From: Takakia lepidozioides
Lineage: Eukaryota > Plantae > Bryophyta
Length of the DNA: 64,000 nucleotides
Direction: 5' to 3'
NCBI GenBank assembly: GCA_030704615.1
Contig: CM060733.1
Location: 73,718,001-73,782,000, forward strand
The position numbers and the translations under genes were made by a program. Positions 1 through 64,000 of this stretch are shown piece by piece (the first letter of the stretch is position 1; every line of letters starts with the position of its first letter). The notes below the pieces were generated by a model that made no database searches, was not told where the DNA came from, and saw only the letters and a program-made list of their open reading frames with translations.

Positions 1-2110
1 TAAGCCAACAATAATCGTTGGCGAGAGATGCGAATTAGACCAAGTTGATGGAACTTCAAGCTGGTCTTGGCTTTGGATTCCATGCAAAGACGGCCACATC
101 ACAGCAGGCCGCCTGTCCATAAGCCATGAAGGTGCTGCGCAGTGCATCTGCTCTGAAATCGCCCCAATTCCTGGTTTGTAGTCTCTAGGTCTCGAGGAGG
201 CAGGCCCACGCGCAGAGAAAGCAAATCGTGATACCCCACCCAACTGAGGTCGAGTGTTGGAATTAACGAGCTCTTGGTGCCTGGAGAATCCTGGAGGGGA
301 ACGACCTCGGGAACTCGTAGATAACCTGGGAACAGGTTGTAATGGCAAAAGCGTTTTGGTGTTAAAAAAAAAAAAAACCTTTTTTTTTATCTAATTTAAA
401 TGTTTAAAGAGCCTGGTTGGTCATATCTTTGTCAAATGAGCTCCGTTTGACTCAGTTTTGAGGGGATATCTGCAGAAAGGGGAAATCTACCTATCTAGAC
501 CTGGTTCTGTTTTTGGGACTCTGCTAAAAATCTATGGAATTTTTAGAGTGTGAGTGTGCCATGAAAGATCCACAATCCTGTCTCTAGAACCTGTGCTGGT
601 CTATATGAGAGACAAATTGGTGGATGTACTCCTTGCATGGCTGGGGGAAATGAGGACGTAATTGAAGGGCAGGTCTCTTCTCTTAGTCTGTGCACACAAG
701 GGGACAGGATTTATGTTTCCCAAGGAACTCAGACTGATTTGAGTGGAGAACAGTTGGACGAGTTGATTGCATACTGGGAGTCAGGCATTAGCAGTAGACA
801 ACAGACTGCTGTAGTTGGCATTGAGGGCCTCAATATCGCCTTGGACAGTCAGAACTCTGTTGGAGCCAGCAGTTCTGCAGCTGTAGGTGAAATACCAAAG
901 TGGGTGAAAGCTAGGCTTGGAACACAGCCAAAGACAGCCCCGGGGACCAAGGTGTTCAGTCACAAGGCCGTGGTGTACTGGAGCAGAGGAGCAGGAGCTA
1001 CACAAGTTTGTGCAATCAGACATGATTGCAGCCGGATACGCTCTGCACAGGGCAACCACGAGCGGGGGGGTTCATCAGCAATGACATGTTTGTTGTGCGT
1101 GAAGGAGATGCAGTCATTCGCAATGAGGACACCCGCAACCGTCTCAAGCTTTCGAGTTGAGAGACTATCAAACCCTACCTTTGTTTTCTTTAGTGTTCAG
1201 TGAGCGGGAGATAGGGAGTATTGCTTTGTCTCTACCTGGCAGAAAGAGGAGGAGGGTTGGTTAGAGCGAGCTACTGTAGCTTGGGACAAGGTTAGTGGCA
1301 GGTTTCTGGACATAGATATACCTCCTACACCTTACCATCATGCAGAGCGAGGCACTTTGAGAGAAGTCTGGCAGTTGATAGCATAGATCAGGATTAGATC
1401 TTGCTTGGTCGGGCTTCTATTCTTCCCCTCCATCTCTGTACTATTTTCATTACCTTGTACTTGTAGTTGCCAAAGCCTCTCTTGGTGGAGGCCAGTCAGT
1501 CCGGGGTTTTGGGCTGGGTGCAGGATCAGCGTTGCTGCTGGATTTTGGTGTGGGGGTGTTGATGTTTTGATTTCTTGTGTTTGGATCCCCCCAACACCTG
1601 CATGCTTGACTGTGCGCCATGTTGGTTTTGTGTGGGCGCTTGCTTTCATAGGGATTAGGCCGGATTTGATCACCGGTCAATCCTAGAGTATGCTGTCGGT
1701 GGTGAGGCTGGAGTGATGACCAGCAAGACCACCAGTGTTTCTTCTATGGTGATGGTTGATGACCAGCCAACCATAGGAGTTCTTGCGGTGGATGCAGGTG
1801 CAGGTTCCCTGAGCCATTGGGATATGACCCTTAGACTGCAACAGGTGCCCACCCGTGTCACTATTAGATTAGTACTAGAGCCTTATAGTGTCACGTGGAG
1901 GAGGTGCACATTGTGAGTGTCATTACGGAGTTACCCAAGGGTTTTGAGGGAGTACGGCTACAAGCAGTGACAGTGAGAGTGGGGTCACAAGACGAGGTAT
2001 TCGGTTCAGACCACCTTCACCGCCACCCTCAACTACTGTAGCGTCAGACACAGACTCGGAGGCTTCATCAACAGGTGTGCACTTTCATTCGCCATTGTTG
2101 TGGGACGACA

Positions 2111-2208
2111 TGGAGGTGATGTATGGAGCTACCAAGGGGCCTCGTAGGTACTCTGGAGCTGTGGGCACAATCGAGTTGGATGACTTTATCCAGGAGTTCG
2201 ACAGCTGG
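2111..2208 (+). pseudogene. gag: Gag N-terminal fragment
   Basis: MEVMYGATKGPRRYSGAVGTIELDDFIQEFDSW resembles the start of a retrotransposon gag capsid (FsG...dfl..f); it ends abruptly at the DNMT junction. Confidence 0.5.
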
Positions 2209-3000
2209 AGTTCGTGGATATCAGCAGGCCTTGCCAGCAGACATTGCGTTGCTGGGGGCGCAGGATTTGGAGCGGGTTGGCTCCATTGATCTGGTAGTGG
2301 CAGGTTGGCCCTGCCAAGGGCATTCATCAGCCGGGCATGGCAATGGATTGCGAGACTCGAGGACGGGTCTGTTTTGGGAGATGGTGCGGATTTTGCGCCA
2401 CTTGCAGCTTCATCAGGCTGTATCTCCGGCATACATCTTGGAGAATGTGCCACTGATGGGTGATTCTCGGGCCAGGGTGATGGCCAGTGTGCATCAAGTC
2501 CGGTCGTGGCTTGGGTCAGCAGTGTTGCTAGATGCAGCTGCAGTGGGGTCACGGGCTCATCGTCCACGACTATGGTGGACTAACTTGATGCCACCCGCAC
2601 TGCTCAAGCGTGCATTTGATGGGGTGCAGCGGCCAGCACACCTCACCGTGGATGGCATTTTGGACACAGGAAGGCAGTCTCAACGTGTGAGACACGATGA
2701 CCGTTCGCCTTTGGCAGTGGTCAACAGGTGGGTCAACCACGAGCAGCATTACCTACACTGCTCAGCTTCCCAGGATCCCATGCTTTTCGGGATGGTGGAC
2801 CTGGCCTCCTGTGGGATGCTCAGTTGCAGCAGTTAGTGGAGCCTAATGCCGACGAGCGAGAGCGGGCTATGGGGTTTTCCACTGGGACCACGGCGGTGCC
2901 TTCTCTTTCTGAGGCATCACGTCGTCAGGTGTTGGGGCAAGCAATGGATCTCAATTGCTTGACCTGGATTGTCAGCTTGGCTATGGCTGAGCAACGTAGA
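2203..3000 (+). pseudogene. DNA (cytosine-5)-methyltransferase domain, lacking motif I, one frameshift
   Basis: Motif IV IDLVVAGWPCQGHS (PC at 2309-2314), motif VI YILENV (ENV 2441-2449), motif VIII AHRPRLWW (2558-2578); after the frameshift at ~2727, motif IX ERERAMGF and motif X LGQAMD (2932-2949). Confidence 0.92.
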
Positions 3001-3443
3001 GTGCGGAGTGCACTTCCCTTGACGGTCTCTCTGCCTACCGAGACGGTACAGGCAGCGAGTGGGGGCGAGCCGGTGAGGACCACGAGGTGTAGACATCCAT
3101 GGCACATGTGGGAGGTGCTCGAGGTTCAGAGGGAGTTGGCAGCGAAGGCAGCTGTGATGTGATGGATGAGGTTGGGGATTCTTCTCGGGATGAGGAGGTC
3201 CTCAATGATGAGATGATGGGGCAGGATGAGGCCTTGTCATTGACTGAGCAGGAAGGGGGTACTGCTCAAGAGGTTGCAGCATAGCAACCACGGGACGCGT
3301 CCTCTACCTCTAAGCCCACTGGACTTAAGGTTGCAGTTACGGAGGACAATTGGGAGCCTGATATTGGACCCATTGTCACCGGAGGAGAGAGACGACGTAT
3401 ACGGCGGTTCCTGAGGGCTTATAGGAATTGCTTTGCCTTCAGT

Positions 3444-4140
3444 TTGAAGGACTTGGGAGCACTGAAGGGTCAAGAGATCCGTATTGAGTTGGCCACTGAC
3501 ACGCCAATCTTTCGGAGACCCTATAGATACAGTGACATGGAGAGGTCTTTGATTCAGATGAGGACTCAAGATCTCTGGGAGGCAGGTTTGGTGGAGCTCT
3601 CTGGTGGAGAGTATGCTTCAGCCACAGTGATGCCAGCTAAGAAGGATGTCTATGGCAATTGGACGGAGAGACGTATGTGCGGTGATTACCGGCCTGTAAA
3701 TCGTCAGACCAAGTCCGATAGGTATGCCATGCCAACACCAGAGGAGATCTTTGATGCCATTGGGCATTCCAAGGTCTTTAGCACGTTGGATTTACGATCC
3801 GGATATCACCAGTTGCCGATCAAGGAGGCGGATAAGCAAAAGACGGCATTCTGGGGGATCAATGAGCACGGGAAGGATTGCCTATACCAGTGGCGGTTCT
3901 TACCATTTGGGCTTAAAAACGCTCCCGCTGAGTTTCAAAGAGTCATGGACAGGATTCTAGCAGGGGTGGAGTTTGCTCGGTGCTACATAGATGACATCAT
4001 CATCTTTAGTGCGGTGGAGGAGCATGAGAGACACCTTCAGGGGGTATTTGAGCGCTTGAGGACGCAAGGATTGAAGTTACATCCGGGCAAGTGCAAGTTT
4101 TTCCACAACCAGATTGAGTATCTGGGTCACATGATATCCT
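3444..4140 (+). CDS. pol: Reverse transcriptase (Ty3/gypsy)
   Basis: RMCGDYRPVN, FSTLDLRSGYHQ, LPFGLKNAP, CYIDD (YIDD 3984-3995), YLGH. Confidence 0.97.
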
Positions 4141-4146
4141 GGAGGA

Positions 4147-6267
4147 TTGGGGGTACAACAGACTAAGGTAGAGTCCATTGCACAGGTTCCACGCCCCACG
4201 GATGTGAGCCGAGTTCGAGCTTTCATGGGGTTAGCAAACTATTACAGACGGTTTGTTAAGGGATTTAGTGCCATTGCAAAGGCTCTAACCAAGCTGACCA
4301 AGGTGGACCAGGAGTGGCAGTGGGAAGATGAGCAAGAACAAGCTTTTCAAGAGCTCAAGGCGAGGTTGACCTCGGCGCCCATCTTGAGACGACCTATCAG
4401 GGGGCGTCCTTTTCAGCTGCATACAGATTGGAGCATGCTGGGGCTTGGAGCGGTGCTCACACAGGTGGATGATGAGGGAAGAGAGTTCGTAGTGGCTTAT
4501 GCTAGCCGCTCGAACAATGCTGCAGAGTCTAAGTATAGCTCATATGAGGGAGAATGCTTAGCTGCAGTGTGGGCCGTGGCACACTTCAGGTGCTATCTAT
4601 ACGGCAATCTCTTCACCCTTGTCACGGATCACCAACCACTCAAGTGGTTGATGGAGTCAGACAAGCTTACGGGGAAGCTTGCACGGTGGGCACTCATCCT
4701 TCAAGAGTATGACTTTCAGGTGGTGCATCGACCGGGTTTGGTCAATCGAAATGCAGATGGGTTGAGTCGCAATCCATGCACGAGCCAGCAGGATGACACT
4801 GGAGCTCGGTGGCATGGTGAGACGGACGAGGAGATGGTGCCCGGATGGCATGCATCTGCATTTCTGTGTATCTTGGCAGCGGAAGGCCAGGTTGGACCTA
4901 CAACAGGGATGACTGTAGATCAAGTGTCTGAGGACCCTGAGGCCAGCAATGAGCAGGTGGCGCCAAAGATATACATGAGGATTCAGTTGTTTGGACTACC
5001 TCCGCAGTGGAGACACGCAGCCACTATGACTGCCAAGGAGAGGGATCGGATCCTACAACGAGCCAAGAGGTTCAGGTGGGAGGGGACACACCTGCTTCGA
5101 GTGTGGGAGGATGGTCGAGTGAGGATTGTGCCTCACCCAACACAGCGGGCACGGTTAGTGCGGCATGCCCATGAGGAGTTGGGGCATTTTGGGGTGCGAC
5201 GCACTCATAGTCTACTGCAGGGGCAGTATTGGTGGCGTGGTATGCACACAGAGGTGCAACAATTTGTGGCTAGGTGCATGGTGTGTGACAGGGTGCGTGC
5301 TTCATTCAACGCCCCTACTCCACAATTGCACCCTCTTCCGATCATGGGATTGGGCTACAGGTGGAGTCTTGACTTCGCAGGGCCGTTGCCACTGACCATG
5401 CGCCACAACAAGTACGTGTTGGTGATGGTGGAGCACTTCTCCAAGTGGATTGAATTGGTTCCATTGCCTGATAAGGCTAGTGAGGGAGCTGCGTATGCAT
5501 TCCTGGATTGTGTGCTTAGCCGATTCGGTGCTCCAGCTGAGGTACTCACGGACCAAGGGAGAGAGTTCTTGGGGGAGTTTCAGGCTTTGTGTGACAAGGC
5601 CTTGATAGACCACCGCACCACTTCTCGGGATCATCCTGAAGCCGATGGCTTGGCAGAGAGAGTTGTTCAGACAGTAAGTAAAGAGGGTTTGCGCAAGTAT
5701 GGCTTGCAGAAGGGACACCTAGGGGATTGGGACCTTCAGTTACCCTGGTTAGCCATGGGCTACAGGTTCAGCAAGCAAGCATCACTTGCCTCCTTCTCAC
5801 CATACTTTCTTCTCTTTGGCCGAGAGCCGGATTTGCCTACATCCATTCGCAGAGAAGCTGCTACAGTTCTTAACCTTGACGATCCGGACGTGTGGGCACG
5901 TGCATGTGAGCAGCGTGCAGAGTTGTTCAAGAGAGTCATGCCCATGGCTTTCGAGAACCTTGCCATTGCACAACACCGTGATACGTTGAGGTATGCTACC
6001 ATACGTGGTGGGGGCTATCGTCCTGGGGTTCGGAGATTCAACCCTGGTGACTATGTCTATCTGCAGCAGACTGCTCCTACGACCCTGGATGTGACTGCAG
6101 GACGTGTTATTTTGAGGGTTCGAGAGGTCTTGCCCTCAGGCGTCTTGGTCTTGGAGGGTCGGGATGGCATAACTTGGAAGGACCATGTGCGTAATTGTGC
6201 GCCATGTCACCTTCGAATGTCGATGGCAGGATTGACCCAAACCTGGCAGTGGTATCTGCAGGTTTGA
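4147..6267 (+). CDS. pol: RT thumb - RNase H - integrase
   Basis: FMGLANYYRRFV; RNase H LHTDWS / EGECLA / TDHQPL / NADGLSR; integrase HEELGH...CMVC zinc finger and DDE core (WSLDF, TDQGREF, AERVV). Confidence 0.97.
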   Translation: MGVQQTKVESIAQVPRPTDVSRVRAFMGLANYYRRFVKGFSAIAKALTKLTKVDQEWQWEDEQEQAFQELKARLTSAPILRRPIRGRPFQLHTDWSMLGLGAVLTQVDDEGREFVVAYASRSNNAAESKYSSYEGECLAAVWAVAHFRCYLYGNLFTLVTDHQPLKWLMESDKLTGKLARWALILQEYDFQVVHRPGLVNRNADGLSRNPCTSQQDDTGARWHGETDEEMVPGWHASAFLCILAAEGQVGPTTGMTVDQVSEDPEASNEQVAPKIYMRIQLFGLPPQWRHAATMTAKERDRILQRAKRFRWEGTHLLRVWEDGRVRIVPHPTQRARLVRHAHEELGHFGVRRTHSLLQGQYWWRGMHTEVQQFVARCMVCDRVRASFNAPTPQLHPLPIMGLGYRWSLDFAGPLPLTMRHNKYVLVMVEHFSKWIELVPLPDKASEGAAYAFLDCVLSRFGAPAEVLTDQGREFLGEFQALCDKALIDHRTTSRDHPEADGLAERVVQTVSKEGLRKYGLQKGHLGDWDLQLPWLAMGYRFSKQASLASFSPYFLLFGREPDLPTSIRREAATVLNLDDPDVWARACEQRAELFKRVMPMAFENLAIAQHRDTLRYATIRGGGYRPGVRRFNPGDYVYLQQTAPTTLDVTAGRVILRVREVLPSGVLVLEGRDGITWKDHVRNCAPCHLRMSMAGLTQTWQWYLQV

Positions 6268-6400
6268 GGTGCATGTTGTGTGGGTCTGCTAAAGGGGCAG
6301 CCACCATGCTGTGGTGCGATCAATGCTCTAGAGGTTGGCATATGGGATGCTTGACTCCACCTCTTGAGATGGTTCCGGATGGGGATTGGTTATGTCCATT
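6268..6400 (+). CDS. PHD finger at the integrase C-terminus (1-nt frameshift near 6215)
   Basis: CMLC...MLWCDQCSRGWHMGCLTPPLEMVPDGDWLCP fits the C4HC3 PHD pattern; the last Cys is lost. Confidence 0.9.
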
Positions 6401-6669
6401 GCATTGGATAGTGGGAGTGGATACAACCATGGAAGGCTAACAAGAAACGCAAGGCCCAGCTACTAGGAGACCTTGAACACACGAGGTCCTGGCTCAAGTT
6501 CACAGATTGCAAGATGGCGACTAACGATGGGGCTACTCTTGTACCCGGCCTCTTGGTCTATAGAGTTTGAGTACAATAGGGACAGTGATAGAGGACTTAG
6601 TACGGCTGTGGCTATTACATCTTGTAGCTATCTGGAGGTAGAGGGACCTATCCACCAGCTAGGGGGGCG

Positions 6670-7203
6670 ATTGTGGCAGACTACTTTATTGTGCATATAT
6701 GTGTGGTGTGGTTTGGACAGCGATGTAGTTGTGTAGCGATATGTATGCGCACGACAGCTGTCAAGTTAAATAAGCACAGTGTGAAAACAGCTAGAATAAA
6801 ACTAGTTATTTGTAGTTAACACTTGGATTTAGGTCAAGTGTTAAATCAGGTGTCAAGTTTAGTTTGACACCTGGTCCGTCTTATCTTCACGAGAGCGGCA
6901 GTCGCGCGGCTCATCTTTCTCGAGTTGAGCCTGCGCGACCGAGCTCCTGTGTGCGTTTAGATCTGAGTTTACTCATGATGGGAGTGTAGGTTGTTGTGGG
7001 GTGGAGTCCCCATAGCTTGGGGTGCCCCTGGCTCGACTACTGTTTTAAAGAGTGATGGTTTTGGATTTCACATGTTTCTTGTGTGGAGAGCAGTGTCATT
7101 TGTTAGCTTTCTTATCATTGTGGCAGACTACTTTATTGTGCATATATGTGTGGTGTGGTTTGGACAGCGATGTAGTTGTGTAGCGATATGTATGCGCACG
7201 ACA
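6670..7203. repeat. 87-bp exact direct duplication (6670-6756 and 7117-7203)
   Basis: attgtggcagactacttt...atgcgcacgaca occurs twice. Confidence 0.9.
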
Positions 7204-7213
7204 CATTTTTAAA

Positions 7214-9355
7214 ATGTCGACGTGTGGGCCTGGGAGTGGAGTTGACTTGGTCACTCGCATGACAACTGGAAACTTGTCGAATGCTTGGGTGATGTTTGAC
7301 CACATCGAGCAAATTACAAACCATCAGTGGGTGACTATGGGTGCACATGTTTATGACTATCACTCCAAGAGGCTCATGACGATTGCAATCTGCGAGATGA
7401 AAGGGGAGGACACACAGTCGGAGATGCATCTGTGGGAGGGCATAAATGAGCAGATGGCAAGGGCGGGTTTGCCAGAGCCCAATTTCAGGGGATTCATGGC
7501 AGACAACGCTCAGGCCAACTGGGCAGCGGTGCGGCGTGTGTACGGTGAGGACCCCAATGTTCCAATGGAGGGGAAAGAGAGATCATGTGGATTCCATTGG
7601 ATGCAGAGTCTATCTCACTACACTACCAAAATTGTTGCTAGCTCATTCCAGGCTGAACACTGTGTCATTTGTACGGCGTGGAAGGATGCACCCACATTTG
7701 ATGACGCGGAGGTTAAGTTTGCTATCATTGAGGCTTGGTGGAACACGTCAGGTGCAGTGGAGACAACCAATCTGGGAGCCTTGCACAGCTGGTTGGGGTG
7801 GTGGCATTTCCGGTATCGACAGTTTGGATAGTACATGCGGGAGGTATGACGCTGCCATTTTTGTGCAATTGTCATTCTATTACGGACCTTTCCATTGGTC
7901 CCTCACCATTGTTTCTGTCCTTGTAGGAGCGGTGTTTGGATTCCGACACGGACATGCCGAACACGAATATGGCAGAATCAGTCCACTCCTCCTGGCAAGC
8001 TTCTTCTGCCGCACATCTGGTGGACGTAGTGACGGCCACAACGGAGGACATGGACCGAGCAATCATGCAGCAAGCCACGTACTACAAGTTCCTGAGCGGG
8101 AAACAATGGGGCTTTGGGCCGGACAGGGATGAATTGTTGGTACGAACAGCTTCGAGGTCCAAGAATCCACTGAAATGGGCGACAACATTGCGAGAGAAGA
8201 TCAAAAGGATGCCTCTGCACCGCAGAGATGAACACCTAGAGGGGGACGTTGGTACTCGCCCTGTGAGGCAGAGGATTGAAGAGGAACCCAGATGCAAAGA
8301 GGATTCTTGGAGATCCGACAGGACATTCGGACAACACCTCGAGGTCCCGTCATGTTGCCGCACAATGTGTCTTCCAGCAGTGGAAGCCCAAGAGTTTCCA
8401 GATCGCCATCACCTTCAAGCGGGGATTCCGTGCGAGAAATTCCCACCGCTCGCTTGCCCCAGATTCCGCCCGCTGTTATGCAGTATGGCCAAGCCATTAT
8501 AGAGACGACTGTGTTTGCGTCACAATGGAGAATTGCTCGCACAAAGCCGGCGTTTCGAGGCAGGTGTTCCGCAATTCGAGTGGATACACGGCAACGTTGT
8601 TTAGAGATGATAAGGAGGAATCCAGATGGGACTGTCCCTGCTCCTACTTTTACATGAAGATTTGTCCATGCAAAGTTTGTGGAGGCGATAACCACCCAGT
8701 TCTGGTTCTGCAGGCACAACATTATGACTTGCGTGTATGGAAAGCCCAAGTACGGCATACAAACAATGCTAGAGGCTCCCCGGTGTGGCCGGTGGAACCA
8801 GGTTGCGATCTGAGTTAGGTTGAGGCCGACGCCCTTACTGCCACAGGCTTTCGGATAGTGCAGCGCACTGACGTCCCCAGACAACCATTTCCGCTTCCAC
8901 AGCCTCCACCACCGACCCCTGTGAGAGCAAGAACAATGGGATGCGACAGCTCTAAGCATCCTACACACCGTTGGGGGAATCCGAATAGGCGGCGACCTCC
9001 CTCAAAAGTGAACGAGACAAGGATGGGGAATACACTTCGGATGAACTGTACAATCCAGAGCTCGACAGAAGTGCCCCCACCAGGCTTCGGGCGTGTGTAT
9101 CAGATGGCCACGGCAGGCTCAGCTATTCGCAATGAGGTGTATACCATCACCATTTCAGAATTACCCACCTGCAATTGCACCGACTTCCAGATCATGGCGA
9201 ACAAGGGGGCATCATACTGCCCTTGCAAGCATTTGTACTACGTGTACCTAAAGAGACTCCGGTGTAATTCCACAACTCATCACTTCATATATGCACCAGG
9301 GTTGAGCCCCCAAGAGGTGCATACTCTTCTGAATATGGATCCAGGGGACCAGTGA
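7214..9355 (+). pseudogene. Mutator/MULE transposase with C-terminal SWIM zinc finger (fragmented; probable intron ~7844-7926)
   Basis: MFDH (first D), FMADNAQA (second D), CGFHW (CxxH), TNMAESVH (catalytic E) and SWIM CNCTDF...CPCKHLYYV. Confidence 0.85.
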
Positions 9356-10244
9356 GCTTGGCTTGCGGTCCCCACACAATGGTACGCCCATCCTTTTCGG
9401 AGTTTCAGTTATAGTAGAATGTACTGCTGCAAGTACCTTTGAGTCTGGCCACAGAAAGGTCCGACTTATGTCTTGCCTACCAGTAACCTATTTTGCTCGA
9501 ACTAAGATAATACTATGTCATTCACTTCTGTTTCCACGTGCTTGTATTTTTGTTTGTTGGAGGGTTCCTGTTTTTCTGCTCTCCCAAACTTTGCTTTCCT
9601 CATTTGACCCCTGGCAAGGAAATGCGGTGCCGCATTTCCAAGTAACGTCGTAGGTATTGGTAGATGCGGCCTTTGTCATAGCAAGATAGTCGCACGCAGC
9701 CTTCAGGGAGCCGACTGTCGCCAACACCAAACCCCCCAGAAATTTCGCACGTGCGAACCCTAATGCGGCACCCCATTTCCCAATTGAGTCGCAAACCTTT
9801 CCCGCCGAATATCTGAAGATGACAGAAATGTGAAGTACTGCATACTCTATTGGTGCAGACTCTATTGGTTCAATCGCGGTAGAAGGGTCAGCTTCATTCC
9901 AATGTTAAGGCATGTAAAACCACGGAATACTCTATACATGCGAGTATGCGACGTCCTTTTGTCGTGGTATACTGGATTTCTCGTTGCTCGGTCACTCATT
10001 TCCATGAGCGGATCTAAAAAACCATGAGCGGAGTTGTTACTGACGACATATCTTCGCCGCATTACAGGATCTGCAACTTCCAAAAACGGCAAGGTCAAAT
10101 AAAAAACTAATATTTGTATACTTTTTTAATCTGTCGCATTTCCAAATTTGGAGGAGTCCGCTCATGAAATCCGTGTGTCTTAGACTTCGGCTCACCGCTC
10201 ATGTGGCTCATGCGGCTCATGGCTCATGGCTCATGGTTTCTGCT

Positions 10245-10262
10245 CATGAAATAGTACACCTC
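10245..10262 (-). repeat. Right terminal inverted repeat of the MULE (GAGGTGTACTATTTCATG) with subterminal GCTCAT repeats
   Basis: Reverse complement matches the termini at 14404 (GAGGTTTACTATTTCATG) and 34371 (GGGGGTTGCTATTCCATG); all three are followed internally by (G)GCTCAT / ATGAGC repeats. Confidence 0.7.
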
Positions 10263-10630
10263 TTGAATGGGAAGTGGGGTGCAAAGGAAATTCTAGAGCA
10301 AAAATTCATGAGATGCCACCTACTTGCGAACCACCGGGGTGAAGCCCAAGAGGAGTATACTGACTGACCAGCCAAGGGGGCGTGCCGTGACAGAAAATTT
10401 CGGATCAGAGTTACCAACCACGCTGATGTTTCTACCTTCCAATGGCCGGCCAAGCAATCAGAAAACAAAAATAAAAGAAATAAGAGATATTGCTAAGAGT
10501 AGACGCATTTGATTCTTGGATAAGATGCTCAATGACATAAGTGATATGTTCTCTTCCGCTGCCGTATCATTTATGTCATCAGACTGACCAGAATTGTGAG
10601 TGCACACAAGTTTTGCAGGGTCCTTCTTTT

Positions 10631-10642
10631 TGGTATCAGAGC
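10631..10642 (+). promoter_or_regulatory. Primer binding site, tRNA-iMet
   Basis: TGGTATCAGAGC upstream of gag. Confidence 0.85.
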
Positions 10643-10715
10643 TACTTTCCTGTTTGACCGAACATGAAATCAAGCAACAGGTGGAGTCACTGGTAAGAGA
10701 TAAAGGCATGTTGTC

Positions 10716-11027
10716 TTGGCATGTAGAGATCAGAGTTTGATCCCAGAACAGCCAGGGATTGGTGACATTCTGATTTGCTTTAGCCAGAGAAGCACTAGCA
10801 CACATAGGGAACCTAGAGTTTATTTTTTCAATCCAGCCTGGAGGTTATACGATGGGGATATTTGTATATGTGTCCTTCATGCAGGAGGGAGGAGTACAGT
10901 AGCATTGTGGGTGAGAGAGAATGATGGCTGGAGAAGTATGAACACCATCGCTCGTGAGGTTACTTGGGGAGGTAGAGTAGAAATGTTGAGGAATGGAGTG
11001 TGGGAATGGTATAGAGGTCAACGCTGA
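10716..11027 (+). CDS. Small accessory ORF-a upstream of gag, unknown function
   Basis: Paralogous to ORF-b (P..GDI..s...P..y....GDxC....H.G....LW...W). Confidence 0.55.
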   Translation: MACRDQSLIPEQPGIGDILICFSQRSTSTHREPRVYFFNPAWRLYDGDICICVLHAGGRSTVALWVRENDGWRSMNTIAREVTWGGRVEMLRNGVWEWYRGQR

Positions 11028-11046
11028 AACAGGTTTTATCTAAGAC

Positions 11047-11283
11047 ATGCAAAGGGTAGATAGCTCTATCTTTCCTACTGGACCAACATTGGGAGACATA
11101 GTTATCAGCTATACAGTGCAGGGACAGCCACTAAATCAGCCCTTACTAACTTACTATAGGCACACCACGAGCTATGCCAATGGGGATCTGTGCCTCAGGA
11201 TGGTACACTCAGGTGTTCAAGCAATTTCCATACTATGGTTGATGGTAAACAACAGATGGGTGTCTAGGAGTTCTTGCTTGTAG
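11047..11283 (+). CDS. Small accessory ORF-b upstream of gag, unknown function
   Basis: ATG-initiated 78 aa; same motif pattern as ORF-a. Confidence 0.55.
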   Translation: MQRVDSSIFPTGPTLGDIVISYTVQGQPLNQPLLTYYRHTTSYANGDLCLRMVHSGVQAISILWLMVNNRWVSRSSCL

Positions 11284-11394
11284 AAACACATCAGGCAGAG
11301 AAGAATTACTGCTGAATGGAATGTGGATTCAGAATCCTTGAGTTTGCATTCTGATCACCCAAAGAATAATAGATTCCATCCAAAGAGCAAGCCA

Positions 11395-13100
11395 TGATTA
11401 GTCCTTCAGGTATTGACATTTTCTTTAGTGGGAAGGAAAGCGAGGATGTTGCAGATTGGCTTGATCGTCTGTAGATGGCGGGAGATGTAAGGGAGTATGC
11501 TGAAGACAAGATGGTGAAAGTGGCAAGGTTGAATCTCTTAGGCAAAGCAGATGCTTGGTATCGAAGACAGAACCCAAAGCCTGCGACATGGGATGAGTTT
11601 CAGGCAGCCATTGTGGAAACGTTTGGTCAGGTCGATCCAACCGAGCTGAAGATGAAGCTTGACTCAGTCAGACAGGAGCCAAGACAAAGGGTGCAGGCAT
11701 ACTTTGAACGGCTTGACAAGCTGTTCAAGCGAGGCACTATTGCAGATCTGGAGCAGAGGAGAAGGTTTATGGCAGGATTGCGACCAGAAATAATGCGACT
11801 GCTATTGGGAACCAGGTTTGCTAACATTGATGAAGCAGTAGAGAGAGCAGTAAAAGTGGAGAAAGGACTAGGGCAAATCGGAGAGACCCCTATGGAACCA
11901 ATGGAAGACGAAGAGGAAGCTGTTGACAGACCAATGTCTCAAATGGACAGACGCTTGGATGACCTCAATTTCACACTATGAAAGTATTTTGAGAAGGGAT
12001 CCACTCATTCTGAGGCCTCAGGGAGCCGTACCCCACCGCGTGGTATGACCACAGTGTGAAACAATTGTCAACAGGAAGGGCATGTAGCAGCATTCTGTCC
12101 ATCCGGGAGAACCCCTTTGAAATGTGGAAAATGCCACAAATTTGGGCACCGGACAGACCAGTGTGGTAAGCAATGCAACTTCTGCAAAATGTTGGGACAC
12201 ACGAAGGACCAATGCAGGGCAAAGGCAGCCATGAGATCAGGAGGAGTGCACGCCACCAACTTACTGGAGGTCATGTGTGATGATGAAGAGGCGGTCTTGG
12301 CTGAGCTAAATGAGATTATGGCAGGGAACACAGTCAATGAAGTTCGACTACCTAAGAAGAGGGTTCCTGTTCCATTACCAGTCCCCAAGTCCTACAGCAG
12401 ACAACAAAAAAGGAGAAGCAACAGAAGCTGCTGAGGAACATGCCAGACCACAACGGTTGGGCCATCCAAGTAAGATGCTACCAAGATGGTCTGAAACTAC
12501 AGCTGGAAGATCAAAAATACTTGATCACTTTTATAAGGGCCGTATCTCCATGTCACCAATGGATATGATCATGAGTATGCTAGAGGAGTTTGAGAAATTA
12601 AAGGGATTGGTCAAAGTGGTTGAGCGAGCCAAGGAGAGTAGCAGACAAACTAACTGGACTGCTGGAGCAAAACACACTGGTGTGCAACACGTTTCCAAAC
12701 AGCATGCAGTAGCCTATGCATACAATGGGAAGGTGAAGGCTCTTCACGCTATGGTAACCATAGGGGATTTCCAAGTGCTAGGACAGATCGACACAGGAGC
12801 TATGGTCTCTGTGATGGCAGCAAGCACAGCACGGGATTTGGGAATTATGAAGGAAGTATTAAATGACAAAGAGGTTGCTTACCGTGTGGCATCTGTTGAT
12901 TCGTCAACTTTCCCACCGTGACCTTGAGGTCCTCTAGCCTACCCATTGCTGTCTCCACTATCATTTATAGTGGTTGATACGGACAGCTACCACATGCTAC
13001 TAGGACTTGACTTCTTGAAGAAATTTGGGGCTGCAGTAGATACAGAGGCTGAAACACTGCGAATACGCTATGGACCTGGAACTGATGTGGCTTATTTTCC
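11395..13100 (+). pseudogene. gag: gag - aspartic protease, frameshifted
   Basis: Retrotrans-gag-like region, two CCHC knuckles, IDTGA and LLGLDFL protease motifs. Confidence 0.85.
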
Positions 13101-13646
13101 CTTGCACACAGTTGAGTTGGCTGACAACAAGATGCAGCAATTCCAGGAGCTGTGTGAGAACATATTGGTTGAGCCTGCAGAAGGGATATGGGACAGTAAG
13201 AATCAGATCTTTGCAGTATCGCAGGCTGAAGCTCCCAGGAACAATGTAATCCAAATTCCCAGTCATGATGAGTGGGAAGAGGAATCAGAAGAATGGGAGA
13301 CAGATTTGGAGACTGGATCACAATACATGGAGGAAGAACTAGGGCAGCACAACTATGATGAACTGATCAGGGTTGCGGACATAGAGGATCATGAGCTAGA
13401 GGACCAGGGTTTGGGAACATTGCTTGAACAAGAGGCACACCAAGGCATGACCAGGTTGATCCTAAGGGATGCCTATAACAAGGCATGGGAAAATGAACTC
13501 CAGGAAGAAAATGAAGGGGAAGACGATTTTCAGGACTGGTTGAGGGTCACTGCTCTTGAAGAAAAGGGAACGTTACCAGAGAGCCCATATACTCTGTCTC
13601 TGGGGAAATGGACAGGACAAGTAAGGAAGTGCCAAGTCGTTGGTAG

Positions 13647-14403
13647 ATGCTGAGAGCAAGGCTGAAGCTAAGCAACCAGTTGACAGAGATGCAAAGAGAA
13701 CAGATGTTGGCCATGCTGGAGCAGAACCAAGAGGCATTTGCCCTCAGCAAGGCAGATCTGGGTTTTTGCAAGGACGTGGAACATTACATAGACACTCAGG
13801 GCTTTCCACCATGCAGGAGTCGAGCAAACAGGCTGTCGGAGTGGGAAGAGAAGGAGGTGCAATCACAAATAGAAGCGTTAATCAAACAAGGAAAAATGAA
13901 ACCAAGTGCCTCGGAGTATAGTTCTCCAGTCACTTTGCCACCAAAGAAGGATGGGAGTAAGCGCTTTTGCGGTGACTACAGACCCCTAAATCAGCAAACC
14001 AGGAGAGACTCATACCCCATGCCACTGATTCGTGATGTCTTACAACAGCTGGGAAAGGCCAGCTGGTTTTCAGCACTAGATCTACAAAGTGGCTTTTGGC
14101 AGATGAGCGAGCAAGATATCAAGAAGACTGCCATAATTACCAGATCAGGTCTTTATGAGTGGCTGGTGATGCCTTTTGGGCTGAAAAATGCCACAGCAAC
14201 TTTTCAGCGAGCAATGAACACCATTTTAACTTAGGAAATTAAAGAATACGCGAAGGTGTTTGTGGATGACATAAATGTCCACAACACAGAATGGGAGTCT
14301 CACCTGAGGCATGTTGAAAGCATTCTACAGCGGTTGAATGAGAGCAATCTGAAGCTGAACCCTGAGAAGTGCGAATTTGGGAAACAAGAACTGGTGTTCC
14401 TCG
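13647..14403 (+). pseudogene. pol: Reverse transcriptase, 3' truncated
   Basis: RFCGDYRPLN, LDLQSGFWQ, MPFGLKNA, FVDD. Confidence 0.93.
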
Positions 14404-15094
14404 GAGGTTTACTATTTCATGAACGCATGAGCCCATGAGCCTATGAGCCTATGAGCTCATGAGCGGGCATCCGCGGAATTGGAATTTTCCTGCCTTTATT
14501 GACGGTGTTATGTCCTCTTACCTCGGTAATAGGGTCTGTTTCTCCTGGTCCAGGATGCGGAATGAGGTATTTCGGCGCCATTATTCCCAAGAGCAGTGTG
14601 CTAAAATGGTGTTTTGAAGACATCCACCGGGGTATTTCGGCACCGAAATTACCTCTTAAAATGTGATATAGTGCGGTATTTAATGGCGCAGAATGGGCTA
14701 TTTGGGCGCCGAAATACCCAAGTGGGATGTGCTGAAGTGCCTTGTGCTGAAGGCTTCCATCGCGATATTTTGGTACAGTAATTCATCCGTGGAATTTTTT
14801 AGGCCCATATAACGAAGGCGTGCATTGGGCTATTTCGGCGCCAAATTTCCCAATATGAATGTTAGAAACGGCAGGGTTTTCATGGCTTCAAGTTCTCGGC
14901 TCGATGTGTGTATAAATTACTTGTAGGGTTCTTCACTGAAGTTTGCGTCTCTTCTACTTTTATTATACATTTTGGTTGGCGGAAGAAATGTAGGGAATCG
15001 GACAAGCAGTCTGAACACAATGATTTTTCAAATCGTCAATATTTTCATTAAGTGTTTCAGAACTGTACAACAAAAGGATCCAAATGAGACTTTG

Positions 15095-17005
15095 CTATGG
15101 TGAGGATCCGCTATCACTGTCCGATGCATCCCCGGCCTCATGCAAGGATGGCTGCCTTCCACCTGCCTCCGAACCTGCACTGCCGCTACCGCTGTTACTC
15201 TGAGAAGCCCTCCCCTCAAAAATACCATCCTCACCAGCCGGAACTGTCCACCTGGGTGCGGAAGTGTCCTCAACATTCCCCTCGTTCTCGGACGCGGATT
15301 CTATTACGAACTTCCCTACTCTGCCTTTCACAATTCTATGTTTGGCCTCACGCCTCATTATAATTCTCTGCTCATTCCCGTATGTCAATTGCTCTAACCG
15401 AGTAGGCCTATCCTCCCTCCTGATGGCTTCTCTGGCAGCCGTGTCTGCATAGGCTGGTAGAAAAAAAAGCTTATGGGGACTCACGAGAAACGATTTTCTG
15501 GCAAAGAATGGCCGATGCGATTCTGTCTCCTCCTCTGCAACAGGGTCCGATTCGGGCAAGTCTCCCAGCTTCTCCTCGTCGGACGACTCTGCAAGGCTGA
15601 GTGTACGCACAAACATAGAATGAAGTACATTAGAGAATTCAAACAGGGAATCATTAGGTTGCATGGTCCCTACAACCGAAACCAATACATTTACTATGGT
15701 GCAACTCACTCGAAGACAGGCATTGGGGGAAGCGGCTTCGGGCGCCCCTGCATCGAACGAATTTCCTGGACTTCCTCCTCTTCATCTTCCTCCTCCCCTT
15801 CCACGTCATCTTCTGCGTTTTTGGGATCCTCAGTCGGAGGCAAACGCTGAAGGCCCGCCAAATTGTAATCGTACAAGGCCGTATCCCCCTCAAATGAGAA
15901 CACAAATCGGTTCGACATCCTTCCCGCCCACATACAGGCACCTGCAAATTCATACGACACAACCACAACCAAACTCAAGAATGAGTCACTTCCTCGCACA
16001 AGCAAACATACACAAACGGAAATGGTGTCAATTTCGGTGCCGCATTCAATTAACGTTCTCACCTGTGTTTGCAGTGACGTCGAGGACCCTGCCTTCAACA
16101 TCCGTACATGTTTCCATGAGCGTCTGGATGAATGCAGGACTCCTGGTCCTGCCATACCTCCATGGCTTGCCCGACAAATCACAAAGAATGTCCTTCTCTC
16201 CCACATGGTTGAACAGGACGTTATACTCCAGTGGATCAACTGTGGAATCAACAAGTCTTCCTGCTTCACGTAATTTGAATTTCGAATGTTCCTTCACGAA
16301 GCAAAATGCCTAAAAGATAAGAGTCTGCAGAGAAGGAAATGTCCTGGAGGTTTTGCTCCTCCGCAAGCTCCAGCAGGTTCTGATCGTCGCCAAGTCGTAC
16401 CACGTTGTCGTCCTCTCCTTCTGTCAGCTCAATGGGCCGCCCTTCTGCAGATCCAACTCCCACATCTCCAGCGGCCTCCACCGCATCCGTGTTTTTTGAA
16501 ATTGATTGCAAACCCAATATCTCCGCTTCCAGTCTCCCTAGGGGTTTTACTGGCGAAGCCATGGGCTCCTTCTGCTTCATCGGCTTCCGAACTCTAGGTG
16601 GGCTTTTCTGAGGCGATATCTGAGGTGTTGAATGAGGACTCGCCTGCCTCGATGCACTTCTACCTTGCGAGCGCAGCACCCGGGCAGGAGTATCCAAAGT
16701 TGACTGTGTTGCCTCGCCCCCCTGCGATCCCTCCCCAGCTCCCATTTCAAACAAACAGGAAAACATGAGACACTGCACGCCAAAAAAAAGGTGTAAAAGG
16801 AATATTGCGTATGGAGTGCTTCACATCCGCAAAGCACGAATCTCACTGGTGGGCGATCCGAGTATCCGGATAACGAGGTCTGCATTTCATGCATGAGACG
16901 GAGCTTAAGTCGTATCGTCGGCGGCTTCCCAAAATCCCGCGTCCTCCTTCTCTTTGCCGGAGTCGCCTCACCTTCCACAAACTCTATGCTATCACTATGC
17001 CGCAT
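15095..17005 (-). pseudogene. Spliced gene with degenerate beta-class N4/N6 DNA methyltransferase-like SAM-binding region and acidic tail
   Basis: GT-AG introns 15942-16062 and 15597-15709 join exons in frame, giving RTRSPAFIQTLMETCTDVEGRVLDVTANTG|ACMWAGRMSNRFVFSFEGD (compare K...L..LI...T..G..VLDPFAGSGTT..AA...GR..IG.E.D). TAG at 16310-16312; apparent internal deletion near 16345; no DPPY/SPPY motif seen. Confidence 0.6.
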
Positions 17006-18099
17006 AAGGAGAGGAAACGCATGAGAATGTCACTGCAGAAGGGCAAGGAGCGAGAGAGCGAAGCGGTGGAACATGCAACCACTATGCACGAGCAAATGTG
17101 TAAGCAGCCACGTCTCCCGAAGCGTTGCCACCGTCCACCACTTTCTGCCGTATGGGTGTGATGAAGAGATTGTGACCCCTGACACGTTCGCACGGATGAA
17201 GTCGACTGGAACACGACGCGTGCCAGTTCCAGCCACCAGTACAAGACAGTTTATCCGAATTGCGGCACCGAAATACCTTCCGTTCACCGGATACTGTTCC
17301 CGGAGCAGCCGACATTGAATGAAATATCCGCACATCATGAAACCCAACCGCCATGAAAATCCCCTGCCTATGACATTCAACAGTCAGGTCGGTACGTTTC
17401 ATCAGCGGACGGATGAATTTCGGCGCCGAAATTCATCCTATTCAAGTGCTTTCATACACAAACTTACAAATTTCGGCGCCGCAATTCATCGCTTCCCAAG
17501 TCCTCATTCGTCATGAGCAAACCTGTCGGTGGGATATCGGAGCCGGAATTAATTCCGGGACAGTGGAAACGGCTGCACTTGGGCACATTTCATCCATATT
17601 TCGGCGCCGAAATTCATCCAGAGCGAAGACTAAATCGGCACCATGCTATGCTTTGCCGCCATCATTGCCCCTGACGGATGCTGTCCATGCCTGTTGGACT
17701 TGCCATTTCTGGACATTTAACTATAATTTCGGCGCCGAAATTATACTTTATGTGCGGGCAACGTCCCGTGCGAAAAAGACCACTTAATGGATACTGTCGG
17801 TTTCAAATGAAAAAAACGGCTAAAATGCAATTAATTTTGACAGAAGGGGTTCTATATGCCGATTTCTCCATTAAATGCAGAATATTCCTGTTATCTTCGT
17901 CGGAACGGGGTATTTCCAACGATTTACGAAAAATTATATCATCCAGAAGCAAAAAGTAAGTGTCGGGTTTGGACGAATTTCGGCGCCGAAATTCATCCAT
18001 TTCAAAGAAAAATAAATATTGAAGGGAGGGCATTGGATGAATTTCGGCGCCGAAATCCGGCGCTCAAACCCTGAAAAGAATTTGGAGGGATGAAGTCGG

Positions 18100-18795
18100 T
18101 TGAATTTCGGCGCCGAAATTCATTGCTCGCGAAGAAAAAAAAAAATCGGGAGGACTTCAGATGAATTTCGGCGCCGAAATTCATTGCTCGCGAAGAGAAA
18201 GAAAAATTCGGGAGGACTTCGGATGAATTTCGGCGCCGAAATTCATTGCTGGCGAAGAAAAAATAAAATTCGGGAGGACTTCGGATGAATTTCGGCGCCG
18301 AAATTCATTGCTCGCGAAGAAAAAAGAAAATTAAAAGGGAGGACTTCGGATGAATTTCGGTGCCGAAATTCATTGCTCGCGAAGAAAAAAAAATTTCTGG
18401 AGGACTTCGGATGAATTTCGGCGCCGAAATTCATGGCTTGCGAAGAAAAAAAATTCGGGGGACTTCGGATGAATTTCGGCGCCGAAATTCATTGCTTGCG
18501 AAGAAAAAAAAAATTCGGGAGGACTTCGGATGAATTTCGGCGCCGAAATTCATTGCTTGAAAAAAATAAAAGGACTTCGGATGAATTTCGGCACCGAAAT
18601 TCATTGCTCGCGAAGAAAAAAAAAAATAGAAGGGAGTACTTCGGATGAATTTCGGCGCCGAAATTCATTGCTTGCGAAGAAAAATAAAATTCGGGAGGAC
18701 TTCGGATGAATTTCGGCGCCGAAATTCATTGCTCGCGAAGAAAAAAGAAAATTAGAAAGGGAGTACTTGGATGAGGTTCGGCGCCGAAGTTCATC
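18100..18795. repeat. ~60-bp tandem array (~12 units) built on the 24-bp palindrome ATGAATTTCGGCGCCGAAATTCAT plus an A-tract
   Basis: Unit ggaggacttcggATGAATTTCGGCGCCGAAATTCATtgctcgcgaagaaaaaaaaattcg read directly. Confidence 0.95.
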
Positions 18796-19599
18796 TGTCG
18801 CAAAGAAAAAAAAAAAAAAAAAAAAAAAAAACTTCAGATGCATTTCGGCACCGAAATCCATCCGCAGGGTAGCAGAATTAGGGTCGGAAAAGGAGATGAA
18901 GAATGAATTTCGGCGCTGAAATATATCCATTCTGCCGATTCAGGATTACTGTCATTCGGATGTCGGCACCGATATCCGGACACATGGTGAATCACGACTG
19001 TAATGAGGAACACATTCATCCGTATTTTGGCATCCAAATTCAACCCTCATGTGCAGAAACAATTTGATGAAGAAGATGTTCATCCGAATTTTGGCACCGA
19101 AATCCATCCGTTGGGTGCTTGGTCAGTTTTATGAGGTGAACAAATTACTATTTCTGTCGCCGGAATTCATCCCTGGCTTCCAAAGTTGTTACATGACAGA
19201 GATGTTCATCCAGATTTCGGTGCCAAAATTCATGGGAAGGCCTGATTTATTGTAGCCCAAGTGGTTGTACATTACAATTCAGACACCAAATATCCGATGT
19301 GAATTTGCTGTTGTCGTCCGTTTTTGTAACGTACGTTACACACCTTCATCTTTACGTGCACTGATCACCCATCTTGTTGGATACGGAATCCTCCAGAAAA
19401 TCATTTGTGTTATTAGGTAGGACACACTCTTCTCACTGCAGGACTTCGCTGCGGAGCATACCGAGAGGTCCCGTCTTCAACATGGACTCCCGTATTTGGG
19501 TAAACGTGTACTTCCATCCTGATTCTCTGAAAGCTAAAATACGTTCCACGAAATCCAATTCCCAGTCGTCATCCTCCTCCCACGAGAAGCTCTTCGCCC

Positions 19600-19990
19600 G
19601 CATACCGGTGGGTGACCCCGCAGCTTGGCCCACCCATCGGTGGGGGAAACTGAAAAGACGGCGGCCACCAACAAAGGCGAACGACACCAGGATAGCCAAC
19701 GCTCTTGCAATGCCCTGCATAGTGTAAGGTTGCAGGGATGTTCCTCACCCCGGGATGGGGCGCATATTTCAGTTGTCAACAGCCGGGTCTGCTGCGCGCA
19801 GTGTCGTGTATACAATCACGGTTTCACAGTACCCAACTTGCAACTGTGAGGACTTCCTTGTTATGGAATCGAAGAATGCAGCATACGTCCCCTACAAGCA
19901 CCTTTATTACATTTTTCTGAAGCACATGAGTTGCATATCCGCAGTGGACGTCTTCATCCATGCTCCAACACTGTTTTCAACGAGCTGCAC
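19600..19990 (+). pseudogene. SWIM zinc-finger C-terminal remnant of a MULE transposase
   Basis: HRWGKLKRRRPPTKAND...CNCEDF...PYKHLYY is homologous to 8960-9355; no DDE core. Confidence 0.85.
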
Positions 19991-20875
19991 AAGGCCAGCT
20001 GCACAGCCCTACGGCAGGATACTGGTCGGACTGCTTGACATTCCACATTCGGGAAGGAGAAAGTGGCAATTATATTACATCCATCTTCTTGCACCTATTT
20101 TTTTGTGAGGAATTATACACTTGGTGGTGCCGCATCGCCATGGCTACATGTGAATTTCGGTGCCGCAATACATGAAAATGTGGTTTTTGGCCATGAATGG
20201 CATGCGCATGCTTTTTTATTTTGGTTGTCTACAAATGGATCCGAGTAAAGCATACATTGTGTGGAGATTAACGGGCATTGAGGCCTATTTCAGCGCCGTT
20301 TATGGTCTGTGTACTGCATAGTGCTTCCTTGTTACTGCTCTTCATTCAATTTGTAGTGATTTCGCAGCCCATCCTGGCGTTTTCGTCCACCTTTATGAGA
20401 AGACTCCAATTTGCTACAATACATTGTTATGTTCTGCAAATGTGATGCCTTTACAAGATTGCTAGTTCTATGTCCCAGTGGGAAGGGTCCTACTGCACAT
20501 TCCAGCATTTGCATACTGCACCTTGTGCAAACAGCAATCCATACGACAAAGGACACGTCCCAGCATATTGGCAGTGAATTGCAAAAAACCTTAACAGAAT
20601 ATTATCCAAGCATGTATCCCCATATGGCATAGGGAAGCTGCTTGATTTCTGAATGAAAATGTATGTGCCATGAGTGTCGGTGAGTCGAAACATGTCTACT
20701 CTAGCATGCAAGACCTATGGTCCCCTCGCCCAAGAAGAAGGAACTCTAACTGGCCTCTCAAGGACCTCCTGAGTGACCGGGTGCCTATATTTGAACAAAA
20801 TGTCAGTGGTTTCTGTCGCCCGGTTGAAACTAACGAGGATGTCGTGTTTATCGATAGCGCCCCCTTGGTAGAAGG

Positions 20876-22402
20876 GACTGCAGACTCAAGTGGAAGACCT
20901 CACTTCAAATATCGACAAAAGAGCCTATATACCTGAGGAACAGTTAATGGCTTCTTATTTACAAGCCAGAACTTTGGCTTTCAGTCTTCTTCACAGGAGG
21001 TGCAGGAGATGCCAATGATACAAGAGCCAGTACCACCAACACCACAACAAGTCACTGTACCAGTAGCTGGACTTGTGTTTCCTACAACCACACCACAGCC
21101 ACCACAGCCTGAGGTATGGGGCAATGCTGCTTTTAACCCACCTAAAACTCCAGCTGCAAGGGAGTACAGTAGGGCTATGATTATGCCCTTCAACCAAATT
21201 CCCATCATGTTGGATTTGGCTTGGAAAGAATTTAGTCATCCGCAGTCATTCGCACATTACTACCAAATCATGCGCATTTGGCTGCCAGTGGCAACTAGGA
21301 CTAAAGTTCTTCCGAACAATCGACATATTGAGGATCATCACTTTGCACAATACTGGCATCAAGTACATGTTGAATGAATTGCCTTCCAAGTTGTACATGG
21401 ATTCATTATACCAAGACCAAGGAGGTAGCAAGTATTGTCATGGGATGCGGGGTTATACTACGCTGCTTGTTTTCTGGTACGTTATCACATTGAGCAACAC
21501 AAGATGCAATCGCGCTTTCTGAGTTATTCCAGTGGGGATCATTGGGTCTTACCTTTAGTGCCACCTCATATGTACCTACATGAGGCAAAAGTTATGATGC
21601 AAAAGGATTCTCAAATTCGTTCATGGTTTCAAGCGGCCTGGAACAATTTGTCAACACAGAAATTCGGCATTGATGATATATTCTATAAGGGACATGTGGC
21701 ATGGAAATACTTGCACGGTGCACAAGTAATTGGTACCCCACTCACCTGGACTGACAAGGAGCTCAGTGTCTTCACTTTATGGTATGGAAGCTTTACTTCC
21801 AGTGGAATTCTTGTTACCTACCATGAGAACTGAATGGGGAAAGAGAATGGAATTGGAAGATTCAATTAAGGTCAGGAAACATGAATTATACCATGTGGAA
21901 GAAGTACGTGTGATGCAGCTGATAACATGACCTGAATTCAGATGAAGAGGAAGGAACAGTTTGATGAAGGCAAATTAAAGACTTGTAGTGTGAAAAGAAG
22001 GGGCGTGAATCCCCTTTTGCTGTTCAGCGTTTACAGCAAGTTTTAAAATATAAACTTCCAGACATGGTAGGACAACATTGTATGCCGCAGAGGATTCCAC
22101 AAAAAGTTCGACAATTAAAACACCTGAGAGGCGATGAGGATTCTGATACAACTGTTTCTTCAGTGGATTCTTTTGACATGGGAGAAGACTATGCAATTCA
22201 GATGGCAGAGAAGAAGCGACGGGGGTCTCCTATGCCTGAAAGGTTACCTCGATATCAGCCTCCAGAGGGCCTCACTTATCCGGGTAGTGTTCAATCAACT
22301 CCGTCAACCAGTGACAGACCTCGGGCTCGTACACAGTCCGCACGAAACTCTCAACGTCAGAAAGGTGCTCACTCACAAAGGTTTGCTAATCGCAATCAGT
22401 AA
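20876..22402 (+). pseudogene. 3' part of extra ORF3 of the third gypsy family (belongs with copy B; inverted)
   Basis: Near-identical to 43075-44374; contains an intercalated integrase fragment ~21778-21985. Confidence 0.85.
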
Positions 22403-22440
22403 ACCGTGAGGACACGGCTTTTTGAGAGGGGAATGGGTAA

Positions 22441-23418
22441 TGTTAGAGGACTGTCTGGGACTTAGACACTTATACGGGATCTGTAGGGTACCCTTAATTT
22501 TTGCACAGACTGAGACCAACATGAGCCTTAGGGGTGACAGCAGCGCACTTTAGAAGGGGGTTACACAGCATCACAGCCAACAGTCACAACACAGCCCGTC
22601 ACAGCTTCACACAGCCCGACACAGCCACACAGCCAACACAGCCCGTCACAGCCGCCACACAGCCAGTAACAGCCGACACAGCCAACACAGTCGCACAGCC
22701 AGTCACAGCCCGACACAGCCGGTCACAACCCGTCACAGTTTCACACAGCCAGTCACAGCTTGACACAGCTGTCACGACCATAGGGAAAGGATAGCAGGAC
22801 AGGGAACGACTATGGGGAACAACACCTGCGAAGGGAACATGTTAGTTCACGGACGACGGTTAGTGAGGGAAGCGGTTAAGAACAACGGGTAGGAAGATAA
22901 AACGAGGAGCAAGGACTGAAGGGGGGCACTTCACGGGGAGACTTCTTGGTCATGCATGAGAGGGGATCGGGCGAAGAGCAAGAACGGAAGCAAAGATGGA
23001 GAGCACGGTGAAGGAGGAGAGATGATTAGTAGATGCTTGTTATATGCAAAGCTGTAGTGATATTGTAGAGCAGATTAGAGACACAATGGTTTCGGCCTGA
23101 TACCTGATAAATCATAATCTGATACTTATACGATACAATCACACTGTGTAGAGAGATCTGAGTGAAGCTGTGGAATGAATGGATGAGTTGATGGAATCCG
23201 ATAGATTGATGAAGCAAACTGATACTTAATTATCAATGGTAAGGTAGCTAACATGAATGCGGAAAGGGAAACAAATAGGAAACACCCCCATGATACACTA
23301 GCTGTAGGTCATGACTGATTGTTCTGAGCGGGCTGAGTACTTAGAGATTTCCAACTCTTCTATCTTGGAGTTTCCGCCTCGGATAGCGAAGGGATGGGTG
23401 AGTAAAAGCCGCGCGACA
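22441..23418 (+). repeat. LTR (3' LTR of copy B)
   Basis: TGTTAGAGG...GCGCGACA, preceded by PPT GAGAGGGGAATGGG and followed by TSD CTCAT. Confidence 0.95.
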
Positions 23419-23554
23419 CTCATGGCCTGCCACAGTGTCCAATACCGCTTCTGTGAATGGCAATGGGAAAGGATCTTTCTTCGTTCAAACATTCAACTTC
23501 TTATAGTTCACACAAACTCTCAATTTACCATTCTTCTTGGTCACAATGGGTTTG

Positions 23555-25921
23555 GGTGAGCTTTTGTGGTGCTTTGCCCTCCACTGGGCCTTGTGCTAAC
23601 CAGACCTGCATAAGGTGGTTATCCACCAAGTTGCTTGTGGTTCCTCTGAGAGTGTGCTCCTCTCTTAGTTTGTACACATCTAATTGCTGTTGTAAAGCCT
23701 CCATGCGCTTCGCATGAGGTTCAACCAAATTCGCATAGGCAGCAAGTAGATTATTGGCTTCCTTCCAAGCCTTGTTATTGACCGAGATTTCATTTCTATT
23801 GGCCATGATCGTTTGTTGGAACTCCAGGATGTGCTTCTCTTGATCAGCTTCAATCTGCCTGTATTGCTTGAAAGTATCATCATTGCGATAGATTGTATTC
23901 TTCATATCGACAATGAGTTTCATTTGCTCAACATTCTCTGCTTTTGCCTTCATACTTTTTTCTGCTTGACTGTTTATTTCTTTGTAGTTTGGTCAAGCAT
24001 AGTTGTGAGTGTAGCACATTGTATGGCCATCCTGTCATGCACTGTCTACAACTCCGTATGTAGTGCATTCACTTCTTGCAACTTGCTTTCATGCTGCACC
24101 TGCATTTGGTATAGCTGTTGCTTATGTGCTTCGTGCAACTGGTCTTGCGCGAGGCCTACCTCAATCAATTGTTTCTTGGCCAATTGCAAAGCTGCTTCTG
24201 TATTCTCCAAGTCTTGCTGCATCTTGAGAGTGACCTCCTCATCGACCTTGTTTGCCACACTCAGTGGCTAGTCGAGCCTCAAACTCCTTCCTGAGTTCCT
24301 CTCTCAAGGCTGTCAATTGGGTAGTTGGAACATGGGATTTGACATAAGTCCCCAACAAATTAAGTGTCCTGCCTATGGAACTCATCAGCATTGCCTGTTG
24401 AGGGTCATCATGGTGAGGTTGCTGCTGTTCCTCCTGATCCTCAACCGTGTGATGTCTCACGAACCACTCAGGCCATTGTCCCACCGGATTTTCTTTCCTG
24501 AACCATTTCATCCATCACCGGTGCTGCAGTGTCTTGACATTCTACCTGTGGTACCTCCGACACAGGTGTGTGTATTATATGCACATGAGGATTTCCCTTG
24601 GGCAACAATTGCACCTCTGGAATCTCTGTCTCCTTGACCAGACCAGAATATTCATAGAGAAGGTCCCCCTTCTCAATTTCTGCCACTATCTGTTCTGTAG
24701 TTGGAATATCTAACCCTTCTTTTTCCAAATCAATTATTTCTAGTTGAGCTGCATGGACAACTTGTAACCTTGTGACAAGCCGCTCATCTGGCTGTGATGG
24801 TTGTGATACTGAAGTAACTTGCTTGCTCTTCCCTCTCTGAAGGTCCTGCTTCTAGTAATAGCAGTTCTCTGTGCTACTGTGCCCCTTCCTGCACAAAAAC
24901 TTGAGAAACATTATCATGTGGATTCCGTGAAGCCAGTGATCCGCCACTACAGTCTTTCCCCGCCTCTGTCTCTTATTCTCGTGTTGTCTTGCCATTCCAC
25001 CCTCACTGTGTGAAGAGCCTTGCTCTTCCATTGCAGTGGTTTCTGGCTCAAACACTCCCATCTCCTTTCTTTCTCGAGCATCAAGGATGCCAGAATCAAG
25101 AATTATTTGAGCAATGATTGGGCCAGACAGTATGATAGGAGACTTTGCGGCAGTACCCTGTAATCTTTTCATCTCCTCTACCAGTGCGTTGTACATTATG
25201 TCCGCCCATTCTACCTCTTCTCCTCTCAGGGCTTTGAGTATTTCCTCTGTGAAGGATCTGCTCAAATACTGTTGGTTCTGTTTCATGGCAAACAGAACGT
25301 TCAATACCTGGTCTACCTCCTTAAGCCCTGGGTACACGGCCTTGGTACAAGCGTAACCCTGAGTTTTAAAGAAACTCCCTTCTTGGAATAAGTCCCCTAT
25401 TTGCAGTCTTGCCCTGTGCTCCTCCACATGCACCTGGCCTGCTGGCAATCGAAACAATTGCTGTAGGTATAGGGGAGTAATTACTAATTCAACTCCCTTC
25501 ACCGTTGTTGCTCCTGTCCTTGGCTCAAAATTCTGTAAGAATTGTAACATGTACTGTCTATGGTGCAATGTCCAATCTTTGCTTTGCAATCCTTGCAATC
25601 TCAGCTCCTTCAGTATCTGCATCACCTGTGGGGTAGCAATTGTTTGTTTCTGCAGAATTGTGGTGCTCTTCACCCTGATTTCCTCCATTCCTCTCACTCT
25701 CTTCATTCTAGACCCACAGAACTGTTTTGGCTGTAACAATTGAAGAAATGTCTGTAGTGCACAAAGCATAAACGTATGGTTGCCACAAAAAGCTATGGGT
25801 ATTTTTTGTAAGCCTGTGGAGCTTGCAAGCATCCATCAAGAGAAAAGCTCCGCTCTGTTCTTTCATGTCTATGCCACTGCGTAAGTAATATTGCGAGCGT
25901 ATAGTCTGTTAGTTCCTCCAT
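23555..25921 (-). pseudogene. Extra ORF3, 5' part (copy B), frameshifted
   Basis: MEELTDYTLAILL... homologous to 40612-42970. Confidence 0.88.
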
Positions 25922-26416
25922 AGCTTCCAAGCTATAGCATTGATGGTCTGTCCCGTCGAGACGCCCGTTACTTAGAACGACGCCGACTCTTGCGCTTAAA
26001 TTCCCTCTAATTTCTTGATCCTTTTTTTGGTTTTCGATTGGTTGTAACCGCTGTGACTGGATTTTAAATTTAATTTTCTTTAGTGGACTTTCCCTGCTAG
26101 ATTGTCCACTAGGATCACACATGTGACAAGAATTTCGCTTTTCTGTATTTGTTGTTTGTTCCGTTCCCCTTTTTCCGTATTCATTAATGGGCCCGCCATT
26201 CATCCGAATTGATGCGCTAAGTAGGTACTTTGACGGCCATCTTTGTCCTCTTTCTTGATGACACCTGTTCTTGCACTTCCTTCTCAGCTGTGTGTCGCGC
26301 CCTGACTTCCACGTGTCTATTTTTAAACTGGTTTCCGTCTTTTCTTCCGTCGGCCATTTTCCTGAAGTTATTGTGCGCCCACCTGTCACTGATTCTATGG
26401 ATCGTGTAACCCTAGT

Positions 26417-26660
26417 AGGCTGTGTTGAGCTGTGACAGACTGTGTCATACTGTGGTACGCTGTGATAGGCTGTGATGCACTGTGGTAAGCTGTGATAGGC
26501 TGTGACATGCGGTGGTAGGTTGTGATAGGTTGTGTTGCGCCGTGCTGGGCTGTGATAGGCTGTGTCACGTTGTGATGGGCTGTGATAGGCTGTGTTTCGC
26601 CTTGATAGGCTGTGATAGGCAGTGTCACGTCGTGATGGACTGTGATAGGCTGTGTCACGC
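26417..26660 (-). repeat. 30-bp tandem repeat downstream of integrase (acagcctatcacagccc...)
   Basis: Encodes (R)DTAYHSP repeats; also at 39966-40115 and 55811-56025. Confidence 0.9.
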
Positions 26661-26809
26661 TTGTTCTGCCCGCCCTGGTCATATATGCTTGGCCTAGCGA
26701 CAAGTGCTCCATACTCCGTTGGTAACACTGGCGCAGCCCGTGACTGCTCTTGCGTTTCAACATGCAAATCGTGCTGCAATGGTTTGTCATGGATACCACT
26801 GTATCCCTT

Positions 26810-29800
26810 TAACTTATTGGCATTGACTCTTCCCAGCATTTCTTTGTTAATGGTTTGTAACATGGCGGTGTTGTTATCATACATCTTTGTATGACATAAG
26901 GTCCTTTCCATGGTGATTTAAGCTTAGAAGCTTTAATTTTTCCCTTCTTCTGCAACCATAGAACCAAATGTCCCGTCTTAAAAAGTTTTTAACTTGTTTT
27001 CGTCAAACTGTTCCTTCCTCTTCATCTGAATTCTGGTCATATTATCAGCTGCATCAACACGTACTTCTTCCACATGGTATAATTCATGTTCCTGACCTTA
27101 ATGGAATCTTGCAATTCCATTCTCTTTCCCCACTCCGTTCTCATGGTAGATAACAAGAATTCCACTGGAAGTAAGGCTTCCATACCATAAACTAATTGGA
27201 ATGGTGTATACTTAGTGGTGACTTTATATGAAGTCCTGTATGACCACAAAGCTGTCAACAGCTTTGTATCCCAATCCGTTCTGTTTGCATTGACTATCTT
27301 AGCCAAGATAGTACATAGTATTTTGTTGGTAGCCTCTGCCTGTCCATTACCCTGTGGGTAATATGTTGTACTCTTCCTATGCACAATCATGAATTCTTTA
27401 GTCAATAATTCAATGGTCTCATTAATGAAGTGACTTCCCTGATCACTGATAAATTCTAAGGGACAGCCAAATCGTGTAAGTATGTTCTCATACAAGAACC
27501 TTGTTGTGGACTTGGCTGTGTTGTCCCTCAAAGCTTTAGCTTCCACCCACTTTGTAGTATAATCAGTGGCTGTAATTATGTACCTGTTCCGTGTATTCTT
27601 GGCTGGTGGGTTAATCGGTCCAACAAAACCTAGTCCCCATTTCTGAAATGGTTCCGTAGGCATTGTAGGATGCAAGGCCATCCTTCCAGATCTCTGCAAA
27701 GGTCCTAGCCTCTGACATTCATCACAACTCTGACAATACTCGTGTACATCTTTGAACAAAGTAGGCCACCAGTAACCTGCGAGTAGTATCTTCCTACTGG
27801 TAGTCTCTTCTCCAAAATGACCTCCAGCCACTCCTTTATGAACTTCCTCCAAAACTTTATTTACTTCATGGTGGTACAAGCATCGTTTTAGTACTCCATC
27901 AGGTCCTCCTTATACATTCTGCTTCCTACCATAGTATAAGGTAAAGCTTTGATAGCGATTCTCTTCCTCTGCTCCTTACCATAACTAGGTGGGCATTGAC
28001 CATGAGTAAGGTAGTATCTGATTGGCCACTGCCAATCTAACCATCATCTGCACTTCCTTGCACCTCCATTATAAATAAACTCGCATCAGGTAACTGATCG
28101 TCCACTCCTGTGCGGCCTCTCCTGTTGTTAGTCGTGACAAATGATCTGCTACAAGATGCAAACGGCCAGGCTTGTAAATAACCTCGAACTCAAACTCATG
28201 CAAGATTAATAACCACCTCGCTATCCTTCCACTTATCAAAGGTTTGTTCACCAGATATATCAGAGCCTGGTGATCCACATAAACATAAACTTTCTTCCCA
28301 ATAGGTAATGCCTGAATTTCTTGACTGCATAAATCATTGCTAGTGCTTCTCTTTCAGTTCTGCTATAGTTCCTTTCAGCACTGTTCATCAACCTGCTAGC
28401 ATAGTACACAGGTGAATCTATATTTCCTGTAACATTCTGGGCTAACACCGCTCCCAACGCTTCTCCTGATGCATCGCAGTGAACATGAAATACTACATGC
28501 CAGTGAGGGTTAATCAACACAGGTGTAGTTGTTACTGACAGTGTAAATTCCTCAAACGCCTGTTGACATTCAGCTGTCCAGGCAAACACTGCATCTTTCT
28601 TTAGAAGCTTGCTCAATGGTGCTGCTATTTGTGCATACCTTTTGACAAATCTTCTGTAATAACTGGTTTGCCCAAGGAATCTCCTTAAACTCTTAACATT
28701 CACTGGTGGTGGAGAGGCTTTAATGGACTCTGTCTTTCCTGGGATCCACAAGAAGTCCCTTCTTACACACAATGTGTCCCAGAAGCACCCCTGAGTTCAC
28801 ACAGAAAGTACACTTCTCTGGATTCAAGCCCAGACCTCTCATCCTGCATCTGGCCAGACATAACTCCAATTTATGCAAGTGCTCATTCTTAGAGCTGTAC
28901 ACACCGAAATCATCCAAGAACACCTGCATGAAATCATCCAGATACTCATGAAAAGATTCACTTATTACTCTTTGAAAGGTTGCTGGTGCATTACAAAGTC
29001 TAAAGGGCATGACTTTGTATGCATAAGCACCCCAGTCTGTAATGAAAGCTGTCTTTCCTTGATCTTCTTCTGCCACTTGCACTTGATTATAACCACTGAA
29101 ACCATCCATGAATGTACATCTCATGGCCTGCCACAGTGTCCAATACTGCTTCTGTGAATGGCAAAGGGAAAGGATCTTTCTTCGTACAAGCATTCAGCTT
29201 CTTGTAGTTCTCACATACTCTTAGTTTACCATTCTTCTTGGGAACTATAACAATGGGTGACAACCAAGTTGTATACTCTATTGGGTATATAAACTTAGCC
29301 TCAGCCAACTTCTTAATCTCCAACCTTCTGTGCGTAGTTGGGATTCATTCTGTACCTCGCCTGCTTGATTGGTACTGACCCTGGTTCCAGTTCAATCTTA
29401 TGCTGACAGACTTCAGGTGGTATCCCTTTTAGATCCTCATAGCTCTAAGCAAATACATCTCTGTATTTGATGAACAAGCTTTTAGCTTCTTCAAAGAATT
29501 CCGGCTCCAAATCAGCTCCTACTTTCACCATCCTCGATTCCTCTTTAGTTCCCACATTCACTTCCCTCACCTGCTCATCAGCTGTGATTGTCCAACCAGT
29601 CACCACTTCATCCTGTAAGCTCACAGTGGCTGGTTCCTCTAGGATTTCCATTTCTCCTTCTCTTTCTTCATAGAAATGTGATGGGTAACTGCTGGTTTTC
29701 TCTTCAGTTGGTGTTGCTGTCACTACACCACAGCAGATACCTTTTAAACAACTTAGGCTTTCCAGCCGCATCTCTGCAACCTGCTCCCACTCTGGGTGTG

Positions 29801-29995
29801 CAGCAAATAGGGTAGCTTCCTGCTCCTCATCCAGTCCTCCTTTCCAGTCATACTCTCTGACTCCTCGAGGTCTTCTCATAGCAGGTAATCTACTAGATTT
29901 CTTTGTGGTAATTTGTATCTCGTGTATCCCATTATGCACGGTTAGTAACTGAAAATTCCAGTCATGGAATACCCTGGCCTGTTTCAGCCACGGAC
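26810..29995 (-). pseudogene. pol: pol of copy B: protease end - RT - RNase H - integrase
   Basis: PWLKQARV, MDGFSGYNQ, VFLDD, HCDASG, EREALA, GGHFG...CDEC, SDQGSHF, QAEATNK. Confidence 0.95.
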
Positions 29996-30986
29996 TGTTA
30001 GAGGACTGTCTGGGACTTAGACACTTATACGGGATTTGTAGGGTACCCTTAATTTTTGCACAGACTGAGACCAACAGGAGCCTTAGTGGTGATAGCAGCG
30101 CACTGTAGAGGGGGGTTACACAGTCCGTCACAGTCGTCACAGCCGACATAGCCACACAGTCAGTCACAGCCGACACAGCCATCACAGCCAACACAGCCCG
30201 TCACAGCCGACACAACCACACAGCCAGTCACAGCCAACACAGCCCGTCACAGCCTAACACAGCCACACACAGTCGCACAGCCAATCACAGCCCGTCACAG
30301 TTTCACACAGCCAATCACAGCTTGACACAACTGTCACGACCAGAGGGAACGGAGAGCAGGACAGGGAACGACTGTGGGGAACAACACCTGCAAATGGAAC
30401 ATGTTAGTTCACGGACAACGGCTAGTGAGGGAAACGGTTAGAGCCACGAGTAGGAAGATAAAGGGAGAAGCAAGGACTGAGAGAGGGATATATATTCTTG
30501 GAAGCACTTCAGGGAGAGGGACTTCTTGGTCATGCATGAGAGGGGATCGGACGGAGAGTAAAGATGGAGACCACGGTGAAGGAGGAAAGATGATTAGTAG
30601 ATGCTTGTTATATGCAAAGCTGTAGTGATATTGTAGAGCAGATTAGAGACACAATGGCTTCGGCCTGATACCTGATAAATCATAATCTGATACTTATACG
30701 ATACAATCACACTGTGTAGAGAGATCTGAGTGAAGCTGTGGAATGAATGCATGAGTTGATGGAATCCGATAGATTGATGAAGCAAACTGATACTTAATTA
30801 GTAATGGTAAGGTAGCTAACATGAATGCGGAAAGGGAAACAAATAGGAAACACCCCCATGATACACTAGCTATAGGTCATGACTGATTGTTCTGCGCGGG
30901 CTGAGTACTTAGAGATTTCCAACTCTTCTATCTTGGAGTTTCCGCCTCGGATAGCGAAGGGAGGGGTGAGTAAAAGCCGTGCGACA
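29996..30986 (+). repeat. 5' LTR of copy C
   Basis: TG...CA, followed by a PBS. Confidence 0.95.
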
Positions 30987-30988
30987 TT

Positions 30989-31006
30989 TGGCGACCGTAC
31001 TGGGAG
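30989..31006 (+). promoter_or_regulatory. Primer binding site, probably tRNA-Arg
   Basis: TGGCGACCGTACTGGGAG 2 nt after the LTR; copy B has TGGCGACCATACTGGGA at 48749-48765 (-). The tRNA assignment is inferred. Confidence 0.8.
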
Positions 31007-31009
31007 ACT

Positions 31010-31573
31010 GAGTCATGAACAACCAGATGTGACAGGCATCTGGTGGGATCATGGTGGTTGGACCATTAAAGAATTTGAAGTGAATCAAATTCCTGTGGAA
31101 CGAAGGAAGAAAGATTGTCCAAACAATTCTTTCAAAGGTTCTTGGAATTGCCAGACGGTTGTAAGGAAAATATTCTTAAGCAAGTGCATGATGCTGATCC
31201 GGAATGGGGTCTGGAGAAAGGAGTGATAAAGATTTATCACGTAGCCTGTAGAGGAAGAGCACGTTGGTTACCAACGTTGGTTTATGTGATAGCATTGCTA
31301 TCCATTAAGCGAGTAGAGTTTGAAGGCTGGGAAGAAAGAAAGGTGAATGTTTATACTCATATGCATGAAGAGCTTCTACTGGTAAAGAATTGGATTCCAA
31401 AGGATATTTTGTGGATCAAACTCACACCAAGAACAGCTTTCCAGACTTGTTTGTTATATGGTTATATGGTAACGGAGACTTCAAGTATAGCCAAGGGTGC
31501 ATTGAAGCTTGAAAGAAACCCAGGCATATACGAGAGATATTATAGAAGAGAGTTTTGGTTATTTCCACATTAA
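31010..31573 (+). pseudogene. Extra ORF0 between PBS and gag, unknown function
   Basis: TGIWWDHGGWTIKEF...REFWLFPH is conserved in copy B (48195-48726, -) with different frameshifts. Confidence 0.55.
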
Positions 31574-31594
31574 AAGAAATGAAAGACATGGGAC

Positions 31595-34187
31595 ATGAGT
31601 GATGAAAGAGAAGCTAGACGCCAGAGATATTCAGCAAAAAGAGAAAGCTATCTGAAAGCTAATTATCCATATCTTTGGGAGAGAGGAATAGACATAGGGG
31701 AATCATCTGGACCTCTCACACCATTAAGATCAAAGAGTACATCACCCATACCGGAAGAACTAGTTGGATGCCACTCCTTCTGTTTCTTTGCAAGAAAGAT
31801 TAAGGGAATTGGTACAGGAAGAAGATCAATCACGAGGTGAAAGATCTGAGGTACATCCCTGGATAAAAGATTTGACAGAAATCTTTGATAAGAGTTGGCA
31901 TGGAACACCAAAAGCAGGAACTCCAGTTTCTGAAGCAGAAGGTGAAGAATGAGAAGAGGATGTGGCAGAGCCAACAGGGAGTTCAGACTCTCCAACACCA
32001 TTACAGTTGAGTTACATGAGTGAAGAAGAAACCCAAGGGCAGAACTTGGAGGATGAAAACATAGAGAAGAAATTGGAAGAGGAAGAATATGAAGAAGTAG
32101 ACCCAACAGCTGAGGTTGAGACTACAACCAGGACATCCCAACCCGTTGGACCTGGATCAAGTGGAGCACTTGGATCACAGGCCAACAAAGGTGTCGGCTC
32201 AGGGGATCAGGGGGCTGCCTGGATCTGGCTTTGGGGGGAAGGGAGTGTGGGAAGTAGTGCAACTGAAGCTGGGAATACTGTGAATATGGTGGGGCCGGAA
32301 GCAGGGAGTGCTCAAGGGCCACACAAAAAACAACATGTCCAGAAGGACCAGCACCAGCAAGGGTGCCAGCACCTGTCAGTGGGCAGAAGGTATGGCCACA
32401 GATGGCGTTACAACCAACACGGGCAAAACCACCCTTTCCAATATATTCAGGAAAAGGGGATCCCGATGACACATTAGCCAATTTGAGCACATGTGTATAG
32501 TGAACAATGAGAATGGCGATGATGCAAGATGAGACTGTTTCCTTGTTCACTTATCAAGAAAGCAAGTGAATGGTATGCAAGATTCCCTGATAATCATTTC
32601 CTAACCTGGAATGGCTTGAATACAACATTTCGAAATAGGTTCAGGACAAGTAAAACTGAGGATGAAGTGTATGGAAGTTTACAACAGTTAAAGCAAAAGA
32701 AGCATGAAACTGTTCAGGAGTATATGGAAAAGATGGAATTGATGATGAAAAAGCTGGCTGTAGTACCAGCACCCGGTTTATATAAGACTTGGTTTGTGAG
32801 TGGACTAAGACCAGAGTTGCAAAAGAAAGTGGATATGTTACCCCCATAATACAGTGGAGGAGGCATTTGAAACTGCAAACAGAATTGAGCAATTGGGAAT
32901 GCTCAGGAGAGAGAAAAGGGATGATGAGGACTCTGAGGATGAGTCAGATGAAGAAGAAGAGCAAGAACTAAAAAGGAAGAGTAAGAGAAAGGAGAAGTTC
33001 AAGAGGGATAACTATGAAAAAAGATTGGAAGAAATCTTGAAGAAGTATGCCACAGAGGCTGCAACACATTGGAGGAAGGGTGTATGGTGTGCAAAGTGCC
33101 AGAATGAAGGCCATACCACCACAGAATCCACATGAAGGAGAAACAACTGTACTATCTGTAAAATGGATAACCATTCTACTGAGAATTGTTACTACAACAG
33201 AAGGACAGCTGCAAGAGAACCTAGGCAAGTAAGGGTGGCATCAGGTGCCAGCCCCAGCCAAGACAGAAACAATGATCAGGACCACTATGGAGGTATGGGG
33301 TGGTATAAACAAATGGCATGGACAAAGGAGAAGGTAATCAAAGAGGGAATTACCAAGGAAATAGAGGCAACTATCCGGGTAATCCAAGGGAATTACCAGC
33401 CCGGGAATCAGGATTACAGAAATAATCCAAGAACAGACCAAGGGCGAGGACCCAATGGTGAAGAACTATGTTACTATTGTAATCAGCCAGGACATCGCAA
33501 GGCAGCCTGTTCATTCTGGATTAGACACCAGAATGAGATGAAAGCTCCTGTGAATGAGGGCCCAGTGGTGGCAGCTCACATGGTTAGGCCATGTGTTGTA
33601 CCAGAAGTAAGTACAATGATAGTAACAAGAAGTAAAGCCAAACCAATACCTCCAGTAGTAGAGGAAGAAGATGATAATGAAGGTGGCAGTGATATGCCTG
33701 AAGATGATGAGGCTTGGAGAGATGAGAAGGAACTGCACAAGGAAGTGGCAGATACCATAAGGGAAATGCAGAAGAGTACTGATATTCCTGTGGCAGATTC
33801 CTCTGATTCTGATGGAGAAGAAGAAGGGAGGGAGGATGAAAGGAAGAAAGAAGATGCAGACATGCAAAGTAATGAAGAGACTTTGGCTGAAGTAATATGC
33901 CAGACCAAAGCAGAAATTACCATTGGACAGCTATTGGCTGTGGCACCTTATTGTAGGCACAGGCTGTATCAAGCAATCAATCGAATTGCCCAGGAGACAG
34001 GAAACACAGACCTGAACAGCAAGGTGACCAGTTATAATGTAAAGCCGGAAGGGCGAGAAACAGTCATGGACTTTGATGATTCTATGCCAGTAATCCAATT
34101 GAGAATTGGAAGCACAGAACTAACTGATGTACTGATAGATGGAGGTTCTGGAGTAAATATCATGACAGACCAATTAAGAAAGAAGCT
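31595..34187 (+). pseudogene. gag: gag - protease start (copy C), frameshifted
   Basis: RLFPCSL..ASEWY, WFVSGL, CCHC knuckles, VLIDGGSGVNIM. Confidence 0.9.
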
Positions 34188-34370
34188 GATAGAGGACTGT
34201 CGGGGACTTAGACACTTATACGGGATTTGTAGGGTACCCTTAATTTTTGCACAGACTGAGACCAACAGGAGCCTTAGGGGTGACAACAGCGCACTGTAGA
34301 GGGGGGTTACACAGCCCGTCACAGTCGTCACAGCAGACACAGCCGACACAGCCAACACAGCCCGTCACAG
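34188..34370 (+). repeat. LTR 5' fragment
   Basis: tagaggactgtc...cccgtcacag matches the start of the LTR. Confidence 0.85.
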
Positions 34371-35183
34371 GGGGGTTGCTATTCCATGAGCTCATGAGCG
34401 GGCATGGCTCACCCATGAGCCGCAAAGTAACACACTTCGAATTTCGGCAGATTTTTTTCAGGCCCAAAACTATAAAATAATCAAAAATCGAAGATTTCCG
34501 CGCTCATGCTGGAAGCACTCCGCTCATGAGTACCAGTGTACGCTCATGACTTGGAGCCCAGGCTCATGGACCGCTAGGCCAGGTCATAGAAAAACTGAAT
34601 TCTGGGCAATAACGGCACCGAAATTATCCCAGAGGCAGAGACGCAAGCGGAATTAGGATCCGGGTTTGCAGACTCCGAAAACGCAATGGCGACCTATAAC
34701 CGTGGATAGTACTGTTGCAGAAGTGCATGATGGTTGGGTATAACGGCGCCGTAATTGGGCACAGGAAAAGAAATAGCCGGCTGAAGGCTCGGGAGTGAAG
34801 CCAACAACGGTGAAAGTAATTGGGCTCCACCAACCAAATACCCGGAGTGCAGGCGATAACGGCGCCGAAATGGGCCCCGAAAACCAAATACTCGGTTGAA
34901 GCCACCGGAGTGCAGCCGATAACGGCGCCGAAATTGGGTCCAGAAACCAAATACCCGGCTAAAGGCTAGGGATTGCAACCAATAACGGCGCCGAAATTGA
35001 CCTGCGGAAACAAAATTCTCGGCTGAAGCTTCCGCACTCCATCCAATAACGGCGCCAAAATTGGGCTCCGGAGAGCAAATACCCGCCTTACGGTAAGGGA
35101 GGCCTTGCTCTCATTTTGCTCTTCACTCTTCTTTGTTGTGCCCATCTCCTCCCTGCTTTGAGTTTGTGCTATGTCGTGAGGCC

Positions 35184-35735
35184 ATGTCGTGCCCGAATCA
35201 CATCTATCGACGCCAGACGGGAGTCATTTTCCCGAAAGCACACGACATCATTGTTTTCCTGGATGTTTACAGGGACGATCCTCGACTTGTCCAGCTGAGA
35301 GCAATGAAGTTTCTTCCAGGATTGCACGATTCTCCTGGACCCCGGCTGGGGAGCAGGTGGTTCCTACGCATCATGGACTTGGACTTTCCGCATGAGTGGG
35401 AGCCGAATAGATCACGCACAGCGTTGCTGTATCGTTGGAATTGTTGCGAGTGGACGTATGATGAGTGCATAGGTGAAAACTTTACGCGTGGACGGACTGG
35501 CTCGGAAAGTGGGGACATTCTCTTCAGTTATGAGGATGAGGAGGAGGGGAACACAGGGCCCACTGTGAAAATGTCCTTCTACCAAGGGGGCGCTATCGAT
35601 AAACACGACATCCTCGTTAGTTTCAACCGGGCGACAGAAACCACTGACATTTTGTTCAAATATAGGCACCCGGTCACTCAGGAGGTCCTTGAGAGGCCAG
35701 TTAGAGTTCCTTCTTCTTGGGCGAGGGGACCATAG
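35184..35735 (+). CDS. Accessory ORF X of the MULE-like element, unknown function
   Basis: Intact ~183-aa ORF from ATG 35184 with HDIIVFL / GDILFSY / HDILVSF motifs resembling ORF-a and ORF-b. Confidence 0.55.
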   Translation: MSCPNHIYRRQTGVIFPKAHDIIVFLDVYRDDPRLVQLRAMKFLPGLHDSPGPRLGSRWFLRIMDLDFPHEWEPNRSRTALLYRWNCCEWTYDECIGENFTRGRTGSESGDILFSYEDEEEGNTGPTVKMSFYQGGAIDKHDILVSFNRATETTDILFKYRHPVTQEVLERPVRVPSSWARGP

Positions 35736-37613
35736 GTCTTGCATGCTAGAGTAGACATGTTTCAACTCGCCGACACTTATGGCACATACATTTTCATTCA
35801 GAAATCAAGCAGCTTCCCTGTGCCATATGGGGAATATACATGCTTGGATAATCTTCTGTTAAGGTTTTTTGCAATTCACTGCCAGTATGCTGGGACGTGT
35901 CCTTTGTCGTATGGATTGCTGTTTGCACAAGGTGCAATATGCAAATGCTGGAATGTGCAGTAGGACCCTTCCCACTGGAACACAGAACTAGCAATCTTGT
36001 AAAGGCATCACATTTGCAGAACAGTAACAATGTATTTGTAGCAAATTGGAGTCTTCTCATAAAGGTGGACGAAAACGCCAGGATGGGCTGCGAAATCACT
36101 ACAAATTGAATGAAGAGCAGTAACAAGGAAGCATTATGCAGTACATAGACCATAAACGGCGCTGAAATAGGCCTCAATGCCCGTTAATCTCCACACAATG
36201 TATGCTTTACTCGGATCCATTTGTAGACAACCAAAATAAAAAAAACATGCGCATGCCATTCATGGCCAAAAACCACATTCTCATGTATTGCGGCACCGAA
36301 ATTCACATGTAGCCATGGCGATGCGGCACCACCAAGTGTATAATTCCTCACAAAAAAATAGGGTGCAAGAAGATGAATGTAATATAATTGCCACTTTCTC
36401 CTTCCCGAATGTGGAATGTCAAGCAGTCCGACAAGTGTCCTGCCGTAGGGCCTTGTGCAGCTCGTTGAAACTCAGTGTTGGAGCATGGATGAAGACGTCC
36501 ACTGCGGATATGCAACTCATGCGCTTCAGAAAAATGTAATAAAGGTGTTTGCAGGGGACATATGCTGCATTCTTCGATTCCATAACAAGGAAGTCCTCAC
36601 AGTTGCAAGCTGGGTACTGTGAAACCGTGATTGTATACACGACACTGCGCGCAGCAGACCCGGCTGTTGACAACTGAAATATGCGCCCCATCCTGGGGTG
36701 AGGAACATCCCTGCAACCTTGCACTATGCAGGGCATTGCAAGAGCGTTGGCCATCCTGGTGTCGTTCGCCTTTGTTGGTGGCCGTCGTCTTTTCAGTTTC
36801 CCCCACCGATGGGTGGGCCAAGCTGCGGGGTCACCCACCGGTATGCGGGGCGAAGAGCTTCTCGTGGGAGGAGGATGACGACTGGGAATTGGATTTCGTG
36901 GAACGTATTTTAGCTTTCAGAGAATCAGGATGGAAGTACACGTTTACCCAAACACGGGAGTCCATGTTGAAGACGGGACCTCTCGGTACGCTCCGCAGCG
37001 AAGTCCTGCAGTGAGAAGAGTGTGTCCTACCTAATAACACAAATGATTTTCTGGAGGATTCCGCATCCAACAGGATGGGTGATCGGTGCACGTAAAGATG
37101 AAGGTATGTAACGTACGTTACAAAAACGGACGACAACAGCAAGTTCACATCGGATATTTGGTGCCTGAATTGTAATGTACAACCACTTGGGCTACAATAA
37201 ATCAGGCCTTCCCATGAATTCCGGCACCGAAATCTGGATGAACATCTCTGTCATGTAACAACTTTGGAAGCCAGGGGATGAATTTCGGCGACAGAAATAG
37301 TAATTTGTTCACCTCATGAAACTAACCAAGCACCCAACGGATGGATTTCGATGCAGAAATTCGGATGAACATCTTCTTCATCAAATTGTTTCTGCACATG
37401 AGGGTTGAATTTGGATGCCAAAATACGGATGAATGTGTTCCTGATTACAGTCGTGATTCACCACGTGTCCGGATATCGGTGCTGACATCTGAATGACAGT
37501 AATCCTGAATCGGCAGAATGGATGTATTTCGGCCCCGAAATTCATTCTTCATCTCCTTTTCCGACCCTAATTCTGCTGCCCTGCGGATGGATTTCAGTGC
37601 CAAATTCATCTGA

Positions 37614-37646
<33 letters not shown>

Positions 37647-37654
37647 GCGACAGA

Positions 37655-38690
37655 TGAACTTCGGCGCCGAATCTCATCCAAGTACTCCCTTCTAATTTTC
37701 ATTTTTCTTCGCGAGCAATGAATTTCGGCGCCGAAATTCATCCAAAGTCCTCCCGAATTTTTTTTTTTCTTTGCGAGCAATGAATTTCGGCGCCGACATT
37801 CATCCGAAGTCCTCCCGAATTTTGTTTTTTCTTCGCGACCAATGAATTTCGGCGCCGAAATTCATCCGAAGTCCTCCCAAATTTATTATTTTTTCTTCGC
37901 GAGCAATGAATTTCGGCGCCGAAATTCATCCGAAGTCCTCCCGAATTTTATTTTTTCTTCGCGAGCTATGAATTTCGGCGCCGAAATTCATCCAAAGTCC
38001 TCCCGAATTTTATTTTATTTCTTCGCGACCAATGAATTTCGGCGCCGAAATTCATCCGAAGTCCTCCCGAATTTTATTTTATTTCTTCGCGACCAATGAA
38101 TTTCGGCGCCGACATTCATCCGAAGTCCTCCCGAATTATTTTTTTTCTTCGCGAGCAATGAATTTCGGCGCCGACATTCATCCGAAGTCCTCCCGAATTT
38201 ATTTTTTTTTCTTTGCGAGCAATGAATTTCGGCGCCGAAATTCATCCGAAGTCCTCCCGAATTTTTTTTTTTTCTTCGCGAGCAATGAATTTCGGCGCCG
38301 AAATTCATCCGAAGTCCTCCCCAATTTTTTTTTTTTCTTCGCGAGCAATGAATTTCGGCGCCGAAATTCATCCGAAGTCCTCCCGAATTTTTTTTTTCTT
38401 CGCGAGCACTGTATTTCGGCGCCGAAATTCATCCGAAGTCCTCCCGAATTTATTTTTTCTTCGCGAGCAATGAATTTCGGCGCCGAAATTCATCCGAAGT
38501 CCTCCCGAATTTTATTTTTTTTCTTCGCGAGCAATGAATTTCGGCGCCGAAATTCATCCGAAGTCCTCCCAAATTTTATTTTTTCTTCGCGAGCAATGAA
38601 TTTTGGCGCCGAAATTCAATCGACTCCATCCCTCCAAATTCTTTTCAGGGTTTGAGCGCCAGATTTCAGCGCCGAAATTCATCCAATGCC
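37655..38690. repeat. ~62-bp palindrome array (~15-17 units), inverted counterpart of 18100-18795
   Basis: Same unit in reverse orientation with more copies. Confidence 0.95.
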
Positions 38691-39358
38691 CTCCCTCTCC
38701 AATATTTATTTTTCTTTGAAATGGATGAATTTCGGCGCCGGAATTCATCCTTACTGTCCGCAATGAGTAACTCTAATATTACATTTTCTATGCGACGGAT
38801 GAATTTTGGCGCCGAAATTCGTCCAAACCCGACACTTACTATTTGCTTCTAGATGATATAATTTTCGGTAAATCGTTGGAAATACCCCGTTCCGACGAAG
38901 ATAACAGGAATATTCTGCATTTAATGGAGAAATCGGCATATTGAACCCCTTCTGTCAAAATTAATTGCATTTTAGCCGTTTTTTTTCCTTTGAAACCGAC
39001 AGTATCCATTAAGTGGTCTTTTTCGCACGGGACGTTGCCGCACATAAAGTATAATTTCGGCGCCGAAATTATAGTTAAATGTCCAGAAATGGCAAGTCCA
39101 ACAGGCATGGACAGCATCCGTCAGGGGCAATGATGGCGGCAAAGCATAGCATGGTGCCGATTTAGTCTTCGCTCTGGATGAATTTCGGCGCCGAAATATG
39201 GATGAAATGTGCCCAAGTGCAACCGTTTCCACTGTCCCGGAATTAATTCCGGCTCCGATATCCCACTGACAGGTTTGCTCATGACGAATGAGGACTTGGG
39301 AAGCGATGAATTGCGGCGCCGAAATTTGTAAGTTTGTGTACGAAAGCACTTGAATAGG

Positions 39359-39830
39359 AGCTGCTGACAGCTTTGTGGTCATACAGGACTTCATATAAAG
39401 TCACCACTAAGTATACACCATTCCAATTAGTTTATGGTATGGAAGCCTTACTTCCAGTGGAATTCCTGTTACCTACCATGAGAACGGAGTGGGGAAAGAG
39501 AATGGAATTGCAAGATTCCATTAAGGTCAGGAAACATGAATTATACCATGTGGAAGAAGTACGTGCTGATGCAGCTGATAATATGACCAGAATTCAGATG
39601 AAGAGAAAGGAACAGTTTGATGAAGGCAAGTTAAAGACTTTTAAGACGGGGGATTTGGTTCTATGGTTGCAGAAGAAGGGAAAGATTAAAGCTTCTAAGC
39701 TTAAATCACCATGGAAAGGACCTTATGTCATACAAAAGATGTATGATAACAACACCGCCATGTTACAAACCATTAACAAATAAATACTGGGAAGAGTCAA
39801 TGCCAATAAGTTAAAATGATACAGTGGTAT
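39359..39830 (+). pseudogene. pol: Integrase C-terminus with GPY/F motif (copy C)
   Basis: TPFQLVYG...KSPWKGPYVI...VNANKLK. Confidence 0.9.
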
Positions 39831-40611
39831 CCATGACAAACCCTTGCAGCATGATTTGCATGTTGAAACGCAAGAGCAGTCACGGGCTGCACCAGTGTTA
39901 CCAACGGAGTATGGAGCACTTGTCGCTAGGCCAAGCATATATGACCAGGGCGGGCGGAAAAGGCAAAACACAGCCTATCACAGCCCATCACAACGTGACA
40001 CAGCCTATCACAGCCCAGCACGACGCAACACAGCCTATCACAACCTACCACCGCGTGTCACAGCCTATCACAGCGTACCACAGTATGACACAGTCTGTCA
40101 CAGCTCAACACAGCCTACTAGGGTTACACGATCCATAGAATCAGTGACAGGTGGACGCACAATAACTTCAGGAAAATGGCTGACGGAAGAAAAGACGGAA
40201 ACCAGTTTAAAAATAGACACGTGGAAGTCAGGGCGCGACACACAGCTGAGAAGGAAGTGCAAGAACAGGTGTCATCAAGAAAGAGGACAAGAATGGCCGT
40301 CAAAATACCTAATCAGCGCGTCAAATTGGATGAAAGGCGGGCCTATTAATGAATACGGAAAAAGGGGAACGGAACAAACGGCAAGTACAGAAAAGCGAAA
40401 TTCTTGTCACATGTGTGATCCTAGTGGACTATCCAGCAGGGAAAGTCCACTAAAGAAAATGAAATCTAAAATCCAGTCACAGCGGTTACAGCCAATAGAA
40501 AGCCAGAGAAAGGATCAAGAAATTGGAGGGAAATTAAGCGCAAGAGGCGGCGTCGTTCTGAGTAACGGGCGTCTCGACGGGACAGACCATCAATGCTATA
40601 GCTTGGAAACT

Positions 40612-43600
40612 ATGGAGGAACTAACAGACTATACGCTCGCAATATTACTTACGCAGTGGCATAGACACGAAAGAACAGAGCGGAACTTTTCTCTTGATTG
40701 ATGCTTGCAAGCTCCACAGGCTTACAAGAAATTACCCATAGCTTTTTGTGGCAACCATACGTTTATGCTTTGTGCACTACAGGCATTTCTGCAGTTGTTA
40801 CAGCCAAAACATTTCTGTGGGTCTAAAATGAAGAGAGTGAGAGGAATGGAGGAAATCAGGGTGAATAGCACCACAATTCTGCAGAAACAAACGATTGCTA
40901 CCCCACAGGCGATACAGATACTGAAGGAGCTGAGATTGCAAGGATTGCAAAGCATAGATTGGACATTGCACCATAGACAGTACATGTTACAATTCTTGCA
41001 GAACTTTGAGCCAAGGACAAGAACAACAACGGTGAAGGGAGTTGAATTAGTAATTACTCCCCTATACCTCCAGCAATTGTTTCGATTGCCAGCAGGTGCA
41101 TGTGGAGGAGCACAGGGCAAGACTGCAAATAGGGGACTTATTCCAAGAAGGGAGTTTCTTTAAAACTGAGGGTTATGCTTGTACCAAGGCCGTGTACCCA
41201 GGGCTAAAGGAGGTAGGCCAGGTATTGAATGTTCTGATTGCCATGAAACAGAACCAACAGTATTTGAGCAGATCCTTCACGGAGAAAATACTCAAAGCCC
41301 TGAAAGGACAAGAGGTAGAATGGGCAGACATAATGTACAACGCACTGGTGGAGGAGATGAAAAGATTACAAGGTACTACCGCAAAGTCTCCTATCATAGT
41401 GTCTGGCCCAATCATTGCTCAAATAATTCTTGATTCTAGCATACTTGATGCGCAAGAAAGAAAGGAGATGGGAGTGTTTGAGCCAGAAACCACTGCAATG
41501 GAAGAGCAAGGCTCTTCACACAGTGAGGGTGGACTAGCAGGGCAACCCGAGACTAAGAGGCAGAGACGGGGAAAGACTGTAGTGGCGGATCCACTGGCTT
41601 CACGGATTCCGCATGATAATGTTTCCCAAGCTCATATGCAGGAAGGGGCACAGCAGCACAGAGAACTGCTATTACTGGAAGCAGGACCTTCAGAGAGGGA
41701 AGAGGAAGTTACTTCAGTATCACAGCCATCACAGCCAGCTGATCGACTTGTCACAAGGTTACAAGTTGTCCATGCAGCTCAACCAGAAATAATTGATTTG
41801 GAAAAAGAAGGGTTAGATATTCCAACTACAGAACAGATAGTGGCAGAAATTGAAAAAGGGGACCTTCTCTATGAATATTCTGGTCTGGTCAAGGAGACAG
41901 AGATTCCAGAGGTGCAACAATTGCCCAAGGGAAATCCTAAGGTGCATATAATACACACACCTGTGTCGGAGGTACCACAGGTAGAATGTCAAGACACTGC
42001 AGCACCGGTGATGGATGAATTGGTTCAGGAAGAAAATCCGGTGGGACAATGGCCTGAGTGGTTCGTGAGACATCACACGGTTGAGGATCAGGAGGAACAG
42101 CAGCAACCTCACCATGATGACCCTCAACAGGCAATGCTGATGAGTTCCATAGGCAGGACACTCAATTTGTTGGGGACTTATGTCAAATCCCATGTTCCAA
42201 CTACCCAATTGACAGCCTTGAGAGAGGAACTCAGGAAGGAGTTTGAGGCTCGACTAGCCACTGAGTGTGCAAACAAGGTCAATGAAGAGGTCACTCTCAA
42301 GATGCAGCAGGACTTGGAAAATACAGAAGCGGCTTTGCAATTGGCCAAGGAACAATTGATTGAGGCAGGCCTCGCGCAAGACCAGTTGCACGAAGCACAT
42401 AAGCAACAGCTATACCAAATGCAGGTGCAGCATGAAACCAAGTTGCAAGAAGTGAATGCACTACATACGGAGTTGCAGATAGTGCATGACAGGATGGCGA
42501 TACAATGTGCTACATTCACAACTATGCTTGACCAATCTACAAAAGAAATAAACAGTCAAGCGAAAAAATGTACAAAGGCAGAAGCAGAGAATGTTGAGCA
42601 AATGAACCTCATTGTCGATATGAAGAATACAATCTGTCGCAATGAGGATACTTTCAAGCAATACAAACAGATTGAAGCTGATCAAGAGAAGTACATCCTG
42701 GAGTTGCAACAAACGCTCGTGGCCAATAGAAATGAAATCTCGGTCACTAACAAGGCTTGGAAGGAAGCTAATAATCTACTTGCTGCCTATGCGAATTTGG
42801 TTGAACCTCATGCGAAGCGCATGGAGGCTTTACAACAGCAGTTAGAAGTGTACAAACTCATAGAGGAGCACACTCTCAGAGGAACCACAAGCAACTTGGT
42901 GGATAACAGCCTTATGCAGGTCTGGTTAGCACAAGGGCCAGTGGAGGGCAAAGCACCACGAAAGCTCACCCAAAGCGAGATGAATGAGCTCAGACTGCAA
43001 GTGCATAACATTGCCACAACTACTATAGACAATGTCTATAGTAGGATAGCAGAGTTACAGGAGGATGTAGACGGACTGCAGACTCAAGTGGAGGACCTCA
43101 CTTCAAATATCAACAAAAGAGTCTATATCCCTCAGGAACAGCTAATGGCTTCTTATTTACAAGCCAAAACTTTGGCTTTTCAGTCTTCACAGGAGGTGCA
43201 GGAGATGCCAATGATACAAGAGCCAGTACCACCAACACCACAACAAGTCACTGTACCAGTAGCTGAACCTGTTGTTACTACAACCACACCACAGCCACCA
43301 CAGCCTGAGGTATGGGGCAATGCTGCTTTTAACCCACCTAAAACTCCAGCTGCAAGGGAGTACAATAGGGCTATGATTATGTCCTTCAACCAAATTCCCA
43401 TCATGTTGGATTTGGCTTGGAAAGAATTTAGTCCTCCGCAGTCATTCGCACATTATTACCAAATCATGCGTATTTGGCTGCCAGTGGCAACTGGGACTAA
43501 AGTTCTTCCGAACAATCGACATATTGAGGATCATCACTTTGCACAATACTGGCATGAGGCAAGTACAATGTTGAAGGAATTAATTGCCTTCCAAGTTGTA

Positions 43601-44374
43601 CATGGATTCATTTATACCAAGACCAAGGAGGTAGCAAGTATTGTCATGGGATGCGGGTTATACTACGCTGCTTGTTTTCTGGTACGTTATCACATTGAGC
43701 AGCACAAGATGCAAGCGCGCTTTCTGAGTTATTCCAGTGGGGATCATTGGATCTTACCTTCAGTGCCACCTCATATGTACCTATATGAGGCAAAAGTTAT
43801 GATGCAAAAGGATTCTCAAATTCGTTCATGGTTTCAAGCGGCCTGGAACATTTTGTCAACACAAAAATTTGGCATTAATGATATTTTCTATAAGGGACAT
43901 GTGGCATGGAAATACTTGCACGGTGCACAAGTAATTGGTACCCCACTCACCTGGAGTGACAAGGAGCTCAGTGTCTTCACCAATTTTGCTGTTCAGCGTT
44001 TACAGCAAGTTGTAAAATATAAACTTCCAGACATGGTAGGACAACATTGTATGCCCCAGAGAATTCCACAAAAAGATCGACAATTAAAACACCTGAGAGG
44101 CGATGAGGATTCTGATACAACTGTTTCTTCAGCGGATTCTTTTGACATGGGAGAAGACTATGCAATTCAGATGGCAGAGAAGAAGCGACGGGGGTCTCCT
44201 ATGCCTGAAAGGTTACCTCGATATCAGCCTCCAGAGGGCCTCACTTATCCTGGTAGTGTTCAAACATCTCCGTCAACCAGTGACAGACCTCGGGCTCGTA
44301 CACACAGTCCGCCACGAAACTCTCAACGTAAGAAAGGTGCTCACTCACAAAGGTTTGCTAATCGCAATCAGTAA
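40612..44374 (+). CDS. Extra ORF3 (~1250 aa consensus): plant-mobile-domain-like N-terminus, acidic linker, long coiled coil, aromatic C-terminal domain
   Basis: 1092-aa open stretch 41096-44374; the upstream part is restored by comparison with the other copies (TGA at 40699, 5-nt deletion at ~41095). Confidence 0.8.
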
Positions 44375-44412
44375 ACCGTGAGGACACGGCTTTTTGAGAG
44401 GGGAAGGGGTAA

Positions 44413-45387
44413 TGTTAGAGGACTGTCTGGGACTTAGACACTTATATGGGATCTGTAGGGTACCCTTAATTTTTTCACAGACTGAGACCAACATGAGCCT
44501 TAGGGGTGACAGCAGCGCACTGTAGAGGGGGGTTACACAGTCCGTCACAGTCGTCACAGCCGACACAGCCACACATCCAGTCACAGCCGACACAGCCAGA
44601 CACAGTTAGCACAGCTCGTCACAGCCCGACACAGCCATCACAGCCAACACAGCCCGTCACAGCCGACACAACCAAACACAGTCGCACAGCAAGTCACAGC
44701 CCGTCACAGTTTCACACAGCCAGTCACAGCTTGACACAGCTGTCACGACCAGAGGGAACGGAGAGCAGGACAGGGAACGACTGTGGGGAACAACACCTGC
44801 AAATGGAACATGTTAGTTCACGGACGACGGTTAGTGAGGGAAACGGTTAGAGCCACGGGTAGGAAGATAAAGGGAGAGCAAGGACTGAGAGAGGGATATA
44901 TATTCTTGGAAGCACTTCAGGGAGAGGGACTTCTTGGTCATGCATGAGAGGGGATCGGACGGAGAGTAAAGATCGAGACCACGGTGAAAGATGATTAGTA
45001 GATGCTTGTTATATGCAAAACTGTAGTGATATTGTAGAGCAGATTAGAGACACAATGGCTTCGGCCTGATACCTGATAAATCATAATCTGATACTTATAC
45101 GATACAATCACATTGTGTAGAGAGATCTGAGTGAAGCTGTGGAATGAATGGATGGGTTGATGGAATCCGATAGATTGATAAAGCAAACTGATACTTAATT
45201 AGTAATGGTAAGGTAGCTAACATGAATGCGGAAAGGGAAACAAATAGGAAACACCCCCATGATACACTAGCTGTAGGTCATGACTGATTGTTCTGCGCGG
45301 GCTGAGTACTTAGAAATTTCCAACTCTTCTATCTTGGAGTTTCCGCCTCGGATAGCGAAGGGATGGGTGAGTAAAAGCCGTGCGACA
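44413..45387 (+). repeat. 3' LTR of copy C
   Basis: PPT GAGAGGGGAAGGGG at ~44396-44409; TG...CA. Confidence 0.95.
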
Positions 45388-48172
45388 CGGATGTCCCAAT
45401 AATAAGGAGTAAGCCTCCATGACTTCATCCATCTTCAATACAGTTACTGTTATCATAAAGATCATCTTCTGTATCTGTATCTTAACTCCTCTTATTAATC
45501 CCAATGGCTGTACACTTCTTTGATCTGCCATTGTTACTGTAAATGGGGCTGGTTTCATGTTACTTAGACCAAGCTTCTTTCTTATTTGGTCTGTCATGAT
45601 ATTTACTCCAGAACCTCCATCTATCAGTACATCAGTTAGTTCTGTGCTTCCAATTCTCAATTGGATTACTGGCATAGAATCATCAAAGTCCATGACTGTT
45701 TCTCGCCCTTCCGGCTTCACATTATAACTGGTCACCTTGCTGTTCAGGTCTGTGTTTCCTGTCTCCTGGGCAATTCGATTGATTGCTTGATACAGCCTGT
45801 GCCTACAATAAGGTGCCACAGCCAATAGCTGTCCAATGGTAATCTCTGCTTTGGTCGGGCATATTACTTCAGCCAAAGTCTCTTCATTACTTTGCATGCC
45901 TGCATCTTCTTTCTTCCTTTCATCCTCACTCCCTTCTTCTTCTTCATCAGAATCAGAGGAATCTGCCACAGGAATATCAGTACTCTCTTGCATTTCCCTT
46001 ATGGTATCTGCCACTTCCTTGTGCAGTTCCTTCTTATCTTTCCAAGTCTCTTCATCTTCAGGCATATCACTGCCATCTTCATTATCATCATCTTCCTCAG
46101 CTAGTGGAGGTATTAGTTTGGCTTTGCTTCTGGTTACTATCATTGTACTTACTTCTCGTACAACACATGGCCTAACCATGTGAGTTGCCACCATTGGGCC
46201 CTCATTCACAAGAGCTCTCATCTCATTCTGGTGTCTTATCCAGAATGAACAGGCTGCCCTGCGATGTCCTGGCTGATTACAATAGTAACATAGTTCTTCA
46301 CCATTGGGTCCTCGCCCTTGGTCTGTTCTTGGATTATTTCTGTAATCCTGATTCCCGGGCTGGTAATTCCCCCTTGGATTACCCTGATAGTTGCCTCTGG
46401 AATTTCCTTGGTAATTTCCTCTTGAATTACCTCTCCCTTCCATGCCATTGTTATAACCACTAGACCTACCATAGTGGTCCTGATCATTGTTTCTTCTTGG
46501 CTGGGGCTGCACCTGATGCACCCTTACTTGCCTAGGTTCTCTTCCAGCTGTCTTTCTGTTGTAGTAACAATTCTCAGTAGAATGGTTATCTATTTTACAG
46601 ATAGTACAGTGTTTCTCCTTCATGTGGCATTCTGTGGTGGTATGGCCTTCATTCTGGCACTTTGCACACCAAACACCCTTCCTCCAATGTGTTGCAGCCT
46701 CTGTGGCATACTTCTTCAAGATTTCTTCCAATCTTTTTTCATAGTTATCCCTCTTCAACTTCTCCTTTCTCTTACTCTTCCTTTTTAGTTCTTGCTCTTC
46801 TTCTTCATCGGACTCATCCTCAGAGTCCTCATCATCCCTTTTCTCTCTCCTGAGCATTCCCAATTGCTCAATTCTGTTTGCAGTTTCAAATGCCTCCTCC
46901 ACTGTATTATGGGGTAACATATCCACTTTCTTTTGCAACTCTGGTCTTAGTCCACTCACAAACCAAGTCTTCTGTAAACCGGGTGCTGGTACTGCAGCCA
47001 GCTTTTTCATCATCAATTCCATCTTTTCCATATACTCCTCAACAATTTCATGCTTCTTTTGCTTTAACTGTTGTAAACTTCCATACACTTCATCTTCAGT
47101 TTTACTTGTCCTGAACCTATTTCGAAATGCTGTATTCAAGCCATTCTAGGTTAGGAAATGATTATCAAGGAATCTTGCATACCATTCACTTGCTTTCTTG
47201 ATAAGTGAACAAGGAAACAATCTCATCTTGGCATCATCGCCATTCTCATTGTTCACTATACACATGTGCTCAAATTGGCTAATGTGTACATCGGGATCCC
47301 CTTTTCCTGAATATATTGGAAAGGGTGGTTTTGCCCGTGTTGGTTTAACGCCATCTGTGGCCCTACCTTCTCCCCACTAACAGGTGCTGGCACCCTTGCT
47401 GGTGCTGGTCCTTCAGGACCTGTTGTTTTTGTGGTGGATCTTCCACCAAGTGGTGGCCCTTGAGCACTCCCTGCTATTGGCCCCACGATATTCACAGTAT
47501 TCCCAGCTTCAGTTGCACTACTTCCCACACTCCCTGTCCCCCAGAGCCAGATCCAGGCCGCCCGCCTGATCCCCTGAGCCGACACCTTTGTTGGCTGTGA
47601 TCCAAGTGCTTCACTTGATCCAGGTCCAACGGGTTGGGATGTCCTGGTTGTAGTCTCAACCTCAGCTGTTGGGTCTACTTCTTCATACTCTTCCTTCTCT
47701 CTCTCTCTTTCATCATCCTCCAAGTTCTGTCCTTGGGTTTCTTCTTCACTCATGTAACTCAACTACAATGGTGTTGGAGAGTCTGAACTCTCCATTGGCT
47801 CTGCCACATTCTCTCCTCCTTCTTCACCTTCCGCTTCAGAAACTGGAGTTCCTGCTTTTGGTGTTCCATGCAACTCTTATCAAAGATTTCTGTCAAATCT
47901 TTTATCCAGGGATGTACCTCAGATCTTTCACCTCGTGATTGATCTTCTCTCGTACCAATTCCCTTAATCTTTCTTGCAAAAAAATAGAAGGAGTGGTATC
48001 CACTCTAGTTCTTCCGGTATGGGTGATGTACTCTTTGATCTTAATGGTGTGAGAGGTCCAGATGATTCCCCTATGTCTATTCCTCTCTCCCAAGATATGG
48101 ATAATTAGCTTTCAGATAGCTTTCTCTTTTTATTGAATATCTCTGGCGTCTATCTTCTCTTTCATCACTCAT
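45388..48172 (-). pseudogene. gag: gag - protease of copy B
   Basis: Three CCHC-type knuckles (CAKCQNEGHTTTEC, CTICKIDNHSTENC, CYYCNQPGHRRAAC), IDGGSG, YSLLLG|. Confidence 0.92.
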
Positions 48173-48766
48173 GTCCCATGTCTTTCATTTCTTTTTAATG
48201 TGGCAATAACCAAAACTCTCTTCTGTAATATCTCTCGTATATGCCTGGGTTTCTTTCAAGCTTCAATGCACCCTTGGTTATACTTGAAGTCTCCGTTACC
48301 ATATAACCATATGGCAAACAAGTCTGAAAAGCTGTTCTTGGTGTGAGTTTGATCCACAAAATATCCTTTGGAATCCAATTCTTTACCAGTACAAGCTCTT
48401 CATGCATATGAGTATAAACATTCACCTTTCTTTCTTCCAGCCTTCAAACTCTACTCGCTTAATGGATAGCAATGCTATCACATTAACCAACGTGCTCTTC
48501 CTCTACAGGCTACCTGATAAATCTTTATCACTCCTTTCTCCAGACCCCATTCTGGATTAGCATCATGCACTCGCTTAAGAATATTTTCTTTACAACCGTC
48601 TGGCAATTCCAAGAACCTTTGAAAGAATTGTTTGGACAATCTTTCTTCCTTCGTTCCACAGGGAATTTGATTCACTTCAAATTCTTTAATGGTCCAACCA
48701 CCATGATCCCACCAGATGCCTGTCACATCTGGTTGTTCATGACTCAGTTCCCAGTATGGTCGCCAA

Positions 48767-49727
48767 TGTCGCGCGGCTTTTACTCACCCATCCCTTCGCT
48801 ATCCGAGGCGGAAACTCCAAGATAGAAGAGTTGGAAATCTCTAAGTACTCAGCCCGCTCAGAACAATCAGTCATGACCTACAGCTAGTGTATCATGGGGG
48901 TGTTTCCTATTTGTTTCCCTTTCCGCATTCATGTTAGCTACCTTACCATTGATAATTAAGTATCAGTTTGCTTCATCAATCTATCGGATTCCATCAACTC
49001 ATCCATTCATTCCAGAGCTTCACTCAGATCTCTCTACACAGTGTGATTGTATCGTAAAAGTATCAGATTATGATTTATCAGGTATCAAGCCGAAGCCATT
49101 GTGTCTCTAATCTGCTCTACAATATCACTACAGCTTTGCATATAACAAGCATCTACTAATCATCTCTCCTCCTTCACCGTGCTCTCCATCTTTGCTTCCG
49201 TTCTTGCTCTCCGCCCGATCCCCTCTCATGCATGACCAAGAAGTCTCCCCGTGAAGTGCCCCCCTTCAGTCCTTGCTCCTCGTTTTATCTTTCTACCCGT
49301 TGTTCTTAACCGCTTCCCTCACTAACCGTCGTCCGCGAACTAACATGTTCCCTTCGCAGGTGTTGTTCCCCACAGTCGTTCCCTGTCCTGCTATCCTTTC
49401 CTTATGGTCATGACAGCTGTGTCAAGCTGTGACTGGCTGTGTGAAATTGTGACGGGTTGTGACCGGCTGTGTCGGGCTGTTACTGGCTGTGTGTCTGTTC
49501 AGCTGTGACGGGCTGTGTTGGCTGTGATGGGCTGTGTTGGGCTGTGTGAAGCTGTGATGGGCTGTGTTGGCTGTGACTGGCTGTGTTGGCTATGATGGGC
49601 TGTATAACCCCCTTCTAAAGTGCGCTGCTGTCACCCCTAAGGCTCCTGTTGGTCTCAGTCTGTGCAAAAATTAAGGGTACCCTACAGATCCCGTATAAGT
49701 GTCTAAGTCCCAGACAGTCCTCTAACA
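48767..49727 (-). repeat. 5' LTR of copy B
   Basis: PBS adjacent; shares diagnostic variants with 22441-23418; flanked by ATGAG (reverse complement CTCAT). Confidence 0.95.
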
Positions 49728-51619
49728 ATGAGATGTACTCATTCATGGATGGCTTCAGTGGTTATAATCAAGTGTAAGTGGCAGAAGAAGACAAGGGAAA
49801 GACAACTTTCATCACAGACTGGGGTGCTTATGCATACAAAGTCATGCCTTTTGGACTTTGTAATGCACCAACAACCTTTCAGAGAGTGATAAGTGAATCT
49901 TTTCATGAGTATCTGGATGATTTCAGTGTGTACAGCTCTAAGAATGAGCACTTGCATAAATTGGAGTTATGTTTGGCCAGATGCAGGATGAGAGGTCTGG
50001 GCCTGAATCCAGAGAAGTGTACTTTCTGTGTGAACTCAGGGGTGCTTTTGGGACACATTGTGTGTAAGAGGGGACTTCTTGTGGATCCCAGGAAGATAGA
50101 GGCCATTAAAGCCTCTCCACCACCAGTAAATGTTAAGAGTCTAAGGAGATTCCTTGGACAAACCAGTTATTACAGAAGATTTGTCAAAAGGTATGCACAG
50201 ATAGCAGCACCATTGAGCAAGCTTCTGAAGAAAGATGTAGTGTTTGTATGGACAGCTGAATGTCAACAGGCTTTTGAGGAACTTACATTGTCAGTAACAA
50301 CTACACCTGTGCTGATTAACCCTCACTGGCATGTAGTATTTCATGTTCACTGTGATGCTCAGGAGAAGCGTTGGGAGCGGTGTTAGCCCAAAATGTTACA
50401 GGAAATATAGATTCACCTGTGTACTATGCTAGCAGGTTGATGAACAGTGCTGAAAGGAACTATAGCACAACTGAAAGAGAAGCACTGGCAATGATTTATG
50501 CAGTCAAGAAATTCAGGCATTACCTATTGGAAGAAAGTTTATGTTTTATGTGGATCACCAGGCTCCGATATATCTGGTGAACAAACCTTTGATAAGTGGA
50601 AGGATAGCAAGGTGGTTAATAATCTTGCACGAGTTTGAGTTCGAAGTTGTTTACAAGCCTGGCCGTTTGCATCTTGTGGCAGATCATTTCTCACGCCTAA
50701 CAACAGGAGAGCCCCCACAGGAGTAGACGACCAATTACCTGATGCAAGTTTATTTGCAATGGAGGTGCAAGGAAGTGCAGATGAATGGTTAGATTGGCAG
50801 TGGCCAATCAGATACTACCTTACTCATGGTCAGTGCCCACCTAGTTATGGTAAGGAGCAGAGGAAGAGAATCGCTATCAAGGCTTTACCTTATACTATGG
50901 TAGGGGGCAAAATGTATAAACTAGGACCTGATGGAGTACTTAAACGATGCTTGTACCACCATGAAGTAAATAAAGTTTTGGAGGAAGTTCATAAAGGTGT
51001 GGGCTGGAGGTCATTTTGGAGAAGAGACTACCAGTAGGAAGATACTACTTGCAGGTTACTGGTGGCCTACTTTGTTCAAAGATGTACACAAGTATTGTCA
51101 GAGTTGTGATGAATGTCAGAGGCTAGGACCTTTGCAGAGATCTGGGAAGATGGCTTTGCATCCTACGATGCCTACTGAACCATTTCAGAAATGGGGACTA
51201 GACTTTGTTGGACCAATTAACCCACCAGCCAAGAATACACAGAACAAGTACATAATTACAGCCACTGATTATATTACAAAGTGGGTGGAAGCTAAAGCTC
51301 TGAGGGACAACACAGCCAAGTCCACAGCAAGGTTCCTGTATGAGAACATACTTACACGATTTGGCTATCCCTTGGAATTTATCAGTGACCAGGGAAGTCA
51401 CTTCATTAATGAGACCATTGAACTATTGACTAAAGAGTTCATGATTGTGCATAGGAAGAGTACAACGTATTACCCACAGGGTAATGGGCAAGCAGAGGCT
51501 ACCAACAAAATACTATGTACTATCTTGGCTAAGATAGTCAATGCAAACAGAACGGATTGGGATACAAAGCTGCTGACAGCTTTGTGGTCATACAAGACTT
51601 CATATAAAGTCACCACTAA
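49728..51619 (+). pseudogene. pol: pol fragment of copy A (RT - RNase H - integrase), host of copy B
   Basis: MPFGLCNAP, YLDD, HCDA, EREALA, WGLDF, SDQGSHF. Confidence 0.93.
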
Positions 51620-52207
51620 CATCTTCACATGGCTGTGGGTTTCCCTTAGTTCGTTCATGATCAGAGTTCATGCAATCCTCATCCACGCCGCAGCGGAAGA
51701 GAAGACATGGATGGGGAGTTTTTGGATTGTTCTTGCTCTTGATTCTACTTTTATACAACAGCCTTGCCCTATGATCATAGCGCCACCAGTGCTGCCATGA
51801 TCTTTTCTGTGATGCAACCAGCCCTATGACAGCGCTGAACACGACCCTTAATGTGAAGCTCCCTTGAGTAGTGACACGTCGGAAGCCCCCTTTGTAATGG
51901 TGACACAGATTTAGAGGGAGGCAGCTCAGATCTGCCATGAACTGCAGGGCCACTGGTCTCTTTCAGGGTTCATGTTTTCTTCATCTCATCTCCCCAAATT
52001 GGCCATCCCCCATCAACCCCTTTTACTGAGCAGCTCTCTCCCTTCCCAAATCCTTTTCTCTCTCTCTCTAATCTTGGTCTACAGGTTCCTCACTTCTTCA
52101 ACAGCAGCATATCTACCATGCAATGCAATGCACAACTCAGCCAGGCATCCAGTGCACCCAGCCTTGAAATCATCCTCGGTCACACAAGGCATAACCATCC
52201 CATTCAT

Positions 52208-52210
<3 letters not shown>

Positions 52211-52258
<48 letters not shown>
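52211..52258. repeat. (TC)24 microsatellite
   Basis: Read directly. Confidence 0.97.
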
Positions 52259-52260
<2 letters not shown>

Positions 52261-54254
52261 GCCAATGTCCAACCCTTCACACTACCTTTTTCCAAAAGAA
52301 GCCATTGCCCAAACAGCTCTCAGCCTTTCTACAAGTTTCAACCAAATACCCCAACAGCCCTCTTTTCCCTTCAACTGTGAACCTCAGTTGTTCATACCTG
52401 AGACCATACTGGAAATCAGTTCCAAAACCAAATCAGTGTCGGTATTGCTTCCCCATCCACATTATCCTTTCTCTGTTTTCAACAGTTCTAACTAACCCTC
52501 ACTGGTGTTTTCAATCAGCCAAGCTAGGTCTACATTGGTTCCAGTGTATCAATACCCAGGGCAGCATTGTGTACAGGTTTATAACACTGAAACAAAGAAC
52601 AAGAATGAAGACAAACAGTGACCATTCTGATTCAGTGACAAGCAATCTCTCCCCCACTCATTTCTCCTACTGACACTATAACATCAGGTGCATCCATCCT
52701 TTCCCTATCCTGGTTTGAAGTCCAGAGTCTCCATTCCATTTCCAAAACATTTTTCTCTATCACATGTCTCTACCTCCTTCTCCTCTACCAAGAGCCAGTC
52801 CTAAATCCACACCAAAACAATTTCTAAGTCACTACCCCCCAAAAACCGAAGCCCACAGTCTACGAACTTATCTGTTTTATCCTCCAGCGAAGCGGTGGAT
52901 CTGCCTGCCAAGATGGCACCTCACCATCGACTGTCAGCAGCCACTTCAACCTATTCTCCTTGTCTTGATTCCAATATTTATCATGCCATGATGGCTCCTC
53001 TTCATCCTATGGAACATCCTGTGGCTTGCCAACTAAATACTCTATCCTTCTATGCGTGCAATTCTTCCCTAAGAATTGACATGGTCCTATAGTAAGATGA
53101 CACAAAAGCAGCTATAAGCTTTGATTACAGATAACCTGAGTTGCCATCCAGCCAGCACTTCACATGCCTCATCCCCTCCATTGATTGTGCCCACAACTCA
53201 CTTCCTTGTGCTTCCGGCAGATGGCCGTTTTCCTTGCTTGCTCATCTGCCCATAACTGTTTTCTTCAAGGCAATGGCGACAGCGGTGGTGCGCCGCTCTT
53301 CTTACATGCTCCTACTCCAGGAATTGATCATCACTACGAGAGAAGCGACACCACTTTCCCTTACACAGAATACCAAGCAGAAGCACTTAATGTCGCTCTC
53401 AAAACCAAGCAGAGTCCCATAGCGTAGGTACAACCTCCCACAAACAGACGGCCCTGACAACCCCACTGCTCGCAGCAGCTGCTAAGAGTTGCCCGTCATC
53501 TTCCTCTTCGTTTTCCTCAACCCGCATTTCTAGGTTAAACACCTGGGATGAAAACGTTCATCCTACGGATGAAAATACGCATGGTCATGACTTAGCCATT
53601 TTTATCCTGGCAAAGCATAAGCACAGTATGCCCATGAAATTACCTGTATGCAGGGATATATCCCTCCTGCAGTTGTACAACGGGCACTCCCGTTGTAGTG
53701 ATGCAGGGTCTTAACGGTAAGACAAAATGTAATGTCACTCCCCTTCATTCACACTACATATGTAGTGTGTCTCCCTTTTTAAGTGTCAGGGTCCTCACTG
53801 ACCACCTTCACTGGCTGACCACCCACTGGTGGTATGAATGGTTTCAAATCCCGCCTACTTCTTACCCATTCCTTGTTTGCCCCATCTCTTAGCCTGCATC
53901 ATCAGCCCACTTCCCTTCCAGTATCATAAGGTACTCCCAACAGGTACATTGTGTTAATTCCCCTTTTGTTTCTGCTCCAGATATCTTGGTGAGGTCCGTT
54001 TATAATATTGTTTTTGATTGTCATGCCTTGGCCTTCAGCAAAGGAAAGCCCCTCTCTGCTCATAATCTTCATGGCCACTTCTGTCTGGCTGGTGCAAGTA
54101 GTGTTGTTCTCAAACTGAAACCACCACCTGGTTTCCATGCAGCTTATCATGCCAATTTCATGGCCTTCTTCCTTGGCCACAATTTTCGTGCTCCATCCCT
54201 GAGCTTGCATCATCGTCCAGCCTCTCTTGTTTAAGTGACAGCGTCCCGGCTGTC

Positions 54255-55244
54255 TGTCGCGCGGCTTCTACTCACCCATCCCTTCGCTATCCGAGGCGGA
54301 AACTCAAAGATAGAAGAGTTGGAAATCTCTAAGTACTCAGCCCGCGTAGAACAATCAGTCATGACCTACAGCTAGTGTATCATGGGGGTGTTTCCTCTTT
54401 GTTTCCCTTTTGGCATTCATGTTAGCTACCTTACCATTGATAATTAAGTATCAGTTTGCTTCATCAATTTATCGGATTCCATCAACCCATCCATTCATTC
54501 CACAGCTTCACTCAGGTCTCTCTACACAGTGTGGTTGTATCGTATAAGTATCAGATTATGATTTATCAGGTATCAGGCCGAAGCCATTGTGTCTCTAATC
54601 TGCTCTACAATATCACTACAGTTTTGCATATAACAAGCATCTACTAATCATCTCTCCTCCTTCACCGTGCTCTCCATCTTTGCTTCCGTTCTTACTCTCC
54701 GCCCGATCCTCTCTCTCTCCTGACGTGCTTCCAAGAATCATCCCCAAAAAGCCCCCTACTCAGTCCTTGCTTCTCCCTTTATCTTCCTACCCGTGGCTCT
54801 AACCGTTTCCCTCACTAACCGTCGTCCGTGAACTAACATGTTCCATTTGCAGGTGTTGTTCCCCACAGTCATTCCCTGTCCTGCTCTCCGTTCCCTATGA
54901 TCGTGACAGCTGTGTCAAGCTGTGACTGGCTGTGTGAAACTGTGACGGGCTGTGATTGGCTGTGTGACTGTGTTTGGCTGTGTCGGGCTGTGACTGGCTG
55001 TGTGGCTGTGTCGGCTGTGACGGGCTGTGTTGGCTGTGATGGCTGTGTCGGGCTGTGACGAGCTGTGCTGACTGTGTCTGGCTGTGTCGTCTGTGACGGG
55101 CTGTGTTGGCTGTGACGGGCTGTGTAACCCCCTCTACAGTGCGCTGCTGTCACCCCTAAGGCTCCTGTTGGTCTCAGTCTGTGCAAAATTAGGGGTACCC
55201 TACAGATCCCGTATAAGTGTCTAAGTCCCAGACAGTCCCTAACA
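54255..55244 (-). repeat. 3' LTR of a further copy (PPT at ~55247-55260)
   Basis: Same LTR family on the reverse strand. Confidence 0.93.
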
Positions 55245-56578
55245 TTACCCCTCCCCTCTCAAAAAGCCGTGTCCTCACGGTTTACTGATTGCGATTAGCA
55301 AACCTTTGTGAGTGAGCACCTTTCTGACGTTGAGAGTTTTGTGGCGGACTGTGTGTACGAGCCCGAGGTCTGTCCTGTCGAGACTCCTTTACTCAGAACG
55401 ACGCCGCCTCTTGCGCTTAATTCCCTCCAATTTCTTGATCCTTTCTCTGGCTTTCTATTGGCTGTAACCACTGTGACTTGATTTTGATTCATTTTTCTTT
55501 ATTGGACTTTCCCTGCTGGATAGTCCACTAGGATCACTATTGTGGCAAGAATTTCGCTTTTCTGTACTTGCCGTTTGTTCCGTTCCCCTTTTTCCGTATT
55601 CATTAATGGGCCCGCCTTTCATCCATTTGACGTCCGTTATTGTCTCTTTCTTTAGTACCCCTGTCTTGCACTTCCTTCTCGGCTGTGTGTCGCGCCCTGA
55701 CTTCCACGTGTCTATTTTTAAACTGGTTTCCATCTTTTCTTACGTCAGCCATTTTCCTGAAGTTATTGTGCGCCAGCCTGTCACTGATTCTATGGATCGT
55801 GTAATCCTAGTAGGCTGTGTGGGAGCTGTGACAGGCTCTGTCATACTGTGGTAGCTGTGATAGGCTGTGATGACGTGGTAAGCTGTGATAGGCTGTGACA
55901 CGCTGTGGTAGGTTGTGATAGGCTGTGTTTCGCCGTGCTGGGCTGTTGAATAGGCTGTGTCACGTCGTGATGGGCTGTGATGGGTTGTGTTTCGGCCTTG
56001 ATGGGCTGTGATAGGCTGTGTCACGCTTGTTTTGGCCCGCCCTAGTCATATATGTCGGCCTAGCAACAAGTGCTCCATACTCCGTTCGTAACACTGGTGT
56101 CAGCCCGGACTGCTCTTGCGTTTCAACATGCAAGTCATGCCTGCAGGGTTTGTCATGGATACCACTGTATCCCTTTAGACTTATTGGCATGACTCTTTCC
56201 CAGCATTTCTTTGTTAATGGTTTGTAACATGGCGGTGTTGTTATCATACATTTTTTGTATGACATAAGGTCCTTTCCATGTGATTTAAGCTTAGAAGCTT
56301 TAATCTTTCCTTTCTTCTAAACATAGAACCAAATCCCTCTTAAAAGTGTTTAACTTGGCCTCATCAAACTGTTCCTTTTCTCTTCATCTGAATTCTGGTC
56401 ATATTATCAGCTGCTCAGCACGTACTTCTTCCACATGATATAATTCATGTTTCCTGACCTTAAGGAATCTTGCAATTCCATTCCTTTCCCACTCCGTTCT
56501 CATGGTAGGTAACAGGAATTCCACTGTAAGGAAGGCTTCCATACCATAAACTAATTGGAAGGTGTAATCTTTAGTGGT
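55245..56578 (-). pseudogene. Integrase end, 30-bp repeats and spacer joined directly to the end of ORF3
   Basis: Homologous to 39400-40590 and 44282-44412; junction at ~55365-55373. Confidence 0.85.
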
Positions 56579-57078
56579 NNNNNNNNNNNNNNNNNNNNNN
56601 NNNNNNNNNNNNNNNNNNNNNNNNNNNNNNNNNNNNNNNNNNNNNNNNNNNNNNNNNNNNNNNNNNNNNNNNNNNNNNNNNNNNNNNNNNNNNNNNNNNN
56701 NNNNNNNNNNNNNNNNNNNNNNNNNNNNNNNNNNNNNNNNNNNNNNNNNNNNNNNNNNNNNNNNNNNNNNNNNNNNNNNNNNNNNNNNNNNNNNNNNNNN
56801 NNNNNNNNNNNNNNNNNNNNNNNNNNNNNNNNNNNNNNNNNNNNNNNNNNNNNNNNNNNNNNNNNNNNNNNNNNNNNNNNNNNNNNNNNNNNNNNNNNNN
56901 NNNNNNNNNNNNNNNNNNNNNNNNNNNNNNNNNNNNNNNNNNNNNNNNNNNNNNNNNNNNNNNNNNNNNNNNNNNNNNNNNNNNNNNNNNNNNNNNNNNN
57001 NNNNNNNNNNNNNNNNNNNNNNNNNNNNNNNNNNNNNNNNNNNNNNNNNNNNNNNNNNNNNNNNNNNNNNNNNNNNNN
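56579..57078. other. Assembly gap (500 N)
   Basis: Run of N. Confidence 1.
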
Positions 57079-59764
57079 GCGCTGTGTTTGTGGTTGTGTA
57101 GTAACCAAGGTTCAGCTACTGGTACCACTGAATGTTGTGGTGGTGGTGGTACTGGCTCCTGTATCATTGGCATCTCCTGCACCTCTGTGAAGACTGAAAA
57201 GCCAAAGTTCTGGCTTGTAAATAAGAAGCCATTAGCTGTTCCTGAGGGATATAGACTCTTGGTCGATGTGTTTGAAATGAGGTCTTCCACTTGAGTCTGG
57301 AGTCCGTCTACATCCTCTTGTAACTCTGCTATCCTACTATAGACATTGTCTATAGTAGTTGTGGCAATGTTCTGCACCTGCAGCCTGAGCATCATTCATC
57401 TCGTTTTGGGTGAGCTTCCGTGGGGCTTTGCCCTCTACTGGCCCTTGTGCTAACCAGACCTGCATAAGGCTGTTATCCACCAAGCTGCTTGTGGTTCCCC
57501 TGAGAGTTTGCTCCTCTCTTAGCTTGTACAATTCCAATGCTGTTGTAAAGGCCTCCATGCGCTTCGCCTGTGGCTCAACCAATTGCGCATAAGCAGCAAG
57601 TAGATTATTGGCTTCCTTCCAAGCCTTGTTACTGACCGCGATTTCATTTCTATTGGCCATGATGGTTTGTTGCAACTCACGATGTGTTTCTCTTGATCAG
57701 CTTCCATCTGCCTGTATTGCTTGAAAGTATTTTCATTGCGACAGATTGTATTCTTCATATCGACAATGAGCTTCATTTGCTCAACATTCTCTTCTTCTGC
57801 CTTCGTACATTTTCCGCTTGACTGTTTATTTCTTTTGTTGATTGGTCAAGCATAGTTGTAAATGTAGCACATTGTATCGCCATCTTGTTATGCACTGTCT
57901 GCAACTCCGTATGTAGTGCATTCAGTTCTTGCAACTGCTTTCATGCTGCACCTGCATTTGGTATAGCTGTTGCTTATGTGCTTCGTGCAACTGGTCTTGC
58001 GCTAGGCCTGCCTCAATCAATTGTTGCTTGGCCAATTGCAAAGCCATTTCTGTATTGCCCAAGTCCTGCTTCATCTTGAGAGTGACCTCTTCATTGACCT
58101 TGTTTGCACACTCAGTGGCAAGTCGAGCCTCAAACTCCTTCCTGAGTTCCTCTTTCAAGGCTGTCAATTGGGTAATTGGAACATGGGATTTGACATAAGT
58201 CCCCAACAAATTAAGTGTCCTGCCTATGGAACTCATCAGCATTGCCTGTTGAGGGTCATCATGGTGAGGTTGCTGCTGTTCCTCCTGATCTTCAACAGTA
58301 TGATGTCTCACTAACCCTTCAGGCCATTGTCCCACCGGATTTTCTTCCTGAACTACTTCATCTATCACCGGTGCTACAGTGTCATGACCTTCCGCCTGTG
58401 GTACCTCCGACACAGGTGTGTGTATTATATGCACCTCAGGATTTCCCTGGGCAATTGTTGCACCTCTGGGATTTCTGTCTCCTTGACCAGACCAGAATAT
58501 TCATAGAGAAGGTCCCCTTTCTCTATTCTGCCACTATCTGTTTGTAGTTGGAATATCTATCCCTTCACTTTCCAAATCAATTATTCGGGTTGAGCTGCAT
58601 GGATAACTTGTGACCTTGTGACAAGTCGTTCAAGTGGTTGTGATGGTTGTGATGCAGAAGTAACTTCCTCCTCCCTCTCTGAAGGTCCTGCTTCCAGTAA
58701 TAGCATTTGTCTGTGCTGCTGTGCCCCTTCCTGGCCATGAGCTTGGGAAACATTATCATGCGGAATCCGTGAAGCCAGTGGATCCGCCACTACAGTCTTT
58801 CCCCTTCTCTGCCTCTTAGTCTCGGGTTGTGCTGCTAGTCCACCCTCACTGTGTGAAGAGCCTTGCTCTTCCATTGCAGTTGTTTCTGGCTCAAACACTC
58901 CCATTTCCTTCCTTTCTTGTGCATTAAGTATGCCAGAATTAAGGATTATTTGAGCAATGATTGGGCCAGACACTATGATAGGAGACTTTGCGGTAGTAAC
59001 CTTGTAATCTTTTCATCTCCTCTACTAGTGCGTTGTACATTATGTCCGCCCATTGTACCTCTTGTCCCTTCAGGCCTTTGAGTATTTCCTCTGTGAAGGA
59101 TCTGCTCAAATATTGTTGGTTCTGTTTCAGGGCAATCAGAACGTTCAATACCTGGCCTATCTCTTTAACCCTGGGTACACAGCTTTGGTACAAGCATAAC
59201 CCTGAGTTTTAAAGAAACTCCTTCTTGGAATAAGTCCCCTATTTGCAGTCTTGCCCTGTGTTCCTCCACATGCACCTGACCTGCTGGCAATCGAAACAAT
59301 TGCTGGAGGTATAGGGGAGTAATCATTAATTCAACTCCCTTCACCGTTGTTGTTCCTGTCCTTGGCTCAAAGTTCTGCAAAAATTGTAACATGTACTGTC
59401 TATGGTGTAGTGTCAAATCTAGGCTTTGCAATCCTTCCAATCTCAGCTCCTCCAGTATCTTTATCGCCTGTGGGGTAGCCATCGTTTGTTTCTGCAGAAT
59501 TGTGGTGCTCTTCACCCTGATTTCCTCCATTCCTCTCACTCTCTTCATTTTAGACTCACAGAACTGCTTTGGCTGTAACAACTGCAGGAATGCCTGTAGT
59601 GCACAAAATATAAACGTATGGTTGCCGCAGAAAGCTATGGGTAATTTCTTGTAAGCCTGCGGGGCTTGCAAGCATTGCTCAAGAGAAAAGCTCTGCTCTG
59701 TCCTTTCATGTCTATGCCACTGCGTAAGTAATATTGCGAGCGTATAGTCTGTTAGTTCCTCCAT
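57079..59764 (-). pseudogene. More diverged ORF3 copy, frameshifted
   Basis: MEELTDYTLAILL... through QEPVPPPPQ. Confidence 0.88.
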
Positions 59765-59877
59765 AGTTTCAAGTTATAGCATTTATGGCCTGTCCTGTCG
59801 AGACGCCCGTTACTCAGAACGACGCCGCCTCTTGCGCTCAATTTCCCTCCATTTTCTTGATCCTTTCTCTGGTTTTC

Positions 59878-62800
59878 TAGACATGTACAGCTCAAACAGT
59901 GTGCGCCAACGCACACTGTTTGAGCTGCCACTGAATGGTTATTTCATCATCATAAGCCTGCCCTGGAAGACCGAATTTAGCACCCAAAAAACAGTGACAT
60001 GTACAGCTCAAACAGTGTGCGTTGGAGCACACTGTTTGAGCTGCCACTGAATGGTTATTTCATCATCATAAACCTGCCTTGGAAGTCCGAATTTAACACC
60101 AAAAAAATAGTAACATGTACAGCTCAAACAGTGTGCGCCAACGCACACTGTTTGAGCTGCCACTGAATGGTTATTTCATCATCATAAACGTGCCCTGGAA
60201 GTCCGAATTTAACACCCAAAAAACAGTGACATGTACAGCTCAAACAGTGTGCGTTGGAGCACACTGTTTGAGCTGCCACTGAATGGTTATTTCATCATCA
60301 TAAACCTGCCCTAGAACTCCTAATTTAACACTAAAAAAATAGTGACATGTACAGCTCAAACAGTGTGCGTTGGCGCACACTGTTTGAGCTGCCACTGAAT
60401 GGTTATTTCATCATCATAAACCTGCCTTGGAAGTCCGAATTTAACACCAAAAAAACAGTGACATGTACAGCTCAAACAGTGTGCGCCAACGCACAGTGTT
60501 TGAGCTGCCACTGAATGGTTATTTCATCATCATAAAAATGCCCTCGAAGTCCGAATTTAACACCAAAAAACAGTGACATGTACAGCTCAAACAGTGTGCG
60601 CCAACGCACACTGTTTGAGCTGCCACTGAATGGTTATTTCATCATCATAACCCTGCCCTGGAAGACCGAATTAGCACCAAAAAAACAGTGACATGTACAG
60701 CTCAAACAGTGTGCGTTGGAGCACACTGTTTGAGCTGCCACTGAATGGTTATTTCATCATCATAAACCTGCCTGGAACTCCTAATTTAACACTAAAAAAA
60801 ATGGTGACATGTACAGCTCAAACAGTGTGCGTTGGCGCACACTGTTTGAGCTGCCACTGAATGGGTTTCATCATCATAAACCTGCCCTGGAAGTCCGAAT
60901 TTAACACAAAAAAAATAGTGACATGTACAGCTCAAACAGTGTGCGCCAACGCACATTGTTTGAGCTGCCACTGAATGGTTATTTCATCATCATAAATGTG
61001 CCCTGGAAGTCCGAATTTAACACCAAAAAAAGAGTGACATGTACAGCTCAAAGAGTGTGCCCCAACACACACTGTTTGAGCTGCCACTGAATGGTTATTT
61101 CATCATCATAAACCTGCCCTGGAAGTCCGAATTTAACACTAAAAAAAACAGTGACATGTACAGCTCAAACAGTGTGCGTTGGCGCACAATGTTTGAGCTG
61201 CCACTGAATGGTTATTTCATCCTCAGAACCGTGCCCTAAATGCCAAATTTAAACCTGAAAAAACACTTAAATGTATAGCTCAGACAGTGACATGTTCAGC
61301 TGAAACAGTGTGCGCCAATGCACACTGTTTGAGCTACCACTGAATGGTTATTTCATCATCAGACCCGTGCCTAAATGCCGAATTTAAACCGGAAAAACAC
61401 TTAAATGTAGAGCTCAAACAGTGTGCGCCAACGCACAGTGTTTGAGCTGCCACTGAATGGTTATTTCATCATCATAAAACTGCCCTGGAAGTCCGAATTT
61501 AACACCAAAAAAACAGTGACATGTACAGCTCAAACAGTGTGCGCCAACGCACACTGTTTGAGCTGCCACTGAATGGTTATTTCATCATCATAACCCTGCC
61601 CTGGAAGACCGAATTTAGCACCAAAAAAACAGTGACATGTACAGCTCAAACAGTGTGCGTTGGAGCACACTGTTTGAGCTGCCACTGAATGGTTATTTCA
61701 TCATCATAAACCTGCCCTGGAACTCCTAATTTAACACTAAAAAAATGGTGACATGTACAGCTCAAACAGTGTGCGTTGGCGCACACTGTTTGAGCTGCCA
61801 CTGAATGGTTATTTCATCATCATAAACCTGCCCTGGAAGTCCGAATTTAACACCAAAAAAATAGTGACATGTACAGCTCAAACAGTGTGCGCCAACGCAC
61901 ATTGTTTGAGCTGCCACTGAATGGTTATTTCATCATCATAAATGTGCCCTGGAAGTCCGAATTTAACACCAAAAAAAAGAGTGACATGTACAGCTCAAAG
62001 AGTGTGCCCCAACACACACTGTTTGAGCTGCCACTGAATGGTTATTTCATCATCATAAACCTGCCCTGGAAGTCCGAATTTAACACTAAAAAAACAGTGA
62101 CATGTACAGCTCAAACAGTGTGCGTTGGCGCACAATGTTTGAGCTGCCACTGAATGGTTATTTCATCCTCAGAACCGTGCCCTAAATGCCAAATTTAAAC
62201 CTGAAAAAACACTTAAATGTATAGCTCAGACAGTGACATGTTCAGCTGAAACAGTGTGCGCCAATGCACACTGTTTGAGCTACCACTGAATGGTTATTTC
62301 ATCATCAGACCCGTGCCTAAATGCCGAATTTAAACCGGAAAAACACTTAAATGTAGAGCTCAAACAGTGTGCGCCAACGCACACTGTTTGAGCTGCCACT
62401 GAATGGTTATTTCATCCTCAGAAACGTGCCCTAAATGCAAAATTTTAACACCAAATAAACACTTACATGTTCAGCTCAAATAGTGTAAGCCAACGCACAC
62501 TACTTGACCTGCCACTGAATGGTTATTTCATCATCATAAAACTGCCCTGGAAGTCCGAATTTAACACCAAAAAAACAGTGACATGTACAGCTCAAACAGT
62601 GTGCGCCAATGCACACTGTTTGAACTGCCACTGAATGGTTATTTCATACTCAGAAACGTGCCCTAAATGCCGAATTTCAATCGAAAAAAACACTTACATG
62701 TTCAACTCAAACAGTGTGCGCCAACGCACACTGTTTCAGCTGCCACTGAATGGTTATTTCATCATCATAAACCTGCCCTGGAAGTCCGAATTTAACACTA

Positions 62801-64000
62801 AGAAACAGTGACATGTACAGCTCAAACAGTGTGCGCCAACGCAGACTGTTTGAGCTGCCACTGAATGGTTATTTCATCATCAGAAACGTGCCCTAAATGC
62901 CGAATTTTAACACCAAGAAAACAGTGACATGTTCAGCTGAAATAGTGTGCGCCAAGGCACACTGTTTGAGCTGCCACTGAATGGTTATTTCATCCTCAGA
63001 ACCGTGCCCTAAATGCCGAATTTAAACCGGGAAAACACTTAAATGTAGAGCTCAAACAGTGTGCGCCAACGCACACTGTTTGAGCTGCCACTGAATGGTT
63101 ATTTCATCCTCAGAACCGTGCCCTCAATGCCGAATTTAAACTGGAAAAACACTTAAATGTAGAGATCAAACAGTGTGCGCCAACGCACACTGTTTGAGCT
63201 GCCACTGAATGGTTATTTCATCATCATAAACCTGCTCTAAATTCCAAATTTTAACACCAGAAAAACACTTACATGTTCAGCTCAAACAGTGTGCGCGAAT
63301 GCACACTGTTTGAGCTGCCACTGAATGGTTATTTCATCCTCAGAAACGTGCCCTAAATGACGAATTTTAACACCAAAAAAACACTTACATGTTCAGCACA
63401 AACAGTGTGCGCCAACGCACATTGTTTGAACTGCCACTGAATGGTTATTTCATCATCATAAACCTGCACTGGAAGTCCGAATTTAACACGAAAAAAACAG
63501 TGACATGTACAGCTCAAACAGTGTGCGCCAACGCACACTGTTTGAGCTGCCACTGAATGGTTATTTCATCCTCAGAACCGTGCCCTAAATGCCGAATTTA
63601 AACCGGAAAAACACTTAAATGTAGAGCTCAAACAATGTGCGCCAACGCACACTGTTTGAGCTGCCACTGAATGGTTATTTCATCATCATAAACGTGCCCT
63701 GGAAGTCCGAATTTAACACCAAAAAAACAGTGACATGTACAGCTCAAACAGTGTGCGCCAACGCACACTGTTTGAGCTGCCACTGAATGGTTATTTCATC
63801 CTCAGAACCGTGCCCTAAATGCCGAATTTAAACCTGAAAAACACTTAAATGTACAGCTCAGACAGTGTGCGCCAACGCACACTGTTTGAGCTGCCACTGA
63901 ATGGTTATTTCATCCTCAGAAACGTGCCCTAAATGCCGAATTCTAAAACCAAAAAAACACTTACATGTTCAGCTCAAACAGTGTGCGCCAACGCACACTA
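59878..64000. repeat. ~116-bp tandem satellite (~35 units) containing a 40-bp hairpin; runs off the window
   Basis: Units start at 59881, 59997, 60113...; core CAGCTCAAACAGTGTGCG-ccaa-CGCACACTGTTTGAGCTG. Confidence 0.97.

What the first reader, a model, noticed from the sequence alone, without database searches (positions are those of the whole stretch)
2203..6440. Ty3/gypsy retrotransposon carrying its own C5 cytosine methyltransferase upstream of RT
Seen: intronless C5-MTase motifs IV (GWPCQ), VI (ENV), VIII (HRPRLW), IX and X between a gag remnant and RT on the same strand, with catalytic residues intact. Established: LTR retrotransposons normally lack DNMTs; DNMT-bearing retroelements have been reported in charophyte algae (Gypsy) and dinoflagellates (de Mendoza et al. 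2018). Inference: a retroelement that methylates its own cDNA or insertion site, here apparently in a land-plant-like genome. This copy is dead (motif I deleted, frameshift).
Basis: partly seen in the sequence, partly recalled or inferred. Interest (0 to 1): 0.9.

Follow-up and report, generated by a model that had tools for sequence, protein, structure and literature searches.

The report
Broken retrotransposon carrying its own DNMT3
This is a broken copy of an abundant jumping gene whose relatives in liverworts and peat moss carry their own DNMT3-like DNA-methylating enzyme, which likely marks the element's new copies; the type was described in an alga, and my searches found no report of it in land plants.

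Summary
Confirmed. A C5-methyltransferase (PF00145; best solved match DNMT3A) lies between a gag remnant and RT-RNase H-integrase-PHD. The copy is dead: about 2.7 kb deleted (most of gag, protease, motif I), frameshifts, 5' repeat missing. The linkage is real: one contig from another organism spans it, and RT follows the DNMT in 56 of 61 metagenome loci with room. Named relatives occur in Marchantia, Calypogeia, Riccia, Sphagnum, Closterium, Klebsormidium and Haematococcus, so this is the known KnitGypsy-Dnmt3 lineage extended to bryophytes. This scan noted it twice before on other DNA. The host is not identified. Added here: (1) an in-frame stop followed by CAACC separates gag-protease-DNMT from RT-integrase in 57 of 58 linkers, predicting leaky readthrough and DNMT at Gag level; (2) relatives have a self-priming site; (3) the ends are a permuted LTR (A-internal-B-A-B or A-internal-B) opened at an internal palindrome, with 4-bp target duplications in 7 of 9 copies, suggesting integration from circles. 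Methylation activity is untested: the Klebsormidium enzyme was inactive in yeast (called inconclusive), and this copy shows no extra CpG loss.

The parts
460..2109 (+). 5' untranslated region and decayed start of ORF1; the 5' terminal repeat A is absent from the window
   Evidence: Summed contig depth in X1 rises from about 30 (1-230) to over 8,000 from 461 on; no match of repeat A within 1-2200. The boundary is approximate.
2110..2208 (+). gag N-terminal remnant
   Evidence: 85% identity to residues 1-34 of Marchantia protein P0010; loose ends at 2208 continue as gag in X1, X6, X7
2205..2208 (+). Junction of an internal deletion of about 2.7 kb (rest of gag, protease, DNMT motif I region), with 4 shared letters on both sides
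2209..3000 (+). DNMT3-like C5 cytosine methyltransferase, motifs IV-X, frameshifted near 2725
   Evidence: PF00145; PDB profile best DNMT3A; model of intact relative P0002 pLDDT 89.9, Foldseek best DNMT3A
3282..3290 (+). In-frame TAG followed by CAACCA: conserved end of ORF1 and predicted readthrough signal
   Evidence: Stop at the same place in 57 of 58 linkers; matches the UAG-CARYYA plant readthrough consensus (PMC2754532)
3351..4136 (+). Reverse transcriptase (YIDD at 3984), frameshifted near 4135
   Evidence: RVT_1 E=1e-30; best solved matches include Ty3 Gag-Pol
4321..4710 (+). RNase H
   Evidence: PF17917 and PF17919
5137..6213 (+). DDE integrase (zinc-binding, core, C-terminal part)
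   Evidence: PF17921 and PF00665
6270..6398 (+). PHD finger at the end of ORF2, frameshifted from integrase near 6213
   Evidence: PF00628 E=7.4e-11; best solved matches CHD4, PHF12, DPF3, KDM5B
6657..6670 (+). Polypurine tract
   Evidence: Seen in the sequence; the same tract precedes repeat B in relatives
6672..6756 (+). Repeat B, first copy (first part of the canonical LTR)
   Evidence: 87 of 87 letters identical to 7117-7203
6753..6762 (.). Palindromic B|A junction GACA-GC-TGTC; the site at which integrated relatives begin and end
6759..7117 (+). Repeat A (rest of the LTR, ends in CA)
   Evidence: By position between the B copies, as in L046, L075, L080, where A also forms the 5' end
7119..7203 (+). 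Repeat B, second copy; right end of the element

Best explanation
The window holds a dead copy of a high-copy Ty3/gypsy family whose gag-protease reading frame ends in a DNMT3-like methyltransferase, which likely is packaged in the particle and likely methylates the element's own new DNA. SHOWN: family order gag-zinc knuckle-protease-DNMT-stop-RT-RNase H-integrase-PHD; catalytic motifs kept; purifying selection; homology of both DNMT and RT to a Klebsormidium nitens element; ends TGTCA...(T/C)GACA with 4-bp target duplications; a primer-binding site complementary to a spot about 31 nt behind a TATA-like box. INFERRED: (1) ribosomes read through the UAG at a low rate, so RT-integrase is a minority product while protease and DNMT are made at Gag level and released by the protease; (2) the RNA primes its own reverse transcription, as proposed for Tf1/Sushi and Tcn1 elements; (3) the cDNA has LTRs B-A, circularises, and integrase opens it at the palindrome inside the LTR, which gives A-internal-B-A-B; (4) the DNMT methylates cytosines, probably CG, on the cDNA so that the new copy arrives pre-marked, while the PHD finger steers integration by reading histone H3 tails.
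For: Order and linkage: RT after DNMT in 56 of 61 loci with room, protease before it in 59 of 64; window excluded; loci are redundant and nearly all one family; one 5,009-nt contig of organism B spans 2205-6676. DNMT3 type. Motifs: ENV in 40 of 40 and DLFGG in 38 of 40 loci with a single-frame DNMT. dN/dS of DNMT between families 0.08-0.16, synonymous sites near saturation. Klebsormidium link: GAQ93235.1 (zinc knuckle-protease-DNMT, 37% to P0002) and GAQ93234.1 (RT-RH-IN, 45% to the window RT) have adjacent locus tags on a 7,497-nt scaffold. Stop: 57 of 58 linkers; 36 of 36 distinct 282-nt linkers against 5 of 36 for the next commonest stop; kept in the window, L037 and the Sphagnum-type family although their linkers differ in length and sequence; first in-frame Met in the window lies 85 codons on. 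Ends and target duplications. Precedent for integrase cleaving a palindrome in 2-LTR circles: PMC1180852 (abstract).
Against: No activity is shown: the KnitGypsy DNMT gave no methylation in yeast (PMC5890265; the authors call this inconclusive). No extra CpG depletion. In the Sphagnum-type family the stop is followed by CAACCC and then ATG, so only 2 of 58 match CARYYA exactly and reinitiation is possible; the Tca2 case shows an in-frame stop need not be bypassed through its local context (PMC2194720 abstract). More distant relatives have DNMT and RT in one ORF, or DNMT between RNase H and integrase, so Gag-level amounts are not needed across the clade. A symmetric circle model predicts A-B-A 5' ends too; none was seen among 23 5' ends, against 5 B-A among 20 3' ends (Fisher p=0.016). 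The DNA evidence for the stop and the ends comes from one family plus L037 and the window.
Confidence: 0.6

Rival explanations
1. The DNMT is active, but its main target is host chromatin or the insertion site, or it damps the element's own activity, rather than the cDNA inside the particle.
For: Gag-level synthesis would give far more enzyme than a 9-kb cDNA needs (inference); the PHD finger points to chromatin contact; self-limiting roles are among the ideas in PMC5890265.
Against: Fusion to Gag and protease places it in the particle (established retroelement biology). No flank methylation data were available.
Confidence: 0.2
2. The domain keeps its fold and motifs for RNA methylation or a non-catalytic binding role, not DNA methylation.
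For: No DNA methylation by the Klebsormidium domain in yeast; no extra CpG loss.
Against: Cofactor-binding, Pro-Cys, Glu-Asn-Val and Arg-x-Arg motifs are kept across the clade; the fold matches DNMT3A better than DNMT2 (68.8 against 33.6 bits); the Symbiodinium Dnmt3 domains methylated CG.
Confidence: 0.15
3. ORF2 is made by reinitiation, splicing or an internal promoter instead of readthrough; the rest of the model stands.
For: ATG three codons after the stop in the Sphagnum-type family; separately called ORF2 proteins often begin with Met just before RT; gene models splice around the stop.
Against: No such ATG in the window or in L037; the stop stays in frame with both ORFs in 42 of 58 linkers, the rest differing by 1-4 nt or decayed; the spliced models each use a different junction.
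Confidence: 0.3
4. A-internal-B-A-B is made by a DIRS/PAT-like copying route, and A-internal-B copies arise later by recombination between the two B repeats; no circle is opened by integrase.
For: No A-B-A 5' ends (0 of 23); both forms keep target duplications; the B copies are only about 340 nt apart.
Against: B-A reads as one canonical LTR from the polypurine tract to the primer site; the A|B joint varies among the 4 copies seen (one with filler and a tract remnant), as end-joined circle junctions do, while B|A is a fixed palindrome. No tyrosine recombinase was found in the proteins scanned.
Confidence: 0.3
5. Chance juxtaposition or misassembly of a host DNMT and a retrotransposon.
For: The window copy is fragmented and rich in indels.
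Against: Same order in 56 of 61 loci, in an independent run and in annotated genomes.
Confidence: 0.01

Closest known systems
KnitGypsy-Dnmt3 of Klebsormidium nitens (de Mendoza et al. 2018, PMC5890265; parts 1-4 of 7 of the text read, 3 supplementary files searched, figures not seen)
   Same: Ty3/gypsy domains, intronless unrearranged Dnmt3-type DNMT with intact motifs under purifying selection, A-coding-B-A-B repeats. DNMT and RT are both homologous to an adjacent K. nitens gene pair.
   Different: Found in liverworts and Sphagnum; the paper's text does not mention Marchantia or liverworts. The paper places DNMT in the Pol ORF; here a conserved stop leaves it at the end of gag-protease. The parts read do not mention PHD, self-priming, target duplications or A-internal-B forms.
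SymbioDIRS-Dnmt3 and SymbioLINE-Dnmt (same paper)
   Same: Retrotransposon-encoded C5 DNMT; the DIRS form is Dnmt3-type, has A-coding-B-A-B repeats and methylated CG in yeast.
   Different: Tyrosine recombinase or LINE endonuclease instead of a DDE integrase; reported as independent captures.
EpiLTRs and DAM-LTRs (bioRxiv 10.64898/2026.05.21.726589; parts 1-2 of 5 and passages read, supplements closed)
   Same: Ty3/gypsy elements with a methyltransferase and a histone reader.
   Different: DNMT sister to DNMT4, with adenine methylase and chromodomain; the preprint calls them distinct from streptophyte Gypsy-DNMT3.
Gypsy-7a_cRei of Chlamydomonas (PMC9940879, passages read)
   Same: Green-lineage gypsy with a PHD finger in its polyprotein.
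   Different: No DNMT listed; LTRs at both ends. Relationship not tested by sequence.
Tcn1 and Tf1/Sushi self-priming chromoviruses (PMC6317226, passages read)
   Same: Primer site not tRNA-based; occur in mosses.
   Different: Chromodomain instead of PHD, ordinary LTRs; that paper's text has no hit for methyltransferase or PHD. No reference sequences were available for a tree.

Membership tests
Ty3/gypsy LTR retrotransposon | Order gag-PR-RT-RH-IN with a Ty3-type RT | tested here: met
   the protease is deleted in this copy and present in 59 of 64 loci with room
Ty3/gypsy LTR retrotransposon | DDE integrase and target-site duplication | tested here: met
   rve; exact 4-bp duplication in 7 of 9 testable relatives; not testable in the window, whose 5' end is missing
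Ty3/gypsy LTR retrotransposon | Two complete direct LTRs at the ends | tested here: not met
   The LTR is permuted: A-internal-B-A-B or A-internal-B
KnitGypsy-Dnmt3 / streptophyte Gypsy-DNMT3 | Dnmt3-type, unrearranged, intronless DNMT with key residues | tested here: met
   ranked by profile and fold only, no tree with host DNMT3, DRM or bacterial enzymes
KnitGypsy-Dnmt3 / streptophyte Gypsy-DNMT3 | Homology of DNMT and RT to the K. nitens element | tested here: met
   GAQ93235.1 and GAQ93234.1; that this pair is a KnitGypsy copy is inferred from its domains, not from a name
KnitGypsy-Dnmt3 / streptophyte Gypsy-DNMT3 | A-coding-B-A-B repeats | tested here: met
   Complete in L046, L075, L080; B-A-B end in the window
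KnitGypsy-Dnmt3 / streptophyte Gypsy-DNMT3 | DNMT in the same ORF as RT | tested here: not met
   In frame but separated by a conserved stop; the K. nitens pair is also split into two gene models; other algal relatives are fused
KnitGypsy-Dnmt3 / streptophyte Gypsy-DNMT3 | Purifying selection on DNMT | tested here: met
   dN/dS 0.08-0.16 between families, 0.49-0.65 among decayed copies within a family
Active C5 DNA methyltransferase | Methyl transfer to cytosine in DNA | not testable with these tools
   Needs an assay; the window copy lacks motif I
DIRS/PAT/Ngaro elements | Tyrosine recombinase, no target duplication | tested here: not met
   rve integrase and 4-bp duplications
Chromovirus clades (Tcn1, Chlamyvir) | Chromodomain after integrase | tested here: not met
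   PHD instead
Chromovirus clades (Tcn1, Chlamyvir) | RT groups with reference members | not tested
   No named reference sequences were in hand

The most novel reading that the evidence does not exclude
An ancient green-plant clade of Ty3 elements, from chlorophytes to bryophytes and including the model Marchantia, loads an active DNMT3 into its particles at Gag level through a leaky stop, primes itself, and integrates from methylated circles that a DDE integrase opens at a palindrome inside the LTR. That would be a replication cycle not described for LTR retrotransposons and a possible unrecognised source of de novo methylation in bryophyte genomes.
Probability: 0.25. Interest if true: 0.82.

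Novelty: new variant of a known kind. Interest (0 to 1): 0.56.

Why it matters
The open question left by the 2018 paper, why a transposon carries the enzyme that silences it, could not easily be tested in dinoflagellates or Klebsormidium. Relatives with uninterrupted gag-protease-DNMT frames exist in Marchantia polymorpha, a genetic model with methylation mutants, so it becomes testable. A 2019 opinion paper (PMC6338049, passages) states that such elements are absent from land plants such as tracheophytes; bryophytes have them. In practice many proteins annotated as DNA methyltransferases in Marchantia, Calypogeia and Sphagnum are transposon proteins, and A-internal-B ends would be missed by programs that look for paired LTRs. 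The predicted readthrough and circle-opening steps are separate testable mechanisms.

Tried and rejected
No host genome is held, so copy number, full-length copies in this genome and host identity could not be settled. No relatives in viral contigs or prokaryote genome contigs (one query). No Rfam match in 1-9500. No RNA holder is listed on record; X7 is only guessed to be RNA, so nothing is concluded on expression. The first fold (13 sequences) was poor, pLDDT 46, and was discarded; the second (38 sequences) was used. The careful RT tree did not finish; the quick tree is cited. The DNMT tree is FastTree only, on 174 of 245 near-complete domains after removing near-duplicates, with no host or bacterial outgroups. 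The CpG-depletion test for self-methylation was negative. No self-priming partner was found in the window because its 5' end is missing. Five annotated proteins with DNMT and RT fused were rejected as evidence for one ORF because each skips a different part of the linker. In one search de-duplication merged L005 with L080; one search shows different flanks, so B-A ends are counted as 5 of 20. Paper searches. None returned a report of DNMT-bearing retrotransposons in bryophytes, of readthrough in this family or of these ends with a DDE integrase. Term finds in PMC11982613, PMC6453930, bioRxiv 363937, PMC10952607, PMC8557442 and bioRxiv 2022.05.23.493040 added nothing. Subscription papers, Repbase reports, theses, figures and the 2026 preprint's supplements were not visible and may already cover bryophytes, since that preprint says 'streptophytes (Gypsy-DNMT3)'.
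Full report
Observation. Pfam gives PF00145 at E=1.5e-13, followed on the same strand by RT, RNase H, integrase and a PHD finger. A full-length Marchantia protein matches 2110-2211 with residues 1-34 and 2204 onward with residue 938, so about 900 codons are missing; the same anchors lie 2,730 nt apart in L013. Contigs of the same family leave the window at 2208 as gag (X1, X6, X7) and at 2205 as upstream DNMT (X9, X10), which places a 4-letter overlap at the joint. The copy also has several frameshifts and lacks its 5' repeat. It is dead.

Linkage and spread. One 5,009-nt contig from another organism covers 2205-6676 with 206 differences. Of 80 metagenome loci (the best 80 of 146 confirmed), RT follows the DNMT in 56 of 61 with room and protease precedes it in 59 of 64 (window row removed). 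These loci are redundant and almost all of one family, whose ORF1 end is identical to a protein named for Sphagnum. Named relatives come from Marchantia polymorpha, Calypogeia fissa, Riccia sorocarpa, three Sphagnum species, Closterium, Klebsormidium nitens and Haematococcus; none listed is from a vascular plant. In both trees the window groups with liverwort and Sphagnum sequences (RT: 10 rows, support 93, quick tree; DNMT: 14 rows, support 99). The host itself is not identified. Summed contig depth in X1 is about 9,000-45,000 over 1200-7300 against about 30 in the flank; this is no copy number but shows a very abundant family.

The enzyme. A profile ranks DNMT3A (68.8 bits) above DRM (41.9), DNMT2 (33.6) and M.HhaI (31.8). 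A model of the intact relative P0002 has pLDDT 89.9 and its best structural matches are DNMT3A. The motif order is not rearranged. Among 40 loci with a single-frame domain, motif I is DLFGG in 38 and motif VI is ENV in 40; motif IV reads exactly GWPCQ in 21, and 37 of the 40 carry stops, as expected of decayed copies. dN/dS between families is 0.08-0.16 with synonymous sites near saturation. CpG observed/expected in the window element is 0.54, not lower than in two other gypsy regions (0.34, 0.28), so composition gives no sign of self-methylation.

A conserved stop. Between DNMT and RT an in-frame stop stands at one place in 57 of 58 linkers (TAG 39, TAA 18, TAC 1). It is followed by CAACCC in 51 and CAACCA in 2, the window and L037. 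Among 36 distinct 282-nt linkers all 36 have it, and the next commonest stop is in 5. The window, L037 and the Sphagnum-type family keep it although their linkers differ. At protein level, 75 of 147 stored proteins that reach motif X end 30 or more residues later, 27 continue into RT, 31 have the DNMT inside Pol and 14 are fragments (redundant set). The stop-ending ones include a 27-row clade with support 98. The five close proteins that seem fused are gene models that each skip a different part of the linker. Uninterrupted ORF1 (about 1,320 aa) and ORF2 (about 1,040 aa) proteins occur on contigs of equal length. UAG-CARYYA is the TMV-type plant readthrough signal (PMC2754532, passages). I infer readthrough, which would make DNMT and protease at Gag level and RT-integrase a minority. 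Against this, the Sphagnum-type family has an ATG three codons on, and Tca2 shows that context alone may not suffice (PMC2194720, abstract). The window has no Met for 85 codons.

The ends. After the polypurine tract the window reads B (6672-6756), GC, A (6759-7117), B again (7119-7203; 87 of 87 identical). L046, L075 and L080 show the full A-internal-B-A-B form, the arrangement reported for KnitGypsy-Dnmt3. Elements begin TGTCA and end (T/C)GACA, with exact 4-bp duplications in 3 of 3 such copies and in 4 of 6 copies of the form A-internal-B; two further loci were not testable. The 11 letters after the 5' A are complementary to a spot about 165 nt into A, some 31 nt behind a TATA-like box, with at most 2 mismatches in 16 of 27 5' copies and none in 5 (redundant). 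The segment folds that way in L080. This fits self-priming as described for Tf1/Sushi and Tcn1 (PMC6317226, passages). So B-A is a normal LTR running from tract to primer site, and the integrated element is a circular permutation opened at the palindrome GACA-GC-TGTC inside it. The A|B joint differs among the 4 copies seen, one with filler and a tract remnant, as end-joined circle junctions do (established knowledge). Foamy virus integrase cleaves a palindrome at 2-LTR junctions (PMC1180852, abstract), though there it is the junction itself. One fact is unexplained: a symmetric circle should also give A-B-A 5' ends, and none was seen among 23, against 5 B-A among 20 3' ends (p=0.016). Recombination between the B copies could also make the short form.

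PHD. Its best solved matches are CHD4, PHF12, DPF3 and KDM5B fingers. From recall, these mostly read unmethylated H3K4, as the ADD domain of animal DNMT3 does; this was not tested.

Comparison. K. nitens GAQ93235.1 (zinc knuckle, protease, DNMT) and GAQ93234.1 (RT, RNase H, integrase) have adjacent tags on one 7,497-nt scaffold. The DNMT is 37% identical to P0002 and 40% to the window part, and the RT is 45% identical to the window RT. With the shared repeat plan this files the element in the KnitGypsy-Dnmt3 lineage, differing in the ORF break. The 2018 paper (parts 1-4 of 7 read, supplements searched) does not mention Marchantia or liverworts; its Klebsormidium domain was inactive in yeast, which the authors call inconclusive. 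A 2026 preprint refers to 'streptophytes (Gypsy-DNMT3)' without naming bryophytes in the text searched; its supplements were closed. Ten searches found no report in land plants, but the library lacks most subscription papers. This scan's own notes record the same kind of element twice in mosses; these are unchecked AI notes and not independent support, and their short texts do not mention the stop or the ends.

Verdict. A real feature and a new variant of a known kind. The extension to bryophytes is solid. Readthrough, self-priming and circle opening are sequence-based predictions of moderate strength, and methylation of the element's own DNA is the likeliest purpose but unproven. Interest 0.56; about 0.82 if the full cycle holds (probability about 0.25).

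Noticed in passing
proteins P0040, P0058, P0066, P0181, P0266 and others: A large related clade (108 of 174 rows, support 99) carries the same DNMT between RNase H and integrase, with PHD behind. The only named relative of this layout is Haematococcus lacustris (P0266, not a row of that tree), so chlorophytes appear to hold a second architecture.
   Followed up: partly
   Followed up: partly
P0445, P0524, P0241: Members of this retrotransposon family are filed in public databases under cyanobacterial or other bacterial names, probably eukaryotic contigs in metagenome bins.
   Followed up: no
window 7204-9355: Decayed ORFs ending in a SWIM-like zinc finger (E=0.018), probably a Mutator-like transposon into which the element inserted; similar stretches lie near 19629-19900 and 36589-36817.
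   Followed up: no
window 17436-19973 and 36473-39359: Long inverted arms 97-99% alike, each with an array of about 62-nt repeats built on the palindrome GAATTTCGGCGCCGAAATTC; possibly the two ends of a large foldback element or an assembly duplication.
   Followed up: no
window 20988-59800: Several nested copies of another LTR family in both orientations, with 10-nt subrepeats in its long repeats and a long extra antisense ORF (41054-44374, 1,106 aa).
   Followed up: no
window 59745-63900: Tandem array of about 116-nt units, 28 or more copies.
   Followed up: no
window 11475-14417: A second, unrelated decayed gypsy element (gag, protease-like motif, RT) with no DNMT hit.
   Followed up: partly
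window 1200-7300: At least 11 short indels set this copy apart from other copies in the runs, many for so few substitutions; some may be assembly errors rather than decay.
   Followed up: no
L059 13282-13570: A short internally deleted copy (end of A, primer site, then B) nested near a longer one.
   Followed up: no
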